In this document: piece after piece, positions 1-64,000 of the stretch
How the letters are laid out: each line of letters opens with the position of its first letter
Numbering within the stretch: position 1 is the first letter of the stretch
Assembly: GCA_036788695.1 (NCBI GenBank)
Contig: DAIQMY010000001.1
Span: 61,860 to 125,859, forward strand
Direction of reading: 5' to 3'
Length of the DNA stretch: 64,000 nucleotides
From: Candidatus Levyibacteriota bacterium
Lineage (GTDB): Bacteria > Patescibacteriota > Microgenomatia > Levybacterales > GWA1-39-11
The notes under the pieces: model-generated
What the model was told of the DNA's origin: nothing
The model's input: the letters and a program-made list of their open reading frames with translations, nothing else
The model's database searches: none
Program-made: the position numbers and the translations under genes

Positions 1-351
1 AGGAGTGTGAAGGGTCGCGATATTTGGAATGTTTCTTTTTTTAGCTATTCTCGTGCCTAAATAGCCAAGCAATCCAAGATGATTATGTACAACATCAAAC
101 TCCAAGTGGGAAAGTTGATCCTCAACCTTTTTATTCCAAGGAAATGTAAACCTATCAACCGGTCTCGGAGGAAATTTTACAGACGGCATCCTAAAAACAT
201 TCTTTTCAGGCTCAGTTTTAGGACCAAAGTCAGGTGCTACAATCCATACCTCATGCCCACGTTTTAAAAGTTCTTCTCTCAACAACACTAAATGAGTTAC
301 AATTCCATTTGTTGCGGGCTTGTACTGATCTGTAACTATAAGTATTTTCAT
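1..351 (-). CDS. Glycosyltransferase family 4 (GT4), N-terminal part; the gene continues beyond the window start
   Basis: Reverse translation of 351..1 gives MKILIVTDQYKPATNGIVTHLVLLREELLKRGHEVWIVAPDF..., a typical GT4 N-terminal Rossmann half. ATG at 351..349 overlaps the upstream gene's stop in an ATGA arrangement. Confidence 0.55.
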   Translation of the reverse strand, partial: MKILIVTDQYKPATNGIVTHLVLLREELLKRGHEVWIVAPDFGPKTEPEKNVFRMPSVKFPPRPVDRFTFPWNKKVEDQLSHLEFDVVHNHLGLLGYLGTRIAKKRNIPNIATLHTP

Positions 352-1691
352 TTAGCTCTAGCCTTCTGTTGCATCTTTTTTAATATGTATTCTGCTCCAG
401 ATCGTTCCATGGTTGCAATATTCATCTTTTTAATTCCACTGTAATTCTCTCCTATATCATGTCTGGCTTCTTGCTCTTGAGAACGAGCACGAATGAATCC
501 AAACGCATTTAGTATAAGGTTATTGTGGTGTGCTCCTTCCACTTCATATGAGTACAATCTTTTTTGGTTCTCTTCCACCAATGTTAATCGTGCCTTGTCT
601 ACTGCTGCGTTGATTGCTTGTGGGCGCGCCAACTGATCATCCCCACATCCCCAAATCTCTAAATCTCCCGACATGTTGTTTATAGCTTTTACAATCACTT
701 CTGAGTCATTAATTTGTCCCGCTGTAGCTTGTGATGAGCTTATAAATTTACGCGATTCCCATAGGCGTTTTCTCATGCTAACATCATGAAGTTGCGCACC
801 AGACTTTCTGTATGCATCAGTATTTCCCTGAAGAGCCATAATAACCTTTGCCTCAGGATCCTCCACGTTTCTTCGCTCGTCTTCGTTTCCATGAGACATA
901 AGTTCTTTTTGAGATCGATCCTCAAAGCCCACAGGCTGCAAAATGACGGCGTTTTCTATCTGAACTTTCTTTGTAAGCTCTGAATCTGCTGCAACAGCAA
1001 GCGCAAATGCCCCACCCAAAGAGTCTCCAAGTAGATTCACATGAGACAATCCCAAATTACTGATCGCGGAAGTAAACATTTTTATATTTTCCCTAGCGGT
1101 ATTCCTCAATAAGTCTTTCGGTCCACGAAACCCCTCCTGATCCCGCATTTGCTCTGGATGAGTAAGAACAATAACCTTTTCTCCCTGAAGCGCAAGAGCC
1201 ATGGAGAGCGCGGCGTTTTGTTCTGAGGTTGAATACGCGCCACCTATCATAACCCAGGGAATTCTTGTATCAGGCTCATTTGATGGCTCACGTAAATCAA
1301 GGGTGACAGCATAGATAGAGTCTTTCCTTTTATCTCCTTTCCCTGCTTCAAAAAATTTACCTGTTGTGTGAAATTGTGTGTCAAGTTTGTCCAAGTTCTC
1401 TGCAAGCTCTCTTGACTCTCTCACAAAACCTGGAAGAATATCAATTCTCATTTGCGGATCATTTTTAATATCTTTTAAGGTCGCCGCAAGAGAACCTCTT
1501 ATAAGACGCGTAGTAGGACTTCTTGGAACGCTTTCGTTCTCCCGCGTAAAACGTCTATCTGTCATTATGTCTGGCTCTGGTATGTTTGTCTTCTTTACTT
1601 CTCTGCCCCTGCGTGCTTGATCCGTTGCCCCCTCACGTCGTGCTTGAACGTTTGAGATCAGTTGATCTATCTGAGGTGATACTTCTGACAT
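348..1691 (-). CDS. Alpha/beta-hydrolase fold protein (serine esterase/lipase-like) with a ~170-aa N-terminal extension
   Basis: GDSLGG nucleophile-elbow motif (GxSxG) and downstream His (EGAHHNN). No signal peptide is evident. It is translationally coupled to the partial GT4 gene downstream. Confidence 0.5.
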   Translation of the reverse strand: MSEVSPQIDQLISNVQARREGATDQARRGREVKKTNIPEPDIMTDRRFTRENESVPRSPTTRLIRGSLAATLKDIKNDPQMRIDILPGFVRESRELAENLDKLDTQFHTTGKFFEAGKGDKRKDSIYAVTLDLREPSNEPDTRIPWVMIGGAYSTSEQNAALSMALALQGEKVIVLTHPEQMRDQEGFRGPKDLLRNTARENIKMFTSAISNLGLSHVNLLGDSLGGAFALAVAADSELTKKVQIENAVILQPVGFEDRSQKELMSHGNEDERRNVEDPEAKVIMALQGNTDAYRKSGAQLHDVSMRKRLWESRKFISSSQATAGQINDSEVIVKAINNMSGDLEIWGCGDDQLARPQAINAAVDKARLTLVEENQKRLYSYEVEGAHHNNLILNAFGFIRARSQEQEARHDIGENYSGIKKMNIATMERSGAEYILKKMQQKARAK

Positions 1692-1804
1692 GTACCTATT
1701 ATATCATTTGTCCCTATAATTCAAAGATGATAGAATAAGGAACTTGCTTTCTTTCGATTTCTTATGCAAGTTTGATGTATTAGCTAAAAAAATTTATTCA
1801 ATAT

Positions 1805-3025
1805 ATGAGAATTGCCTTTTTTGCAGAAAGCTACTTGCCTGATCCAAATGGTGTTGCAACAAGTGTTGCTGCAACAGCAGCTGAACTTGAACGGCAAGGA
1901 CATACAGTTTACATAGTCGCCCCAAAACATCCAGGCTACAAAGATCGCAAAAATGTTATCCGTCTCTACTCAGTTAAGCTCTATACAGACTTAGATATGA
2001 GAACTGCTCTCTATCTCCCAGAGCCAAACCTTATTAAGGTACTACGGATGAAGAAGCTTGATATAATCCACGGTCAAGATGGGGGCGTTATGAGTTTGCT
2101 CGGATGGGAAGTAGCAAATATAAAAAATCTTCCTTTTATTGGAACATATCACACAATAATACATGAATATACTCATTACTTACTCAAAGGGAAAGTATTT
2201 CGCCCTGGAATTGTTAAAACGGTAACTCGTATTTTTGGAAATATGTGCGAACAACTTATTGCTCCAACAGAACGCGCAAAGCAGGAACTTAGAAAATGTG
2301 GAGTGAAAACTCCTATCACCATTCTTCCCAATGGAATAGATAGAGCAAGGTTCTTAAACCAAAAAAAGGGATATCTTCACAAAAGATTAAAAATTTCAAA
2401 AAATACAAAAATTCTTCTCTATGTTGGAAGACTTGGGCGTGAAAAATCTGTTGAATTTTTAATAAAAAGCTTCCAACATGTACTAAAAAAGGAACCAAAT
2501 ACTGCACTCGTACTTATAGGTGGTGGCCCAGATAAAGATGTACTTGTGGAGCTTGCAAAAAAACTGAAGGTTGAAAAAAAAGTATATCTTCCAGGCTTTA
2601 TAGAGCAAAAATGTATGCCCCAGGTTTACTCAGACAGTGATATCTTTTTGTTTTCTTCAAAAACTGAAACCCAGGGTATGGCACCTATAGAAGCAATGAC
2701 TTCAGGCTTACCGGTTGTCGCGGTACAAGACAAAACAATGCAAGAGTTAATACGTGATGGGGAAAATGGATATTTAACGTCCAGAAATAACGGAGACTTC
2801 GCCAAAAAGATACTCCTGCTTCTTAAAAATGATGAGAAAAGAGATGAAATGGGGAAAAAAGCGCAGGCTTCAACAAAAAAATATTCTCTTGCGGAAACTA
2901 CAAAACAATTAGTTGCTATTTATACTGACTTTTTGAAGATACACAAAAAAAAGAAAGCGTCTCCTTTTAGAAAAACCGTAAGCGGAGCAAAACGTATTTT
3001 AAAACTTCTTTCAGAGCCTATCTAA
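1805..3025 (+). CDS. Glycosyltransferase family 4 (GT4), paralogous to the partial gene at 1..351
   Basis: N-terminus MRIAFFAESYLPDPNGVATSV...GHTVYIVAP is parallel to the partial GT4. C-terminal GT-B half with the EXXGXXXXE-like region (ETQGMAPIEAM). Confidence 0.75.
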   Translation: MRIAFFAESYLPDPNGVATSVAATAAELERQGHTVYIVAPKHPGYKDRKNVIRLYSVKLYTDLDMRTALYLPEPNLIKVLRMKKLDIIHGQDGGVMSLLGWEVANIKNLPFIGTYHTIIHEYTHYLLKGKVFRPGIVKTVTRIFGNMCEQLIAPTERAKQELRKCGVKTPITILPNGIDRARFLNQKKGYLHKRLKISKNTKILLYVGRLGREKSVEFLIKSFQHVLKKEPNTALVLIGGGPDKDVLVELAKKLKVEKKVYLPGFIEQKCMPQVYSDSDIFLFSSKTETQGMAPIEAMTSGLPVVAVQDKTMQELIRDGENGYLTSRNNGDFAKKILLLLKNDEKRDEMGKKAQASTKKYSLAETTKQLVAIYTDFLKIHKKKKASPFRKTVSGAKRILKLLSEPI

Positions 3026-3030
3026 GAACC

Positions 3031-3075
3031 CACAAAAAATCACAGACCCACAAATACAACATAGGGTCTGTGATT
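3031..3075. terminator. Bidirectional rho-independent terminator hairpin between convergent genes
   Basis: 11-bp inverted repeat atcacagaccc / gggtctgtgat with a 14-nt loop, flanked by an A6 run on the plus strand (U-run for the minus-strand transcript). A second hairpin aagtcac...gtgactt + TTTT sits at 3150..3183. Confidence 0.4.
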
Positions 3076-3162
3076 CTATTCCGTATCAATACATCTAAAT
3101 AGAATTTAGATTGAATTGGAATAAGCACCAAAAAGCTTAACGTTTCTTAAGTCACGTTAAAC

Positions 3163-3618
3163 TTATTTGTAGTGACTTTTTATCTGAAAGATTAAATAGA
3201 ACCCAACTAAAGTGAATACTATTCCTCCCAAATCAAGCGGTGCAAGAATTGCTGAAAGCAAAGCTACAGCCTCACTCCAAAAAAGAAAATTCCATCCTGA
3301 AATTTTGTATTTTTTGGTTCCCGGAAAAGCGGCAAGCAATAAACCTGATGAAACTATAGTGAGAATTGCTGCTAAAACTCCGCCACCCAAAGCCCTTCCT
3401 GCTCCTCCCATAATTGCGAATGGAGAGAAAACAGTAAGAAGTCCAAGACCTGCTATCCCACCAAGTACACCTAATATACCAAAAATAAGCGCAATCCATG
3501 GGGTAATCTTCGCAATAACATCTCTTGCTTCTTTTGGAAGTGCAGGGAGTTTATCAAATAATTCCTGCGTTTTATCAATAATGTTTTGTGTTGTTGTTTT
3601 TGCCATTTTTTTTCTCAC
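3163..3618 (-). CDS. Small glycine-rich integral membrane protein (hypothetical)
   Basis: 151 aa with 3-4 hydrophobic helices carrying G-zipper-like motifs (GILGVLGGIAGLGLL). Strong SD (AGGAGGTGA) 8 nt upstream of the ATG. The antisense ORF 3212..3652 was judged spurious. Confidence 0.5.
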   Translation of the reverse strand: MRKKMAKTTTQNIIDKTQELFDKLPALPKEARDVIAKITPWIALIFGILGVLGGIAGLGLLTVFSPFAIMGGAGRALGGGVLAAILTIVSSGLLLAAFPGTKKYKISGWNFLFWSEAVALLSAILAPLDLGGIVFTLVGFYLIFQIKSHYK

Positions 3619-3722
3619 CTCCTATCAAATTTGTCTTTTGAAAATAGAATAAATAATTTAATTGATGCCTTTCATTCTCTTATTCTATTCTTGCTCATTT
3701 GAAATAGTTGTGCAAGCCCCTG

Positions 3723-5102
3723 TTATAGAGCAAATCCCATCTGATCGTCTTTGCTCTTCACATCTACACTTTTCTCTTCTTTCCAAATACTTACCTTTCC
3801 ATATTCTCCATCATAGCCTGGAATTATGCTAATATCCCTACGCCTTACACGCTCTATCCCATCTGAAACTGTTTGCCCTGCCTGACTTCGTATGTCATCA
3901 ATTCCAGTTCTTAAAAGAATCTGGTGCTCTGTTCCAAATTTCTGAATTAAAGAATCAAACAAAGTTAATACTTTTTGTGAATTTGGAGCAGTATGCAAGG
4001 CTTCTGCAAGAATCTCTAAAAGCGGAACAAGGCTTACTGAGGAAGGACGAATGCCTCTTGGGTCTTTTACCCATACAACTCCATTATTATCCTTTACATA
4101 TGTAAAAAGCTGGTCTGACGACTCAGCAAGGTCCTCTACTCGCTTCATTACTCCTACTGTCAGAAGCCTTTTACATACTGGACACATATCATTTTGAGGA
4201 GTTTCACGAGGTGCATACGAAACTTTGCAATTCCTATGCCCTGTATAGTGGTATTTCCCCTCCTCAGGATAAAATTCTATTGTATAGGCAATTTCAAATA
4301 CTCTCTCTTTCCCCCGAACAAAAGCATTTAAAATATTGTCATATGTTATATCTGCGTCACGCACGCGCTCTCCCGTTTTCGTTCGGAGAACAGTTGCCTC
4401 ACGACCCATTTTCTCAAGAGAGTGAGCGTCTGAAAAAGATACTATGCTTCGAGTAGCAAGCTCTTTAACCCTCCAATTCATTGAAGGGTCAGAAGACAAT
4501 CCTGTTTCAACCGCAAATATACGAGGCGCATATTCACCAAAACATTCAGTAATATGATCATACCCCGACCTGCTACCGTATAAAGAGAACCAGGGAGTCC
4601 AGATATGACAAGGAATAACCGCAATCCTAGGACTTATTTCAAACAACAGCTCGCAAAGATTTCTGCTGCTGATCCCAAGTATTGGCCTCCCATCTGCCGT
4701 AAGGTTTATACCTCTTTGAGATAAGGATCTATTTATTTTCTCAGCAATATTGAAATCAGGCGCAAAGATTAAATTGTGAATTCTGTGAACCTTCCCTCCC
4801 TCCGTATAAATCGCTGCTACCTCGCAGGACAGCATAAAATACGGTCCTAATAAAGGCTTCTTCGCGAGTGTTCCTAACTGATCCTCAAGCGCATCTGCAT
4901 TCTTTAATGCATACATTCCGGGTGCTACCTCTGCTAATTGGGACTGTGCTTCTTTAAACCAAACTGGGTGAGTAAAGTCTGTAATGGAAAAAACGTTAAT
5001 CCCTTTCTTGCGACCCCACAGATACATATTGGAAAGATTCATACGGGGAGAAACAGCGCGCGAAAACCTTGAGTGTAAATGCAAATCGAGGACAAGTTCC
5101 AT
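3723..5102 (-). CDS. PHP-domain nuclease, endonuclease Q (EndoQ)-like
   Basis: N-terminal LDLHLHSRFSRAVSP PHP metal-binding motif (HxH...S) as in the EndoQ/TIGR00375 family. C-terminal CPVC...C zinc-ribbon-like element. 459 aa. Confidence 0.5.
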   Translation of the reverse strand: MELVLDLHLHSRFSRAVSPRMNLSNMYLWGRKKGINVFSITDFTHPVWFKEAQSQLAEVAPGMYALKNADALEDQLGTLAKKPLLGPYFMLSCEVAAIYTEGGKVHRIHNLIFAPDFNIAEKINRSLSQRGINLTADGRPILGISSRNLCELLFEISPRIAVIPCHIWTPWFSLYGSRSGYDHITECFGEYAPRIFAVETGLSSDPSMNWRVKELATRSIVSFSDAHSLEKMGREATVLRTKTGERVRDADITYDNILNAFVRGKERVFEIAYTIEFYPEEGKYHYTGHRNCKVSYAPRETPQNDMCPVCKRLLTVGVMKRVEDLAESSDQLFTYVKDNNGVVWVKDPRGIRPSSVSLVPLLEILAEALHTAPNSQKVLTLFDSLIQKFGTEHQILLRTGIDDIRSQAGQTVSDGIERVRRRDISIIPGYDGEYGKVSIWKEEKSVDVKSKDDQMGFAL

Positions 5103-5490
5103 TTGAGGACATTTAAACAGAAAAGCCTTTGGTTATTCAAGAGACAACGTTACAGGTTTAAGGGTACAAAGACGCAGAGACTTGGAGGAAAACTTTGCTC
5201 CTTTGACTCCCTGTCTCTTTGCCTCTATACTAGATGCATGCAAAAGATAGGAAACATACTGGACAAATTTAACCCCGTTGCAGATAAATACATATCACGT
5301 GAATTTCAATCATTTGGAATATACATGTCAGAAGAGCTACATGACCATAAGCATAAGTCCCTCTATATAAAACTTGCTAAAACAACAAATAGGGCACTTA
5401 TTGAACGCGCAATGTCGTATGTAAAAGACGCACACACCACAACCCCTAATAAAGGAGCTCTTTTTATGTGGAAATTAAAACAACTCAGAG

Positions 5491-5832
5491 ATGAAGAAAA
5501 AGGAATTAAGCCCCAGAAAAACAAATATGACACTAAATAAACACTACGAAAAAGTATACGAGCTTGTAAGAAAGATTCCCAAAGGAAAAGTTACGACATA
5601 TGGAACACTCGGTAAAAAGTTGGAAATGTCACCACGGGTAGTAGGTCAAGCGCTTCACGCAAACCCCTATGAAGGAGAAGTTCCCTGTCATAGAGTGGTA
5701 AATAAAATGGGTCGTCTAGCACCTACCTTTGCGTTTGGAGGAAAAAACGCTCAAAAACGCTTATTGGAAACTGAGGGAGTACTCTTTAAGAATGACTATG
5801 TAGACATGTCAAAGTCATATATAACGGCGTAA
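5491..5832 (+). CDS. MGMT-family protein (O6-alkylguanine-DNA alkyltransferase DNA-binding/active-site domain only)
   Basis: Canonical PCHRVV active-site motif. Helix-turn-helix region begins at YEKVYELVRKIPKGKVTTYGTLG. No N-terminal Ogt domain. An alternative start is MTLNK at 5527. Confidence 0.6.
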   Translation: MKKKELSPRKTNMTLNKHYEKVYELVRKIPKGKVTTYGTLGKKLEMSPRVVGQALHANPYEGEVPCHRVVNKMGRLAPTFAFGGKNAQKRLLETEGVLFKNDYVDMSKSYITA

Positions 5833-5834
5833 GG

Positions 5835-6377
5835 CTACTGCTGACTTTCTAATTTATAATTCCCAAACTTTGTACACCCGCCGCCTGTACCATCATAGTA
5901 ATTTGCTCCCCCCGCTTGAATTGATGGATCAGAAGCGTTCTCAAGTCGAGTTACAAGGATATATGACTGTCCGTCTGCAGTATAGTATGCGTATCCTCGT
6001 GTAGTCGTATCTCCTGGAGTGCATGCCCCACCCTGGTCAGTAAAAGAAGGATCCTGGCTCATTGCCTGAATATATGTGGATGCATTTGGTCCAAACATAG
6101 ATGATGCGGGATCTATGTTCCAACAATTCCAGCTTGTCGCACTAAAACATGTTCCGCTTGCATATACATCTGGATTTGGATATGCCCCGTTATCAGTGTA
6201 ATATTGTTCTAATGCATTTTGTACATCCCGTAACGTTGCCTTACGAGCAGCATCTCTTGATTTTTGAAGTTGGGCGACTGGATTTAGCACTACAATTCCA
6301 ACAGTCACAAGAATCCCCAAAACGGCAATAACGATTAAAAGTTCTATAAGCGTAAAGCCACTTGATTTCTTTCTCAC
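5835..6377 (-). CDS. Type IV pilin / pseudopilin (prepilin-type N-terminal cleavage-methylation domain)
   Basis: N-terminus MRKKSSGFTLIELLIVIAVLGILV is a class III signal: G|FTLIEL with Glu+5 and a hydrophobic helix. C-terminal region has paired Cys. Confidence 0.7.
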   Translation of the reverse strand: MRKKSSGFTLIELLIVIAVLGILVTVGIVVLNPVAQLQKSRDAARKATLRDVQNALEQYYTDNGAYPNPDVYASGTCFSATSWNCWNIDPASSMFGPNASTYIQAMSQDPSFTDQGGACTPGDTTTRGYAYYTADGQSYILVTRLENASDPSIQAGGANYYDGTGGGCTKFGNYKLESQQ

Positions 6378-6443
6378 ACTTTTAGTAAAGCATAGGGATG
6401 TTAGAGTGTCAATTTACGACAACTAAAAGAGGTACGGAGAACT

Positions 6444-6623
6444 GCAAAAAACCCGTTACTTTTTCTGTAGTTTAAAGATTTCTGCAATTTCAATCAGCGT
6501 TGTTGCGTCGTTTGGTTTTTTTAGGATCGCAGCAAAGCGAGAGCCGCAAAAAACCCGTTACTTTTTCTGTAGTTTAAAGATTTCTGCAATTTCAATCAGC
6601 GTTGTTGCGTCGTTTGGTTTTTT
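6444..6623. repeat. Perfect 78-bp tandem direct duplication (copies 6444..6521 and 6546..6623, 24-bp spacer) covering the last 15 codons plus stop of the DNA ligase gene
   Basis: Both copies read gcaaaaaacccgttactttttctgtagtttaaagatttctgcaatttcaatcagcgttgttgcgtcgtttggtttttt. Copy B is the real 3' end of the ligase ORF (…IAEIFKLQKK*). Copy A is a non-coding duplicate downstream. Confidence 0.8.
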
Positions 6624-8321
6624 ATCCTCCCTAAACCGCTCTAGCCTGGGAAATCGCAAGGCGTATCCTGGAACGTCCACATCATACGCTGATCCACTCT
6701 TTGAGGGCTTTAATGTTCTTCCCGCTGTATGCACAGGGGACCGGGTCAGTTCATCTGCTTTAATTTCTACTACAATCTCCGGGTTTACCCACACATCTGG
6801 CTCCAACCATTTATCTACTTCGTATAGTACTGGTTTTATTTTTGATTTTAATTTATCTCCTCGCTTCGCAAGTTCTCTCCACTCATCATCAGTAAGTCCA
6901 GTCCCTACCTTTGCAATAGTTAAGAACTTATCCTGTTTTGAGTCATAAATACCTATAAGAAACGCGCCAATTCCAAAACTAGTCCTCTTGCCACGTCCAT
7001 AGTAGTAACCCATAACTACACAGTCCACTGTATCGTCTAATTTTGACTGATATGATCTTTTCAGCTTTATCCAATTCCATCCTCTTGCCCCTGCTTGATA
7101 TGTGCCGTCAAGCTTCTTGGCTAATATCCCCTCAAGACCTCTAGAAATTGCATCATCAAAAAAGTTTTCTATTTCCTTTCCATCATTTAATACTTTCTCT
7201 TCAGCAGGATACAAAACACTTCCGTCTTTGATCATCTTGTTCAGCACTTTTCGTCTTTCTATGTAATGCTTGGGAATTAAATTCTCACCATCTACATATA
7301 ACGCGTCAAAAACCATGTATTTTAAGGGAATTTTGCGTGCCATCTCTTCTATGTCATATTTTCTTTTTCTCTGAGATGTTAACTGGAATGGAAGATATTC
7401 GTTTGTGTTAGGGTTATATGCTATTGCTTCCCCCTCAAATATAGCCTCTTTTGCCTTCATTTGCGATTTAATTCCTGCCTCAACATCAGGATACATAAAT
7501 GTTACTTCCTCTAAATTCCGCGTATACAATTTGACATTTTTCCCGTCCCAATGCGCTTGAAGCCTAAAACCATCAAACTTTTCCTCTACGGCACATTCAC
7601 CGATCTTATCAATTATTTCTTTTCCTGAACTTAATCTTTCTGCGCGAGCCATAAGTATAGGTGTTCCAACTGCAGGCTTCACCTTTCCAACGCCTTTGAT
7701 TCCATGCTCCTTGAGCATTTTGCCTATAACTCCCAGGTCTGGTCGTATGTTGTATGCCCTCTCTATTTCTTTTCTATAACTTTTGTTTCCTGCTAACATC
7801 CAGGACAAAGAATCTAAAACAGTCATATCAGAAAATCCTAAGCGTAACTTTCCAACAGGAATTCTAGCCACAAATCTTACGGATAATGGGTCTAAATCTT
7901 TAAATACATCTGAAAGCAATCCTATCTTCTTTTCAACTGAACCTGCACCATTTGTTTTCGTAATTTGTTCAAGAGCTGAAAAAACGTGTGCTATTGATGG
8001 ATCTTTGACTGAGTGTTTCTTACCCAAACTTAATTTTTCAGCCAAATCTCCTACATCTCCAATTTTTTTAAATTCAGCAGTAACATTCTTATCATCCTCC
8101 CCATATGCTAGGGCAACTGACCGCAGGATCATTTTGTCTGCCATCCCAAATTCGAGAGGAACATAGAGGGGTGCTACTCTTCCCTGGAGCAGATACATAA
8201 CGTGATCCATGTCTTCTACGGGAACTTTTTCAAAAAGCTCGGCTAAAATAAGCACCATTTCATTACGGGAAGTTATATTTTCTAATTTTTGAAGATAAAC
8301 TGAAAGGTCCGCAAATTTCAT
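6558..8321 (-). CDS. lig: ATP-dependent DNA ligase (archaeal/eukaryotic LigB-type, ~587 aa)
   Basis: Adenylation motif I EEKFDGFR (KxDG). N-terminal DNA-binding domain, then nucleotidyltransferase and OB domains. The size fits three-domain ATP-dependent ligases. Confidence 0.85.
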   Translation of the reverse strand: MKFADLSVYLQKLENITSRNEMVLILAELFEKVPVEDMDHVMYLLQGRVAPLYVPLEFGMADKMILRSVALAYGEDDKNVTAEFKKIGDVGDLAEKLSLGKKHSVKDPSIAHVFSALEQITKTNGAGSVEKKIGLLSDVFKDLDPLSVRFVARIPVGKLRLGFSDMTVLDSLSWMLAGNKSYRKEIERAYNIRPDLGVIGKMLKEHGIKGVGKVKPAVGTPILMARAERLSSGKEIIDKIGECAVEEKFDGFRLQAHWDGKNVKLYTRNLEEVTFMYPDVEAGIKSQMKAKEAIFEGEAIAYNPNTNEYLPFQLTSQRKRKYDIEEMARKIPLKYMVFDALYVDGENLIPKHYIERRKVLNKMIKDGSVLYPAEEKVLNDGKEIENFFDDAISRGLEGILAKKLDGTYQAGARGWNWIKLKRSYQSKLDDTVDCVVMGYYYGRGKRTSFGIGAFLIGIYDSKQDKFLTIAKVGTGLTDDEWRELAKRGDKLKSKIKPVLYEVDKWLEPDVWVNPEIVVEIKADELTRSPVHTAGRTLKPSKSGSAYDVDVPGYALRFPRLERFREDKKPNDATTLIEIAEIFKLQKK

Positions 8322-8746
8322 TGGGATTTTGATGGATTTAACATTTTTCTATAGTCTTGCACCATTTCTTGTAAATTTGTCGGCGTGTAAGGCTTTGGCA
8401 TTATACTAACTTTTAACTCTTGCATCTCGTTCTCTAAATCTTTAGTTTCGAGTGAATTCCCGCTTGCAAGAGTAATTGGCATTTTCTCATGTTGAACGCG
8501 AACCTGACGGATTAAATCAATCCCATTTACGCCTGGCATATCCCTATCTGTCATAAGAGCGTTAATAGATGGATCTTCTTGTAATTTTTCTAATGCCTCT
8601 TGTCCATTAGATACAAAGTCTACGTGAACTTGAAGTCGAGTTTTAAGCGCCATTTGTAGCAAAGCCTGAAGCAATTTATCATCTTCTGCTACTAGTAAAT
8701 GTAGCAGCACTTCCTGTTCTTGTTCATTTGTGGGTTGTCCTTCCAT
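8318..8746 (-). CDS. Stand-alone response-regulator receiver (CheY-like REC) domain protein
   Basis: LLVAEDD acidic pocket. Phospho-acceptor Asp in MTDRDMPGVNGIDL. Conserved Lys near MPKPY. There is no output domain. It overlaps the ligase start by 4 nt. Confidence 0.65.
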   Translation of the reverse strand: MEGQPTNEQEQEVLLHLLVAEDDKLLQALLQMALKTRLQVHVDFVSNGQEALEKLQEDPSINALMTDRDMPGVNGIDLIRQVRVQHEKMPITLASGNSLETKDLENEMQELKVSIMPKPYTPTNLQEMVQDYRKMLNPSKSQ

Positions 8747-8748
8747 AG

Positions 8749-9780
8749 TTACTTCATTACGTATTTTACACCTTTTGTAACTCCTTTTTTGGCTAAAATT
8801 CCTTTTTTCACTAAATCCTGCACTTCGCGCAGTACCGTATCCTCTGAAACCATAGAAAAAAGCGTTGCATACATTTTGTTCTCAATATATCCATTTGCTT
8901 TTATGTATTCAACTATTTTTAGTTGCCTATCTGATAGCATTACTGGACCACCTAGTTTTTTTCGAAGCGTTGCGTCAGTTGAAATCCCTTCCACTTTCGT
9001 TTTTATTTTTGAAAGCTCAAGAGCTAAACACTCTGTAAAATAGGTAAGCCACAAGGTCTGATCTCCCTTTTCTTTTTCAACGCTTTGGAGAGCACTATAG
9101 TACTCCTGAGCATTCCTGTCAAAATGCTCCTCAAGAGAAAAGAATTGTCTTGTATCATACCCCTCCTGAAACAAAACAAGCGTAGAAAGCGCACGCCCCA
9201 CTCTTCCATTTCCGTCAAGAAATGGATGGATTCTTACAAATTCATAGTGAACTACTCCCGCCTTTAGTACTGGATGCATCTCATGCTCTTCTTCTATAAA
9301 CTGTATGAGTTCTTTTACCTGCCATGGAACTTCAATTGTTTTAGGAGGCCGAAAAGAAACTTCTCCGGTAATTGAATTTTTAATAACCACATCACGATCT
9401 CTATAATCCCCCATCTTATCCATTGGTAAAATGTTTGCCACCACTATTTTATGTAATTGTTTTATAACATCTTCATCAATTCTCTTACCCATAGTTCTAC
9501 CCATGTACTCCACTACTCGTCTGTAATTTATAACCTCCTGAACATCTCTGTTTCTTGCTACAATATTTTCTCCATCTAAAATCTTTTGAACCTGTACTAA
9601 AGACAACTCATTCCCCTCTATGTGCGTTCCATAATGAACAGTTCTTACAACAGCCTCATCTTGGAATTTCTTTTCCCAATATGGTAATAGTGGCGCGTTT
9701 TCTATAACTTCACGAGCCGCCTCAATACTACCTATATTTTTTAAAATGGAGTTAGTTATGGAAAAAGTGGGTAAATACAT
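8749..9780 (-). CDS. Fic-family protein (AMPylase/adenylyltransferase) with Fic_N-like N-terminus and C-terminal winged-helix
   Basis: Canonical Fic motif HPFLDGNGRVGR (HxFx[D/E]GNGRxxR). C-terminal wHTH-like segment DRQLKIVEYIKANGYIENKMYATL. Confidence 0.85.
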   Translation of the reverse strand: MYLPTFSITNSILKNIGSIEAAREVIENAPLLPYWEKKFQDEAVVRTVHYGTHIEGNELSLVQVQKILDGENIVARNRDVQEVINYRRVVEYMGRTMGKRIDEDVIKQLHKIVVANILPMDKMGDYRDRDVVIKNSITGEVSFRPPKTIEVPWQVKELIQFIEEEHEMHPVLKAGVVHYEFVRIHPFLDGNGRVGRALSTLVLFQEGYDTRQFFSLEEHFDRNAQEYYSALQSVEKEKGDQTLWLTYFTECLALELSKIKTKVEGISTDATLRKKLGGPVMLSDRQLKIVEYIKANGYIENKMYATLFSMVSEDTVLREVQDLVKKGILAKKGVTKGVKYVMK

Positions 9781-9829
9781 GTATAAAGCTTTTTTGCCTT
9801 TTGAATTGGCTTATTGTATTATACAATAC

Positions 9830-10108
9830 ATGGCTGAAAAGAAAGAAACCCCAAAACAAAAACGTCTTCATATTGAATTGGTTCGACAGCTTCTAACGCT
9901 TGCCACAGCCGGATTCGGATTAGTAGCAGCGCTTGCATGGAATTCACTCATTCAAGAAGCAGTAAATACATATATCAAGCCGTATTTCCCCAATGGAAGT
10001 CTTGTGTCCCTTTTGGTTTACGCGCTTATTGTAACCTCTCTTGCAGTTTTCATAACATACCAACTTTCAAAAATTCTACAAAGACTCGACAATAAGTCAG
10101 GCAAATGA
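9830..10108 (+). CDS. Small two-helix membrane protein (hypothetical)
   Basis: The ORF is open from 9746, but that start overlaps the Fic start. ATG at 9830 (MAEKKETPKQK...) gives a 92-aa protein with two hydrophobic helices. Its stop overlaps the recF start (ATGA). Confidence 0.35.
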   Translation: MAEKKETPKQKRLHIELVRQLLTLATAGFGLVAALAWNSLIQEAVNTYIKPYFPNGSLVSLLVYALIVTSLAVFITYQLSKILQRLDNKSGK

Positions 10109-11151
10109 TCGTTACAAAAATAACTCTCAAGCAGTTTCGAAGCCATCACAAAAAAACGTTTGAATTTGGCCCCACAACCATTATTATTGGGAAAAACACT
10201 GCGGGAAAATCCAACATTTTAGAGGCGCTCTATGTTCTGTCCCATGGAACTTCTTTTAGGGCAGCACGTGACGCAGATATGATAGAAAATGGCTATGAAT
10301 TTGCCAGAATTGAGGGACAGGTGAAAGACACTACTGATTCAACAAATCTTGCAACTATTTTAGCACTTCAAAACAACTATCTTTCAAAAAAATATCTGGT
10401 AAATGATGTGCCCCGTGCTTTAAGAACTTTTTCAGATTATCTGTATACCGTCCTTTTTACACCACAAGATATTGAAATTGTAACTGCCTCTCCTGGGGGG
10501 CGAAGACGATATATAGATTCAATTCTTTCCAAGTCACACAAAGAATATAGGGTAGCTTTCAGCCGCTATGAAAAAGCGCTACGACAAAGAAACCGTATGC
10601 TTTCAGACATGAAAAATGGCCGTAAAACATACCAACAAGGAGATTTTGAGTTCTGGGAAAAACTCTTAATTGAACATGGTACAACCATTCATGAGTTTAG
10701 ACGTGGGTTTGTGGAATATGTAAACGGCTCACAGAAGCAGATATTTGATTTTGAAATGCATTATGACCACAGTATTATCTCAATTGAACGGCTTTTTAAG
10801 TATCATTTTGAAGAACGTGCAGCAGGCGTGACACTGGTTGGGCCACAGCGGGATGATTTTCAATTTTTTTATGCAAATACTAAACAAGAAGTAAAAGAAT
10901 ACGGGTCACGTGGTGAACAACGGCTTACGGTGTTGCAACTTAAACTACTTGAGATTGAATATTTAAAAGCCAGAACAGGGGCAATTCCAGTGTTACTACT
11001 AGATGACATATTTTCAGAGTTAGATAATGAAAACATAGATAAGATCTATCACTTTTTAGAGGGCCAGCAGACTATAATTACCACAACCCACAAAGAATTT
11101 GTGCCTGCAAAAATATTAAAACAAGGGGATTTGAAAATTATTGAGTTATAA
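10105..11151 (+). CDS. recF: DNA replication/repair protein RecF
   Basis: Walker A GKNTAGKSN near the N-terminus. C-terminal LLLDDIFSELD Walker B / D-loop. ~348 aa SMC-like ABC ATPase typical of RecF. Confidence 0.8.
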   Translation: MIVTKITLKQFRSHHKKTFEFGPTTIIIGKNTAGKSNILEALYVLSHGTSFRAARDADMIENGYEFARIEGQVKDTTDSTNLATILALQNNYLSKKYLVNDVPRALRTFSDYLYTVLFTPQDIEIVTASPGGRRRYIDSILSKSHKEYRVAFSRYEKALRQRNRMLSDMKNGRKTYQQGDFEFWEKLLIEHGTTIHEFRRGFVEYVNGSQKQIFDFEMHYDHSIISIERLFKYHFEERAAGVTLVGPQRDDFQFFYANTKQEVKEYGSRGEQRLTVLQLKLLEIEYLKARTGAIPVLLLDDIFSELDNENIDKIYHFLEGQQTIITTTHKEFVPAKILKQGDLKIIEL

Positions 11152-11994
11152 GAGTTCTTTCATCACCTTTGGAATTTTATTTGCCAAGTCTGAGGCGTTG
11201 AAGTAAATTCCCATACTTTTTTCAAGTTCCTCTCCTGCTTTTTTATTTATATAACTTGCAGCACAGGCAACCAAAAATGGATCATCATTCTTGCAATAAA
11301 GTGAGGCTGTAAGACCTGCTAGCACATCTCCCGTCCCACCTTTTGTCATTCCAGCGTTTCCTCCTGGAATAGAAACAATATCTGTGGGAGATGCAACGAT
11401 ATCGACTTCACCTTTTAACAAAACAGTGCAATGATACACCTCTGCAAACAACTTCACCAACTGCTCTATCGGCTCATTTCCAGAAGAAGGAACTGGAAGA
11501 ATCTTTAAATTTTCAAATTCTTTTTTATGAGGGGTGAGAATGGGCATTTGAGTAAGTTCTAAAAGAATTTTTGGATCCATTACTTGCAGGCTCCCCCCAT
11601 CGATCACCCACCTTTTATCTGGATACGTTTTTAAAAGTCTTTCTGTGAGTTCTTTTGTGTCATCATCACTTCCCCCTCTTCCATCTGGTCTGGGAAGTCC
11701 GGGGCCAATTAAAACACAATCTGCTTCTTTGATGTAGGAATCAAGATTATCCCGTCTCACAACTATCCCATTCCTAAAGTCTTCCTTGGCCTTCTGAACA
11801 ATTTCATTGTTCTCAGGAACTGATGAGTAAAACACCATGTCTAGCATTCTTGAGGCGACGGTTAAAGGCCACAGTGACGCTGCATGAAACAAAGTGGAAC
11901 CTGCAATTATAAGAAGCTTTCCATTCTGTCCTTTATGGGAATCTGCTGCAGGCATATATAATTTTTTTAGATTTTCTAAGTTAAATTCTTTCAT
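11146..11994 (-). CDS. NAD(P)H-hydrate dehydratase (YjeF C-terminal / Nnr2 family)
   Basis: HKGQNGKLLIIAGS motif and a C-terminal GGxGDVLAG-type segment (GGTGDVLAGL), as in ADP-dependent NAD(P)HX dehydratases. Confidence 0.7.
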   Translation of the reverse strand: MKEFNLENLKKLYMPAADSHKGQNGKLLIIAGSTLFHAASLWPLTVASRMLDMVFYSSVPENNEIVQKAKEDFRNGIVVRRDNLDSYIKEADCVLIGPGLPRPDGRGGSDDDTKELTERLLKTYPDKRWVIDGGSLQVMDPKILLELTQMPILTPHKKEFENLKILPVPSSGNEPIEQLVKLFAEVYHCTVLLKGEVDIVASPTDIVSIPGGNAGMTKGGTGDVLAGLTASLYCKNDDPFLVACAASYINKKAGEELEKSMGIYFNASDLANKIPKVMKELL

Positions 11995-12692
11995 AATGTT
12001 TTCTTAAACCATTCAGCTATCTTAGCAATTCCAGCATCTTGCGCTTTTATATCTTGTTTCAAACTATGTGGTGCGCCTTTTAAAACAAATTTCTCTTTTA
12101 GGCGGGCTTTCTGGGTTTTTTTTACATATTCTTCAACCATTTCCTTCGGTACAACCGTATCAAGCTCATGAAAAACTACTAATAGGTCCCCCGTAAATTT
12201 TGAGATCGCGTCATATGAATCGCTCTCATAAAAATTCCCCCTCTTGTCATCAGCCACGTCGTGGGTCATTTCTAGTCCTTCGCGGGAATAGGCAGATGGA
12301 GCCATAAGCATGAGAGAGGTGAAGCTATACTCTTCAGCCAGAAGTGCAGCAAGAAAGCCTCCGTAGCTTCCACCGCAAATGCCTCTTCTTGAAGTATCCA
12401 ATTCAGGAAATGATAAAAAAGCCTCAATGCCTTTTCTTGCATCCTCTATTCCATCCTTTACGCGCTCCTTTGAAAAATCTCCCGCACTTATCCCACAACC
12501 CGTAAAATTAAATACAAATGCAAGAATCCCCTCCTTCTGAAGAAGAGGGGCAGCTTTATAAAATGTCTCTGCTCTTGATCCGCTCCCATGAAATAAAATA
12601 ACCCCCGGGAAAGGACTGTTGTTGCCATTTGGAATAAAAACAGTACCCCTTAGAATGTTTTCTCCTGATTTAAATTCAACTTTCCGCTCCAT
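11991..12692 (-). CDS. Alpha/beta hydrolase (dienelactone hydrolase / S9-peptidase-like esterase)
   Basis: GGSYGG nucleophile elbow. HGSGS oxyanion-region motif near the N-terminus. C-terminal His (GAPHSL). Confidence 0.55.
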   Translation of the reverse strand: MERKVEFKSGENILRGTVFIPNGNNSPFPGVILFHGSGSRAETFYKAAPLLQKEGILAFVFNFTGCGISAGDFSKERVKDGIEDARKGIEAFLSFPELDTSRRGICGGSYGGFLAALLAEEYSFTSLMLMAPSAYSREGLEMTHDVADDKRGNFYESDSYDAISKFTGDLLVVFHELDTVVPKEMVEEYVKKTQKARLKEKFVLKGAPHSLKQDIKAQDAGIAKIAEWFKKTL

Positions 12693-12814
12693 AAATGCAT
12701 TATACTAACTTTAAATTTGAAATTCTCAATTTGAATTGAATTTTGAAGATTGAAGATTTGAGAATTAATTTTGAGTAATAAAATTGTAAATTTTAAATCA
12801 GAGCGAGGTGACTG

Positions 12815-13525
12815 TTACTCACCATCAATCGTTGTGCCAAAAAATTCGCGCCCTTCAAGCGCGTTTTTTATATTTTCAAAATTTTCTCCCTTAATAATAA
12901 CCACCTTAAGACCTAGTTCTTGAGCCTTTTTAGATGCTATAGGGTCAAATGGCATATTCATACCAGGATCCCATGTATCTCCTACAAGCTTTCTAAAGTC
13001 TGTCCAGGTGATATCTTTTATTGGGGTAGCCGTGGGGTCTTTTCTTGGGTCTGCTGTGTATACTTGAGGAATATTTGTTAAATTAAGAATTGTTTTTACA
13101 TTATAATCTTCGCAAATCATAGTCGCACAAAAATCAGTAGACCATCCTGGCTTCCACCCGGCTGCAACAATTACCGGCTCCTCTACTTTTCTTATTATTT
13201 CATAATGCTTTAATACAAACGGATGAGCAATATCACGAAACACCGTTCTTACTAAGTGTGCGTTTAATTTCGTTGCGTGAATCCCAAGCCAATCTAAATC
13301 ATCCGCTGTTAATTCATGTCCTACTACATCTCGCCCCGCATCTCTATATTTTCTTGCAATAGTACCTCCTCCGACAACCAAAAAAAACTGGCGGTTTGGG
13401 TCATGCGCCAGCTCGAGTCTTATAAAGTTATTTAGTTGCTTGAGAAATTCAGTGGATACCCCGCCATCAGGCACCAAGAGAGATCCCCCCACAGAGAGGA
13501 CAATTTTTTGTTTTCCGTTTCCCAT
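12815..13525 (-). CDS. pyrH: Uridylate (UMP) kinase, archaeal-type
   Basis: VLSVGGSLL, VVGGGTIARKY and LTNIPQVYTADPRKDPTATPI align closely with archaeal PyrH (VVGGG..ARKY; NVDGVYTADPKKDPTAK). Ends FGTTIDGE. Confidence 0.8.
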   Translation of the reverse strand: MGNGKQKIVLSVGGSLLVPDGGVSTEFLKQLNNFIRLELAHDPNRQFFLVVGGGTIARKYRDAGRDVVGHELTADDLDWLGIHATKLNAHLVRTVFRDIAHPFVLKHYEIIRKVEEPVIVAAGWKPGWSTDFCATMICEDYNVKTILNLTNIPQVYTADPRKDPTATPIKDITWTDFRKLVGDTWDPGMNMPFDPIASKKAQELGLKVVIIKGENFENIKNALEGREFFGTTIDGE

Positions 13526-13633
13526 ATGTAAATCGACCTTTTTTACTCAAACTGCCACAAGTAGGATAACAAATGAACGTATATAAATCAACACACATTG
13601 CAATTTCCCTCACAAATTACTACTATTAAAGTC

Positions 13634-13774
13634 TATGGATCAACTAAGTGATGTAAGCATTTTAGGATTTCCACTCCAAGACTGTCCAAAATGTAATGAA
13701 ACAATCGGAGCATTCCCTGGGGGACGTGACGCAACATGCGTAAATTGCGGATTCAAAGATCCTTGCTGTGAATA
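13634..13774 (+). CDS. Small zinc-ribbon protein (46 aa; CPKC...CVNC), hypothetical
   Basis: Manual translation gives MDQLSDVSILGFPLQDCPKCNETIGAFPGGRDATCVNCGFKDPCCE. It is below the ORF-track size cutoff. Confidence 0.3.
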
Positions 13775-13795
13775 AACAGTTTATCCTTTATATAT

Positions 13796-14293
13796 ATGAA
13801 CCCTTTTTTTGAAATCATTTTAAGAACAGCTGTCATATACCTTGTCATAATAATTGGCCTTCGGGTGTTTGGGAAAAAAGAACTCACTCAACTTTCTATT
13901 ACTGACCTCGTATTCATCCTTCTCATCTCAAATGCAGTACAAAGCGCTATGATAGGGAATGACACGTCAGTGCTTGGAGGGATAATTGCGGCTCTTTCAC
14001 TTTTTGTTGTAAATTATCTACTAAAAAATGTTTTCTATAAATCAAAAAGAATTAGCGAATTTTTCCAAGGAGACCCACTCATGCTTGTATACCATGGTAA
14101 ACCGATCGTTGATCATATGGCTAAGGCAAAAATTACTATGGATGAGTTAGAGGCAGTTGTCCGTGAGCACGGAGTAAATAAGATTTCAGACGTAGATTTA
14201 GCAGTGCTTGAGATAGACGGCAATATCAGCATTCTTTCGGAAGATTTCAAAAAAATCACATCAAAAAAGATAAATAAAAATAAGGAATACTAA
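13796..14293 (+). CDS. DUF421 (YetF-like) membrane protein
   Basis: N-terminal TM helices plus the GLRVFGKKELTQLSITDLVFILLISNAV pattern typical of DUF421. Soluble C-terminal domain. Confidence 0.6.
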   Translation: MNPFFEIILRTAVIYLVIIIGLRVFGKKELTQLSITDLVFILLISNAVQSAMIGNDTSVLGGIIAALSLFVVNYLLKNVFYKSKRISEFFQGDPLMLVYHGKPIVDHMAKAKITMDELEAVVREHGVNKISDVDLAVLEIDGNISILSEDFKKITSKKINKNKEY

Positions 14294-14358
14294 ATAAAAT
14301 ATTTTCTTTTGCCTCAGCCTTATAGAAATTCACTCCTACGTCATGCTACAATTGTCCT

Positions 14359-14910
14359 ATGGCTCAACTACAAACAGCAACACTTGCAGGGGGCTGTTTT
14401 TGGTGTACGGAGGCAATTTTTAAACGTCTCAAGGGTGTAGAAAATGTAATTTCAGGATATTCTGGAGGGGCAAGACCAAACCCAACCTATGAACAAGTCT
14501 CTTCTGAGGCAACAGGACATGCAGAGGCAATACAAATAGAGTTTGACCCAGCAATAATTTCATATGAAAAAATTCTTGAGATTTTTTTCCATTTCCATGA
14601 CCCAACAACGTTAAACAGACAAGGAAGTGATGAAGGAACTCAATACCGCTCTGCTGTCTTTTATCACACGAAAGAGCAAGAACAAATAGCTGAACACGTG
14701 AAGCAGGAAATTACTAATGAGGGGAAGTTTAAAGATGCAATAGTTACAGAAATTGTTCCTTTTGAGGCTTTTTACCCGGCTGAAGAAGAGCACCAGAACT
14801 ACTATGATACAAATACCAGTAAAGGATACTGCAACTACATAATCACTCCTAAAATTCAAAAATTATTAAAAGAGTATTCCAAAGAAGTGAAAAAAGAATA
14901 CCTAAGTTAA
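14359..14910 (+). CDS. msrA: Peptide-methionine (S)-S-oxide reductase MsrA
   Basis: GGCFWC active-site motif at the N-terminus and conserved EHQNYY region. Confidence 0.9.
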   Translation: MAQLQTATLAGGCFWCTEAIFKRLKGVENVISGYSGGARPNPTYEQVSSEATGHAEAIQIEFDPAIISYEKILEIFFHFHDPTTLNRQGSDEGTQYRSAVFYHTKEQEQIAEHVKQEITNEGKFKDAIVTEIVPFEAFYPAEEEHQNYYDTNTSKGYCNYIITPKIQKLLKEYSKEVKKEYLS

Positions 14911-14920
14911 GTACCCCCTC

Positions 14921-16348
14921 TTGCATTCTCGTAAGACACCATGCTACGCTTGTTATATGAGGATAAAAATCTTCGTTATTCTTCTCGTTGGGATAATCGT
15001 TCTTCTTCTGGGAACTGTCGGAATATTACTTTATCAAGCAAAATCACAGCAGAATACAAAAACTGAAACAAAAACCGCTTCCATAAGCGGAAAATTTAAT
15101 ATAAATGGTATCATTCCGGAAGGTGCATCTATAACGCTTACTCAAAAACAGATAGGAAAAACAGGCGCAACTCAAAAAATATTTGCTTCAAATTTGCCGG
15201 TTGCAGATCAGTCTCTTTGGAGCTTTAACACTGCACAAGAAAACGAGGAATATGAAATACAAGCACAAGTTGTTGTGGGACAAAACATAGTTGCATCATC
15301 AGACGTGCTTTTCGTAACTGCACCAGCAGATGACGAGACACTTACTGTAAACATTGAGTCAGAAAAACATACTCCTAACGCAGTTATTTCAGGAAACATC
15401 ATAATAAATGGATATATCCCCAATGGCGCAACAATTACTATCAAAGGAAGAAAGCTTGGCGCACAACAATTTACAACAGTTACGCAAAACCTTCCTGCAG
15501 CGTCACGTCAATTTATGAATTACACAACGGCACTAAGCGGTACAACATATGAAGTGGAAGGTATCCTTTTAACCTCAACAGGAACAGTAATTGGAACATC
15601 AAATATTATAACGCTCACAGCTCCTGCTGGAAACGAAGAGTTGATCATAAATTCTTCATCTCAACCTCCTCTTACCCCTACGCCTACTCCTTCAACGCAA
15701 ACAACAGTTGCTACTCCTACTCCTATCCCCCAGGGGGCAGCGATTTCAGGGGGTATAAATTTAAATGGAGCAGTACCTGCAAACTCCAGGATTGTAATCT
15801 TCCAACAAACCCAAAACAATCCCTCCTATCAGGTAGCTGTAAATAATGTCTCTCCTATGGACGGCGCAACTTGGAGTTGGGGAAGCGCCCAAAATGGAAC
15901 ATGGTATACGCTCATTGCAGTATTAAAGCAACACAATGCTGATGGAACAGATACGGATATAGCAACCTCCTCCCCCATAACAGTTGCTGCTCCTGCTTCA
16001 AATGTTATCTTTACTCTCAATTCTACAGTCTCACTCTCATCTCCTGGTGGACCAATATCTGTTTCTTGCCAAACATATAACGGAGGACCAAACCAAAATA
16101 CGTGGAATGTCGCAATTACTTTCCAATCCATTCCCGGAGCCCAATCCTATTGGTATCAAGTAGGAAGTACAAGTGGAAGCAACAATCTTGTTAACACTGC
16201 GAATCAATCAAATACAATTACAGCAACTTTCAGCAATAACACGACCTACTATGCAAGGTACGCCTATACAAACGTCCCCTCAACCCCGCTTGGATCCCCA
16301 CAATGGTCCGGCTTCTCGTCTTCTACTCCCCTTCAATGCAGCCATTAA
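14921..16348 (+). CDS. Surface-anchored repeat protein: N-terminal TM anchor, three ~100-aa tandem beta-rich repeats, Thr/Pro linker, C-terminal Cys-flanked domain
   Basis: Repeats start GKFNINGIIPEGASITL / GNIIINGYIPNGATITI / GGINLNGAVPANSRIVI. Linker is PPLTPTPTPSTQTTVATPTPIP. C-terminal domain has a CQ...CSH pair. The real start is probably MRIKIFVILLVG at 14957. Confidence 0.5.
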   Translation: MHSRKTPCYACYMRIKIFVILLVGIIVLLLGTVGILLYQAKSQQNTKTETKTASISGKFNINGIIPEGASITLTQKQIGKTGATQKIFASNLPVADQSLWSFNTAQENEEYEIQAQVVVGQNIVASSDVLFVTAPADDETLTVNIESEKHTPNAVISGNIIINGYIPNGATITIKGRKLGAQQFTTVTQNLPAASRQFMNYTTALSGTTYEVEGILLTSTGTVIGTSNIITLTAPAGNEELIINSSSQPPLTPTPTPSTQTTVATPTPIPQGAAISGGINLNGAVPANSRIVIFQQTQNNPSYQVAVNNVSPMDGATWSWGSAQNGTWYTLIAVLKQHNADGTDTDIATSSPITVAAPASNVIFTLNSTVSLSSPGGPISVSCQTYNGGPNQNTWNVAITFQSIPGAQSYWYQVGSTSGSNNLVNTANQSNTITATFSNNTTYYARYAYTNVPSTPLGSPQWSGFSSSTPLQCSH

Positions 16349-17950
16349 TTAGTTAATCTTATTCGTTACGTCTATAAATTTGTAATAATTATTTTCATCC
16401 TGGAAAATATAGTTTCTGTCTTCCAAGAGTGGGTAGTCTTCGTGAAAGTATTCATTAAATAAAATTCTGAAAGTGTTAACAGGAGTAATAGTCTGATAAA
16501 GGCTTGTTGTCTTTTTGCCGGGGAAATAATAGGCATTCAGGATGGGAAATTTTTCCCGCAATGAAGCTGTTTCTGCCGTTCCCCATGATTGGTGTTGCGG
16601 AAGTGGTACGTTCATGGGAAAAGGTCCTTCATCAGCCTGCAAAATAATAACAGGTGGATTTTTAGAATTTTTTAGAACCTTACCAATCGTATCTTTTATC
16701 ATGGAATTTGTGCATAGTATTTGATTTTTATAGTTCTCCTGATGATGCATTGTGTTTACAATCTTTTCAGAGATTGGATTGCAATTCTTATCAAAAACAA
16801 AAGGGTCATGAGGCAGTAATATATGCGTAAACACAAATTTTGGACCCTTCATCTGGGGTATTTTGTCAAATGCTTTAAATTCATAAAGAGCCGTAGATCT
16901 ATGAATATTGTTTTGAGGATCTAAAGACACATCCATGGGGTCGTGAAAAATATACTGAAAGATTGGGGATACGGCAGTAATATTTAGATATCCGGTTGTA
17001 AATTCATCAGAATTAAAATATCCTTTTTTTGGCAAAAATATATTTACATCAGCACTCGGATTTATTCTGGTAGGCTCCCACCATGAACCAACGTTTATAA
17101 CGCTATACCCTCGTTTTTTTAAAAACTCTAGCACTTTACTGTTGCGTATATATGGCGTCACAATAGACTCATCCCCTGATGCCCCACCGTTTGTCTTGTC
17201 TGTTAAAAAATCCATATACTCCATATTCAAAGATGACGCTAAAGACAAAAATGTCTTCGGATAGTTTGTTGTAGAGGAAGATGCGACATAAAACCCCTTG
17301 CTCTCAAGATAGGAAAGTAATGAACTATTATCAAAATTGTATTCCTCAGATAATGATTTTTGACCTGCATATCTATCAAGGATAAAATAATAGATATCAG
17401 GATCTGAAGATGATGCTTTTTTAATGTCTGTTTTAACAATTGGTGAGTGGTTGATACCACTCCAACCTCTTTTTGCCCTTAACTCAAAATTGACAATAGT
17501 AACTGAGGAAAAAAGAACTAATCCTAAAAATAAATATGTTAATAACTTATTTAACAGAATAAGTCTTTTTTTGTATTTCCTTGAAACACATGAGACTAGG
17601 AGAACAATAACAAAAATGCTTATGACGCTTGTTGCATTATGAGGAATTGATATCCCGCCAAAACGTAAATCCTGCTCTATTAAGACTGAAAACAATCTAC
17701 TATATGAGAGTACTACAAACACAATTGTTGAGGCAACCACTGTTGAGATTTCTTTTTTTTTAAATACTAAGTACGTTGCTGCTGAAACAAAAACTGCAAA
17801 TAACAATGCCAACGCAATAGGTATGGGCAAAACGCTTAACGTATATTGACGAAGATTATTTGCATACAAAAAAAGCACCGTATAAATTGCGATGAGATAT
17901 GGGGAGGAGAAAATATAGTTTTCTTTTACAAATGCCCCGAATCGTTTCAT
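16349..17950 (-). CDS. Polytopic membrane protein with extracytoplasmic sulfatase/LTA-synthase-like (alkaline-phosphatase superfamily) domain
   Basis: ~5 N-terminal TM helices, then a ~350-aa soluble domain. The assignment rests on architecture and weak motif resemblance only. Confidence 0.4.
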   Translation of the reverse strand: MKRFGAFVKENYIFSSPYLIAIYTVLFLYANNLRQYTLSVLPIPIALALLFAVFVSAATYLVFKKKEISTVVASTIVFVVLSYSRLFSVLIEQDLRFGGISIPHNATSVISIFVIVLLVSCVSRKYKKRLILLNKLLTYLFLGLVLFSSVTIVNFELRAKRGWSGINHSPIVKTDIKKASSSDPDIYYFILDRYAGQKSLSEEYNFDNSSLLSYLESKGFYVASSSTTNYPKTFLSLASSLNMEYMDFLTDKTNGGASGDESIVTPYIRNSKVLEFLKKRGYSVINVGSWWEPTRINPSADVNIFLPKKGYFNSDEFTTGYLNITAVSPIFQYIFHDPMDVSLDPQNNIHRSTALYEFKAFDKIPQMKGPKFVFTHILLPHDPFVFDKNCNPISEKIVNTMHHQENYKNQILCTNSMIKDTIGKVLKNSKNPPVIILQADEGPFPMNVPLPQHQSWGTAETASLREKFPILNAYYFPGKKTTSLYQTITPVNTFRILFNEYFHEDYPLLEDRNYIFQDENNYYKFIDVTNKIN

Positions 17951-17971
17951 GAAATACCTTTGACAAAGCTC

Positions 17972-19339
17972 CTATGCTTTCTTTTGCATTAAGTAGAGCG
18001 TTCTCTTACTGTCCCGGATGGCAACCTTTCTTTTTATGTCAAAATACTCTGAGAATTCTGCCTCAAAATCCTTTTGGGTGTACCATGGGAAAATATCTTT
18101 TCTGTTTGCAAGCAAAATCTGGATCTGAGAATCAGTTTTCTCAATAAATTCAATAATAAGGTTTCCTCCCATTTCAGAAAAACACGATGCCAAATATGAA
18201 AACGGTACATTACCTGGAAATACTAAATGATGAATAAGCGCCAATGCTAGAATAGTGTCCGCAGGCCCCCGGTCAAACAAAGACATACGCTCCTTTCCCT
18301 CCCACCCGAGTGACGGCGTAGGATTTGATAAATCTGAAAATAAAGGTAGGATATTTGTAACGTTTCCTTCTCTTAAGTGTAGGTAATTTTTTTCAATAGC
18401 ACCGTAATCAACATCAAAAGCCAAGACTTGTTCTGCTGATTTTGCGGCAATTTTACTAAAATGTCCCGTGTTTGCTCCCATATCCCAAACTACCTTGGCA
18501 CAACTCTCCTTCACAAACTTTTCAACCAATTCAGATTTATGGCGAAATGATGCAGATTTATAGTTGTTTTTATCTTCTTCATAATAGTCTTCCCATTGAG
18601 TACCCTGCGGACTCCACTTGAGACTTTTAATAGTTCCCTCCAGGTTATCAAGCAATCCAAGCAGCGCGCGTTTACTAAATTTTCTGCTTTTTGTTGCCCT
18701 ATCTATTTTCTTATTTGAGTATTTTTTCTGCGTTGATGCGTGGGCAAATATATGAAAAAGAAGTCTGGGGTTCAATCGGGCACGAACAGGAAGCATATGC
18801 GCTGTAAGCTCAATTGGAATTCCGTCTAAAAATGACTCTCCAAGTCTATTCAACCGTACATCTACATATGACATTAAACACAGAGGAGACAAAAAGTGCT
18901 CAACAAACTGTTTATAGGCAATCCATGGCTTTCCATCCTCATACTTCTCAAATGAAAGCGTATCAATAAAAATCGGCATATTATCTACAAACTGGATATT
19001 ATAAGCGCTTGCGTCCTTTAACGATAACTCATACTCCAACGCTTTCTTCTGAATATGAAGCGTAGTAAGCGCGGCATGTTTTAACATGCTAAATGACCAT
19101 TCATACCAGTATGAAATAAAAGGTATCTGTTGAGGCTCAATAACCTTCCAGGCATTAGCCTGATCCGGCATATTGATTTCTTTGTGTGTCACAAGCAATT
19201 TCTCGTCAGTGAGCGCGCTATAAAGACCGGATGACATAAGAAGTTCATAATCACTTTTATATGATTCATTTATATGGCGGTAAACAATGCCATTCCTACT
19301 AAAAACAAATCCGCTTGGATCTTTATATGATGCGGCCAT
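17972..19339 (-). CDS. Class I SAM-dependent methyltransferase with large N-terminal domain
   Basis: Motif I VWDMGANTGHFS (GxGxG-like) followed by the acidic LAFDVD motif II, in the C-terminal third. Confidence 0.55.
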   Translation of the reverse strand: MAASYKDPSGFVFSRNGIVYRHINESYKSDYELLMSSGLYSALTDEKLLVTHKEINMPDQANAWKVIEPQQIPFISYWYEWSFSMLKHAALTTLHIQKKALEYELSLKDASAYNIQFVDNMPIFIDTLSFEKYEDGKPWIAYKQFVEHFLSPLCLMSYVDVRLNRLGESFLDGIPIELTAHMLPVRARLNPRLLFHIFAHASTQKKYSNKKIDRATKSRKFSKRALLGLLDNLEGTIKSLKWSPQGTQWEDYYEEDKNNYKSASFRHKSELVEKFVKESCAKVVWDMGANTGHFSKIAAKSAEQVLAFDVDYGAIEKNYLHLREGNVTNILPLFSDLSNPTPSLGWEGKERMSLFDRGPADTILALALIHHLVFPGNVPFSYLASCFSEMGGNLIIEFIEKTDSQIQILLANRKDIFPWYTQKDFEAEFSEYFDIKRKVAIRDSKRTLYLMQKKA

Positions 19340-19355
19340 AGGAGAATTTTTTCTA

Positions 19356-19613
19356 TTACTCTTTTTTCTTCCCTGAGGATTTTTCAGAATTTTTTACTTC
19401 CTTTCCTTCTTTTTTGTTAGCAAAACTGCCCAAAAGTCCTTTAATTTGTGTCCACCAAGTTTTAACTAAAAAAAGTCCCGCAAAAAAAACTGCAGCAACT
19501 ATTTGTAAAATGTAACTTCCAGTTCCGGGATCCAAATATGCGTGGGCGTAAGGCGGAAATAAAACCACATATAAAACACTAAAAAAGACGATATGGCGAG
19601 TTATTTTTTTCAT
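19356..19613 (-). CDS. Small secreted/membrane protein (hypothetical)
   Basis: Signal-peptide-like N-terminus ...PPYAHA, one TM helix, Lys-rich tail. Confidence 0.35.
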   Translation of the reverse strand: MKKITRHIVFFSVLYVVLFPPYAHAYLDPGTGSYILQIVAAVFFAGLFLVKTWWTQIKGLLGSFANKKEGKEVKNSEKSSGKKKE

Positions 19614-19723
19614 GGGTATAAGAATGCTACTAATTGTACACTATTTTGAATTTACAACACAAGTCCAAATATTTGGATCATTTTCTACTTGACACAAAAC
19701 ACAAAACATGGGAATAATAAGTA

Positions 19724-20113
19724 ATGCCCAAAAAATCTGTCCATAAAAAAAAGACAAAGCCTGCAAAAAAAATCTACGAAAGACACTTTCTTTGGTCTAT
19801 CTTTTTTATCGCAGTAACTGCTGCGCTTAATATTTACTTTGTAGGAGACGCACGAATTATGGGTGATTCTTATACCTGGCCGTTGGTAGGCACACTCACG
19901 ACAATTGCAACGCTTCTTGTATTAGGATATGAGCGAAAAACTGGGAAATTAGGAAGTGGAAAGTACATGTGGTCCATATTTTTTGCCGCATTAACGCTTT
20001 CTGTCTCGCTTTATATCGCCAGTTCACAAAATTATTCTTCATGGTCTGTTATGGCAGCCGGCGCATCTGTAATTGCCCTTACTCTTCTCATTTACGAAAA
20101 ATACAACGGATAG
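19724..20113 (+). CDS. Small 4-TM membrane protein (hypothetical)
   Basis: Four hydrophobic segments. Lys-rich N-terminus. Confidence 0.4.
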   Translation: MPKKSVHKKKTKPAKKIYERHFLWSIFFIAVTAALNIYFVGDARIMGDSYTWPLVGTLTTIATLLVLGYERKTGKLGSGKYMWSIFFAALTLSVSLYIASSQNYSSWSVMAAGASVIALTLLIYEKYNG

Positions 20114-20145
20114 TTTTCCCTTTCTGCTGCATGTAAAAAATTCAT

Positions 20146-20886
20146 ATGTTTTTAATTCCAGAATCATCATGGGAGGTAAAAGATACAAAAGAGCACGGAC
20201 GTGGCATCTTTGCTACGAAAGAGATTTCAGCAGGAACTGTAATTGGCGACTACACAGGACGCGTAATTCGCCCTCAAGAAGAAGATGAAGTTGAAAAAGG
20301 CGCACACTTCTATTTAATGTATTATCATGACTATGCATCCATTTATCCTAATCTTAAAAAACCAGGGATTCATTTAATAAATCATTCCTGCACACCAAAT
20401 GTTTGGATGTACACATATCATGGGCATACGCTCTACTTTGCGCTAAGAAAAATATTCAGAGGTGAACAGATAACAGTGTCTTATCAGCTAAGTCCTCTGG
20501 ATAAAAATTGTGCCCCATGCACTCATACCTGCACATGTGGAGCAGCACTTTGCTTCCAAACCATGCATTTATCTCAAAAAAGATATAAAGAATGGGATGC
20601 ATTTCAAACAATACAAGAAGATAGAACGCCAAGAGAGCGCGTACGCTTTGGCGAACTACTCCCCCCTCTTGCCTCTTATCCTAAAAGCATTCCTGACAAC
20701 TCAATATATATTCTATTTGGCGCGAAACAGGAACTTTCTGTAAAGCTTATGGATAAAAAAATCCCTAGCAAAACAGAGATGAGAAAAATAATAAGAGACA
20801 CAGGACGCACTATTCAGTTTTACAATCTCAACCTAAAAGTACACGGAGTATTTGAAGATCTTCTGATTTCTGAATCAAGAAAATAA
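20146..20886 (+). CDS. SET-domain protein (putative protein-lysine methyltransferase) with Cys-rich post-SET and ~100-aa C-terminal extension
   Basis: GRGIFATKEISAGTVI (GxG motif), INHSCTPN (NHSCxPN), EQITVSY (ExxxxY), and post-SET CAPCTHTCTCGAALC. Confidence 0.75.
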   Translation: MFLIPESSWEVKDTKEHGRGIFATKEISAGTVIGDYTGRVIRPQEEDEVEKGAHFYLMYYHDYASIYPNLKKPGIHLINHSCTPNVWMYTYHGHTLYFALRKIFRGEQITVSYQLSPLDKNCAPCTHTCTCGAALCFQTMHLSQKRYKEWDAFQTIQEDRTPRERVRFGELLPPLASYPKSIPDNSIYILFGAKQELSVKLMDKKIPSKTEMRKIIRDTGRTIQFYNLNLKVHGVFEDLLISESRK

Positions 20887-20942
20887 TTGTAGAAAGAAGA
20901 AATTTTATAAATTTAAAAAAATGTTGTTTGAGCGGGCTTTTT

Positions 20943-20968
20943 TGCTGACATCAGCAAAAATTCAGAAT
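20943..20968. terminator. Terminator-like hairpin between convergent genes
   Basis: gggcTTTTTTGCTGAcatCAGCAAAAAtt: a 10-bp stem whose arms are themselves T/A runs, so it could act bidirectionally. Confidence 0.3.
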
Positions 20969-20993
20969 AGTACCTTCCTCCTCCTGAAAGCTA

Positions 20994-21299
20994 CTAAATA
21001 ACTCCTGAAAAAAGTAGAATTAAAATCAAAGCTGTAAAAACTGCGAAAACACCTACAGTTTTAACAAATAAATTCACTGCTTTTTTCTTCTTCCCCTCAA
21101 TAAAAAGCTGCAGTGGCTGATAAAAAAATAAAAAGACCATTACTGTAACTGAAAGTGTTAACAGTGATAAAAATACAACCGGGGCAAAAGCAGTGTCAGG
21201 CTTGTTCTTGTGGGTTTGGGATATGAGGTTAATGACTAAAACAACAATGCCAATGTAGCCTGCGGCACTAAGAGCATTAATAATAGGATTCTTGGACAT
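20994..21299 (-). CDS. Small 3-TM membrane protein (hypothetical)
   Basis: Hydrophobicity pattern only. Confidence 0.4.
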   Translation of the reverse strand: MSKNPIINALSAAGYIGIVVLVINLISQTHKNKPDTAFAPVVFLSLLTLSVTVMVFLFFYQPLQLFIEGKKKKAVNLFVKTVGVFAVFTALILILLFSGVI

Positions 21300-21393
21300 A
21301 TACTAATTATACCAAATAATTATGTGTTAGTCTTTAAAAATCTTAAAGTAGAAGCTACTTGTTTTCTTTATGTTAATATGTAATACTATTTAG

Positions 21394-22209
21394 ATGAGTG
21401 AACTTGGTACTAAAGACGGAACTCCTGGAATTGCTTCCGTAGATGCTGTCAAAAGACCAACAATTGCTAATCCCGATAGAGCAAGAAAAATAGATGATTT
21501 GCAAGATGCCTTTAGAAGAAAAAATCAAGAAGTCGGCGGTAGATTTCTAGTCGAAGTTCCCTTGGGAGACGGATCAGATAGAGTTGTGCAGGTATTAAGA
21601 CCAGATGCCTTAAAATCTGCCAAAACAAATTTTGACCCAAAAGCAAGCACTGTAGATCCTAATCTTTTAAATTATTTTGCTGGAGACGGCGATACAACAT
21701 ATCCTGCACTTCCTGTTGTTTTACCTGAAATTGGAAATTCTTGGGTATTTGGATCTATAAGATACGTCGGAGATAATCCAGGCGTTGAGGAGTTTACAGC
21801 TGAGATTATGGGGCACGATTCTATATCCCTGAATTGGGATGCTAGGGAAAAAAATTTTTTGGACCTTGCTCAGAAAAACGGTCTATCTTTTTATACGCAT
21901 CCTGGTCTTGAGGCGGATGATACGCCTTCATATGCGCATTCAATGGGAACAGGTAAAGTACAAATACTCTCTCGGGGTGAGAAGTGGGATAAAATACAAA
22001 TCCGAGAATTGCATAAACTTTTAGAGGGCTGGAAAGGTGGCGTACCAGCGGGAGGCTCAGGAATAGTACCTGTTCGGGGAAATGTTTCTACCGACCTTTT
22101 CAATTTGGCCATAAAAGGTGCATTCGAACGGGCAAAAGAAATAGAACGAGGTCCCTCACCAGATAGAAATATTAGAAATACAATAAATTTGCTTGAAGAT
22201 TTGAAATAG
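21394..22209 (+). CDS. Hypothetical protein (271 aa), no recognisable domain
   Basis: Long ORF with normal codon usage. No motif recognised. Confidence 0.4.
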   Translation: MSELGTKDGTPGIASVDAVKRPTIANPDRARKIDDLQDAFRRKNQEVGGRFLVEVPLGDGSDRVVQVLRPDALKSAKTNFDPKASTVDPNLLNYFAGDGDTTYPALPVVLPEIGNSWVFGSIRYVGDNPGVEEFTAEIMGHDSISLNWDAREKNFLDLAQKNGLSFYTHPGLEADDTPSYAHSMGTGKVQILSRGEKWDKIQIRELHKLLEGWKGGVPAGGSGIVPVRGNVSTDLFNLAIKGAFERAKEIERGPSPDRNIRNTINLLEDLK

Positions 22210-22430
22210 CTCTTTACTATTCTAACCTTTTCTTCTTGATCAATTATATTTAGACGCTTTTTAGGTATCACTTTGAACCTTGCTCCCCAAGCCTCTAGTC
22301 TTTTATGGTTCGCAAGCCAAAAAACACAAACCCGCTATTTGGATTTAAGAATTGTGTTTTTATCTGTTCAGTTTTTGGGACAGATATTTTTTTCTGCTTG
22401 TTTGGAAATTTAATTTTTTGCTAGCTTCCC

Positions 22431-23012
22431 CTATGAGTCTGTGCTGATGATTGGGGGTGTTGATCCTTTGAAAGCAACACCTTCTTGAGTTAAATCTTCC
22501 AATAAGACTGAGTATGCTTGAATATCCTCTGCTCCTGCTCGTTTTTCCCATGCAGGCTTGCGGGGGGTTCCAATCGGCTTCATAGTAATAGGTTCTTGTC
22601 TCCACGCTTTTGATTGCAAGCGAGCTTCTGAACCTTCAAGAATCAAAATTCTATCAAGTTCTTCTACGTCTACCTGGTAATCCAAATCTTTTGCTGAATC
22701 TGGATTTTCTGCTTTTGGATAAGCTGATGCTGATATGCTAACCGTTGTTAATGTTCCACCTTCTAATGGAATAGTTGCAATAAGAACAGTCTTACGTTTA
22801 TCTGGGTTACGTGGATCAAACTTGTCAAAGTTTGCGGGTGTAATGACTTCAGGTGCAGGAACTTTTGAAGTAATTAAACTGCCTAATTGTACTTTGAAAT
22901 CTGGAAGCATTTTCTTTGCCTCAGCCTCACTTAATTCTTTGGCTTCATTTGTCTTTCTCTGCTGGATAACCTGGTCAATAAGAGGATTTGGTCTTCTATT
23001 ACCTTCAACCAT
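22431..23012 (-). CDS. Hypothetical protein (193 aa), no recognisable domain
   Basis: Long ORF convergent with 21394..22209. No motif recognised. Confidence 0.35.
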   Translation of the reverse strand: MVEGNRRPNPLIDQVIQQRKTNEAKELSEAEAKKMLPDFKVQLGSLITSKVPAPEVITPANFDKFDPRNPDKRKTVLIATIPLEGGTLTTVSISASAYPKAENPDSAKDLDYQVDVEELDRILILEGSEARLQSKAWRQEPITMKPIGTPRKPAWEKRAGAEDIQAYSVLLEDLTQEGVAFKGSTPPIISTDS

Positions 23013-23339
23013 AATTGAAGAAATTTAATCATTTTAACCCCTGCTTGTCAATAAATGATTATGCAATGGCCACAATTCTAGCAAATTTAAACGCGCATGC
23101 TCAAATCTTACTAAGAATATGTAAAAACTAAAGATGTAATCTTAAACTGCGCGATTGTTTCAATGCAAATTAACAACTACTCTGAAGCTTTAGTAAAAGA
23201 TGGCTCCCCCGCTGGGAATCCCTTCTGCTATTTCAGCTACATTGAACTTTCTGAAATGTTCAGGGTAAACTTCTCGTCCTTACTGGGGAATTCGTTTTCA
23301 CCTTGCTTGCACTGAGTGAAGCAAAGCGAAACCGAAGTG

Positions 23340-23411
23340 CTCCCCCGCGAGGACTCGAACCTCGAACCTTTTCGTTAACAGCGAATTGCTCTACCATTGA
23401 GCTACAGGGGA
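23340..23411 (-). tRNA. tRNA-Asn (anticodon GUU); CCA not encoded
   Basis: Minus-strand sequence TCCCCTG-TA-GCTC-AATGGTA-GAGC-A-ATTCG-CTGTTAA-CGAAA-AGGTT-CGAGG-TTCGAGT-CCTCG-CGGGGGA-G folds as a cloverleaf. 7-bp acceptor (U1:A72, one G-U), D-loop GG, U33, anticodon GTT, A37, T-loop TTCGAGT, discriminator G73 as in bacterial tRNA-Asn. Confidence 0.85.
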
Positions 23412-23553
23412 TTACCCATTACTAAGTGCTTGATATTTTAGCATGTAGGAATATTGAAATCTAGAGTTGCATGGGTAAAAATCCTAGGTACAAAAATATC
23501 TCCACCCTTCTCTGCTTTGACTTCAGGCTCACTTTACTTCATAATGGAGGCTC

Positions 23554-25032
23554 ATGATTCAAGTTAAAAATGTCTCCTTTAATCATTTACGTCCTATTTT
23601 TAAGGAAATCAGCTTTACGGTAGGGGTTGGACAAAAAGTAGGATTAGCAGGGCCAAACGGTGCGGGTAAAAGTACCCTTTTTAACCTTTTAACACGGCAA
23701 GAATTACCCCATGAAGGAAATGTAGAAATAGAAGGGTCAGTTGTTTTAGTTCCCCAAGAAGTAAAAAGAGATCCAATTTTGGAAAAATCTCAAACAGCAC
23801 GCGAATATTTAGATGAGCAGTATATACATGACAACCGGGATATTCTGGAAATGTTGCGCGGTCTAGAACTTTCTGAGATTGAGCTGTACGAATCAGCACA
23901 TGGGCTAAGTGGTGGTCAAAAAACAAAACTGGCAATTGCCCGAGCGCTCCTTCATACGCCTGACATACTTCTCCTGGATGAACCTACCAACTTTTTAGAT
24001 ACAAAAGGAAAACTATGGGTAATGAATTTCCTTAGTACATACCCAAAAACCTTAATCTTAGTCTCGCATGATCTAGAGCTATTGGATAAATCTATTGATA
24101 AAGTGATCGTAATCAATCCGGAAAACTCAAAAATTGAAGAATATAAAGGAAATTACAGTCAGTATATAAAGCTTAAGGCACAGCACGATGCATTACTCAT
24201 AAGGCAAATAACAAATGAGGTGAAACATGTAAAAAGGATGGAAAAAAGCTTAGTGGGACTCATGAGCAGAAAGTCAGAAAAGGGTGTAAGACAGCGTGTT
24301 CAGCTTCAAAAACGGATCGAAAGAATAAAGGAGGCACTCCCCCCGCTTCCTAAAGAAGCAAAGCGAATCCAAGTAGCACTACCAAAACCTCAACCTCTTT
24401 CTGACGCACCCATAAAGGTACAGGATATAAAAAAGAGTTTTCAGGAAAAGCTTATATTTGAACATCTCTCCCTCATAGTTAATAGGGGTGAGCGAATAGC
24501 ACTCATAGGACCAAACGGTGCGGGAAAAAGTACCCTAATCAAAATACTCATGGGTACGCTTATCCCGGACGTTGGAGAAGTAATTCGCAATGAAAAATTA
24601 AAAGTTGGATATTACTCACAAGAGTTTGAAACATTTAACTTCAACCAAACGCTTATAGATTTAATCGCGGAACGGGGGGCTATGCCACATGAAAAAATTC
24701 GGGCATTTCTGGCAGCATTCCTATTTAATGGTACAAAACCATTCCAAACCATAGGATCGCTATCTGGAGGAGAAAAAACAAGACTCTCAATTGCCACACT
24801 TCTTCTTGAGAATTATAACTTGCTGGTCTTGGACGAACCTACAACGTATTTAGATGTCATGTCTCAAAGAATAATTTTAGAAGCACTAAAAAAATACACC
24901 GGAGCAATTCTTATAGTAAGTCATACGGAGGATTTTATTAAGGAATTAAAGCCTGATCGAGCGCTACTGTTACCCGAAAATAAAGTGCTTGGTTGGTCGG
25001 ATGAGTTGCTTGACGAAGTCGGCAAAATCTAA
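23554..25032 (+). CDS. ABC-F family ATPase (tandem ABC domains, no TMD; EttA/Uup-like translation factor)
   Basis: Two Walker A motifs GPNGAGKST, two signatures LSGGQKTKLAIARAL / LSGGEKTRLSIATLL, Walker B LLLDEPTN / LVLDEPTT, and an inter-domain linker. Confidence 0.85.
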   Translation: MIQVKNVSFNHLRPIFKEISFTVGVGQKVGLAGPNGAGKSTLFNLLTRQELPHEGNVEIEGSVVLVPQEVKRDPILEKSQTAREYLDEQYIHDNRDILEMLRGLELSEIELYESAHGLSGGQKTKLAIARALLHTPDILLLDEPTNFLDTKGKLWVMNFLSTYPKTLILVSHDLELLDKSIDKVIVINPENSKIEEYKGNYSQYIKLKAQHDALLIRQITNEVKHVKRMEKSLVGLMSRKSEKGVRQRVQLQKRIERIKEALPPLPKEAKRIQVALPKPQPLSDAPIKVQDIKKSFQEKLIFEHLSLIVNRGERIALIGPNGAGKSTLIKILMGTLIPDVGEVIRNEKLKVGYYSQEFETFNFNQTLIDLIAERGAMPHEKIRAFLAAFLFNGTKPFQTIGSLSGGEKTRLSIATLLLENYNLLVLDEPTTYLDVMSQRIILEALKKYTGAILIVSHTEDFIKELKPDRALLLPENKVLGWSDELLDEVGKI

Positions 25033-25080
25033 TGTATTTCTAACTCTTGAAATTACGTTTTTCCACGTTATACTAACAGT

Positions 25081-25452
25081 ATGTTAAATTTAAATTCAAT
25101 AATGATAGGCACCTCAAAAGTTCAAGAAATGGCAGAGTTTTACAAGAAAGTATTTGATCGCCCGGCTGACATGGTTGATGGAGATTGGCATGGTTGGCAG
25201 GTTGGAAAGGGATTTTTAACCATCGGTGCACATTCTGAAATACACGGGAAGGCACAAGAACCTCAAAGAATCATTATGAATTATGAAACAACAGAAGTGA
25301 AAGAAGAATTTGAACGCATTAAAACTCTAGGCGCAACTGTCATAAAAGAACCATATGATATGGGAGGAGCATGGATTGCAACATTAGCCGATCCTGATGG
25401 AAATTATTTTCAACTTATGACTCCCTGGGAAGAAGTAAAACAGGCAAATTAA
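25081..25452 (+). CDS. VOC-superfamily (glyoxalase/bleomycin-resistance fold) protein
   Basis: ~123 aa with a beta-alpha-beta-beta-beta module pattern. C-terminal DPDGNYFQL, typical of VOC proteins. Confidence 0.55.
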   Translation: MLNLNSIMIGTSKVQEMAEFYKKVFDRPADMVDGDWHGWQVGKGFLTIGAHSEIHGKAQEPQRIIMNYETTEVKEEFERIKTLGATVIKEPYDMGGAWIATLADPDGNYFQLMTPWEEVKQAN

Positions 25453-25881
25453 ATGAAGACTGCATTAATTCCATATCTTAATTTTAACGGAATAGATACT
25501 GCAACTGCTATGAAATTTTATCAGGGTATTTTTGGTGGCGAACTAAAAATGAGTACATTTGAAGAATCTGGCATGGCAAAAAATGATACGGAAAAAGATT
25601 ACATAATGCACGCGGAACTAAAAACTGAAGACTTCTCCTTTATGGCAAGTAGTGGACAACCAGGAAATCCTATTAAATTTGGAGATAGCATAAGCCTAAG
25701 TCTTATTGGAACAGATGAGGCAGGACTCACTGAAAAATTCAATAAGCTATCCGCTGGTGGGAAAATAACCATGAAACTTGAAAAACAATTTTGGGGAGAT
25801 ATCTTTGGAATGTTAACTGATAAATTTGGGATTCAGTGGATGATAAACATAACTGCTGAAGAGGGAGAGAAAAATAAATGA
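25453..25881 (+). CDS. VOC-superfamily protein, PhnB-like (3-demethylubiquinone-9 methyltransferase-like domain)
   Basis: N-terminal PYLNFNG and C-terminal DKFGIQWMIN are characteristic of the PhnB/VOC subfamily. Confidence 0.55.
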   Translation: MKTALIPYLNFNGIDTATAMKFYQGIFGGELKMSTFEESGMAKNDTEKDYIMHAELKTEDFSFMASSGQPGNPIKFGDSISLSLIGTDEAGLTEKFNKLSAGGKITMKLEKQFWGDIFGMLTDKFGIQWMINITAEEGEKNK

Positions 25882-26276
25882 AACAATCCCCCGTGGTACA
25901 TTTTGAGATGCCAGCAAAGGATAATGCACGAGTTGCTAAATTTTATACTGAAGCGTTTGGCTGGCAAATGAACCAGTTGGGACCTGAGATGGGAAATTAT
26001 CTTCTTGCAGGGACTACTCCGGTTGATGAAAACCAGATGGCCTTAAATCCAGGCGCAATCAATGGAGGATTTTTTGAATGGAAAGATGAAGCAGGATTTT
26101 CCGCTCCTCATATTGTAATTCAGGTAGAAAATTTAGATGAATCTATTGAGGCTGTTAAGAAATCAGGTGGAGAAGTTATAGGTGAGAAAATGGATATTCC
26201 CGGAATAGGAACCTACGCTTCTTTCAGAGATACCGAAGGCAATAACGTTGGCATACTTCAACCACCAAAAGCATAA
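25878..26276 (+). CDS. VOC-superfamily (glyoxalase-like) protein
   Basis: VVHFEMPAKDNARVAKFYTEAFGW, then FRDTEGNNVGI. ATGA overlap with the upstream VOC gene. Confidence 0.55.
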   Translation: MKQSPVVHFEMPAKDNARVAKFYTEAFGWQMNQLGPEMGNYLLAGTTPVDENQMALNPGAINGGFFEWKDEAGFSAPHIVIQVENLDESIEAVKKSGGEVIGEKMDIPGIGTYASFRDTEGNNVGILQPPKA

Positions 26277-26323
26277 TACATTTTAAACAGTCTCCATTCA
26301 CAATTCATAATCCTTTGTTCGGC

Positions 26324-26668
26324 TTAATTTCTCGTGTGAAAAAAGCGCCAAAGTCCGTTAACTAAATAACATACTCCAATAAATACTAAAAGCATACGCC
26401 CAGGCAGACTACTGACTAATGATCTCACCATATCCCCCACCGCGACAAAGCCCCATACTGATGCGACAATAGCTGATAATAATATTGACACTCCAAAAAT
26501 TACTTTCATAAAGCTATCTACTCGTTCTGTAAAAAGATATGCAAGCTTGGTTCTTTCATGAACGGCAATCGTGTTCTTATTTTTTCCCTCTGGCCTCTCT
26601 AATAAATGCTCAAAAATATCCTCAAAAAAATCTTTTGCCTCTTCAATTATTTCCTCAAACATAACCAT
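26324..26668 (-). CDS. Small membrane protein (hypothetical)
   Basis: Acidic N-terminal region, then two TM helices. Confidence 0.35.
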   Translation of the reverse strand: MVMFEEIIEEAKDFFEDIFEHLLERPEGKNKNTIAVHERTKLAYLFTERVDSFMKVIFGVSILLSAIVASVWGFVAVGDMVRSLVSSLPGRMLLVFIGVCYLVNGLWRFFHTRN

Positions 26669-26712
26669 ATTCTACCGCGCGTTTTCCTATTTGCATTTGA
26701 TATACTTCACAT

Positions 26713-27078
26713 ATGAGAAAAATGCTTATACTAGATGCTTTCGGTTGGGGAATAGGACTTTGGCTCTTAGGGTACGCTCTTGGAATAGCTTTATTTGCTG
26801 TAGTTCCAACATCTCTTTTAGGATGGGTTATTTCTCCCATTGGGGTACTTGCTACTCTTTTTGTGCTCATTAAAAAGATCAAGTCTCACAATTTAAGCTA
26901 TTATCTTCTGTTATCTATCTCATGGACACTCATAGCGATTCTTTTTGATTATTTTTTCCTACTTCAATTGTTCCACCCAAAAGACGGGTATTATAAATTA
27001 GACGTATATCTCTATTATCTTCTCACCTTTACGCTTCCAATCATTGTAGGTTTTATGAAAACAAAAAAAACTACCTAA
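26713..27078 (+). CDS. Small 4-TM membrane protein (hypothetical)
   Basis: Hydrophobicity pattern only. Confidence 0.35.
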   Translation: MRKMLILDAFGWGIGLWLLGYALGIALFAVVPTSLLGWVISPIGVLATLFVLIKKIKSHNLSYYLLLSISWTLIAILFDYFFLLQLFHPKDGYYKLDVYLYYLLTFTLPIIVGFMKTKKTT

Positions 27079-27083
27079 TTACC

Positions 27084-27245
27084 ATGAAAATCAATGCAAA
27101 GTGGCACCTGAAAAACAAAATGCCTAAAAATCCTAAGATTGAAGAACAAATAAAATGGCACTTAGAACATATTAAAAACTGCACATGCCATCCTATCCCC
27201 GCAAAACTTCAGAAAATAATTGATACAAAAGATAAACAGAATTAA
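27084..27245 (+). CDS. Small Cys/His-motif ORF (53 aa), hypothetical
   Basis: Manual translation gives MKINAKWHLKNKMPKNPKIEEQIKWHLEHIKNCTCHPIPAKLQKIIDTKDKQN. It has a WHLEH...NCTCH motif and is below the ORF-track cutoff. Confidence 0.2.
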   Translation: MKINAKWHLKNKMPKNPKIEEQIKWHLEHIKNCTCHPIPAKLQKIIDTKDKQN

Positions 27246-27411
27246 ATCTAAAGCTTAGCCAATGTCTATCTATAAATCTGCTGTTTAAACTAGCATATTC
27301 CAGAGATTACATACAAAACTCTTGACCTATGTTAATAAATATTTTGATATACTGAATCTTACCTGGCTTAGGTCGCCTACGCAGCAAGTATTGCATTTGA
27401 AAAATAAAAAT

Positions 27412-27912
27412 ATGACACAACAAATTACACCAAATCTTTGGTTTAACAATAACGCACAAGAAGCAATTAATTTTTATCTTTCAGTTTTTTCTCGCATGCC
27501 TGGTGACTTTAAAATATTAAATACTGACTACTACACAGAAGTAGGAGAAGAAATTACAGGACACAAAAAAGGAGACGTTGTGACGATTGAATTTGAGTTA
27601 TTAGGTATGAAGTTTGTGGCGATCAATGCTGGTCCAGAATTCGTATTTAACCCATCTATTTCTTTTTCAATTGAGTGTAAAACTCAGGAGGAAATCGACT
27701 ACTATTGGGAAAAGCTTTCAGCAAAGATGGAGGCAGAACAATGCGGATGGCTTCAGGATAAATACGGTCTTTCATGGCAAATAGTCCCTGAACATTTAAG
27801 TAAAATGTTAAAAGACGGAACACCCAAACAACGAAAACGCGTTACAGAAACATACATGCCGATGAAAAAAATGATTATAGCCGATCTTGAAAAGGCATAT
27901 GCTGAAAAGTGA
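27412..27912 (+). CDS. VOC-superfamily protein, PhnB-like (fourth VOC paralog in this neighbourhood)
   Basis: Starts MTQQITPNLWFNNNAQEAINFY, the typical PhnB-like N-terminus. Contains YGLSWQIVP. The ORF-track start at 27322 is probably an artefactual upstream extension. Confidence 0.55.
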   Translation: MTQQITPNLWFNNNAQEAINFYLSVFSRMPGDFKILNTDYYTEVGEEITGHKKGDVVTIEFELLGMKFVAINAGPEFVFNPSISFSIECKTQEEIDYYWEKLSAKMEAEQCGWLQDKYGLSWQIVPEHLSKMLKDGTPKQRKRVTETYMPMKKMIIADLEKAYAEK

Positions 27913-28042
27913 TTTGCATGTGAACTTTTTGAGTGGGGCAAGAAAGAAGTAAAGCAAGAACTGCAAGGATCAGTATAGTATTATTCCAAATAATCTTTGA
28001 GTTTTAGAGCCGAAGCAGCAGCGAGGTTCGCAAACTTAAGGC

Positions 28043-29137
28043 TTACTCTAAGTAGTCCTTAAGTTTATTGCCCCGGCTAGGATGTCTTAATTTTCGAAGC
28101 GCCTTTGCTTCAATCTGACGGATGCGCTCACGGGTAACCGCAAACATTCGCCCCACCTCTTCTAGCGTCTTTGGTTTTCCGTCTCGTAAACCGAATCTTT
28201 CTTCTAAAACGCGTCTTTCACGGTCAGATAATGTTCCCAATACTGAACCTAATTGTTCTTTGAGTAAACCGCGGGAAGCAGTATCAAAAAGAGTTGGTGC
28301 TGTAATATCATAAATAAAGTCTCCTAAGTACGAATCTTCCTCATCGCCTACCGGAGTATCTAATGAAGCGGGCTGTTGTGAGATTTTTATAATCTCCCGT
28401 GCTTTATCTGGATCTATTTCTAATATTTCAGAGATTTCTTCTGGGGTTGGCTGACGACCCAATTCCTGCATGAGTTTTCTTTGTACACGCATGAAACGGT
28501 TTATATTTTCAACCATATGTACCGGAATACGAATTGTTCTTGCCTGGTCAGCAATTGCGCGCGTTATAGCTTGTCTAATCCACCAGGTAGCATACGTGGA
28601 AAATTTGAAGCCTTTTTTCCAGTCATACTTTTCAACAGCACGAATAAGCCCCTGATTTCCTTCCTGGATAAGGTCCAAAAGCGTCATTCCTCGACCTACA
28701 TATTTTTTTGCAATAGAAACAACTAGTCTCAAGTTTGACTCAACAAGCTTTTTTCGCGCTTTAGGATCTCCCTTCTCAAACCGTTTTGCAAGATCAACTT
28801 CCTGTTCAAATGTGAGAAGTGGAATTCTTCCAATTTCCTTTAAATACATGCGTACAGGATCAGTAACCGCACCGCCTTGAATTATATTTAATGCCTCTAA
28901 TTCCCGCTCTAAATCCTCAATAGATTTCTGGTTTTCCTTTTCCTCCTCAACGGTTTCAAATATATCTATGCTCTTTTTTAAAAGCTGATCATATAGATAG
29001 TCTAGCTCTAGTACATGCTCTTCAGGCTTTGGAAATGTAAGAAGTATTTCATCCTGGGAAATATACCCTCTTTTTTTAGCTGTTGCAAGAAGTGTCGCGA
29101 CTCTATCACTCTTTGTAGGGTTTACTTTAGCTGTCAT
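28043..29137 (-). CDS. rpoD: RNA polymerase primary sigma factor (sigma-70 family, short Firmicute-like form)
   Basis: Region 2 [45 protein letters not shown]. Region 4 [15 protein letters not shown]. The ORF-track start at 29167 is a GTG; the ATG (MTAKVNPTK) is at 29137. Confidence 0.9.
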
Positions 29138-29154
29138 AATTATACGCAAAAATA

Positions 29155-29182
29155 CCAAAAACCCCACTCTTTATGGGGCTTT
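29155..29182 (-). terminator. Hairpin + U-run between dnaG and rpoD (partial terminator/attenuator)
   Basis: Minus-strand sense AAAGCCCCAtaaagagTGGGGTTTTTGG: a 5-bp GC stem followed by U5. Confidence 0.35.
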
Positions 29183-29221
29183 TGGGAAGTAAAATGATTG
29201 TACTCTTTTGTTTGTCTGCAG

Positions 29222-30997
29222 TCAAGCTGCACCATTTTCCTGAATTTTTCCGGTTAAGTGCGCGACCTCACTTTGAAGCATATCTACCTTCTTTGTATCC
29301 CGTGCGCGCTCTGCCTCAACCAATTCGCTGGCTATCTGTGTTATTCTCTTTTTTATAGCCAAACTCTTTTCCTCGATTGCTGTTTTTTTAAGTTCATACG
29401 TAAAATCTTTCTCTGAAAATTCCTGGATTGGAAACAAATATGCAGTGTCGTAAGCCTCTGTTAACTCTGGTGGAAGATTCCTTGAGAAATCTACTGGCTC
29501 AAATACGCCACCTTTCTCAGCATGTGTTTTCAAGCGCAGGAATAGCTTCTGATAGACAGGCATAACCCAAGCAACATCTGAAATAATTGAATCTACTGTT
29601 CGTATAGCCTCAAGCATATGGGGAGATTGCAGTATTAACGCAAACAGGTAGACTGAAATCACATCTTCACGTGTTTTTTTCTTGAGGTCTATGGGGAGGG
29701 TTTTTGTAACCTTTGCACTTTTCTCTTTCTCTGCTTGACGCAAAACTGCATCAAAACTTGTGTCAAGAGCCACGGCTAGCTTCTTCAGATAATGCTCTTT
29801 TATAACCTGATTATCTATTACAGATAGATAAGGAATTGTTTTTTCCAATATTGCTCTCTTCCCATCCGCGCTCTGCGGGTCTGACTGGGCAACTGCCGAG
29901 TCTATAATAAAGTCATATATATGAACGTCTTTTTTTAAGGCCTGCTTAAAGGCGATTGGGTCGGAGGATAATAACTCATCAGGATCTTTTCCTGTGGGAA
30001 GTACAATAACTGAAGCAACTATACCTGCGTTTTCTATCATCTGAATAGAACGTCTTTGCGCACTCGTTCCTGCAGGATCAGTATCAAAACAAAATACGAG
30101 TTTTTGAGCATACCTTTTTAATAGGTCTATCTGTTCCGGCGTTAATGCCGTACCCTTAACTGCAACCACATTCCCAATTCCCTCCCTATGCGCTGAAATT
30201 ACATCAAACTCCCCTTCCATAATAATCACCGCTCCTTCTTTTTTAATTTCGTCACGCGCAAGGTTCAATCCAAAAACAGTTTCTCCTTTCTTGTATAGCA
30301 TTGTCTCTTTCGTATTCACATACTTTGGCATCTGGTCAGAAGACAGCGATCTTCCGGAAAAGGCAATAATATTCCCCCTAGGATCAGTTATGGGGAACAT
30401 AATTCTATGCCTAAAAAAATCTATAACACGCGTACCTTGCCTAAATGCAAGTCCTGCGTCTACCAAATCCTGAGGCTGATACTTTTTTTTACTTAAAAGA
30501 AATTTGGCTAGCGAATCCCCAGTATTGGGCGCGTATCCTACCTGAAACGTTTTAAGAAGTGCCTCTTTCTGGTGTCTCTTTTTGGTCACATACTCCAAAG
30601 CCTGTTTCCCTACACTGTGAGAAAACAAAATATATTCATAGTACTGGGCTGCTAAAAGATTTAAGGAATACAGTAAGTCACGTTTCCGTTCAATTTCAGA
30701 ACGGGCAGCTGAAGTAGTTAGTTTAACCCCTGCCTTCTGTGCTAAAAACTTTAATGCATCCGCAAAAGTAGTCTTTTCATATTCCTCTACAAAAGTAAAC
30801 ACATCCCCACCTTTATTACATCCAAAACAATGCCAAATCTGCCTATCAGGGGACACCACAAAAGAAGGAGACTTTTCACTGTGAAAGGGGCATGGAGTTT
30901 TAAAGTTGCGTCCTGCCTTTTTAAGAGGGATATATGATTCGATTAACTCGACTATGTCTGTTTTTTGTTTTACTTTTGCAACATCATCCACGCCCAT
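29222..30997 (-). CDS. dnaG: DNA primase DnaG
   Basis: CHC2 zinc finger CPFHSEKSPSFVVSPDRQIWHCFGCNKGGD, TOPRIM domain (EGEFDV), C-terminal helicase-interaction region. Conserved dnaG-rpoD arrangement. Confidence 0.9.
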   Translation of the reverse strand: MGVDDVAKVKQKTDIVELIESYIPLKKAGRNFKTPCPFHSEKSPSFVVSPDRQIWHCFGCNKGGDVFTFVEEYEKTTFADALKFLAQKAGVKLTTSAARSEIERKRDLLYSLNLLAAQYYEYILFSHSVGKQALEYVTKKRHQKEALLKTFQVGYAPNTGDSLAKFLLSKKKYQPQDLVDAGLAFRQGTRVIDFFRHRIMFPITDPRGNIIAFSGRSLSSDQMPKYVNTKETMLYKKGETVFGLNLARDEIKKEGAVIIMEGEFDVISAHREGIGNVVAVKGTALTPEQIDLLKRYAQKLVFCFDTDPAGTSAQRRSIQMIENAGIVASVIVLPTGKDPDELLSSDPIAFKQALKKDVHIYDFIIDSAVAQSDPQSADGKRAILEKTIPYLSVIDNQVIKEHYLKKLAVALDTSFDAVLRQAEKEKSAKVTKTLPIDLKKKTREDVISVYLFALILQSPHMLEAIRTVDSIISDVAWVMPVYQKLFLRLKTHAEKGGVFEPVDFSRNLPPELTEAYDTAYLFPIQEFSEKDFTYELKKTAIEEKSLAIKKRITQIASELVEAERARDTKKVDMLQSEVAHLTGKIQENGAA

Positions 30998-31103
30998 ATT
31001 GTAGCATACGACTCAAAAGCTGAATCTGAACATAAATAATCTAGTCGACTTGAACGGAAAATTCATACTTGATACTTCGTATGTAATACTTAATACTAAA
31101 TTT

Positions 31104-32645
31104 ATGTTTGCGAAGGTGTTATCAAGCGCTGTCGTAGGACTGGATGGAGTTTTAGTTGAAGTAGAAACTGATATTTTAAACGGGCTTCCCGCATTTACCG
31201 TAGTTGGTCTTCCAGATAAAGCAGTTGAAGAATCAAAAGAACGTGTTAGATCAGCACTTAAAAATACAGGCGCTGACATTCCACCTAAAAGAATCACAGT
31301 AAACCTGGCACCCGGAGATTTACCTAAAGAAGGTCCATCTTTTGATCTGCCCATAGCAATCTCCATTCTTACTGCCTCAGAACAGATCCCAATCAAAAAA
31401 AATGAAGCTTATCTTTCAAATTCAATATTTTTAGGTGAATTGTCTCTTGACGGATCACTGCGTCATACAAAGGGAATTTTACCTATGGTGTTACTCGCAA
31501 AAGAGAAAAAGATTGAAAATGTTTTTATCCCCTATGCTAACGCTGCAGAAGCCAGCATGATCCAGGGTGTATCGTTATATCCCGCGAAAACACTCAAAGA
31601 TGTTTTTCTTCATGTTTCAGGGACTACTTTTATAGAAAAACTTACACATATTCCCTTTGAGGAAATTGAAAGCGAAGAACTGTATGAATTTGACCTAAAA
31701 GACATCAAGGGTCAGGAATTTGTAAAACGCGCGGTGGAAGTTGCTGTTTCCGGAGGGCATAATATTTTACTAAAAGGACCACCGGGAGCCGGGAAAACAT
31801 TACTTGCCAGAACTATCCCGTCTATTCTTCCAAATCTCACTTTTGATGAGGCAATAGAGGTAACCAAAATATACAGCATTTCAGGGCTGTTAAGCGAAAA
31901 CGCCATCATCAAACAACGCCCCTTCAGATCCCCCCATCATACAACCTCCCACATAGGGCTTATTGGAGGATCTGCAAATCCAAAACCAGGAGAAGTATCG
32001 CTTGCACACCGCGGAGTTTTATTCCTGGATGAATTCCCTGAATATCCCAGACACGTTTTGGAGGCTATGCGGCAGCCTATGGAAGACGGACACGTGATCA
32101 TCTCCAGGGCGCGTGAACGCGTTAAATTCCCAAGTCGTTTTATGCTTGTTGCAGCAGCCAATCCTTGCCCATGTGGATACTATGGCGACCATACTCGTAA
32201 GTGTAGCTGCACAACACTTCAAATCTTAAAATACCAAAAACGTGTCTCAGGTCCAATACTTGACCGTATAGATATTCATATAGATGTACCAGCCGTAAAT
32301 ATTTCTAAAATTACAGAAGATGATAATTCAACAGCAGAAACATCAAAAGTCGTTAGAAATCGCGTTGAGAAGGCAAGAAAGCGGCAATTAAAAAGGTTTC
32401 AAGGAAGAAAAATTATCACAAATTCAGATATGTCCGCAAAGGATATAAAAATACTCACACAAATAGACAAAGATGCAAAAGATATTTTACGAAATGCAGT
32501 GACAAAATTTTCTCTTTCAGCAAGGTCATATCACAAGGTTATAAAAGTTGCGCGAACAATTGCCGACCTCACAGAATCTGAAACCATAAAAAAGGAGCAC
32601 ATTTTAGAAGCACTTCACTATAGACCAAAAACCTCCAGCGAATGA
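31104..32645 (+). CDS. comM: YifB/ComM family Mg-chelatase-like AAA+ ATPase
   Basis: Starts MFAKVLSSAVVGLDG (typical YifB N-terminus). Walker A GPPGAGKT. Walker B LFLDEFPE. Zn-finger-like CPCGYYG. Confidence 0.85.
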   Translation: MFAKVLSSAVVGLDGVLVEVETDILNGLPAFTVVGLPDKAVEESKERVRSALKNTGADIPPKRITVNLAPGDLPKEGPSFDLPIAISILTASEQIPIKKNEAYLSNSIFLGELSLDGSLRHTKGILPMVLLAKEKKIENVFIPYANAAEASMIQGVSLYPAKTLKDVFLHVSGTTFIEKLTHIPFEEIESEELYEFDLKDIKGQEFVKRAVEVAVSGGHNILLKGPPGAGKTLLARTIPSILPNLTFDEAIEVTKIYSISGLLSENAIIKQRPFRSPHHTTSHIGLIGGSANPKPGEVSLAHRGVLFLDEFPEYPRHVLEAMRQPMEDGHVIISRARERVKFPSRFMLVAAANPCPCGYYGDHTRKCSCTTLQILKYQKRVSGPILDRIDIHIDVPAVNISKITEDDNSTAETSKVVRNRVEKARKRQLKRFQGRKIITNSDMSAKDIKILTQIDKDAKDILRNAVTKFSLSARSYHKVIKVARTIADLTESETIKKEHILEALHYRPKTSSE

Positions 32646-32679
32646 CTAGGACTTCATACAATTTGGTATACTGATAAAT

Positions 32680-34989
32680 ATGCCCTTAGACAATGTGCAG
32701 GGATTGTCTGCGTCACAAATCCCCGCCCTCCAAAAACAATTTGGAAAAAACTCTGTTGAAACAAAAGATTCGTTTTTTTTCCTAAAACTGCTTCTCTCAC
32801 AATATAAAGACATCACAACGCTCATACTCTTTCTTGCCGGAGTGTTCTCATACTTTATAGGCGATACCATAGACATGGTCTTTATCTTTATGGTTCTTGT
32901 CTTTAATGGTGTCTTTGGATTTATCCAAGAGTATAGGGCACATGACACAATTGGAAAGTTAAAGGAGCTAGTGTCCCCGATAGCACGCGTCATACGAGAC
33001 GGACAAGAAACGGAAATAGACGCGCGCTACATTGTCCCTTCAGATATCGTAGTCATTCGTGAGGGGGATAAGATACCCGCTGATGGAAAGCTCATCACGA
33101 ACGTGTCAATGGAGGTTGATGAATCTATACTTACAGGAGAATCAATATCTGTGGAAAAAGCATCAAATTCTCTCCTGTATTCCGGAACGTTTGTTGTGCG
33201 TGGCCGTGGAATGCTTTTAGTGGAAACTATTGGCTTTAAAACAAAGCTTGGTGAAATAGCATCTGAACTTGAGAACACTAAAAAACCGGAAATTCCACTT
33301 ACAAAAAATCTTTCATCGCTTAGTAAACGACTTGCTTTTGTGGCACTCATTTTATCTTTCGCACTCATACCCATAGGTTTTCTTCAAGGAAGGGATATAA
33401 CTCAAACAATTTTAATTTCAGTAAGCGTTGCGGTAGCTCTTATACCTGAAGGGCTTGCGTTAATAGTTACTGTCGGGCTTGCTGTTGGCGCATACAGAAT
33501 GGTTAAGAGAAAGACTATCATGCGTAAAATGGCTGCCGTTGAGACACTCGGAACAACAAACGTTATTTTGTCTGATAAAACCGGAACGCTTACTCAAAAT
33601 AAGATGAAGGTTAAAAAATTCTATCTTCATAATAAAGAGAAAGAAAACCTTTTCCTGAGATGCATGGTCTTAGGAAACACTGCAAATCTGGTGCTAAAAG
33701 AGGACGGAAATAGTTTTGAGATAACAGGAGACGGGACAGACGGCGCTCTTCTTGCGTTTGCTAGCGAGCAATCCCAAGATATTGAAAATCTTCAAAAAGA
33801 AGGAAAAATCATAGAAGAAAAACCTTTTAATCCGGAAACAAAAACTATTGAGGTTACTTGGGAAAATAATGATGAGCGGCACATTTTAGTAAGAGGTGCA
33901 CCAGAGACAATCCTTGCATTAACCAACGAACACGCAGAAGTTAAAAAATTATTAAGTGAATATGAAAAAGAAGGTCTCCGAGCAATTGCCTTTGCGGAAA
34001 AGTCACCCAAAAGCTCATATTTTACCCTGCTTGGAATTACGGCACTGTACGATGCTCCCAGAAAAGAAGCAGAACAGGCGATAAAAGAAGCACGAGATGC
34101 TGGAATTAAAATTGTAATGGTTACAGGAGACAATCCGGTTACAGCCAAAGCAATTGCTGAAGAAATTGGTCTTATCGCAGACGGAGAGTTGATAGTAACT
34201 CACGACGAATTGGGTAAAATGGGAGATCAAGAGATTCTTAAACTCCTACCCCGAGTTAAAATTTTTGCGCGCATGATTCCAACAGATAAGCTTCGCCTGG
34301 TAAGACTTTATAAACAAGCAGGGTTAATTGTTGCGGTAACAGGAGATGGAGTAAATGATGCGCTCGCACTTTCAGAAGCACATATTGGGATTGCCATGGG
34401 AAAAACAGGAACTGATGTTGCAAAAGAAGAAGCAGACATGATCATAACAGATGATAATTTGTATACCGTTATAAAAGCTGTTGAAGAAGGACGCGGGATC
34501 TATGAAAATATTGTTCGTGTAGTTATGTTTCTTTTCGCAACAAATCTTACGGAATTTGCACTCATATTATTTGCGGTTGCTTTCGCACTCCCGCTTCCTC
34601 TTACGCCAACTCAAATACTGTGGGTAAATCTTATTGGAGACGGGCTACCCGCTTTTGCACTCGCAATTGATAATAAGCGCAGAAATTTGCTAAAAAAGCG
34701 TCCAAGACCTGCGTCTGAACAAATACTAAATCGCAAGAGACTTCAATTTACTCTAACCATAACCGGAATTTTTTCCACAATATTAATCATACTTTTTATG
34801 CTAGCACTTCACTATAATTTTTATCCTGATGCGCTCGTCTTTAATCTTTTAGTAGTCGGTGAGATGATTATTGTGTTTATTATAAGAGGAGGCATTTTCC
34901 CCATAAATAGGTTCTTAATTCTATCAGTTGCGATAACTTTACTACTTCAGTATTTTGCGGCAACTCACTTTAGCGGATTCTTCCATTAA
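32680..34989 (+). CDS. P2-type cation-translocating P-type ATPase (Ca2+/SERCA-PMCA-like)
   Basis: TGES actuator motif, IPEGLALIV (PEGL) in TM4, DKTGTLTQN phosphorylation site, TGDNPVTA and hinge TGDGVNDALAL. Confidence 0.85.
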   Translation: MPLDNVQGLSASQIPALQKQFGKNSVETKDSFFFLKLLLSQYKDITTLILFLAGVFSYFIGDTIDMVFIFMVLVFNGVFGFIQEYRAHDTIGKLKELVSPIARVIRDGQETEIDARYIVPSDIVVIREGDKIPADGKLITNVSMEVDESILTGESISVEKASNSLLYSGTFVVRGRGMLLVETIGFKTKLGEIASELENTKKPEIPLTKNLSSLSKRLAFVALILSFALIPIGFLQGRDITQTILISVSVAVALIPEGLALIVTVGLAVGAYRMVKRKTIMRKMAAVETLGTTNVILSDKTGTLTQNKMKVKKFYLHNKEKENLFLRCMVLGNTANLVLKEDGNSFEITGDGTDGALLAFASEQSQDIENLQKEGKIIEEKPFNPETKTIEVTWENNDERHILVRGAPETILALTNEHAEVKKLLSEYEKEGLRAIAFAEKSPKSSYFTLLGITALYDAPRKEAEQAIKEARDAGIKIVMVTGDNPVTAKAIAEEIGLIADGELIVTHDELGKMGDQEILKLLPRVKIFARMIPTDKLRLVRLYKQAGLIVAVTGDGVNDALALSEAHIGIAMGKTGTDVAKEEADMIITDDNLYTVIKAVEEGRGIYENIVRVVMFLFATNLTEFALILFAVAFALPLPLTPTQILWVNLIGDGLPAFALAIDNKRRNLLKKRPRPASEQILNRKRLQFTLTITGIFSTILIILFMLALHYNFYPDALVFNLLVVGEMIIVFIIRGGIFPINRFLILSVAITLLLQYFAATHFSGFFH

Positions 34990-35654
34990 TGATCTACTAC
35001 AATTGAGTAGAGTCTCTCGTATGCTATTTTCGGGTCTTGAGCATTCCATATATATGAAGTTGCGACAAACCGTACCGCACCAGCACTTTTTCCAAATAAA
35101 ATAGTTGTGTCCTTTACCCCCCCATCTACCTCTATGGGAATCTGAGAACGTGTTTTAATCAGCCTTACCTTATCAAGCTTTCTCTCATCAAATTGCGCAC
35201 CTGTAAACCCGACTTGTTGACATGTATAAACAGTTACACAGTCTAGGTCAGAAAGCGGAATGGTATCTATAATTGACTTATCAGTTGGACCATCTAATGC
35301 GATCCCTACTTCACCGTACAGCTGTGCTTCTGCTACAAAATCAGAAATACTTGGCATCTTCTCTATATGCCCTAAAAATCTCTTAAAACCTGCGTCAGCA
35401 AAAGGCTTTAGGTATTTTATCGGATCTTCCACCATCATGTGAACTTCCAAAATCAAATCCTTTGCATATTTGGCAAATGGCGCAGGATCCATAAAGGTAG
35501 TGTTGCTTGCAAATTTCCCATCTATCAAGTCTATATGAACGGTTTTTGCAAAACCCTTTGCCCGTTCAAGTTTTTCCTCAATGGGGCCCCACTCTTTTTC
35601 AAGAATTCCCGGCACTATTTCATATACATATTCTTCAACTGTTAATTCCTCCAT
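34986..35654 (-). CDS. rpe: Ribulose-phosphate 3-epimerase
   Basis: HIDLIDGKF (HxDxMDGxF-like) and IEVDGGV motifs. ~222-aa TIM-barrel size. Confidence 0.75.
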   Translation of the reverse strand: MEELTVEEYVYEIVPGILEKEWGPIEEKLERAKGFAKTVHIDLIDGKFASNTTFMDPAPFAKYAKDLILEVHMMVEDPIKYLKPFADAGFKRFLGHIEKMPSISDFVAEAQLYGEVGIALDGPTDKSIIDTIPLSDLDCVTVYTCQQVGFTGAQFDERKLDKVRLIKTRSQIPIEVDGGVKDTTILFGKSAGAVRFVATSYIWNAQDPKIAYERLYSIVVDH

Positions 35655-35663
35655 TTTTTTATA

Positions 35664-36116
35664 TTATGCTCCCGTTTCAAGGCTTTTGATTTTCTCAATT
35701 CGTCTTATGTGCCGCTCTTCTTTGGAAAAAGGCGTTTTAAGAAATGTTGTAAGAAGAGTCTCAAGATCTTCTCCTTTTATAAAATCTAATCCGATTGACA
35801 TAACATTTGCGTCGTTGTGCTCCCGCGCAAGCTGCACATTTTGCCTGTTTACCGCTAAAAATGCTCGAATTCCGTTAATTTTATTTGCCGCAATGCACTC
35901 ACCTGCACCTGACTTTCCAAAGACAACACCAAAAGATCCAGCTTCAGAAGCTACCTTACGCGCTGCTTCCGCGCAAAAATCTGGGTAGTCATCATCCTTA
36001 TCATAGGAAAAGGCACCACAATCTATTGGGTCATAACCTATTTTTTTAATAATCGGTTTAAGACGCTCCTTATAGGCAAATCCTGCGTGATCTGTTCCCA
36101 AATATACCTTTATCAT
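35664..36116 (-). CDS. rpiB: Ribose-5-phosphate isomerase B (RpiB/LacA/LacB family)
   Basis: MIKVYLGTDHAGF...GKSGAGECIAANK, the characteristic RpiB core. 150 aa. Confidence 0.85.
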   Translation of the reverse strand: MIKVYLGTDHAGFAYKERLKPIIKKIGYDPIDCGAFSYDKDDDYPDFCAEAARKVASEAGSFGVVFGKSGAGECIAANKINGIRAFLAVNRQNVQLAREHNDANVMSIGLDFIKGEDLETLLTTFLKTPFSKEERHIRRIEKIKSLETGA

Positions 36117-37000
36117 AGTACCGCTCTCCCGGTAGACCCGAATATATCCATTCTTTCTTCTACTACTTTTTGCACCTCATCCTCAACTGGCTTCATAAGT
36201 TTTACGACAGCATATTCGTCTGGATTATCCTTCAGCTGATGTTCAAGTTCTGTTCTAAAGGCGTAACGCATGTCTGAATTTATATTTATCTTACTTACCC
36301 CAACCTCAATTGCCTGCTTAAAATATTCCGAAGGAGTTCCCGACCCCCCGTGAAGACTTATTGCGCAGGACAGCACTGCCCGAATTTGCCTCAATAACTC
36401 AATATCAAGTACTTTAGGAACAGGATATTTACCATGAAGATTCCCGATTGCAGCAGCAAATGTATCTATTCCTGTTGCCTCTACAAATTCTCTTGCTCCC
36501 GCTGGAGTGCTAAATGTTTTTTTAATCTCATCGTAGTCAATTTCATCATGGTGTACGTTTGAACTACCCCCAAAATAATGAGGCTCACTTTCAACTAACG
36601 CTCCCGTGGTTTTTGCGTACTCAACTACTTCTTTTGTAGCCGCAATAATTTCAGAAAGTGTTGCTTCCTTTTTTTCTTGAGACAAATCTATGTGAATAAA
36701 TTCAAATCCGGCATCAATCCCTGCTTTTGCTGCTTCAACTGAGGGTGAATGATCTAAGTTAACATACATCTCTATACCATATTCTTTTTTATAGTTGTCA
36801 ACTAGGCAACGAACATTTGCAAGCCCCATAGCCTCAACCTCTCCATGCGAAAGTTCCACTAACACCGGAGAATTTTTATTTTTAGCAGCACGAGCTATTG
36901 CTATAAGTGTTTCTTGATTATCTATATTAAATGCGCCTACAGCAAATTTTTCTTCACGTGTCCGAATCCAAAGAGAGCGGGCTGAGTCTTGATTAGTCAT
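36113..37000 (-). CDS. fba: Class II fructose/ketose-bisphosphate aldolase
   Basis: AVGAFNIDNQE N-terminus, LDHS, HGGSG zinc/phosphate-binding motifs. Confidence 0.8.
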   Translation of the reverse strand: MTNQDSARSLWIRTREEKFAVGAFNIDNQETLIAIARAAKNKNSPVLVELSHGEVEAMGLANVRCLVDNYKKEYGIEMYVNLDHSPSVEAAKAGIDAGFEFIHIDLSQEKKEATLSEIIAATKEVVEYAKTTGALVESEPHYFGGSSNVHHDEIDYDEIKKTFSTPAGAREFVEATGIDTFAAAIGNLHGKYPVPKVLDIELLRQIRAVLSCAISLHGGSGTPSEYFKQAIEVGVSKININSDMRYAFRTELEHQLKDNPDEYAVVKLMKPVEDEVQKVVEERMDIFGSTGRAVL

Positions 37001-37006
37001 GAGTTT

Positions 37007-37981
37007 TTATATCTGCATTACCTGAAAATCTGAACGCGCAACTAGCATACTTTCAATTTTGTCTTTCGTCAAGAGCCCATCTTGAGCGCCAAGCTTACTC
37101 ATTACACCATGCGCATTTACTGCACCCCATGCCATAGCGGTTTTTATGTTTTTCCCAAGCAAAAGTGCTCCAAAAAAAGCAGAGGCATATGAATCCCCCG
37201 CTCCTGTTTTATCTACAGAACGAAAATTTTCATCGTATGAGGGAATAGCGTAATATGCGTTTTCTGAATAGCTATATGCTCCATTTTGACCATCAGTCAC
37301 AGAAACAATATCTGGACCAAACTGAGACAACTTGTATAATAATTCTCGCATGTTACCTGCCACTTCTTTTTTTTTGGCAAGAAGCCTCTCCCCTTCTTCT
37401 TTGTTTACAAATAAAATTTTTGATGCTGCTAACACCTCAAAAATAATTTCATTACTATCCTTCAATTGGTGTGACCCCGGAGAAAATGCTAAAAGTAAAG
37501 GATGAGATTGGACATATAATAAAACATCTTTGTATGCCTTCCGCCAATCTTCCCCGATTGAAGTCAAATATAAAGATTGAATATCGCTTACTCGCGTTGC
37601 ATCAAAGTCGTACGGAAGTGCTTCATGATGCGAGAAAATAACTCTGTCCTTATCAAAATCAAAAATCAGAGAGAGTGAAGAGCTTTTTGTTTTTAACGTA
37701 CTCTCTATAAGATCTACTCCTACCCCCTCTATAGTCTCCCTCATCTGACGTCCTAACACGTCCTCACCCATATAGGTATAAAAGGATACATCAAGGCCAA
37801 GTCTCTTGAGTGCTACTGAAACGTTTGAACCGTTTCCTCCTAGTTTCATTTCTGAAAGTTTTATGGGAATTTTATCCCCTAGTCCAAAAGAAACGTCCTT
37901 ATCAGTTTGGGTATATGAAGTGTTTGATTCTGGGGAAAGAAATATATCTATATCAGATGATCCAACAACAAGTGTATGCAT
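37007..37981 (-). CDS. PfkB-family carbohydrate kinase (candidate phosphofructokinase/fructokinase in the glycolytic cluster)
   Basis: GG dipeptide region GGNGSN and PfkB signature DKTGAGDSYASAFFGALL. Confidence 0.75.
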   Translation of the reverse strand: MHTLVVGSSDIDIFLSPESNTSYTQTDKDVSFGLGDKIPIKLSEMKLGGNGSNVSVALKRLGLDVSFYTYMGEDVLGRQMRETIEGVGVDLIESTLKTKSSSLSLIFDFDKDRVIFSHHEALPYDFDATRVSDIQSLYLTSIGEDWRKAYKDVLLYVQSHPLLLAFSPGSHQLKDSNEIIFEVLAASKILFVNKEEGERLLAKKKEVAGNMRELLYKLSQFGPDIVSVTDGQNGAYSYSENAYYAIPSYDENFRSVDKTGAGDSYASAFFGALLLGKNIKTAMAWGAVNAHGVMSKLGAQDGLLTKDKIESMLVARSDFQVMQI

Positions 37982-38110
37982 AATAATTTTGAGCCATTTT
38001 TATTGTAGTATGTATGATTCTATCTTTGCAACTGATGCTTCTGCATTCGTTTTACAACTGAACCTCTAGTATGGTCTCCCTTAAACAAAAGGCTCAATCA
38101 TTTTTACTAC

Positions 38111-38198
38111 TTGCGTCCATATTATCCCTTCAGTATAATCTGATTCAAATTCCCCTGTTTTATCCGATAGGTGTACTCTATCCGAATGAATCGGATAA
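38111..38198 (+). promoter_or_regulatory. Sigma-70-like promoter (TTGCGT-17-TATAAT, 38111..38139) followed by a TATCCGA-type operator (inverted repeat TTATCCGAT 38160..38168 / ATCGGATAA 38190..38198 plus direct half-site 38179..38187) in front of PBP1A-1
   Basis: Hexamers and 17-bp spacer read directly. Three copies of the TATCCGA half-site overlap the first possible start codons. Confidence 0.35.
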
Positions 38199-40585
38199 TT
38201 GGGAGCGCCATGAGACTTATAGTAGATCTTTTTTATCTTCTGATTTGGCTCCTCATTTTAGTTGGGGATAGCGTGCTTTATCTTTTTTCTCAATTGGAAA
38301 GGATTTTAACAAAAAGCTCTAAAATAGTAATAAAAATATACAAAAACCCCTCAAAGCTTCCTCGTTTTACCTTACAAAACAAAAATCATCATCTCAAGAA
38401 AAAACAGATACTATTTAAAACAAAAAGAAAGCACAATTACTACATTCAGTACTACACAAAAAAGATCAGTAAAAAAACAAAAAAACTATTCAACTCAGTA
38501 ACGTATCCATTCGTGAAGCTTTACGAATTTGAAAAACAAAGACGTGATGAGTTTATTTTTGAGGAGAAAATTTTGTCTGAAGAGAAAAAGCTCAGAAAAG
38601 CACACAGGGGGCGTCCTTCCTTCTGGTATAGAGTTAAAATATTTTTTTGGGGAGTTACTTTCGCAACCATTTTCATCTTTCTTCCATTAGTTGCCCTCGT
38701 CTTTCTCTCAGATCTTCCGAACCCATCAGGAATTTCAACAACATATATACCAAAAACTACAAAAATTTATGATAGAAATGGAATATTGCTCTATGAGATA
38801 TTCGCAAATCAAAATAGATCAATTGTTCCATTACATAAAGTTCCTAAACACCTCCAACAGGCAACGATTGCAATTGAGGATAGAGATTTTTACACGCACC
38901 CGGGCTTTGATGTTCGAGGCATGCTGCGCGCACTTGTTTCAAACCTGAAACACAATGATCTTCAGGGCGGATCAACAATTACCCAACAGCTTATAAAGTC
39001 CTCCCTTCTTACCCCTGAGCCAACTATCACACGAAAAGTAAAGGAAGTGCTTTTGGCCTTTTGGGCAGAGCGGGTTTATAGTAAGGAACAGATATTAGAG
39101 CTTTACTTCAATTATGTCCCTTACGGAGGGACTGCGTGGGGAGTTCAGGCTGCAAGTGAGATATATTTTGGCAAACCTGTTGAAAAGCTAGACCTTGCTG
39201 AGTCTTCCTTTCTTGCCGGTATCCCACGCGCTCCTAGTGTATATTCTCCCTACTCTACAACCCCTACTTTGTGGAAAAAAAGACAAAAAGATGTATTGTC
39301 AGCAATGGTAAGAATGGGTGCAATCAGTAAAAATGAATCAGTTAAAGCATATAACAAAAAACTTACCTTTGCAGGCTCACGCGTAGGAATTAAAGCACCG
39401 CATTTTGTAATGTACATAAAGGATTTGCTCGTTCAAAAATATGGTTTGTCTGAAGTAGAGCTTGGCGGTCTCCAGGTAAAAACAAGTCTTGACATGAAAA
39501 TGCAAGACAAAGTACAGGAAATTGTAACAAATGAAGTAAACGGAAACGCAGCACTTAACATATCAAATGGTGCATCAGTCGTTACAGATCCTAGAAACGG
39601 TGATGTGCTTGCAATGGTTGGCTCCAAAGATTACTTTGACACGGATCATGATGGAAATGTAAATCTAGTCACCTCCCTGCGTCAACCCGGATCTACTATT
39701 AAAATTGTAACCTATGCTCTTGCTCTCTCTTCAGGATACACTCAAGCAACAATGCTTGACGATTCACCTCTCACGATAACCCCAGCACAAGGTCCCGCCT
39801 ATACACCCGTGAATTACGACGGAAGCTACAGAGGAAACGTACCTTTACGCTTAGCATTCGCAAATTCACTTAACATCCCTGCTGTACGGGTCGCTCAAAA
39901 AATGGGAGTCAATAACATCATTGAACAAGGAAAGCGAATGGGAATAAAGACGTGGAATGAACCTGAAAAGTACGGTCTATCAATAACTTTAGGTGGGGCT
40001 GAAACTACAATGCTAAATCTCGCAAGCGTTTATGGAACAGTCGCAAACTCTGGAAAACGGGTTGACATAGATCCAATTCTTTCAATTACTGATTCTTTCG
40101 GAAACTCACTCTATAAAAAAACACCTCAAGAATCCCAAGTTTTAGATACGGGAGTCGCATTTATCATTTCAGACATTTTATCCGACAACAGGGCAAGATC
40201 AATCGAGTTTGGCAGTAACTCACCTTTAAATGTCCCAAATCACCGAGTATCTGTAAAAACGGGAACAACTGATAATAAGCGGGATAATTGGACAGTAGGA
40301 TTTACTCCTAATCTAGTAGTTGCAACCTGGGTAGGCAATAATGATAATTCTCCCATGAGCCAATCATTGGCATCTGGGATAACAGGCGCTGCCCCCATGT
40401 GGAACAGAATTATTACAAACCTCCTTCAAGCAAGAAGTGAAGGTCCTCTTCTTATCCCCAACAATGTAACCAGAAAACCATGTTACGGATTTGAGATGTA
40501 CTTTCTACAAGGAACAGAGGGAACATGCAGGTACACACCAATCACTCCATCCCCCACAAAACCGGCAACGGCACTTGCTCAGTAG
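38186..40585 (+). CDS. Class A penicillin-binding protein (PBP1A-type transglycosylase/transpeptidase) with ~150-aa Lys-rich, two-TM N-terminal extension
   Basis: GT51 motifs IEDRDFYTHPGFD and GGSTITQQL. Transpeptidase motifs STIK (SxxK), SLN (SxN), KTGTT. The ORF-track start 38171 is GTG. ATG candidates are 38186 and 38210. Confidence 0.85.
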   Translation: MNRIIGSAMRLIVDLFYLLIWLLILVGDSVLYLFSQLERILTKSSKIVIKIYKNPSKLPRFTLQNKNHHLKKKQILFKTKRKHNYYIQYYTKKISKKTKKLFNSVTYPFVKLYEFEKQRRDEFIFEEKILSEEKKLRKAHRGRPSFWYRVKIFFWGVTFATIFIFLPLVALVFLSDLPNPSGISTTYIPKTTKIYDRNGILLYEIFANQNRSIVPLHKVPKHLQQATIAIEDRDFYTHPGFDVRGMLRALVSNLKHNDLQGGSTITQQLIKSSLLTPEPTITRKVKEVLLAFWAERVYSKEQILELYFNYVPYGGTAWGVQAASEIYFGKPVEKLDLAESSFLAGIPRAPSVYSPYSTTPTLWKKRQKDVLSAMVRMGAISKNESVKAYNKKLTFAGSRVGIKAPHFVMYIKDLLVQKYGLSEVELGGLQVKTSLDMKMQDKVQEIVTNEVNGNAALNISNGASVVTDPRNGDVLAMVGSKDYFDTDHDGNVNLVTSLRQPGSTIKIVTYALALSSGYTQATMLDDSPLTITPAQGPAYTPVNYDGSYRGNVPLRLAFANSLNIPAVRVAQKMGVNNIIEQGKRMGIKTWNEPEKYGLSITLGGAETTMLNLASVYGTVANSGKRVDIDPILSITDSFGNSLYKKTPQESQVLDTGVAFIISDILSDNRARSIEFGSNSPLNVPNHRVSVKTGTTDNKRDNWTVGFTPNLVVATWVGNNDNSPMSQSLASGITGAAPMWNRIITNLLQARSEGPLLIPNNVTRKPCYGFEMYFLQGTEGTCRYTPITPSPTKPATALAQ

Positions 40586-40594
40586 ACATTATTT

Positions 40595-41656
40595 GTGTAT
40601 AAAAGTACTATGACGCTCGGAAGCATATCAGATGTACATAGTTTTCAAAATAAAAAAGTTTTAGTAAGAATTGATTCAGATGTGGACATTAAAAATAATG
40701 TCATCCTTGACGACTCGAGGCTTTTGTCTTCACTTGAAACAATTAAATACATTATAAATCACGGGGGAGTCGCTCTTCTTATTGGACACTCAGGGCGACC
40801 GGATGGTAAGGTAAATCCCGAATACACCCTGGAAATCGTCGCAAATTGGTATGCAAAACACCTTGGAGGAAAGGTTAAAGAGGAAACGCTGGATGAATTC
40901 CCCTGTTGGCAAATTAATGATAGTCTACTATTACTTGAGAATGTTCGTTTCTACAAAGGGGAGGAGGAAAATGACGAAACGTTTGCAAAAAAAATAGCTT
41001 CTCTTGGAGATATCTTCGTCAATGAAGCCTTCGCAGTTTCTCATCGTGCGCATGCAACCACAGTTGGAATAGCAAAATTACTTCCATCATACGCAGGGTT
41101 TCATCTTCAAAAAGAAGTACAAACACTAGAAAATGTTATGAAAAATCCAAAACGTCCGCTTGCAGTTCTTATTGGAGGAGCAAAAATTGAAACAAAACTC
41201 CCCATGGTTGAAAAAATGCATCATATAGCAGATTACGTGCTTGTTGGAGGAAAAATTGCCGAAGAAACAAAAACCCTCATTAAGGTTCAACATGAAAAAA
41301 TAGTTGGTCAAAAATCTGCTGTATTGGTAGCTGATAACACTCCAAACGGTGAAGATATCACTGAAAAAGACGCAGAAAATTTTATACAAATTCTTGCACT
41401 TGCTAAAACTATTGTATGGAATGGACCCGTCGGCAAGATGGGAAATCCAAAAACTGAAGAAAACACGCTAGAAATAGCCAGAGCAATTGCTGAATCAGAT
41501 GCATACACAATAGTTGGTGGTGGAGACTCAATAACGCTTCTAAAAGAGCACAACATGTTAGGTAGTTTTTCTTTTATCTCAACAGGTGGAGGCGCAATGC
41601 TAGAATTTCTATCTGGCAAAAATCTTCCTGGAATAAGCGTACTTGAACGGACCTAA
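40595..41656 (+). CDS. pgk: Phosphoglycerate kinase (compact form)
   Basis: N-terminal KKVLVRIDSDV...LLIGHSGRP pattern and C-terminal STGGGAMLEFLSGKNLPGISVLE. Confidence 0.8.
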   Translation: MYKSTMTLGSISDVHSFQNKKVLVRIDSDVDIKNNVILDDSRLLSSLETIKYIINHGGVALLIGHSGRPDGKVNPEYTLEIVANWYAKHLGGKVKEETLDEFPCWQINDSLLLLENVRFYKGEEENDETFAKKIASLGDIFVNEAFAVSHRAHATTVGIAKLLPSYAGFHLQKEVQTLENVMKNPKRPLAVLIGGAKIETKLPMVEKMHHIADYVLVGGKIAEETKTLIKVQHEKIVGQKSAVLVADNTPNGEDITEKDAENFIQILALAKTIVWNGPVGKMGNPKTEENTLEIARAIAESDAYTIVGGGDSITLLKEHNMLGSFSFISTGGGAMLEFLSGKNLPGISVLERT

Positions 41657-41985
41657 GTACTCCTATGGTGTGTTAAAAGAAACTTGGGTATGGTCGTAAA
41701 GAGGGTTAAGACTTATATCAAGCATGCCATGATTTAAAGATATTATGGGAGTTGATCTTGCAAATAATTTACCAGTTGCGCTACTATCAATCGTTGAAAG
41801 AACAAGCGCTGAAGCCAAACCCCTTGATTCCTCTAAATCCGTTTTAACATTGTCCTGCGCAACATTATACATCTCAAGCACTTTGTTCTTATCTTCTGAT
41901 GCAATGGTAGCAAGTGCTAAACGTATATCTGTGTGCTCATCCGATGAAAATTACCATGCCAAATCTTTCTCTACAAGCAATGAAA

Positions 41986-41994
41986 TGGTATAAT
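41986..41994 (+). promoter_or_regulatory. Extended -10 element (TGgTATAAT) placed 7 nt from an ATG: leaderless-transcript promoter candidate
   Basis: TATAAT at 41989..41994 with TG at 41986..41987. ATG of the downstream ORF is at 42001. Confidence 0.3.
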
Positions 41995-42000
41995 TTACCC

Positions 42001-42462
42001 ATGAATGAAAGATTTTCAAAACAGACGGAGCCAAACAGTGAAAAATTAAAGCTACGGCTTATTAAAGCTGCTGAGCCTTTAAAAAGAGAGCGAAGAAGTT
42101 TAAGCATAAGTAAAAGTTCCCTAATTCAATCGTCAAATAATCTTGCCAACACATCAAGTGAGGAAATGTTTGTTATGCTTGTTGAGGAAATGAAGCGGTA
42201 TAAAACGTTAATTTCTAGAAAGGCAGCTGATCATGCGCTTGCAGGAATACAGCAACTAGCAGATGGTCTTGCAGATACTCTTCCGGGAAATGACTCTGGT
42301 GTAAAATTTGTTGTGGAATCCATGAACTATATTGAAGGCAATAACCCTAAACTCAGCACTGAAATTACTTGGCAGATAGATGCAGCAACTAAAAGAAGTC
42401 ATGAAAGAGAAGTAAAACGTGAAGAATTTTATAGAAAATGGAGAAAAAACCAAACGAGTTAA
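42001..42462 (+). CDS. Hypothetical charged protein (153 aa from MNERFSKQ...)
   Basis: The ORF is open from 41914. The start was chosen at the ATG adjacent to the extended -10. No domain recognised. Confidence 0.3.
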   Translation: MNERFSKQTEPNSEKLKLRLIKAAEPLKRERRSLSISKSSLIQSSNNLANTSSEEMFVMLVEEMKRYKTLISRKAADHALAGIQQLADGLADTLPGNDSGVKFVVESMNYIEGNNPKLSTEITWQIDAATKRSHEREVKREEFYRKWRKNQTS

Positions 42463-42482
42463 AGTAACGCTACCCAAAAACC

Positions 42483-43052
42483 TTATTTCTTCTCAAGTAC
42501 GTCCTGTACGATTTTCAAAGTTTCTTCTTTGCTGTGCTCAAAGGTGTTTATAACAAAATCATAGTATTTAGGGTCGAAATATACCCAATCCTGATCATCA
42601 TGCGCGTACATATGCCTCCACTTTGCAAGATCGTTCTTCTCTCTTTCTAGTACCTCTTTTTTTGCATCCTCCATTGCTTTTCCCTCACGGTTTACTAATC
42701 TATCAATTCTCATTTGAGTCTGGTCTACTCCGAGTCTATCCTCACAAATAACGAGTATTTTAAACACACCATCAACTCCTTGCGCATTGTAGCCTGCAAG
42801 CTTGGTCTCCAAAACAATGTTTCTATTCTCTTTAAGAATTTTTTTAAGCTGTTCATCAAAAAGCGCATCTTCTTCATCTGGGCGAAGATGTGTATCCTTT
42901 GCGTCAACATTCATTCGGGAACGTATAGCCTCCCAAAAGATTTCCCCACCTTCTATATGCTTCCAACCTAAATGGTGAGCTATCCCATTTGCAAGAGTTG
43001 TTGAACCGGCTCCAATTCTTCCTGAAACAGTAATTATCCTTGTGTTTTCCAT
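42483..43052 (-). CDS. Cytidylate kinase, archaeal-type (P-loop NMP kinase)
   Basis: P-loop ITVSGRIGAGSTT and HIEGGEIFWE resemble archaeal CMP kinases. 189 aa. Confidence 0.65.
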   Translation of the reverse strand: MENTRIITVSGRIGAGSTTLANGIAHHLGWKHIEGGEIFWEAIRSRMNVDAKDTHLRPDEEDALFDEQLKKILKENRNIVLETKLAGYNAQGVDGVFKILVICEDRLGVDQTQMRIDRLVNREGKAMEDAKKEVLEREKNDLAKWRHMYAHDDQDWVYFDPKYYDFVINTFEHSKEETLKIVQDVLEKK

Positions 43053-43114
43053 ACTATATTTAAAAATTACTTGAGATATTTGGGTATTAAATCATTATTT
43101 AATAGTCAGGTCAA

Positions 43115-44200
43115 TTAGTAATTAGTTTTTACCTGATATTTTTTCCCGAGGATTACAGTTTCTTCTACAAGCCTATTTGCATACCCAAATTCATTGTCGT
43201 ACCATGCAATAACCTTTACCATGTTCCCGCCTACTACTTGCGTCAATGAAAGATCCACAATGGAGGAATGTGAATCACCAATAATATCACTTGAAACAAT
43301 TGGGTCCATTGTTGCTCTCAATATTCCTTTCCATTTTGGAGCATCTGCGGCATTTTTAAGCTCTGAATTTACCTGCTCAACGGTAACATTTTTTTTAAGT
43401 AAAAAAGTAAAATCTGATAAAGACCCTACAACTGTCGGCACTCGTACTGCAAGACCATTAAATATTCCTTCAAGTGCTGGGATTGCTTTGGCTGCCGCTT
43501 TGGCTGCCCCGGTTGATGTTGGAATAATATTTTGGGCCGCAGCGCGTGCTCGCCTATAATCTTTGTGCCCACCGTCTTGTACTCTCTGGTCTGAAGTATA
43601 ACTGTGAATAGTCGTCATCATCGCCTTTTCAATACCAAATGCTTGTTCCATAACAGCGGCTACGGGCGCTATGCAGTTTGTTGTACATGAAGCATTACTT
43701 ATTACATTTTCCAGACTATCAGTTTTACCCGGATCCAAATTTACACCCAACACATAAGTTGCGGAAGCCGCCTCATCCTTAAAAGGCGCAGATAGAACAA
43801 TGGATTTTGCACCTGAATCAAGGTGTGGTTGAATTTTTTCTGGTGTTGTAAACGCTCCTGTTGATTCAATCACTACATCAACGTCCAACTCTTTCCATGG
43901 GAGCTTAGTTGGATCTTTTTCGGAGAAAAATGGGATTACCTTATCATCTACTACTATCGCGCCTATCGTGGGAATAGACGTTGTAACAGCTACTTCCTCA
44001 GGTTTTTGTATAAATAATGCATGGTGGGAAAGCGGTCCGTACGTAGTATCGTACTTGAGTAAATACATCCATCCTTGCATGTCAGTACTGGATCCTGCGT
44101 TTATTGCCACTACCTCTATTTCATCTGAATGTTTTTCAATAATAATTCTATGAGCAACACGTCCAATTCTGCCATACCCATTTATTGCAACTTTTATCAT
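43115..44200 (-). CDS. gap: Glyceraldehyde-3-phosphate dehydrogenase (type I)
   Basis: MIKVAINGYGRIGR NAD-binding N-terminus and catalytic SNASCTTNCIAP. Confidence 0.9.
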   Translation of the reverse strand: MIKVAINGYGRIGRVAHRIIIEKHSDEIEVVAINAGSSTDMQGWMYLLKYDTTYGPLSHHALFIQKPEEVAVTTSIPTIGAIVVDDKVIPFFSEKDPTKLPWKELDVDVVIESTGAFTTPEKIQPHLDSGAKSIVLSAPFKDEAASATYVLGVNLDPGKTDSLENVISNASCTTNCIAPVAAVMEQAFGIEKAMMTTIHSYTSDQRVQDGGHKDYRRARAAAQNIIPTSTGAAKAAAKAIPALEGIFNGLAVRVPTVVGSLSDFTFLLKKNVTVEQVNSELKNAADAPKWKGILRATMDPIVSSDIIGDSHSSIVDLSLTQVVGGNMVKVIAWYDNEFGYANRLVEETVILGKKYQVKTNY

Positions 44201-44311
44201 ATGTTCAGAGTATCAAAAAAATGATTAGATGAAAAGAGGAAAGATTATTGAGATAAAAGCATCTCAAAATTAACTTACTTAATTGGATTTTTATGGTTCT
44301 GAGCCTGCTTA

Positions 44312-44340
44312 TTGTCAACTGCCTTACAATTTAGTACAAT
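44312..44340 (+). promoter_or_regulatory. Sigma-70-like promoter TTGTCA-17-TACAAT placed 7 nt from the rpmH ATG (leaderless candidate)
   Basis: Hexamers and spacer read directly. The -10 ends at 44340 and the ATG begins at 44347. No SD sequence. Confidence 0.35.
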
Positions 44341-44346
44341 ACACAT

Positions 44347-44490
44347 ATGTCTGAAAAACGCATGAAGCACAAAAAGGTGAAAGGAATAAAAAAGCATGGA
44401 TTTATATCCCGAAATAAAACCCATAGCGGAAAAGCAGTTTTAAAAAGAAGAAGGCTTAAGGGAAGAAAGAAATTAGCCCCCTCAAACTAA
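44347..44490 (+). CDS. rpmH: 50S ribosomal protein L34 (missed by ORF track, 47 aa)
   Basis: Manual translation gives MSEKRMKHKKVKGIKKHGFISRNKTHSGKAVLKRRRLKGRKKLAPSN. KHGF...GKxVLxRRRxKGRKxL is the L34 signature. It sits directly upstream of rnpA as in most bacteria. Confidence 0.8.
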   Translation: MSEKRMKHKKVKGIKKHGFISRNKTHSGKAVLKRRRLKGRKKLAPSN

Positions 44491-44501
44491 CTTTTTACTT
44501 C

Positions 44502-44816
44502 ATGTTTAAAAAAATTCAAAGGTTTTCCTTTAAAAGTGGTGCCCCAAAACAAAAAATTATTACCCCCTCTTTTGTCTTTCGATATCAAAAATCTGAAACT
44601 CCAACATATGCTGTCATTGCTGGGAAAAAAGTATCTAAAAAGGCAGTACTCCGAAATAAGGGTAAACGTATGGTGCGCGAAGCAATTATAAATGCATGTA
44701 AGAATTTACAAAACTCATATACCATTGTAGTTATTTTAAGATTACCCTTCCAAGAGTACAAAAAATCAGCTATAATAGACGAAGTTGAACAGGTTGTTGC
44801 ACGACTAAACAAATAA
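44502..44816 (+). CDS. rnpA: Ribonuclease P protein component
   Basis: RNR-like motif AVLRNKGKRMVREA. 104 aa. Position between rpmH and yidC. Confidence 0.8.
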   Translation: MFKKIQRFSFKSGAPKQKIITPSFVFRYQKSETPTYAVIAGKKVSKKAVLRNKGKRMVREAIINACKNLQNSYTIVVILRLPFQEYKKSAIIDEVEQVVARLNK

Positions 44817-44818
44817 TT

Positions 44819-45679
44819 ATGGACTTTCAGGCAATAGGATCATTATTTAACATATTATTTATTAATCCAATCACAAATATCTTGGTTGGAATTTACCAAC
44901 TTTTACTTTTTGTACACGCACCATATCCTCTTGGTTTCTCAATTATAGGACTTACCATTCTTATTCGTCTTGTCCTCTATCCTTTTACATCCCAGCAGAT
45001 AAGATCAGCTCATAAAATGCAGAAAGTTGCTCCTCACGTTGCAGCGATAAAAGAAAAACACAAAGGTGATGCAAAGCAACAACAAGCAGAAACAATGAAG
45101 CTCTACAAAGAGCACGGAATAAACCCAATGGCAGGATGCCTACCTCTTTTAATACAACTTCCTATTATTTGGAGTTTATATAACGTTCTAACACATGTTG
45201 TAAACACTGACCCTAACACATTAAAAAGCATAAATAAGGTACTCTATTTCCCATGGCTGCATATAAATCAAGCAGACTGGAATGTTTACTTTTTTGGCAT
45301 TTTGCTTTCTTCAACCCCCGCAAAACTTATAGCATCAAACCCACTTTTTCTTTTAATTCCTCTTGTGACAGGACTTCTACAGTTCATACTCTCTAAAATG
45401 ATGCTTCCACACCCAGACGATGTCGTTAAAAAAGAAAAAGGAAAAGATTCATCCAAAAAAACCGCTAAGAGCGATGACTTCCAAACCGCTTTCCAAAATC
45501 AATCATTATTTATTTTTCCCATTATGATCGCGTTCTTTTCATATAACTTACCACTTGGTTTATCTCTCTATTGGAATACGTTCACAATTTTTGGTATAAT
45601 TCAGCAGTATTTGATTGTAGGCGCAGGAGGGGCACATCCCTGGTTTAAGAAAGTAAACTTACATGGAAGAAAAAATTAA
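44819..45679 (+). CDS. yidC: Membrane protein insertase YidC/Oxa1 (short form)
   Basis: Conserved core PLxxxQLPIxxxLY (GCLPLLIQLPIIWSLYNVL) and 5 TM helices. Confidence 0.85.
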   Translation: MDFQAIGSLFNILFINPITNILVGIYQLLLFVHAPYPLGFSIIGLTILIRLVLYPFTSQQIRSAHKMQKVAPHVAAIKEKHKGDAKQQQAETMKLYKEHGINPMAGCLPLLIQLPIIWSLYNVLTHVVNTDPNTLKSINKVLYFPWLHINQADWNVYFFGILLSSTPAKLIASNPLFLLIPLVTGLLQFILSKMMLPHPDDVVKKEKGKDSSKKTAKSDDFQTAFQNQSLFIFPIMIAFFSYNLPLGLSLYWNTFTIFGIIQQYLIVGAGGAHPWFKKVNLHGRKN

Positions 45680-46115
45680 AATAATAACTGAAAAAATTGA
45701 AGAGCTCATGGACCTTATGGATGTAGAGGCAGAAGTCTCTGTGTCAGAAAGAGATGAAGCACTTGTAGTAGGCATTGACGCAAAGGACAATAACGCACTA
45801 CTAATCGGAAAACATGGGAATACATTATCCGCTCTAGAATATGTAATTTATATTCTTGTCGCAAAAGATCTACCTGAGGGAAAACGAATTCTTATTGAAA
45901 TAGGCGGATATAGAGAAGAACGCGAAGCATACCTTGCTGACTTGGCCGCAAGACTTAAGGAAGAAGTTCTTGAAACAGGCGTTGAAAAATCTGTAAGAGG
46001 CTTAAAGCCATGGGAAAGACGACACGTACACATGACACTCGCTGAAGATACTGATGTTATGACAGAATCCACTGGTGATGATCGTGATCGCGTATTGATA
46101 ATCAAAAAGAAGTAA
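45663..46115 (+). CDS. Jag/KhpB-like RNA-binding protein (KH + R3H domains)
   Basis: KH-like GKHGNTLSALEYV and C-terminal R3H LKPWERRHVHMTL. Position after yidC. Confidence 0.8.
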   Translation: MEEKIKIITEKIEELMDLMDVEAEVSVSERDEALVVGIDAKDNNALLIGKHGNTLSALEYVIYILVAKDLPEGKRILIEIGGYREEREAYLADLAARLKEEVLETGVEKSVRGLKPWERRHVHMTLAEDTDVMTESTGDDRDRVLIIKKK

Positions 46116-46130
46116 TCTACAATGTTCTAG

Positions 46131-47435
46131 TTGAAACGACTACAAATCTCCAAATTAATTTTTTTTCTTTTTATCATTTTTCTTCCCCAACAGTTTGGTC
46201 CACATTTTTGGCCAAATTTCTCATATATACAAGGAATCAGAGTTGACTATCTTTCTTTGTCCCTCTATATTTCAGATGTTTTAATTATACTTCTCTTTGC
46301 GGTATCTATACGTTTTGTTTCAAAGAAACCTCTTTTTAAAAAATGCTTTTCAAATAAACTGCTTCTTCTACTTATAACACTTTGTGTTGCTTCTCTGTTT
46401 TATGCAAGAGCGCCATACGCAGTTCTTTTAGGTATGTTTAAGTTTTTTGAGTTTCTCTATTTGGGACTTTTTACCGCAACTGTAATAACAAAAAAGGATA
46501 TGGTAACAGCGTGCATTCTTTTTACATGTACTGGCGTGCTTGAATCAGTGCTTTCTATTTTTCAATTTATAAACCAGCAATCTCTAAATGGGGTCTTCTA
46601 CTACTTTGGAGAACGGTACTATAATATGTTAAGTATTGGAGTGGCAACTATGAGCTTGCCTCAAGGAATTTTGATACGTCCGTATGGCACATTCCCCCAT
46701 CCAAATGTACTCGCTTTTTTTCTTTTTTTCACCTCTGTATTTGCGACCTATGGAATGCATAATAGTAAAAATTTAAAACGGTATGTATTTTTTGCGGCAA
46801 TTATATGTATCCAAGCAGGTTTATTTCTTACGTTCTCAAGAGTTGTACTTTTTCTTAATCTTTTGTTTCTTCTCTATGCTTTCGGGTTTGTAACATTGCG
46901 TGAAACTACAAAGAAAAAATTAAATTATGTGTTTCTCGCTTTCCTTCTTCTGTTTACCCTATTCTATCTTTTTCTATATGGTATGCGTTTTAATCCTGCG
47001 AATTTTGTAGACAGCATAAATCCGCGTGGGAACCTAACTGGATTGAGTATAAAAGCTCTTTCTTCAAACCCTTTAACAGGTGTGGGATTATTAAACTTCT
47101 ACTCCTTTGAGGAAGAGGAACAATTAAACTTTTCAGCTATACATTTGCAACCCGTTCACAATATTTTTCTATTAATAGCAAGTGAGCTTGGATTATTAGG
47201 GTTATTCGTTTTCGGGTATTTTTTAAGTGTTGTATTTGCAACTGCGTGGAAAAAAGCAAGGTCTGAGAGTAGTCTGTTTTCTTATGATGAACTCCCTCTT
47301 GTTCTACTTTCCTCTCTTGTTTTTGCAGGCTTATTTGACCACTACCCCTTAACAATTCAACAAGGTCAACTACTTTTTGCCATAATCGTAGGATTTTCGT
47401 TTATAAAGGCCGATTCAAAACCAATTGGTATGTAG
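46131..47435 (+). CDS. O-antigen ligase/polymerase family (Wzy_C-like) polytopic membrane protein
   Basis: ~10-12 TM helices with a periplasmic loop near the C-terminal third (RPYGTFPHPN), consistent with the WaaL/PglL/Wzy_C family. Architecture-based call. Confidence 0.5.
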   Translation: MKRLQISKLIFFLFIIFLPQQFGPHFWPNFSYIQGIRVDYLSLSLYISDVLIILLFAVSIRFVSKKPLFKKCFSNKLLLLLITLCVASLFYARAPYAVLLGMFKFFEFLYLGLFTATVITKKDMVTACILFTCTGVLESVLSIFQFINQQSLNGVFYYFGERYYNMLSIGVATMSLPQGILIRPYGTFPHPNVLAFFLFFTSVFATYGMHNSKNLKRYVFFAAIICIQAGLFLTFSRVVLFLNLLFLLYAFGFVTLRETTKKKLNYVFLAFLLLFTLFYLFLYGMRFNPANFVDSINPRGNLTGLSIKALSSNPLTGVGLLNFYSFEEEEQLNFSAIHLQPVHNIFLLIASELGLLGLFVFGYFLSVVFATAWKKARSESSLFSYDELPLVLLSSLVFAGLFDHYPLTIQQGQLLFAIIVGFSFIKADSKPIGM

Positions 47436-47446
47436 CTCCCATATCT

Positions 47447-49609
47447 TTAAGGGTTTGGCGTAAGGGAAGGTTGAGGATGAGGACAATCAACACAGTATCT
47501 ATCCCCAGTCGGGTCAGTTACCACTCTATGATCTTCTTCTATAAGATTGTCCGTCTTACCTTTTGGGGAAAGATCATGCGTATCTTTATCAACTTGTATC
47601 TTTTGTTTTCCGGGATCTGTTTGCTTTGGTTGTGTCCCTTTTACAAAATACTCGTATCTGGTTGGACACCTGTCAGGTGCACCTTCAGGTTGAGGTAAAA
47701 GCCCTGAGTCAGCACAAACTGTAAGACCAACTACATTATCCGGTTGAATAAGAGCCTTAGGGGGATTTTTTTCGACCATATAATCCATCACAGACCTCCA
47801 AATGGGAGCAGCACCTGATACACCAGAGACTATTCCGCTCATGGGTGTGTTATCATTATTCCCTACCCATACCGCGACTACATACGAAGGAGAATAGCCA
47901 ATTGTCCAATTGTCTCTATAGTCATTTGTAGTTCCAGTTTTTACTGAAATCGGATAATTTTTAACTTTTAATACTGAGGACGGACCAAAGGCTGCGGTCC
48001 TTGCGCTATTATCTTGCAGCATGTGGGAGATGATAAATGCAACTCCGCTTGGAAGAACTTTCTCCCCAAATATTGGACTGCTTGGAGGAACATACTGCTC
48101 CAATACTTTCCCATTACTATTTGTAACCTTCAAAATTGGAGTAAGTGGAATTTTATACCCGCCATTTGCAAATACACCAAATGCCTCAGCCAAATTAAGC
48201 ATGGTAACTTCTCCGCCACCGAGCGTAAGGGACAATCCATACCGTTCGGGATCTGTAAAAGTTGTTATCCCCATTGCGGATGCAGTTGCAATCATAGCGT
48301 CAATTCCATTTGCCTTAAGCATTTTAACTGCCGGAATATTATATGAGTTTCCTAGTGAATACCTCATTTGCTGCACTCCATGGAATTTACCGTCGTAATT
48401 CACAGGACAATAATCAGGCTGTCCTACATTATTGAAACAAGTTTTCTCATCAACAAATGGCGTTGCAGCTGTAAATCCTTTTACTAATCCAGTCGCATAG
48501 TTAATAGGTTTTATAGAGGAACCAGGCTGTCTTCTTGAAAGAGCAACATTTACATTTCCGTCTTGGTCCGTATCAAAATAATCTTTTGACCCAACCATGG
48601 CAAGTATTTCTCCAGTTCCAGGCTGTGTCACAAGCGCTGCACCATTTGTAATTTTGTACTGTGAAGAATCCTCAATTTCAGCAGAAAGAGACGCCTGGGC
48701 ATATTCCTGCAATGCAAGGTCAAGCGTAGTTGTTACTTGTAACCCTCCTTGTTCAACCATCTTTTGTCCATATTTTTGTACCAACAAGTCTTTTACATAA
48801 AAAACAAAATGAGGAGCAAGAATTCTGTCTCTTATTTTTGTAAATTTAAGATCTTCTTTTAGGGCTTTTTCCATCTGTTGTTTTGTTACATATTTCTGTT
48901 CATACATTTTTCTTAATATCTCCTCCTGTCGTCTCTTTGCTGCTTCTGGATGCGAACCAAATGGTGAATAAAGAGAAGGCGCTTCAGGAAGCCCTGCTAG
49001 AAACGCGGATTCAGCCAAATCAAGCTTTGAAACTGGTTTATCAAAGTACACTTGGCTTGCTGCTTGTACTCCATAAGCAGTACCACCGTATGGTACTTGA
49101 TTTAAATACATCTCTAAAATTGAATCCTTCGAGTGAGTTTCCTCAACAATAAAAGAAAGTATAACTTCCTTAATTTTCCTTTGAATTGTCTGTTCAGGAG
49201 TAAGTAAGGTTGTCTTCACAAGCTGTTGAGTAAGAGTGGAACCTCCTTGTGTTTGCTTTTTAATAAGAGTAGAGTATGCAGCTCTTATTATCCCCCGAAT
49301 ATCAACTGGTCCGTGATTATAAAAATCTTTATCCTCTATCGCGATAGTTGCGTTTTGCAGATTCTTGGGTATTTTTGACAATGGGACAAAGGTTTGATTT
49401 TTAGAGGTGTAAATGGTGTAAAGCAGTTTTCCATTTCTGTCATAAATTTTTGATGACTGTGGGAAATTACGACTTCCTATAGTAGCAGTTGTCGGGATAT
49501 CTTTTAATACATAGAAATACGCAAATATAATAAAGGCAATAACTACAATAATAATTGTTATTCTTTTCCAGTGCATAAATACAAAGGTTTTCTTTATTCG
49601 TTCTTTCAT
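47447..49609 (-). CDS. Class A penicillin-binding protein (second PBP1A-type paralog)
   Basis: IEDKDFYNHGPVD and GGSTLTQQL (GT51). SSIK (SxxK), SVKTGTT (KTG). Single N-terminal TM. Confidence 0.85.
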   Translation of the reverse strand: MKERIKKTFVFMHWKRITIIIVVIAFIIFAYFYVLKDIPTTATIGSRNFPQSSKIYDRNGKLLYTIYTSKNQTFVPLSKIPKNLQNATIAIEDKDFYNHGPVDIRGIIRAAYSTLIKKQTQGGSTLTQQLVKTTLLTPEQTIQRKIKEVILSFIVEETHSKDSILEMYLNQVPYGGTAYGVQAASQVYFDKPVSKLDLAESAFLAGLPEAPSLYSPFGSHPEAAKRRQEEILRKMYEQKYVTKQQMEKALKEDLKFTKIRDRILAPHFVFYVKDLLVQKYGQKMVEQGGLQVTTTLDLALQEYAQASLSAEIEDSSQYKITNGAALVTQPGTGEILAMVGSKDYFDTDQDGNVNVALSRRQPGSSIKPINYATGLVKGFTAATPFVDEKTCFNNVGQPDYCPVNYDGKFHGVQQMRYSLGNSYNIPAVKMLKANGIDAMIATASAMGITTFTDPERYGLSLTLGGGEVTMLNLAEAFGVFANGGYKIPLTPILKVTNSNGKVLEQYVPPSSPIFGEKVLPSGVAFIISHMLQDNSARTAAFGPSSVLKVKNYPISVKTGTTNDYRDNWTIGYSPSYVVAVWVGNNDNTPMSGIVSGVSGAAPIWRSVMDYMVEKNPPKALIQPDNVVGLTVCADSGLLPQPEGAPDRCPTRYEYFVKGTQPKQTDPGKQKIQVDKDTHDLSPKGKTDNLIEEDHRVVTDPTGDRYCVDCPHPQPSLTPNP

Positions 49610-49619
49610 TATAGGGAGT

Positions 49620-49721
49620 TTTATCTAAACGGTGGAGTTGGATATAGATTCTGTATATAATATATATCGCATCACCCAATATGTTTAGATAAATTATATG
49701 TTTTTTTGTAACAAGATTCAA
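49620..49721 (-). promoter_or_regulatory. Minus-strand sigma-70-like promoter TTGAAT-17-TATAAT (49721..49693) immediately followed by a perfect 11-bp inverted repeat TTTATCTAAAC/GTTTAGATAAA (49693..49683 and 49630..49620) in the PBP1A-2 leader
   Basis: All read directly. The IR arms are 52 nt apart, and the downstream arm ends 10 nt before the ATG at 49609. Confidence 0.35.
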
Positions 49722-49726
49722 ATTTT

Positions 49727-50734
49727 ATGGATTTTTTAAACGTATACCACACGCTTACAACGCTACTATTTTCACTGCCCATAAATATTTTTGATATTAT
49801 CTTGACTATCGCGTTTATTTTTTACGTGTATGAAGAGGCCTCTTTAGGAGCGCTTCCAGCTTTAACAAATCTTGCAGCAATTGTTGCAGCGTTTATTGGT
49901 GGGCTATTGCTCTACCCACATCTTGCGTCTTTACTTATTGCCGCGTTTTCATTTTCAAAAGGTGTATCTGACGCTCTCTCATTCATTATTATTGCGGTAG
50001 CACTCTACGCTGTTACCACAAATATTATTGCGTACTATACACGAAGATCATCCCTCGTATTCCCAAACATATACTCAAAACTTTTAGGTGGCTTCTTTGG
50101 TGTAGTTTCATTTTTACTTATTTGTTCCTTTATCATATCTGTACTCTTATCCTTCCCTGTATCGATTGCTATAAAATCACAAATAAAATCGTCTCTTACG
50201 GGGCGCCTTATATTTACAAGAACTCTTTCCTTTGAGCTTGCAACTCGGCGAATTTTTGGAGGAGCAATATCTGACAGTCTTAACTTTTTGACAATAAAAC
50301 CTGATGCAGATAGCACAGTTACTCTCCACTTTAAAACGAATAAAGGAACCATAGACAGTACATCTGAAAAAAAAATGATAGCTCTTATAAACGCGGAAAG
50401 GGAGAAAAAGGGTATTCCCGCACTTATATTTGATAAAGCACTTACACTTGATGCACGCGCTCATGCAAAAGATATGTTAGTTAGAGGATACTTTTCACAC
50501 TATACGCCTGAAGGGCTATCCCCATTTGACAGACTAGAAAGCAACTCAATCTCCTACACAAGCGCTGCTGAAAACTTGGCTTTCGCACCCGAAGTCGATC
50601 TGGCAATGTCAGGTCTTATGAAAAGTGAAGGGCACAAAAAAAATATTTTAGATAAATCCTTTCATAAAGTTGGGGTAGGGGTTATTGATGCCGGAGTCTA
50701 TGGCAAAATGTTTGTTCAGGAATTTAGCGACTAA
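49727..50734 (+). CDS. CvpA-like membrane domain fused to extracellular CAP/SCP (YkwD-like) domain
   Basis: Four N-terminal TM helices. C-terminal ...HAKDMLVRGYFSHYTPEG...AENLAF...GHKKNIL is typical of bacterial CAP-domain proteins. Confidence 0.55.
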   Translation: MDFLNVYHTLTTLLFSLPINIFDIILTIAFIFYVYEEASLGALPALTNLAAIVAAFIGGLLLYPHLASLLIAAFSFSKGVSDALSFIIIAVALYAVTTNIIAYYTRRSSLVFPNIYSKLLGGFFGVVSFLLICSFIISVLLSFPVSIAIKSQIKSSLTGRLIFTRTLSFELATRRIFGGAISDSLNFLTIKPDADSTVTLHFKTNKGTIDSTSEKKMIALINAEREKKGIPALIFDKALTLDARAHAKDMLVRGYFSHYTPEGLSPFDRLESNSISYTSAAENLAFAPEVDLAMSGLMKSEGHKKNILDKSFHKVGVGVIDAGVYGKMFVQEFSD

Positions 50735-50762
50735 AAAATTATCTTTTTAGGCTACCCACAAG

Positions 50763-53402
50763 TTAATCTTTTATTTGAGTTAATTCTCTTGTAAATTCTT
50801 TATCCCCTAAAATATAGTCATTAAATAAAATAGTATCCTGGCTCCCTTTTTTACTTATTGTAAACCTTGTGTCGGACTGCAGTTGAACAGTTAATAGGTA
50901 CTTATCTGTTCCTGGTTGTTTTATGTAAAGAAGCGAGTAGGGCACCTTGCTTGTCTTCGGAACTATTTTTGCATTTCCGTACAAAACTCTCACCCTGCTT
51001 GTCTTTTGTGCTGGAATTGTAGCAATAAACCCTATCACCTTGTGGTTATTCGCGTCAATTTCTTGATCCACTTCAAGACCTGCTGGTTGTCGAAACCCTG
51101 GCTTTTCATATTGTGCAAACGCGGTCACAGCAGGAATAATTTCTTGCCTTACGCCATCAATAAATATGTTTACCTCTTGTGCATCTTGAGGTATTATAAA
51201 ACGTATATATGCCTTGTAATCCTGGTCTCCTGAATTTTGATATTCAGCAAGAACATCAGATTTAAGAATGCCCGGTTCAATAAATGCGGAATATAAAACT
51301 CTCCTATCTATGTGCGCATTTGCCTTATTTACTCCAATATTTGCTTCATTTATGGACAGGAAATCGGCTACTTCATACTTTTTATCTCTTGTATCTGACA
51401 TGCTCCCCGCAAGTCCCGCCCCCACAAAAGCCCTTTGGGTTGAATTATTAATAAATGAAAAGAGTATGTGTTTCTGAAACGCGAGCGGAAGAAGGGAGTG
51501 TGCTAGTTTAATTTTTTTTTGTTTATCGTTTTCAAATACAACCATCATTTTATTAAAAAGAGTATTGAGAGTATCTTTCTTTGTGCTAGATCCTGGGAAA
51601 AAATCTTCATGTATTGTTTTATCTAATAGCCCCACAACATTTTCACTTGTTATTCTATCCCCTGAAGGCAAACTTATCGGCCCGGTTATTTTTAATGCTT
51701 CTTTAAGAAGCGCCGTATCCACCGCTATAACCCCGTCTACTCTCCCTCCACCTTCCAGGTTGTATAATAAAGCAGACATGCTAGCTGAGGATGAAAAATC
51801 GGGAGAAAAATTACTATCCCTAAGATACAAATGCGGCTGAAGATATCTGCGTATAATATAATGTGGCTCAACATGCCCCTTTAACTGTCCATCTAAGTCA
51901 TAAACGTCCTGTATCTTTAATTGCTTAATTTCCCCATCTTTAAGAGTTAATTTACCAACTGACCCTACAAAACCGCCTGTTGGTCTAAGCTCTGTATTAT
52001 TTTGAAAAAGCAAAAGATACGTTTTTTCATCTTCAAATCCTAATACCGATGGCATAACAGGCAAAAGAGGAAGAACACTTGAGAAACTAGAAAGAAGTGA
52101 GAGAATTGCGCTTTTTCCATACTGAGGGGTATCTGGTCTTTCAAGAAGAAAATATAATTGGGTAAACGTAGAAAAAGCTTTCTTTAACTCCTCCTGGGAT
52201 ATTGCAGCATCATTCCCTTCAAATTCCGAAATAACGAGAACTATTTCATTTGATATATGAACCACATCTCCGAATAGTACAACCTGATCCCGAATCTTCC
52301 CCTGCGTTAGCTCTGATGGAAAAACAATAAATACAGAAATACTTTTGTTTGTAATCTCATACAGAATACGACTTGCGGAAAGGTATTTACTTGCTTGAGA
52401 AAAATTTCCCTTCGTAATTTCTTTAACTCCTAACTTAAATGTAAAAATGCTCGTTAAGAATAATAAAACCGTTAAAAAAACATATATAAGAAATCCAACA
52501 AGTAAAAACTTAAACATCGTCAGTACTTTTTTTAGAAAATATGTTTTCTCTTGGTACTTTTTCTTTTTTCCTTTCATTGGCTGCTGCTTTTTTATATCAA
52601 TCAGCTGTTCAATACTTTTTTCAAATCCAATTCCGTACTGAACGTAATGAGGCGTGATCGCAAGCCTCTCTTTGATTAATTGCATCCTATCTTTTTTTGC
52701 CAAAAACGTGTTCCCATCTGTATTATCTGCATAAGTCACGGAAAGTTCTGGCTCTTGCCGCTTCAAGATATGAATAAGAGACGTGAGCGTTTGAGGAGAT
52801 TTATAGAACAGATTATAAATAAACACAGGAGCCCTTACACCAAAAAGTAAATACTCAATTGATGATACTGCGTCAACGTCTGATATGGGGAATACCCTCA
52901 TAAGATCGTTCCCGGAAATAGTTATCTTCTTATCAGCTATAGCAGATTTGATAAGCTGAGATAGTGGAGTAGTCTGGTTACTATTGCCATAGATATCTCC
53001 TAAAAGCGCAATGACTACATTTTTTTTGTCCCGTAGAGACAGTAGTACGTCTATAAACTGTTCAACAACTCTATAAGGTATGATTACCACCACACGTGTT
53101 TTTCTTTCTTCTAATTTTAAAATTATCTCAAGTGCTTTTTTCTTTTGAGAAATATCGTCCAGGAATATGACCGAATGATTTAAATCATCTGAAAGATGGT
53201 CAAGAAAATGTGCTCCTAATGGAGATATTCTCTCATATACCCCTTCTACATTTTTTGAAGTTAACACATATATCTTACCGTTATCTCCTATTTTTTTAAC
53301 CAATAAATTTAAAAGTGTATTTTTGAGTCCAGAATTCGTATCAATTAATAAAATAGGGGGAGGGGCTTTCTTCACTTCTTCAACTACAAGGTGTTGGGAC
53401 AT
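50763..53402 (-). CDS. Large (879 aa) single-pass membrane protein with N-terminal cytoplasmic nucleotide-binding-like domain and large extracytoplasmic domain (DUF4012-like, tentative)
   Basis: N-terminal ILLIDTNSGLKNTL...IYVL Rossmann-like beginning. Central TM FLLVGFLIYVFLTVLLFLTSIFTF. C-terminal ~500 aa beta-rich domain. Family assignment is from memory only. Confidence 0.4.
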   Translation of the reverse strand: MSQHLVVEEVKKAPPPILLIDTNSGLKNTLLNLLVKKIGDNGKIYVLTSKNVEGVYERISPLGAHFLDHLSDDLNHSVIFLDDISQKKKALEIILKLEERKTRVVVIIPYRVVEQFIDVLLSLRDKKNVVIALLGDIYGNSNQTTPLSQLIKSAIADKKITISGNDLMRVFPISDVDAVSSIEYLLFGVRAPVFIYNLFYKSPQTLTSLIHILKRQEPELSVTYADNTDGNTFLAKKDRMQLIKERLAITPHYVQYGIGFEKSIEQLIDIKKQQPMKGKKKKYQEKTYFLKKVLTMFKFLLVGFLIYVFLTVLLFLTSIFTFKLGVKEITKGNFSQASKYLSASRILYEITNKSISVFIVFPSELTQGKIRDQVVLFGDVVHISNEIVLVISEFEGNDAAISQEELKKAFSTFTQLYFLLERPDTPQYGKSAILSLLSSFSSVLPLLPVMPSVLGFEDEKTYLLLFQNNTELRPTGGFVGSVGKLTLKDGEIKQLKIQDVYDLDGQLKGHVEPHYIIRRYLQPHLYLRDSNFSPDFSSSASMSALLYNLEGGGRVDGVIAVDTALLKEALKITGPISLPSGDRITSENVVGLLDKTIHEDFFPGSSTKKDTLNTLFNKMMVVFENDKQKKIKLAHSLLPLAFQKHILFSFINNSTQRAFVGAGLAGSMSDTRDKKYEVADFLSINEANIGVNKANAHIDRRVLYSAFIEPGILKSDVLAEYQNSGDQDYKAYIRFIIPQDAQEVNIFIDGVRQEIIPAVTAFAQYEKPGFRQPAGLEVDQEIDANNHKVIGFIATIPAQKTSRVRVLYGNAKIVPKTSKVPYSLLYIKQPGTDKYLLTVQLQSDTRFTISKKGSQDTILFNDYILGDKEFTRELTQIKD

Positions 53403-53420
53403 GGTCTTATTGTAGAAGAA

Positions 53421-53870
53421 TTAAATTTTACCATCAAGCGCCAGGTTAACCATACGGTCTGCTTCCTTATTTTTTTCACGCGGAATCGCCGTATAGACCG
53501 TTTGAATGCTCATTACTTTCTCCAATGACTTAACAGTAAAATATAAACTTCTCAATCCTTCATTTTTCACCTTGAATACTCCATTCATCTGATTTACCGC
53601 TAATGCTGAGTCCAAAAAAAAGTGAATGTCTGAACAGAGAGGTATGTTTTCTTTTACCCAAATTAAAGCTTTCACAATTGCTGTATATTCTGCTACGTTA
53701 TTTGTTGCTATTCCAATCTTTTCTCCCTTTTTAAAAACTACTTTCCCACCATCATAGATCACAAATCCATATGCCGCCTCTCCTGGATTATTTCGACTAC
53801 CTCCATCACAAAAAATTGTAAGCACCATACTATTTGATTTTACGTTTCGTAGAATTTTCCATGGTTGCAA
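53421..53870 (-). CDS. rnhA: Ribonuclease HI (short, archaeal-like form)
   Basis: CDGGSRNNPGEAAYG (DGGxRGNPG-type first catalytic Asp), conserved E (NVAEYTA) and C-terminal D (EADRMVN). Confidence 0.75.
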   Translation of the reverse strand: MQPWKILRNVKSNSMVLTIFCDGGSRNNPGEAAYGFVIYDGGKVVFKKGEKIGIATNNVAEYTAIVKALIWVKENIPLCSDIHFFLDSALAVNQMNGVFKVKNEGLRSLYFTVKSLEKVMSIQTVYTAIPREKNKEADRMVNLALDGKI

Positions 53871-55095
53871 ATATAAATGCGGGAATCATACAGAAAAAAA
53901 CAAGAATTTCTGTACCTACAGTAACTGCAGCTGATGCATTATACGAAAATACAGGAACAAGTACCACATTCAATACTATGTTCATGCACATGGTTAGAAA
54001 ATATATAATAATGAGACTGCGTATTTTTCCTTTCAGTAGTAATACCCATTGCATAAGACTCGTTAGGAAAAAAAACGGCAATGAAACTGATAGTATTTGA
54101 AGAGGAGTTTGGGACGCGGCAATATCACTTTTTATATACACTAAAAGCGGAGCTAAAAGAAAAACAAGAATTGACATAAAAACTGAAATTCCTAGCAGAA
54201 TCACAGAATACGATTTTACTCTTTTCCTGAATTCATATGAATTATTTTTATGTTGAATAAGAATGGGGAAAACGCTTGCTGAAAGAAATGTTGGAATAAC
54301 GAGTAAAAACTCAAAAATCTTATAAGAAAAACCGTATATACCAACATCTACATTTGTTTTATACATCGATAGAACTATGGTGTCAATCCTAAAATATATT
54401 ACATTTAAAAATAGCATGAAAGCGAGTGGAACTGCAGCAATAAGTGTTTTTTTTGAAAATGAATAGAACGAAATAGGCAAAATCCTAAAAAGAATACTTC
54501 TTTTCACCAAGTACAAGAGAAGTAATATTTGAACTAGCTCACCAATTGGATAGGAGAGTAGAATAAGAAAAAAATTTGATGATATAACACCCAGAATTAC
54601 CAAAAATATCACTACAATTGATGATATGATGCTAGGTAAAATTAATGTTTTTTGAATAAGTTTTTTTTGAGTTAACCCCGAAAAAGAAATAAGGACGCCT
54701 TCAGTAAATAGAGTAAAAGAATATACAAATACTCCTAGTTTCTCCAGCTGCGAAAACCCAAATGAAAAACCTGCTGGGACAAAAACTAACACGCAACACA
54801 CAAGTAAAAATACGCACAGTGAAAGAAGTAATCTTAAAAATATCAGGTTCCCAAAAAAATCTTCAGTTTTATCAAAATGATCCCTTAGATAAGTTGTATT
54901 TAGCCCAAAGTCAATGAGTATATAAAAAAGCGCGACAAATGAAGTAATCTTTACAAAACTTCCTAAGCTTGATACTCCTAAAAATGAAAGGATGAGTAGA
55001 GTAGTTAGAAATGTAGTAATAGTTCCCGAAAATCGGACAGCAATTTGAGAGGCAGTATTTAATAAAATTCGTACTAACTCAGACCGTTCAACCAT
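53830..55095 (-). CDS. MOP-superfamily flippase (Wzx/MurJ-like polysaccharide or lipid-linked oligosaccharide transporter)
   Basis: 421 aa with ~12 TM helices in the Wzx-like arrangement. Its 3' end overlaps the rnhA start by 41 nt. Confidence 0.6.
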   Translation of the reverse strand: MVERSELVRILLNTASQIAVRFSGTITTFLTTLLILSFLGVSSLGSFVKITSFVALFYILIDFGLNTTYLRDHFDKTEDFFGNLIFLRLLLSLCVFLLVCCVLVFVPAGFSFGFSQLEKLGVFVYSFTLFTEGVLISFSGLTQKKLIQKTLILPSIISSIVVIFLVILGVISSNFFLILLSYPIGELVQILLLLYLVKRSILFRILPISFYSFSKKTLIAAVPLAFMLFLNVIYFRIDTIVLSMYKTNVDVGIYGFSYKIFEFLLVIPTFLSASVFPILIQHKNNSYEFRKRVKSYSVILLGISVFMSILVFLLAPLLVYIKSDIAASQTPLQILSVSLPFFFLTSLMQWVLLLKGKIRSLIIIYFLTMCMNIVLNVVLVPVFSYNASAAVTVGTEILVFFCMIPAFIFATMENSTKRKIK

Positions 55096-55127
55096 TCTTA
55101 TATTATTATACGCACATCTTCTGTGGA

Positions 55128-56693
55128 TTATTCTAGATTCTCACGCTTTGAGTGAAGATATAAAAACCATTGATCAAAAAATCCAAAAAGTCCTTTGAAG
55201 GGAGTTTCTATCACGAAATCAAACAAGAAAAGAATTATGTTTACCTGTGAGATTCCCTCTGTTAAATACATACCTACTCTGGCTACAGGTAAGAAGAAGA
55301 AATCAGCAACGAGTGTTTTAATGCTTTGCTTGTCCTCAAGAGTATAAATATGGGCAGTTTGACTGATTCTATAAGATAAGAAAGAAACAATTGCAATAAA
55401 GAACAGAAAAATACCCTGACTGATAATATTAAAGTCTAGCTTTGTTAATACGAATACAATAAAGCCAAAGCTGATAAGAAATGTGGTGAGCCACAATACG
55501 GTAAAAATGATATCAGAAAATGTGTTTTTCTTTTTTGATGGGTCTTGAAAAGTGATTGCATATCCAATTCTCGGCTCAGCTGAAAACATAAGCTCACGGA
55601 TCGCATGAAGAATTCTTAACGAATTACTTCTGTTTGGTGTAGTAATAAAAAAGCTTGCAATAATCATAAGAGATACGGGAGCAACTATATTAAGCCCCAG
55701 AGTTAACCACTGAATATGCCCATATGCATACTTTTCATACGTTCCTTCTATAACAAAGGCGAAAAGAACTTTTGATATTAATATAAAAACAACTGATCTT
55801 ACAATTGCCCTTCTGACTTTTGATGCAATACCACTATATTTCTTCTCACATGTAGAAATTACCACGTTTGAAAATTCTTCCTCATTCTCTATAAGGGTGT
55901 ACATATTCCCCTCCTGAGTTCTTATAATATCCTCAAGAATTAAGAAGGGAGGAATATATTTTTTTACATAATTTGCAATCTTATATCTGAGCGGATGCTC
56001 AATTGCTCGTTCTATGCTCGCAAACGCCTCTGAAAATCCTACTGAAACTTTTTCAAAGCTATCACTTGTTACCCCGCCAAAATATTGCTTAAAAAGATTG
56101 AACCGCAAAAGGGCTAAGTTGTCTTTCGTGTAAGACCTTCTTATTGCAATAAATAATTGCACATTAAGCGTGTCTTCTGTTTCATTCTCCAACGTGATAT
56201 TTGGATGCAGCGAGTGGAAGATATAGTTTGCCATCGCCTCACGATCAGGTCTTGGATTGAGAAGATTTTCAAGGTCAGATGAAAGAAGGTCATATACTAG
56301 CTTTGTTGCCTCACCATCTTTTAAAATTTTATTATCTATAATGTATCGTCTTAACTTAAGGTATGTATCTATTTTGTCTTGTGAAGCATGAATTAAATCC
56401 TCTGTTACGCTCCCGTCTGGAAGGTAACGCGCCCATATCAATTCGCGAACCAGTGGCCCTGCGACCCCTTTCCCGCCACCTAATAAAATTCTTCGTTTAA
56501 TTATTCGCAATATTGTAGACTGAAGCAAAACCTCATCCTGTCTATACTCCATTGCATTTCTTAATTTTTCATACCATGATGCTATTTCTGAAACAATTGG
56601 ATTAACGGTTAAGCCTTGTTTTTGAAGCTTCTTCTCCTCCTTAATAAAATATTTAAATAATTCTTTCGTGTACTGATTTATAGATGTCTGCAT
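55128..56693 (-). CDS. Hypothetical protein: ~300-aa soluble N-terminal domain + 5-TM C-terminal domain
   Basis: Hydropathy pattern only. First gene of the minus-strand envelope operon. Confidence 0.4.
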   Translation of the reverse strand: MQTSINQYTKELFKYFIKEEKKLQKQGLTVNPIVSEIASWYEKLRNAMEYRQDEVLLQSTILRIIKRRILLGGGKGVAGPLVRELIWARYLPDGSVTEDLIHASQDKIDTYLKLRRYIIDNKILKDGEATKLVYDLLSSDLENLLNPRPDREAMANYIFHSLHPNITLENETEDTLNVQLFIAIRRSYTKDNLALLRFNLFKQYFGGVTSDSFEKVSVGFSEAFASIERAIEHPLRYKIANYVKKYIPPFLILEDIIRTQEGNMYTLIENEEEFSNVVISTCEKKYSGIASKVRRAIVRSVVFILISKVLFAFVIEGTYEKYAYGHIQWLTLGLNIVAPVSLMIIASFFITTPNRSNSLRILHAIRELMFSAEPRIGYAITFQDPSKKKNTFSDIIFTVLWLTTFLISFGFIVFVLTKLDFNIISQGIFLFFIAIVSFLSYRISQTAHIYTLEDKQSIKTLVADFFFLPVARVGMYLTEGISQVNIILFLFDFVIETPFKGLFGFFDQWFLYLHSKRENLE

Positions 56694-56866
56694 ATGTCCA
56701 ATGTCTAGGGTATTTTCTCCTGCTCTTCCGACCCCTCAGTATTATAACAACTTTATGAACTTGTTTCCTCAATTCTTCTTTATAGATCCTTAGGGTAATT
56801 AATCTTACACCCATTTAGTGATCTATATTACAGACGATTTAACGTTTAAGGAATACAATAAAAAGT

Positions 56867-57502
56867 ATGAATGAGATATTAAGTAAAACCTTCTTAAAAG
56901 AAACCCTCGAACATAACGAGATTATAAACTTCCTAACATTTCCCGATGAAAAACTAATTCTTGCCGTACGTGAACACGCAGCTGAACTTTTTATAAGACT
57001 TTTCCAAATGACTACTTTTTCTCTTCTTATAAACGCGATCTTTACTGGGCTTTCTTACTTTCTCTTAAAAGACCTAGTGCTTTCTCTTGCTGTTTTTTCT
57101 GTATTTATGCTGATAGGAAGTGGCACTTTTATAAGAGAGGTTATTCACTGGTATTTTCACTTATACATAATCACAACCAAAAAAGTTATTGAAATAAAAT
57201 ATAACCCTCTCTTCTCAGAAGTTTCAAATTCCGTTCTCCTTGACCAGATCAGATGTACTGAGATAGATGCGGAACTTTATGGATTTGTCTCAGAACTGTT
57301 AGATTTGGGAAATGTCGTAATAACATTTGATAGACCAACCCACCAAGAAGAATTTGTTATCAGGGGGATAAGATCTCCCCGAAAAATAGCAAACTATCTG
57401 TCTTCACACCTTCATACCTTGCCAGATTTAAAATCTCAACAAATTTGGGTTATGCCTAGAAAACCCCAAATAAGTGAATATGGAACACAATTACATAATT
57501 AA
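56867..57502 (+). CDS. Hypothetical membrane protein (2 TM + soluble C-terminal domain)
   Basis: ORF and hydropathy only. Confidence 0.35.
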   Translation: MNEILSKTFLKETLEHNEIINFLTFPDEKLILAVREHAAELFIRLFQMTTFSLLINAIFTGLSYFLLKDLVLSLAVFSVFMLIGSGTFIREVIHWYFHLYIITTKKVIEIKYNPLFSEVSNSVLLDQIRCTEIDAELYGFVSELLDLGNVVITFDRPTHQEEFVIRGIRSPRKIANYLSSHLHTLPDLKSQQIWVMPRKPQISEYGTQLHN

Positions 57503-57719
57503 TATGATGACTATTTCTTTTTTTTTAAAAATTATTCTTTTACTTGTACTTCTTTCACTCCTGGCTGTAAATTACCTACATCAAAGGGAAACCTTACGAA
57601 TTGCAAAACGGCTAGACATTGCACTCCCAGTACTCGTTAAAGAAGCGGCTTCAATTCAAGTATTTATATCTATGTTACTCCTAGGAATCTTTACAGTGCT
57701 TTTTCTTGTCTTTGCATAA
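57474..57719 (+). CDS. Small 2-TM membrane protein (hypothetical)
   Basis: ORF and hydropathy only. Overlaps the previous gene by 29 nt. Confidence 0.3.
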   Translation: MNMEHNYIINMMTISFFLKIILLLVLLSLLAVNYLHQRETLRIAKRLDIALPVLVKEAASIQVFISMLLLGIFTVLFLVFA

Positions 57720-57797
57720 AGCAACAATCCACATACATAGCTTTTAAAAAAACTTTACTACTACTAATATGTATTTTGTGCTACAATTAGCCTCAAT

Positions 57798-59921
57798 ATG
57801 GATAAAGTATATAATCATGGAAGTTCGGAAGAAAAAATATATGCATCATGGGAAAATAATGGTTATTTTAAACCAGAGGTACATCCAAATGGCAAGCCGT
57901 ATTCAATTATTCTCCCTCCACCAAATGCAAACGGTGCGCTTCATTTTGGACATGCCATGTTTACCGTTGAGGATATTTTAATTAGATATCACCGCATGAA
58001 AGGGTACGCAGCACTATGGCTTCCAGGAACAGACCATGCTGGGATAGAGACTCAATTTGTTTTTGAAAAAAGACTAAAAGAAGAAGGAAAAAGCAGACTC
58101 GATTTTGATCAATCAACACTTTATTCAATGATTCATGAGTATGTAGAACAACACAGGGGAGGTATTCAAAAACAACTAAAAAGACTTGGGTTCTCACTTG
58201 ATTGGTCAAGAGAAAAATATACGCTTGACCCGGAAATTATAAAGCTTGTCTATAAAACATTTCATCAAATGTATAATGATAATCTTATATATAGAGGGTA
58301 TAAATTAGTTAATTATTGCACGTTTGATGGAACTTCCTTCTCAGACCTTGAGGTTGTTGCTGAGGAAACACAAGGATTACTTTATGAAATCGCTTACCCC
58401 CTTGAAGGAGGAGGAGAAATTCTTGTTGCAACAAGCAGACCAGAAACGTTATTTGGTGATGTGGCAGTTATGGTAAATCCGACAGATATAAGATACACCA
58501 ACCTTATTGGAAAAAATGTACTTCTTCCGTTAACTGATCGGAAGATACCTATTATTAAAGACGACTTCGTAAATAAAGATTTTGGCACTGGAGCCGTAAA
58601 GGTTACCCCTATGCAGAATTTTGATGATTGGGAAGTTGCAAGTAGGCATGCGCTGACAGGAATTCAGGTGGTTAACTTTGACGGCAAGATGATAAATACA
58701 GGGGTCGTAGACGGACTTTTTGTGAAACCTGCACGGGAAAAAACACTTCAACTACTGGATGAGAAAAATTTACTCAAGAGAGAAAAAAAATACACAACAG
58801 TTAGAAAAATTTGTTATAAATGCAAACATGAACTTGAACCGCTTCCGCTTGAGCAATGGTTTGTAAAAGTAAAAACGCTTGCTGATGAAGCAATACATGC
58901 AGTTAAGACAGGAAAAATAACGATTACTCCTAAAAATTTTGAGGCAATCTATTTTCAGTGGCTCGAAAACCTACGGGATTGGAATATAAGCAGACAAATA
59001 GCATGGGGGATACGTATCCCTGCCTGGAGATGTCATGACTGTGATGCATGGATTGTCACAGAAGGAGAAACCCCCATACAATGCACTGAATGTAAGTCAC
59101 TCAAACTCTCCCAAGACTCAGATACATTTGACACATGGTTCTCTTCTGGTCAATGGCCATATCTAACGCTTAAAACAAGTGGGGGGGATTTTGAAAAATT
59201 CTATCCTACTGATGTCATGGAAACAGCATATGACATTTTAAAGGCGTGGGTAACCAGAATGGTCATGCTTGGACTTTATGTCACGAATGATATCCCATTT
59301 AAAAACGTTTTGTTCCATGGAATAGTAAACGATCCATATGGGAAAAAGATGAGTAAAAGCCGGGGAAATGTTATCAACCCACTTGAATTAGTAGATGAAT
59401 ATGGAGCTGATGCGGTACGCTTCGCCCTTATCTATGGTAACGCAACAGGAAACGACCAAGCTCTCTCTTATCCAAAACTTGAAGCAGCAAGAAAATTTAC
59501 CAATAAAATTTGGAATATTGGACGCTTTATAGAGATGCAAAAAGATAAGCTTACAGAAAATAAACCACAGATAAATAAAACAATTTCAGATGTAAAAGCT
59601 AAAAATGCAACAGACCAAGAATGGGTTGAGAGGGTACATGCCTTAAACATGGAAATCACCAAATATCTTGATGCTTATCAATTTAATTTAGCCGCGGAAA
59701 GACTGTATGAGTTTATTTGGCATGAGTTTGCAGATATTTACATAGAGGATGTTAAAAATAGAATGGACAACGATTCCTACTCCATATTAGTTTTACTCTA
59801 TACAAACCTCTTACTACTTATTCATCCTTTTATGCCTTTTATTACCGAAAAAATAAATCAAGAGCTAGGGCTTGAGAATGAAATGCTTATTATTTCTGCA
59901 TGGCCAGGCACATATGCATAA
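57798..59921 (+). CDS. valS: Valine--tRNA ligase, compact form lacking the C-terminal coiled-coil
   Basis: HIGH-class motif PPPNANGALHFGHA. TDHAGIETQ. KMSKS motif KMSKSRGN. 707 aa, versus ~880 aa in typical bacteria. Confidence 0.85.
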   Translation: MDKVYNHGSSEEKIYASWENNGYFKPEVHPNGKPYSIILPPPNANGALHFGHAMFTVEDILIRYHRMKGYAALWLPGTDHAGIETQFVFEKRLKEEGKSRLDFDQSTLYSMIHEYVEQHRGGIQKQLKRLGFSLDWSREKYTLDPEIIKLVYKTFHQMYNDNLIYRGYKLVNYCTFDGTSFSDLEVVAEETQGLLYEIAYPLEGGGEILVATSRPETLFGDVAVMVNPTDIRYTNLIGKNVLLPLTDRKIPIIKDDFVNKDFGTGAVKVTPMQNFDDWEVASRHALTGIQVVNFDGKMINTGVVDGLFVKPAREKTLQLLDEKNLLKREKKYTTVRKICYKCKHELEPLPLEQWFVKVKTLADEAIHAVKTGKITITPKNFEAIYFQWLENLRDWNISRQIAWGIRIPAWRCHDCDAWIVTEGETPIQCTECKSLKLSQDSDTFDTWFSSGQWPYLTLKTSGGDFEKFYPTDVMETAYDILKAWVTRMVMLGLYVTNDIPFKNVLFHGIVNDPYGKKMSKSRGNVINPLELVDEYGADAVRFALIYGNATGNDQALSYPKLEAARKFTNKIWNIGRFIEMQKDKLTENKPQINKTISDVKAKNATDQEWVERVHALNMEITKYLDAYQFNLAAERLYEFIWHEFADIYIEDVKNRMDNDSYSILVLLYTNLLLLIHPFMPFITEKINQELGLENEMLIISAWPGTYA

Positions 59922-61749
59922 ATTACTTGTATATCTTTTTTTCATAGCTTTGTTTCTATTTCCATCACAAATTTTTGCGAGTGAAAACTCATACATCACG
60001 ATTGTTAACCCTCAAAGAATTTCCTCCTACACAAAAAACTACCTTGCAAGTTTCCAAGCAGAAAAGTATGAGATAGAATCCAGAAATCTACCTGCCACTT
60101 GGCTCCTAACATATAACGTCCTTACTAAAAACGACTTTGTAAAGGAGTTAAAAACTCTAAACCGCAATCAGGAGCTTGGCATATTTCTGGAAATTACACC
60201 TGAGCTTTCAAAAAAAGCAAATGTAGTCTACAACAGCACTTCCTCATGGCATTATGCCACATCCTTATTTCTATCCGGATATTCACAAAATGACCGCAAG
60301 AAATTAATAGATACAGTTTTTGAGACCTTTAAAAATACCTTTGGCTATTATCCAGTGTCTGTAGGAGGATGGTGGGTTGACTCATATTCTCTTGAATATA
60401 TGAAGAAAAAATATAATATTACAAGTGTACTTGGTGTTTCAGACCAATACGATCTTGATCACTACACAGTATGGGGAACTTGGTGGTCAGTACCATACTA
60501 TCCAAACAAAACACACGCCGCAATCCCCGCACAAAATATAAATGAAAAACTAGACATAGTGTCCCTACGGTGGGCAGCTCGCGACCCGCTTCACGGGTAT
60601 CACAGCCCTAGCAGTAGCGCGGCCAGTATGTATAGTGTACAGGACTATTCAACACTACAAATAGACTCCTCCTATTTTGAGAAACTCTTATCCACATTTG
60701 CCCCCAAACATTATGAAAATTCGTTTGGACATATAACTGTGGGGCTTGAAGGAGATTTAGACCCCTCAATATATAAAACTAATTTCGCAAAACAACTTGA
60801 CATGGTAAAGCAATTTGCCCAAACAAATAATACAAAACTTCTTACCATGGGAGAGTTTTCAAAGTGGTATCGATCATCATTCCCTTCCGTCTCACCAAAC
60901 CATCTTGTTTATGCTCAGGATCTTTTAGGAAGGGGCGATAAACAGTCTCTATGGATGCAAACACCATATTATAGAATTGGCCTTTTGTATGACTCCAAAA
61001 AAAAGACTTTACAAATAGTAGACCTAAGAGAATACTACCCTAACTTTAAAGAACCTTTTTTTATTGAAAAAAATATGCAAAATAATCTACCCATAACACT
61101 ACCGTACTTAATAGATACAGAAATTAATCCGGGGACTCAAGAAAACTTTAATCTTGGCGAATTACTGAAAGCAACCAATAAATCACTCGTATTTGAGAAG
61201 GGGATAGTTCAGTTCAATGATAATTCCATAACTTTTCCTACCAAAACATTCACTTTCGGCAAAAAGTATTCTGTTCCGAACACGGGTATCGTTTATAAAG
61301 ATGCATCTATCACTTTTCCTTTCACCCTAAAAAGACGCTTCCCGTATCTCCCTGGGGCTATACCGTTTATAATTCCTCAGCTATTTTATATTAGTCAATC
61401 AGAGTATGACGCGCTACAAGTATTAAAAAAGCAAAAAATGGGTAATGTGCTCGTTTTTGATAAAGACTGCATTAAATGCGCATTTACAAGTCAATATAAG
61501 CCTGCTGCAGCAGCTGGTAAGAAGTCTTATATTAATGTCTTCACAAATAAGCCTGTGCAGGTTGATATATCATTTTTGCTTGCGCGCTCAAGTATGAATG
61601 CAAGAAATATCCTGAAGAAAAAAAATATCAGATATATTTACCTTTCAAAGTATGAGAGTTATGTTGAGTCGCTTCCCTATTTGCCTCAGGATCTGGGGTT
61701 AAAGAGAGTGTACCAAAACGCAAATGCTGAAATTTGGAAAGTAGACTAA
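59914..61749 (+). CDS. Large secreted protein (signal peptide; Trp/Tyr-rich), hypothetical
   Basis: MHKLLVYLFFIALFLFPSQIFA|SEN signal peptide. No recognised catalytic motif. 8-nt overlap with the valS stop. Confidence 0.45.
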   Translation: MHKLLVYLFFIALFLFPSQIFASENSYITIVNPQRISSYTKNYLASFQAEKYEIESRNLPATWLLTYNVLTKNDFVKELKTLNRNQELGIFLEITPELSKKANVVYNSTSSWHYATSLFLSGYSQNDRKKLIDTVFETFKNTFGYYPVSVGGWWVDSYSLEYMKKKYNITSVLGVSDQYDLDHYTVWGTWWSVPYYPNKTHAAIPAQNINEKLDIVSLRWAARDPLHGYHSPSSSAASMYSVQDYSTLQIDSSYFEKLLSTFAPKHYENSFGHITVGLEGDLDPSIYKTNFAKQLDMVKQFAQTNNTKLLTMGEFSKWYRSSFPSVSPNHLVYAQDLLGRGDKQSLWMQTPYYRIGLLYDSKKKTLQIVDLREYYPNFKEPFFIEKNMQNNLPITLPYLIDTEINPGTQENFNLGELLKATNKSLVFEKGIVQFNDNSITFPTKTFTFGKKYSVPNTGIVYKDASITFPFTLKRRFPYLPGAIPFIIPQLFYISQSEYDALQVLKKQKMGNVLVFDKDCIKCAFTSQYKPAAAAGKKSYINVFTNKPVQVDISFLLARSSMNARNILKKKNIRYIYLSKYESYVESLPYLPQDLGLKRVYQNANAEIWKVD

Positions 61750-61753
61750 AAAC

Positions 61754-63520
61754 TTATTTAACCGTAACGGACTTTGCAAGATTCCTAGGTTTATCTGGAT
61801 CATTTATTCCTTTTGCAAGTGCTATATAATAGGATAAGAGCTGAACAGGCACAATTTGTGTCAGGATAGTCGCATCTTTTAAGTCCTTTATCTCTATAAA
61901 GTCATCAAATGCTTCAGAATTCTTAGGACTTATACCAATAATTCGCGCTCCACGGGATCGTATTTCAATAGCGTTTGAAATTATTGCCTCATATGTCTCG
62001 TCTAATGGCGCAAAAACTATACATGGAGTTCCTTTTTGAATCAGTGCTATTGTCCCATGTTTTAATTCTCCCCCTGCAAGCCCCTCAGTATGAATATATG
62101 TTACTTCTTTTATTTTTAGAGCTGCCTCAAGCGCACTCGGGTAAGACATACCGCGTCCAATAATAAATATGCTTTGCGCGCTTGCAAGACCTTTTGCCAG
62201 ACGCTTTATTTTTTGAAGTTTTTTCTTATCCAACATACCTCTAATCTCATCTGCTGCCATATGTACGTATGGAAGAATTTCTTTTGTCTTGTCATCCAGG
62301 GAATATGCCAAGAGTAAAAGGGTAGTGAGCTTTGCGATATATGCCTTGGTTGACGCAACAGCTTTCTCAGGACCTGCGCCTAACAACATTTTATAGTCTG
62401 CCATTCTATAAATGGTTGAACCTATAACATTAACAACTGCCGCGATTGTGGCCCCTTTTTCCTGTGCTCGCGTTAACGGCTCAACAACATCTATTGTTTC
62501 TCCGCTTTGTGAAAACGCCATAACTAAACTTTTCTTCTTCAAAAAATCTTCAACATAATTAAATTCTGAAGCAATAGCAGAATTCACATGAATCTTTGCG
62601 ATTCTTGAAAAAAGGTAGATACCAGATAAACATGCGTGATAAGCTGTCCCTGCCGCAATAAAAAATGTCCCGTGGGCACTTTTTACAACGTTTGAAAGCC
62701 TTTTTATTTCTGGTAAACACTCATTTGCTAAGTGCTCAATAACAATTGGCTGTTCCGCAATTTCCTTAACCATAAAATGCTTAAATGTTCCAAGCTGCGC
62801 TGTTTCCTGCTGCCAATTAATTCCCTGTATATTTGGTTTTTCTTTTTTACCGGTTTTCAAAGACAAAACTTCTATGGATTTTGTGAGGGTAGCAAGCATA
62901 TGGTCTTCAAGAAAAATCATATTTTTTGTGTGAGGAAGAATTGCTGACATATCAGAAGCCACAAAATATTCACCTTTTCCTACTCCTATAACTAGTGGTG
63001 ATCCGTTTTTTGCGACAACAAGTGCATTTGTCTTTTGATCCATTACAACCACCGCTGAAAGACCATGAAGCTTTTGAAAGACTGAAAATACCGCATGGGA
63101 AAGGTTATCGTCTTTTTTTAGCTCCTCCTCAATTAAATGTACAATTACTTCTGTGTCGGTCCCTGAAACAAAGGTATGTTTTCTTTTAATAAGCCCTTCC
63201 TTTAACTCTTTATAATTTTCAACGATTCCATTATGAACTAAGGCGATTCTATGGTCACAATCCATATGGGGATGAGCATTCTCAACAGTAACTCCACCAT
63301 GCGTTGCCCATCGGGTATGCCCAATTCCTAAAGAACTTTCGGCTAGTGTTGTTGAGGCTCCGCCAATCTTCCCAACATGCTTTTCCATAGCAATCTTTTC
63401 ACCGCCATTTACAGCAACGCCCCATGAATCATAACCTCTATATTCAAGAGTTTTTAAGCCATCAAGCACTATATTTGCAGCATTCTTTTTTGGACCAATA
63501 TAACCTAATATTCCACACAT
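61754..63520 (-). CDS. glmS: Glutamine--fructose-6-phosphate aminotransferase (isomerising)
   Basis: Starts MCGILGYIG, with the N-terminal nucleophile Cys after Met. Two SIS domains. C-terminal ...KPRNLAKSVTVK. The ORF-track start at 63613 is an upstream extension. Confidence 0.9.
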   Translation of the reverse strand: MCGILGYIGPKKNAANIVLDGLKTLEYRGYDSWGVAVNGGEKIAMEKHVGKIGGASTTLAESSLGIGHTRWATHGGVTVENAHPHMDCDHRIALVHNGIVENYKELKEGLIKRKHTFVSGTDTEVIVHLIEEELKKDDNLSHAVFSVFQKLHGLSAVVVMDQKTNALVVAKNGSPLVIGVGKGEYFVASDMSAILPHTKNMIFLEDHMLATLTKSIEVLSLKTGKKEKPNIQGINWQQETAQLGTFKHFMVKEIAEQPIVIEHLANECLPEIKRLSNVVKSAHGTFFIAAGTAYHACLSGIYLFSRIAKIHVNSAIASEFNYVEDFLKKKSLVMAFSQSGETIDVVEPLTRAQEKGATIAAVVNVIGSTIYRMADYKMLLGAGPEKAVASTKAYIAKLTTLLLLAYSLDDKTKEILPYVHMAADEIRGMLDKKKLQKIKRLAKGLASAQSIFIIGRGMSYPSALEAALKIKEVTYIHTEGLAGGELKHGTIALIQKGTPCIVFAPLDETYEAIISNAIEIRSRGARIIGISPKNSEAFDDFIEIKDLKDATILTQIVPVQLLSYYIALAKGINDPDKPRNLAKSVTVK

Positions 63521-63797
63521 ATAAAATAGTTGGGTGACAAAACAAAGGTAATTTATACAAATACCTTGGGGACTGAGGTGAGTAGTGCACGAATTCTTCT
63601 TTGTTCTCCTCATTACTGAAGAGTGTTAAAAAAATTCTTTAGGTTGGCATTGCAACCTGAAGGTTTCCGCAAATCCTCCCCTCACTTTTCTGTGAGTGGG
63701 GTCCGATCTCTCTTGCAACAAATGGCAAGAGACCTTCTCCTCGTTATCCCGCAAGCGGGATCTACACGCTCTTAACTTAAAAAAACACGCTCAATTC
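63521..63797 (-). ncRNA. Long (~277 nt) highly structured 5' leader of glmS ending in a terminator-like hairpin + U7: candidate cis-regulatory RNA (riboswitch/attenuator; possibly a divergent glmS-type element)
   Basis: In the glmS sense there are four hairpins: ATCCCGCttGCGGGAT (63761..63746), TCTCTTGCcatttgttGCAAGAGA (63732..63709), CCCCaCTCACagaaaaGTGAGGGG (63701..63678), AGGTTGcaatgcCAACCT (63658..63641). Then AAAGAATTTTTTT (U-run 63634..63628), ~105 nt before the ATG. ACGAGGAGAAGG loosely resembles the glmS-ribozyme GACGAGGAUGGAGG core. Confidence 0.35.
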
Positions 63798-63804
63798 CGC
63801 CCAT

Positions 63805-63865
63805 AGTATATCTATAAACTCTTACAATGTCAAGCTTTGACATATATTCTAGCCCTTGAGATAAT
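63805..63865. promoter_or_regulatory. Back-to-back divergent sigma-70-like promoters sharing an inverted repeat TGTCAA-GCT-TTGACA
   Basis: Minus: TTGACA (63833..63828)-17-TATACT (63810..63805), directing the glmS leader. Plus: TTGACA (63837..63842)-17-GATAAT (63860..63865), reading out of the window. The two -35 boxes are the two arms of the palindrome. Confidence 0.4.
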
Positions 63866-64000
63866 AGAACAGTGAACATAAAGCAGTTATTACCGCATAA
63901 TTACCGAATCATTACCGCAACCCAAAATCATATCTCTCAAAATAAAAAAATGTATTCGATTTATGCCTTGTGTTTTTCGACTTTGCTTTTACTATTTTTA

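What the first reader, a model, noticed from the sequence alone, without database searches (positions are those of the whole stretch)
63521..63797. Long hairpin-rich glmS leader with an intrinsic-terminator-like element: candidate riboswitch/attenuator (possibly a divergent glmS-type RNA)
A strong minus-strand promoter (TTGACA-17-TATACT) places the transcription start ~277 nt upstream of the glmS ATG. In sense orientation the leader contains four stable hairpins in a row. The last is AGGTTGcaatgcCAACCT followed 5 nt later by U7, the canonical architecture of a transcription-attenuation riboswitch expression platform. About 105 nt then precede the start codon. glmS is riboswitch/ribozyme-regulated in Firmicutes (glmS ribozyme, GlcN6P-dependent self-cleavage) and sRNA-regulated in Enterobacteria. 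The segment ACGAGGAGAAGG faintly echoes the ribozyme core GACGAGGAUGGAGG, but the overall match is weak. This may be a new GlcN6P-responsive or otherwise novel leader in this lineage.
Basis: partly seen in the sequence, partly recalled or inferred. Interest (0 to 1): 0.55.

Follow-up and report, generated by a model that had tools for sequence, protein, structure and literature searches.

The report
CPR-type variant glmS self-cleaving ribozyme
The long structured leader in front of glmS is a glmS ribozyme, the known RNA that cuts its own mRNA when the product glucosamine-6-phosphate builds up; here it occurs in an ultrasmall CPR bacterium, in an unusual form with two extra hairpins inserted into its catalytic core.

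Summary
In detail: the promoter, the four consecutive hairpins and the U-run are all present. The leader is not a new riboswitch or an attenuator. Rfam's glmS ribozyme model (RF00234) matches window 63581-63781 (minus strand) end to end at 58.6 bits, against a gathering score of 37. All residues whose single mutants are reported as non-cleaving are present (G1, C2, G3, A27, C28, G56, G57), as is the guanine I take to be the catalytic base. The host is a Candidatus Levyibacteriota bacterium (Microgenomates, CPR). What is unusual is the architecture. Both single-stranded linkers of the double-pseudoknot core are replaced by hairpins, H1 and H2 (69 nt between the P2 strands where the consensus has 22), and the distal part of P2.2 is rewritten. 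I found the same architecture in 19 distinct sequences, each upstream of glmS, spanning three deeply divergent GlmS clades. Covariation supports every variable helix. Rfam's threshold misses 5 of the 15 metagenomic members. Verdict: a member of a known class and a probably undescribed structural subtype. GlcN6P-dependent cleavage is inferred, not shown.

The parts
63805..63833 (-). sigma-70-type promoter TTGACA-17-TATACT for the glmS leader; transcription start inferred near 63798
   Evidence: 11 of 12 consensus positions; identical in L001 and L002 apart from one spacer base. The start site is inferred.
63769..63770 (-). predicted cleavage site: A(-1) at 63770, G1 at 63769; the scissile phosphate lies between them
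   Evidence: Rfam alignment to the consensus aAGCGCC. The register is fixed by the P2.2 pair C2-G56. Cleavage itself was not tested.
63762..63768 (-). P2.2 5' strand, C2 G3 U4 G5 [U6 bulged] A7 G8
   Evidence: the canonical register with a bulge at position 6 gives 6 of 6 pairs; 5-53 and 7-52 covary across the family
63746..63761 (-). P1 hairpin AUCCCG-CUUG-CGGGAU
   Evidence: z -4.1; 5 of 6 pairs change on both sides; GC to AU double swaps in L001
63738..63745 (-). core strand A26 A27 C28 G29 A30 G G A. CGA (63741-63743) is the P2.1 5' strand; G29 is taken to be the catalytic guanine.
   Evidence: A27, C28, G29, A30, G31 and G32 are invariant in 19 of 19 (ACGAGGA was fixed by the scan pattern for the metagenomic members). 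Position 26 is A here and G in the consensus. The role of G29 rests on mapping from PMC7125110 plus my own recollection.
63733..63737 (-). P2 5' strand GAAGG
   Evidence: pairs with CCUUC at 63659-63663; invariant, but the 3' strand was fixed by my search pattern
63709..63732 (-). H1, an inserted hairpin UCUCUUGC-loop-GCAAGAGA that replaces the short linker between P2 and the P2.1 3' strand
   Evidence: z -5.4; 8 of 8 pairs change on both sides in 19 sequences; absent from the Rfam consensus and from the Firmicutes examples
63704..63706 (-). P2.1 3' strand UCG (U43 C44 G45, part of the cofactor pocket)
   Evidence: invariant in 19 of 19 and not fixed by the scan pattern; complementary to CGA at 63741-63743; role taken from PMC7125110
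63678..63701 (-). H2, an inserted hairpin CCCC(AC)UCAC-AGAAAA-GUGAGGGG that replaces the 4-nt loop between P2.1 and P2.2
   Evidence: z -4.5; 8 of 8 pairs change on both sides
63664..63673 (-). P2.2 3' strand U51 U52 U53 G54 C55 G56, then G57 A A A
   Evidence: GCGGAAA was fixed by the scan pattern for the metagenomic members
63659..63663 (-). P2 3' strand CCUUC
63641..63658 (-).
   Evidence: 3 of 6 pairs change on both sides
63591..63637 (-).
   Evidence: 14 of 14 pairs change on both sides; L4 is GNRA in 16 of 19
63586..63588 (-). P3.1 3' strand GCA, which pairs with the L3 bases UGC
   Evidence: L002 has UAC/GUA, a compensatory change; 2 of 3 aligned pairs change on both sides although this pseudoknot was not in the model. 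It is only 3 bp here, no better than shuffled tails, against 5-6 bp in most relatives.
61754..63520 (-). glmS, encoding glutamine-fructose-6-phosphate aminotransferase (588 aa, starts Met-Cys)
   Evidence: GATase_6/7 plus two SIS domains

Best explanation
The leader is a glmS ribozyme: a GlcN6P-cofactor-dependent self-cleaving RNA that gives negative feedback on GlmS synthesis. Transcription starts near 63798. The RNA folds into the glmS double pseudoknot (P2.2-P2-P2.1) flanked by P1, and is buttressed by the P3/P3.1/P4 domain. When GlcN6P binds the preformed pocket, the RNA cleaves between A63770 and G63769. That releases a roughly 28-nt 5' fragment and leaves the glmS mRNA with a 5'-OH. In Bacillus this end marks the mRNA for RNase J1 decay, so GlmS output falls. 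This copy belongs to a structural subtype in CPR/Patescibacteria-like lineages. In the subtype, both single-stranded linkers of the core are replaced by hairpins: H1 between P2 and the P2.1 3' strand, and H2 between P2.1 and P2.2. The distal half of P2.2 and its base-triple partner at position 26 are also rewritten in a compensated way. Shown here: homology to RF00234, the architecture, conservation of the essential residues, covariation of the helices, and linkage to glmS. Inferred: cleavage, the identity of the ligand, the fate of the cleaved mRNA, and any role of H1 and H2. My guess is that H1 and H2 stabilise or guide folding of a core whose P2.2 is weakened by G-U pairs.
For: - RF00234 matches the full model (positions 1-167) at 58.6 bits against a gathering score of 37, E 6.7e-13, and is the only non-tRNA Rfam hit in the 64 kb.
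- The orthologous leaders in L001 and L002 score 57.1 and 62.5 bits. A distant Patescibacteria genome, L043 (GlmS 39% identical), scores 48.8 bits and has its insertion at the same site.
- A metagenome scan recovered the same architecture; 19 distinct sequences are known in all, each 100-175 nt upstream of an ORF starting MCGI.
- Residues whose single mutants are reported as non-cleaving (G1, C2, G3, A27, C28, G56, G57; PMC7125110) are all present in the window and its relatives, as are G29, A30 and U43-G45.
- On the 19-sequence alignment, 95.4% of cells pair, against 71.6% in shuffles (0 of 500 reach the observed value) and 35-50% when partners are slid. 42 of 59 pairs change on both sides.
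- The P2.2 and P3.1 pseudoknots were not part of the alignment model, yet both covary: 5-53 appears as G-U, A-U and U-A; 7-52 as G-C and A-U.
- Position 26 tracks the 7-52 pair it is reported to contact: it is A in every sequence where 7-52 is A-U.
- L4 is GNRA in 16 of 19, and the A-rich internal loop of P4 is kept.
- The window encodes two class-A PBPs and envelope glycosyltransferases, so the organism needs GlcN6P.
Against: - No cleavage or ligand data exist for any member of this subtype.
- Several positions that are highly conserved in canonical ribozymes differ here: C4C5 becomes UG, the bulged A6 becomes U, G26 becomes A, and the AUG after G57 becomes AAA. In the T. tengcongensis core, uncompensated C5 or G53 changes cost about 1000-fold in rate. 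Here the partner changes too, but activity is unproven.
- P3.1 is only 3 bp in the window, no better than shuffled tails.
- P2 and P2.1 never vary, which is partly forced by my search pattern, so they have no covariation support.
- No RNase J-like gene lies in the 64 kb, so the step after cleavage is unsupported for this organism.
- No Shine-Dalgarno sequence is evident before the ATG.
Confidence: 0.88

Rival explanations
1. One reading: a transcription-attenuation riboswitch whose expression platform is the hairpin AGGUUG...CAACCU plus U7, sensing GlcN6P or another ligand through a new aptamer.
For: A 6-bp stem is followed within 6 nt by U7, and the leader is long and structured.
Against: - The terminator scan finds no site in the leader on the minus strand.
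- The stem aligns to P3 of RF00234 and the U-run to the 5' strand of the outer P4 helix.
- Relatives have no U-run there (for example GUUUUCC in L087 and GCAUAUC in L114), but the segment stays complementary to its 3' partner: 7 of 7 pairs change on both sides.
- The stem has only 3 G-C pairs and sits 6 nt from the U-run.
- The whole leader is accounted for by a known ribozyme.
Confidence: 0.03
2. A decayed or exapted relic: a glmS-ribozyme-derived leader that no longer cleaves, or cleaves constitutively, and acts only as a structured 5' UTR. The H1 and H2 insertions and the altered P2.2 would have broken cofactor-dependent catalysis.
For: - It deviates at canonically conserved positions 4, 5, 6, 26 and 58-60.
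- It has a low Rfam score compared with Firmicutes examples (58.6 against 79-107 bits).
- P3.1 is short.
- The ribozyme is absent from close relatives L003 and L004, so it is dispensable.
Against: - The architecture and all essential residues are kept across lineages whose GlmS proteins are only 37-40% identical.
- Compensatory changes occur in every variable helix, including the pseudoknots.
- That pattern indicates purifying selection on the folded ribozyme, not drift.
- The changes in P2.2 are compensated on the partner strand.
Confidence: 0.07
3. The leader encodes a small peptide, such as the 42-aa TTG ORF at 63626-63754 or the 29-aa ORF at 63639-63728 on the minus strand, and the structure is incidental.
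For: These ORFs appear in the mechanical ORF list.
Against: - L001 and L002 carry +1 and -1 nt indels in the H2 loop, inside both ORFs, so no reading frame is preserved among 92%-identical leaders.
- Substitutions are compensatory in stems, not synonymous.
- The starts are TTG with no ribosome-binding site.
Confidence: 0.01

Closest known systems
glmS ribozyme / GlcN6P riboswitch (Rfam RF00234; Bacillus subtilis, B. anthracis, Thermoanaerobacter tengcongensis)
   Same: - It sits in the glmS 5' UTR.
- It has the A|G cleavage-site context.
- It has the P2.2-P2-P2.1 double pseudoknot in the same register, with a bulge at position 6.
- It keeps the ACGAGG core strand, the UCG pocket strand and the GCGG strand.
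- P1 has a C-G-rich base.
- It has P3, the P3.1 pseudoknot, and P4 with an A-rich internal loop and a GNRA tetraloop.
- The Rfam match is full length and above the gathering score.
   Different: - There are 69 nt between the two P2 strands where the consensus has 22.
- Hairpin H1 replaces the 'uUu' linker, and hairpin H2 replaces the 4-nt P2.1-P2.2 loop.
- P2.2 uses U4-G54 and G5-U53 wobble pairs, has U6 as the bulge, has A7-U52 in place of G7-C52, and may have an extra G8-U51 pair.
- Position 26 is A, not G.
- G57 is followed by AAA, not AUG.
- P1 is short with a CUUG loop.
- The host is a CPR bacterium, not a Firmicute.
- Five relatives have G at position -1.
Intrinsic-terminator (attenuation) riboswitches of Firmicutes, such as the SAM-I, purine and lysine classes
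   Same: A long structured 5' UTR upstream of a biosynthetic gene, with a hairpin near a U-run.
   Different: There is no terminator by the scan, the U-run is base-paired inside the ribozyme's P4 domain, no alternative antiterminator is required, and regulation is by RNA cleavage.
GlmY/GlmZ sRNA control of glmS in Enterobacteria
   Same: The same regulated gene and the same logic of feedback by GlcN6P.
   Different: That system acts in trans through sRNAs, RapZ and RNase E. Nothing of that kind was detected here: there are no Rfam hits other than glmS and one tRNA in 64 kb.

Membership tests
glmS ribozyme (RF00234) | Scores at or above the curated gathering threshold of the family covariance model, full length | tested here: met
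   58.6 bits against 37, model positions 1-167 of 167, E 6.7e-13
glmS ribozyme (RF00234) | Located in the 5' UTR of glmS, on the same strand | tested here: met
   The 3' end of the Rfam match is 61 nt before the glmS ATG. All 19 family members precede an ORF starting MCGI.
glmS ribozyme (RF00234) | Residues whose single mutation abolishes cleavage (G1, C2, G3, A27, C28, G56, G57), plus the P2.1 guanine G29 and the pocket strand U43-G45 | tested here: met
   All are present in the window. Each is invariant in 19 of 19, apart from N-1, G1 and C2 in one misaligned row of A4. The list of mutants comes from PMC7125110. ACGAGGA and GCGGAAA were fixed by the scan pattern for the metagenomic members, but not for the window, L001, L002 or L043.
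glmS ribozyme (RF00234) | P2.2 pseudoknot: the nucleotides just 3' of the cleavage site pair with the strand before G57 (2-56, 3-55, 4-54, 5-53, bulge at 6, 7-52) | tested here: met
   6 of 6 pairs in this register in the window and in 16 of 19 sequences. Both sides change at 5-53 and 7-52. Alternative registers do worse.
glmS ribozyme (RF00234) | P2.1 pseudoknot (C28 G29 A30 with U43 C44 G45) and helix P2 | tested here: inconclusive
   Complementarity is perfect in 19 of 19, but neither helix ever varies, so there is no covariation. The P2 3' strand and ACGAGGA were fixed by my pattern.
glmS ribozyme (RF00234) | Peripheral domain: P3, the P3.1 pseudoknot (L3 with the 3' tail), and P4 with an A-rich internal loop and a GNRA tetraloop | tested here: met
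   P3 has 3 of 6 and P4 has 14 of 14 pairs with changes on both sides. P3.1 has 2 of 3 and was not in the model. L4 is GNRA in 16 of 19. In the window P3.1 is only 3 bp.
glmS ribozyme (RF00234) | Compact core: short single-stranded linkers between P2, P2.1 and P2.2 (about 22 nt between the P2 strands) | tested here: not met
   The window has 69 nt there, with hairpins H1 and H2 in the two linkers. Rfam treats 57 nt as an unmodelled insertion. This feature is typical of the family, not catalytic, so I count this as a structural variant and not as an exclusion.
glmS ribozyme (RF00234) | Site-specific self-cleavage accelerated by GlcN6P | not testable with these tools
   This needs an in vitro cleavage assay.
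Intrinsic-terminator riboswitch expression platform | A G+C-rich stem followed within 0-2 nt by a U-run, conserved as such, with a competing antiterminator | tested here: not met
   No terminator-like site was found in the leader. The U-run lies 6 nt from the stem, is paired within P4, and is not kept as a U-run in relatives.

The most novel reading that the evidence does not exclude
This may be a previously undescribed, CPR/Patescibacteria-associated structural subclass of glmS ribozymes. In it, both linkers of the double-pseudoknot catalytic core have become three-way junctions (H1 and H2), and P2.2 and the 26*7-52 base triple are rewritten. Some members have G instead of A at the cleavage-site -1 position. 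About a third of the metagenomic members escape Rfam's threshold. If active, the subclass would offer natural covariation for core pseudoknots that are nearly invariant in canonical sequences. It might also fold, or respond to cofactor, differently from the Firmicutes ribozymes.
Probability: 0.45. Interest if true: 0.5.

Novelty: new variant of a known kind. Interest (0 to 1): 0.38.

Why it matters
For annotating this window it settles the question: the glmS leader is a known ribozyme class, not a new riboswitch.

Beyond that there are three modest points of interest.
- **Range.** It extends glmS ribozymes to CPR bacteria. These are ultrasmall organisms with reduced genomes, and the papers I could search say almost nothing about their regulatory RNAs. 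None of those papers links glmS control to CPR.
- **Structure.** Helices are inserted inside the catalytic double pseudoknot, not at its periphery. The compensated changes in P2.2 and the 26*7-52 triple are natural experiments on a core described as too conserved to show covariation (PMC2258182).
- **Annotation.** Five of the 15 metagenomic members fall below Rfam's gathering score, so a subtype-aware model would improve annotation.

None of this overturns current understanding.

Tried and rejected
- **Terminator/attenuator reading.** Rejected.
- **Small-ORF reading.** Rejected.
- **More distant relatives.** L003 (Levyibacteriota), L004 (Microgenomates), L005, L011 and L013 have no RF00234 hit even at E <= 1. 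Model R1 finds nothing in L003-L080 except weak hits to two canonical Firmicutes ribozymes. Presence is therefore patchy, and I could not trace the subtype's origin.
- **MAFFT alignment (A2).** It misaligned the variable hairpins, and one of its rows (L087) used wrong coordinates. I replaced it with anchor parsing and an Infernal alignment (A4).
- **A4 alignment.** It is still ragged in P1, H1 and H2, and it misaligns the 5' strand of L114, L087, L088, L100 and L102. For that reason P2.2 was tabulated directly.
- **L083.** It does not fit the P2.2 register (3 of 6 pairs). This is unexplained.
- **Key papers not held.** McCown 2011 (RNA 17:728), McCown 2012, the Ferre-D'Amare 2010 review, Cochrane 2007 and Soukup 2006 could not be read. 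I therefore could not check whether insertions like H1 and H2 were already catalogued.
- **Literature searches.** Searches for glmS with CPR taxa found nothing.
- **RNase J.** Pfam scans of 27 window ORFs found none.
- **My first P3.1 script.** It failed on a P3 stem with an internal mismatch and was redone on A4.

Full report
**Observation**

On the minus strand, glmS starts at 63520. The ORF begins MCGILGY, is 588 aa long, and has GATase_6/7 and two SIS domains. The longer 619-aa ORF in the list is only an in-frame upstream ATG inside the leader. A promoter TTGACA-17-TATACT at 63833..63805 matches 11 of 12 consensus positions, which puts the transcription start near 63798. An unconstrained fold of the 277-nt leader gives -77.1 kcal/mol (z -2.57) and contains all of them.

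**Identity**

A permissive cmscan against all 4227 Rfam families returned one hit in 63300-64000. It was RF00234, the glmS GlcN6P-activated ribozyme, at 63581-63781 on the minus strand. It scored 58.6 bits against a gathering score of 37 (E 6.7e-13) and covered model positions 1-167 of 167. In the whole window the only other hit above gathering score is one tRNA. The U-run is the 5' strand of the outer P4 helix and pairs with AGAAUUC at 63591-63597. ACGAGGA is the catalytic core strand. The terminator scan finds nothing in the leader.

**Host and relatives**

Scanning species-representative genomes with GlmS gave two near-identical loci: L001 at 95% identity and L002 at 94%. L002 is a Candidatus Levyibacteriota MAG. 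Both have the same ribozyme, at 57.1 and 62.5 bits. The window's gene content fits a small CPR genome: sigma-70, DnaG, an ATP-dependent DNA ligase, LeuRS, two class-A PBPs and envelope glycosyltransferases. A more distant Levyibacteriota locus (L003, GlmS 59% identical) and a Microgenomates locus (L004, 49%) have no ribozyme even at E <= 1. Among about 60 further glmS loci, canonical ribozymes appear in four Firmicutes-type loci at 79-107 bits. One more hit appears in a 'Patescibacteria group' MAG, L043, whose GlmS is 39% identical, at 48.8 bits.

**Anatomy**

The Rfam alignment leaves 57 nt unmodelled where the consensus has 10. L043 has 55 nt at the same place.

The pairings reported for the T. 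tengcongensis core (PMC7125110) are as follows:
- P2.2 is 2-56, 3-55, 4-54 and 5-53, then a bulged A6, then 7-52.
- P2.1 pairs residues 28-30 with 43-45.
- A loop of residues 47-50 joins P2.1 to P2.2.
- The base triples are 26*7-52 and 27*28-45.

On that basis, what Rfam draws as a small 'P2a' hairpin actually holds the 3' strands of P2.1 and P2.2.

The window maps onto this as follows:

| Element | Window coordinates (minus strand) | Sequence or note |
|---|---|---|
| Cleavage site | 63770 \| 63769 | A(-1) \| G1 |
| P2.2 5' strand | 63768-63762 | C2 G3 U4 G5 [U6] A7 G8 |
| P1 | 63761-63746 | AUCCCG-CUUG-CGGGAU |
| Core strand | 63745-63738 | A26 A27 C28 G29 A30 G G A |
| P2 5' strand | 63737-63733 | GAAGG |
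| H1 | 63732-63709 | inserted hairpin |
| Linker | 63708-63707 | G A |
| P2.1 3' strand | 63706-63704 | U43 C44 G45 |
| Linker | 63703-63702 | G A |
| H2 | 63701-63678 | inserted hairpin |
| Linker | 63677-63674 | A G G A |
| P2.2 3' strand | 63673-63668 | U51 U52 U53 G54 C55 G56 |
| After P2.2 | 63667-63664 | G57 A A A |
| P2 3' strand | 63663-63659 | CCUUC |
| P3 | 63658-63641 | AGGUUG-CAAUGC-CAACCU |
| P4 domain | 63637-63591 | includes GUAA tetraloop at 63616-63613 |
| P3.1 3' strand | 63588-63586 | GCA |

So H1 replaces the linker between P2 and P2.1, and H2 replaces the P2.1-P2.2 loop. There are 69 nt between the P2 strands, against 22 in the consensus.

The guanine of the P2.1 strand is present (G29 in core numbering). 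From memory, this is the catalytic G33 of T. tengcongensis and G40 of B. anthracis. The G that is lost is position 26, the base-triple partner, not the catalytic base.

**A family with this architecture**

One metagenome scan used the pattern ACGAGGA-N{50,80}-GCGGAAACCTTCAGG, which leaves the 5' strand, P1 and both insertions free. It returned 34 loci. Eleven are chance hits in unrelated, mostly G+C-rich DNA. Ten of those were searched with model R1 and none matched; the eleventh, L112, has the same sequence as L084. The other 23 collapse to 15 new distinct ribozymes plus L081, a near-copy of the window. Together with the window, L001, L002 and L043 this makes 19 distinct sequences.

All 19 parse into the same plan: a 9-nt 5' strand, P1, ACGAGGA, GAAGG, H1, R-AUCG-RR, H2 (preceded by an unpaired C in most), ARNAUYN-GCGGAAA, then CCUUC (L083 departs in the ARNAUYN stretch). 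RNAfold predicts a hairpin for every H1 and H2. Each is followed 100-175 nt later by an ORF starting MCGI. Mean z against shuffles is -4.6 for P1, -5.1 for H1 and -4.3 for H2. The weakest H2 hairpins (L107, L114) are not individually significant. Median pairwise identity of the insert sequences is about 0.5.

A covariance model seeded only from the three Levyibacteriota leaders (R1) finds all 19 at 75-282 bits and none of the 10 chance loci searched. It gives canonical Firmicutes ribozymes only 20-24 bits.

**Covariation**

I used the Infernal alignment A4 with P2.1, P2.2 and P3.1 added as pseudoknots.
- 95.4% of cells form standard pairs, against 71.6 +/- 0.8% in shuffles (0 of 500 reach the observed value) and 35-50% when partners are slid by 1-3 columns.
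- 42 of 59 pairs change on both sides.
- By helix, the pairs with changes on both sides are: P1 5 of 6, H1 8 of 8, H2 8 of 8, P3 3 of 6, P4 outer 7 of 7, P4 inner 7 of 7, P3.1 2 of 3, P2.2 2 of 6.
- P2 and P2.1 never vary.

Two caveats apply. The nested helices were fitted by the model, so their percentage paired leans towards the structure. The invariance of ACGAGGA, GCGGAAA and CCUUC is forced by the scan pattern for the metagenomic members. The pseudoknots were not in the model.

P2.2 is anchored on both sides, so I tabulated it directly. The canonical register with a bulge at position 6 gives 6 of 6 pairs in 16 of 19 sequences. L087 and L088 need the bulge at position 5, and L083 fits poorly. 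Pair 5-53 appears as G-U, A-U and U-A. Pair 7-52 appears as G-C and A-U. Position 26 is A in every sequence where 7-52 is A-U (the Levyibacteriota trio, L107, L109, L111). Where 7-52 is G-C, position 26 is U, G or A. That fits the reported 26*7-52 triple, for which G26A rescues a G7 mutant.

P3.1 is 5-6 bp in most members, for example CGUUAU/AUAACG and GAUUGU/ACAGUC. In the window it is only 3 bp (UGC/GCA), which is no better than shuffled tails. However, L002 has the compensatory UAC/GUA. L4 is GNRA in 16 of 19 sequences.

**Mechanism**

By homology, the RNA should cleave between A63770 and G63769 using GlcN6P as cofactor. That would lower glmS mRNA and close a feedback loop on cell-wall precursor supply. 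The organism encodes peptidoglycan synthases.

What is shown is class membership, conservation of every residue known to be indispensable, and selection on the fold. Cleavage, ligand identity and mRNA fate are inferences. In particular, the Bacillus route through RNase J1 acting on the 5'-OH end (from established knowledge, cited in PMC5473149) has no support here, since no such gene lies in the window.

H1 and H2 have no conserved loop sequences, so specific loop-receptor contacts are unlikely. I suggest, as inference only, that closing both linkers into three-way junctions helps a core whose P2.2 is weakened by G-U pairs to fold.

**Comparison and novelty**

This is a member of RF00234 by the family's own threshold and by its defining residues and pseudoknots. 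It departs from the typical compact core and from several positions that are highly conserved in canonical ribozymes.

Rfam's gathering threshold detects 10 of the 15 metagenomic members and misses L083, L092, L098, L104 and L107. The carriers' GlmS proteins fall into three clades that are only 37-40% identical to one another: one Levyibacteriota/Microgenomates-like, one L043-like, and the pair L100/L114. The subtype is therefore either old or mobile among these lineages. Only the clades represented by L002 and L043 are explicitly labelled CPR. L107 also carries a group I intron, a feature frequent in Patescibacteria (PMC13011429).

No paper in the searchable library links glmS ribozymes or riboswitches to CPR taxa. 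An earlier survey noted that P2.1 and P2.2 are too conserved to show covariation (PMC2258182). I could not read McCown 2011, so I cannot rule out that similar insertions were already catalogued.

**Verdict**

The finding resolves to a known ribozyme class in an unusual host and an unusual, probably undescribed, structural form. Interest is moderate.

Noticed in passing
window 63827-63843 (both strands) and 63837-63865 (+): A perfect 17-nt palindrome, ATGTCAAAGCTTGACAT, holds two face-to-face -35 TTGACA boxes: one for the glmS promoter and one for a divergent plus-strand promoter (TTGACA-17-GATAAT with an upstream TG). The plus-strand promoter precedes a small ORF that starts near 63874 and runs off the window. 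Its L001 orthologue is 125 aa, with a hydrophobic segment and a possibly TPR-like tail. The palindrome could also be an operator.
   Followed up: partly
window 63785-63791 (-): A second copy of the heptamer AGCGUGU lies 14 nt upstream of the real cleavage-site heptamer (63770-63764). It is kept in L002 and L081 and has one mismatch in L001. It could be a decoy strand for P2.2 or simply chance; the relatives are too similar to tell.
   Followed up: partly
L096, L101, L102, L109, L111 (5' strand GGCGUGU...): Five family members have G instead of the usual A at position -1, immediately 5' of the predicted scissile bond.
   Followed up: partly
L083, L092, L098, L104, L107: These variant ribozymes fall below Rfam's RF00234 gathering score under standard filters, although the subtype model scores them at 75-113 bits. 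Standard annotation would miss them.
   Followed up: yes
L003 and L004 (upstream of glmS): A Levyibacteriota MAG and a Microgenomates MAG whose GlmS is about 60% identical to that of ribozyme carriers (L107, L087) have no glmS ribozyme at E <= 1, so presence is patchy within the group.
   Followed up: partly
L083 5' strand AGCGCAAUG / 3' strand AAGAGUAGCG: This member does not fit the P2.2 register shared by the other 18 (3 of 6 pairs), and its strand after H2 is shorter. This is unexplained.
   Followed up: no
window 63790-63795 with about 63572-63580 (-): Both the MFE and centroid folds pair the 5' leader AUUGAG with CUCAGU just 3' of the ribozyme, which would enclose the whole ribozyme in a long-range helix. 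The pairing is not obviously kept in L001 or L002.
   Followed up: partly
window 59872-61749 (+): A 625-aa ORF with no Pfam match and a hydrophobic N-terminus converges on glmS. The two ORFs end 4 nt apart, with no terminator-like site between them. Five other ORFs of 455-533 aa also have no Pfam match (3726-5102, 14921-16345, 16352-17950, 17975-19339, 55131-56693).
   Followed up: no
window 6561-8321 (-): An ATP-dependent DNA ligase with DNA_ligase_A_N, A_M and A_C domains.
   Followed up: no
L107 8046-8307 (+); L061 1-81 (-): There is a group I intron on the L107 contig (61.8 bits). There is also a THF riboswitch at the edge of the Firmicutes locus L061.
   Followed up: no
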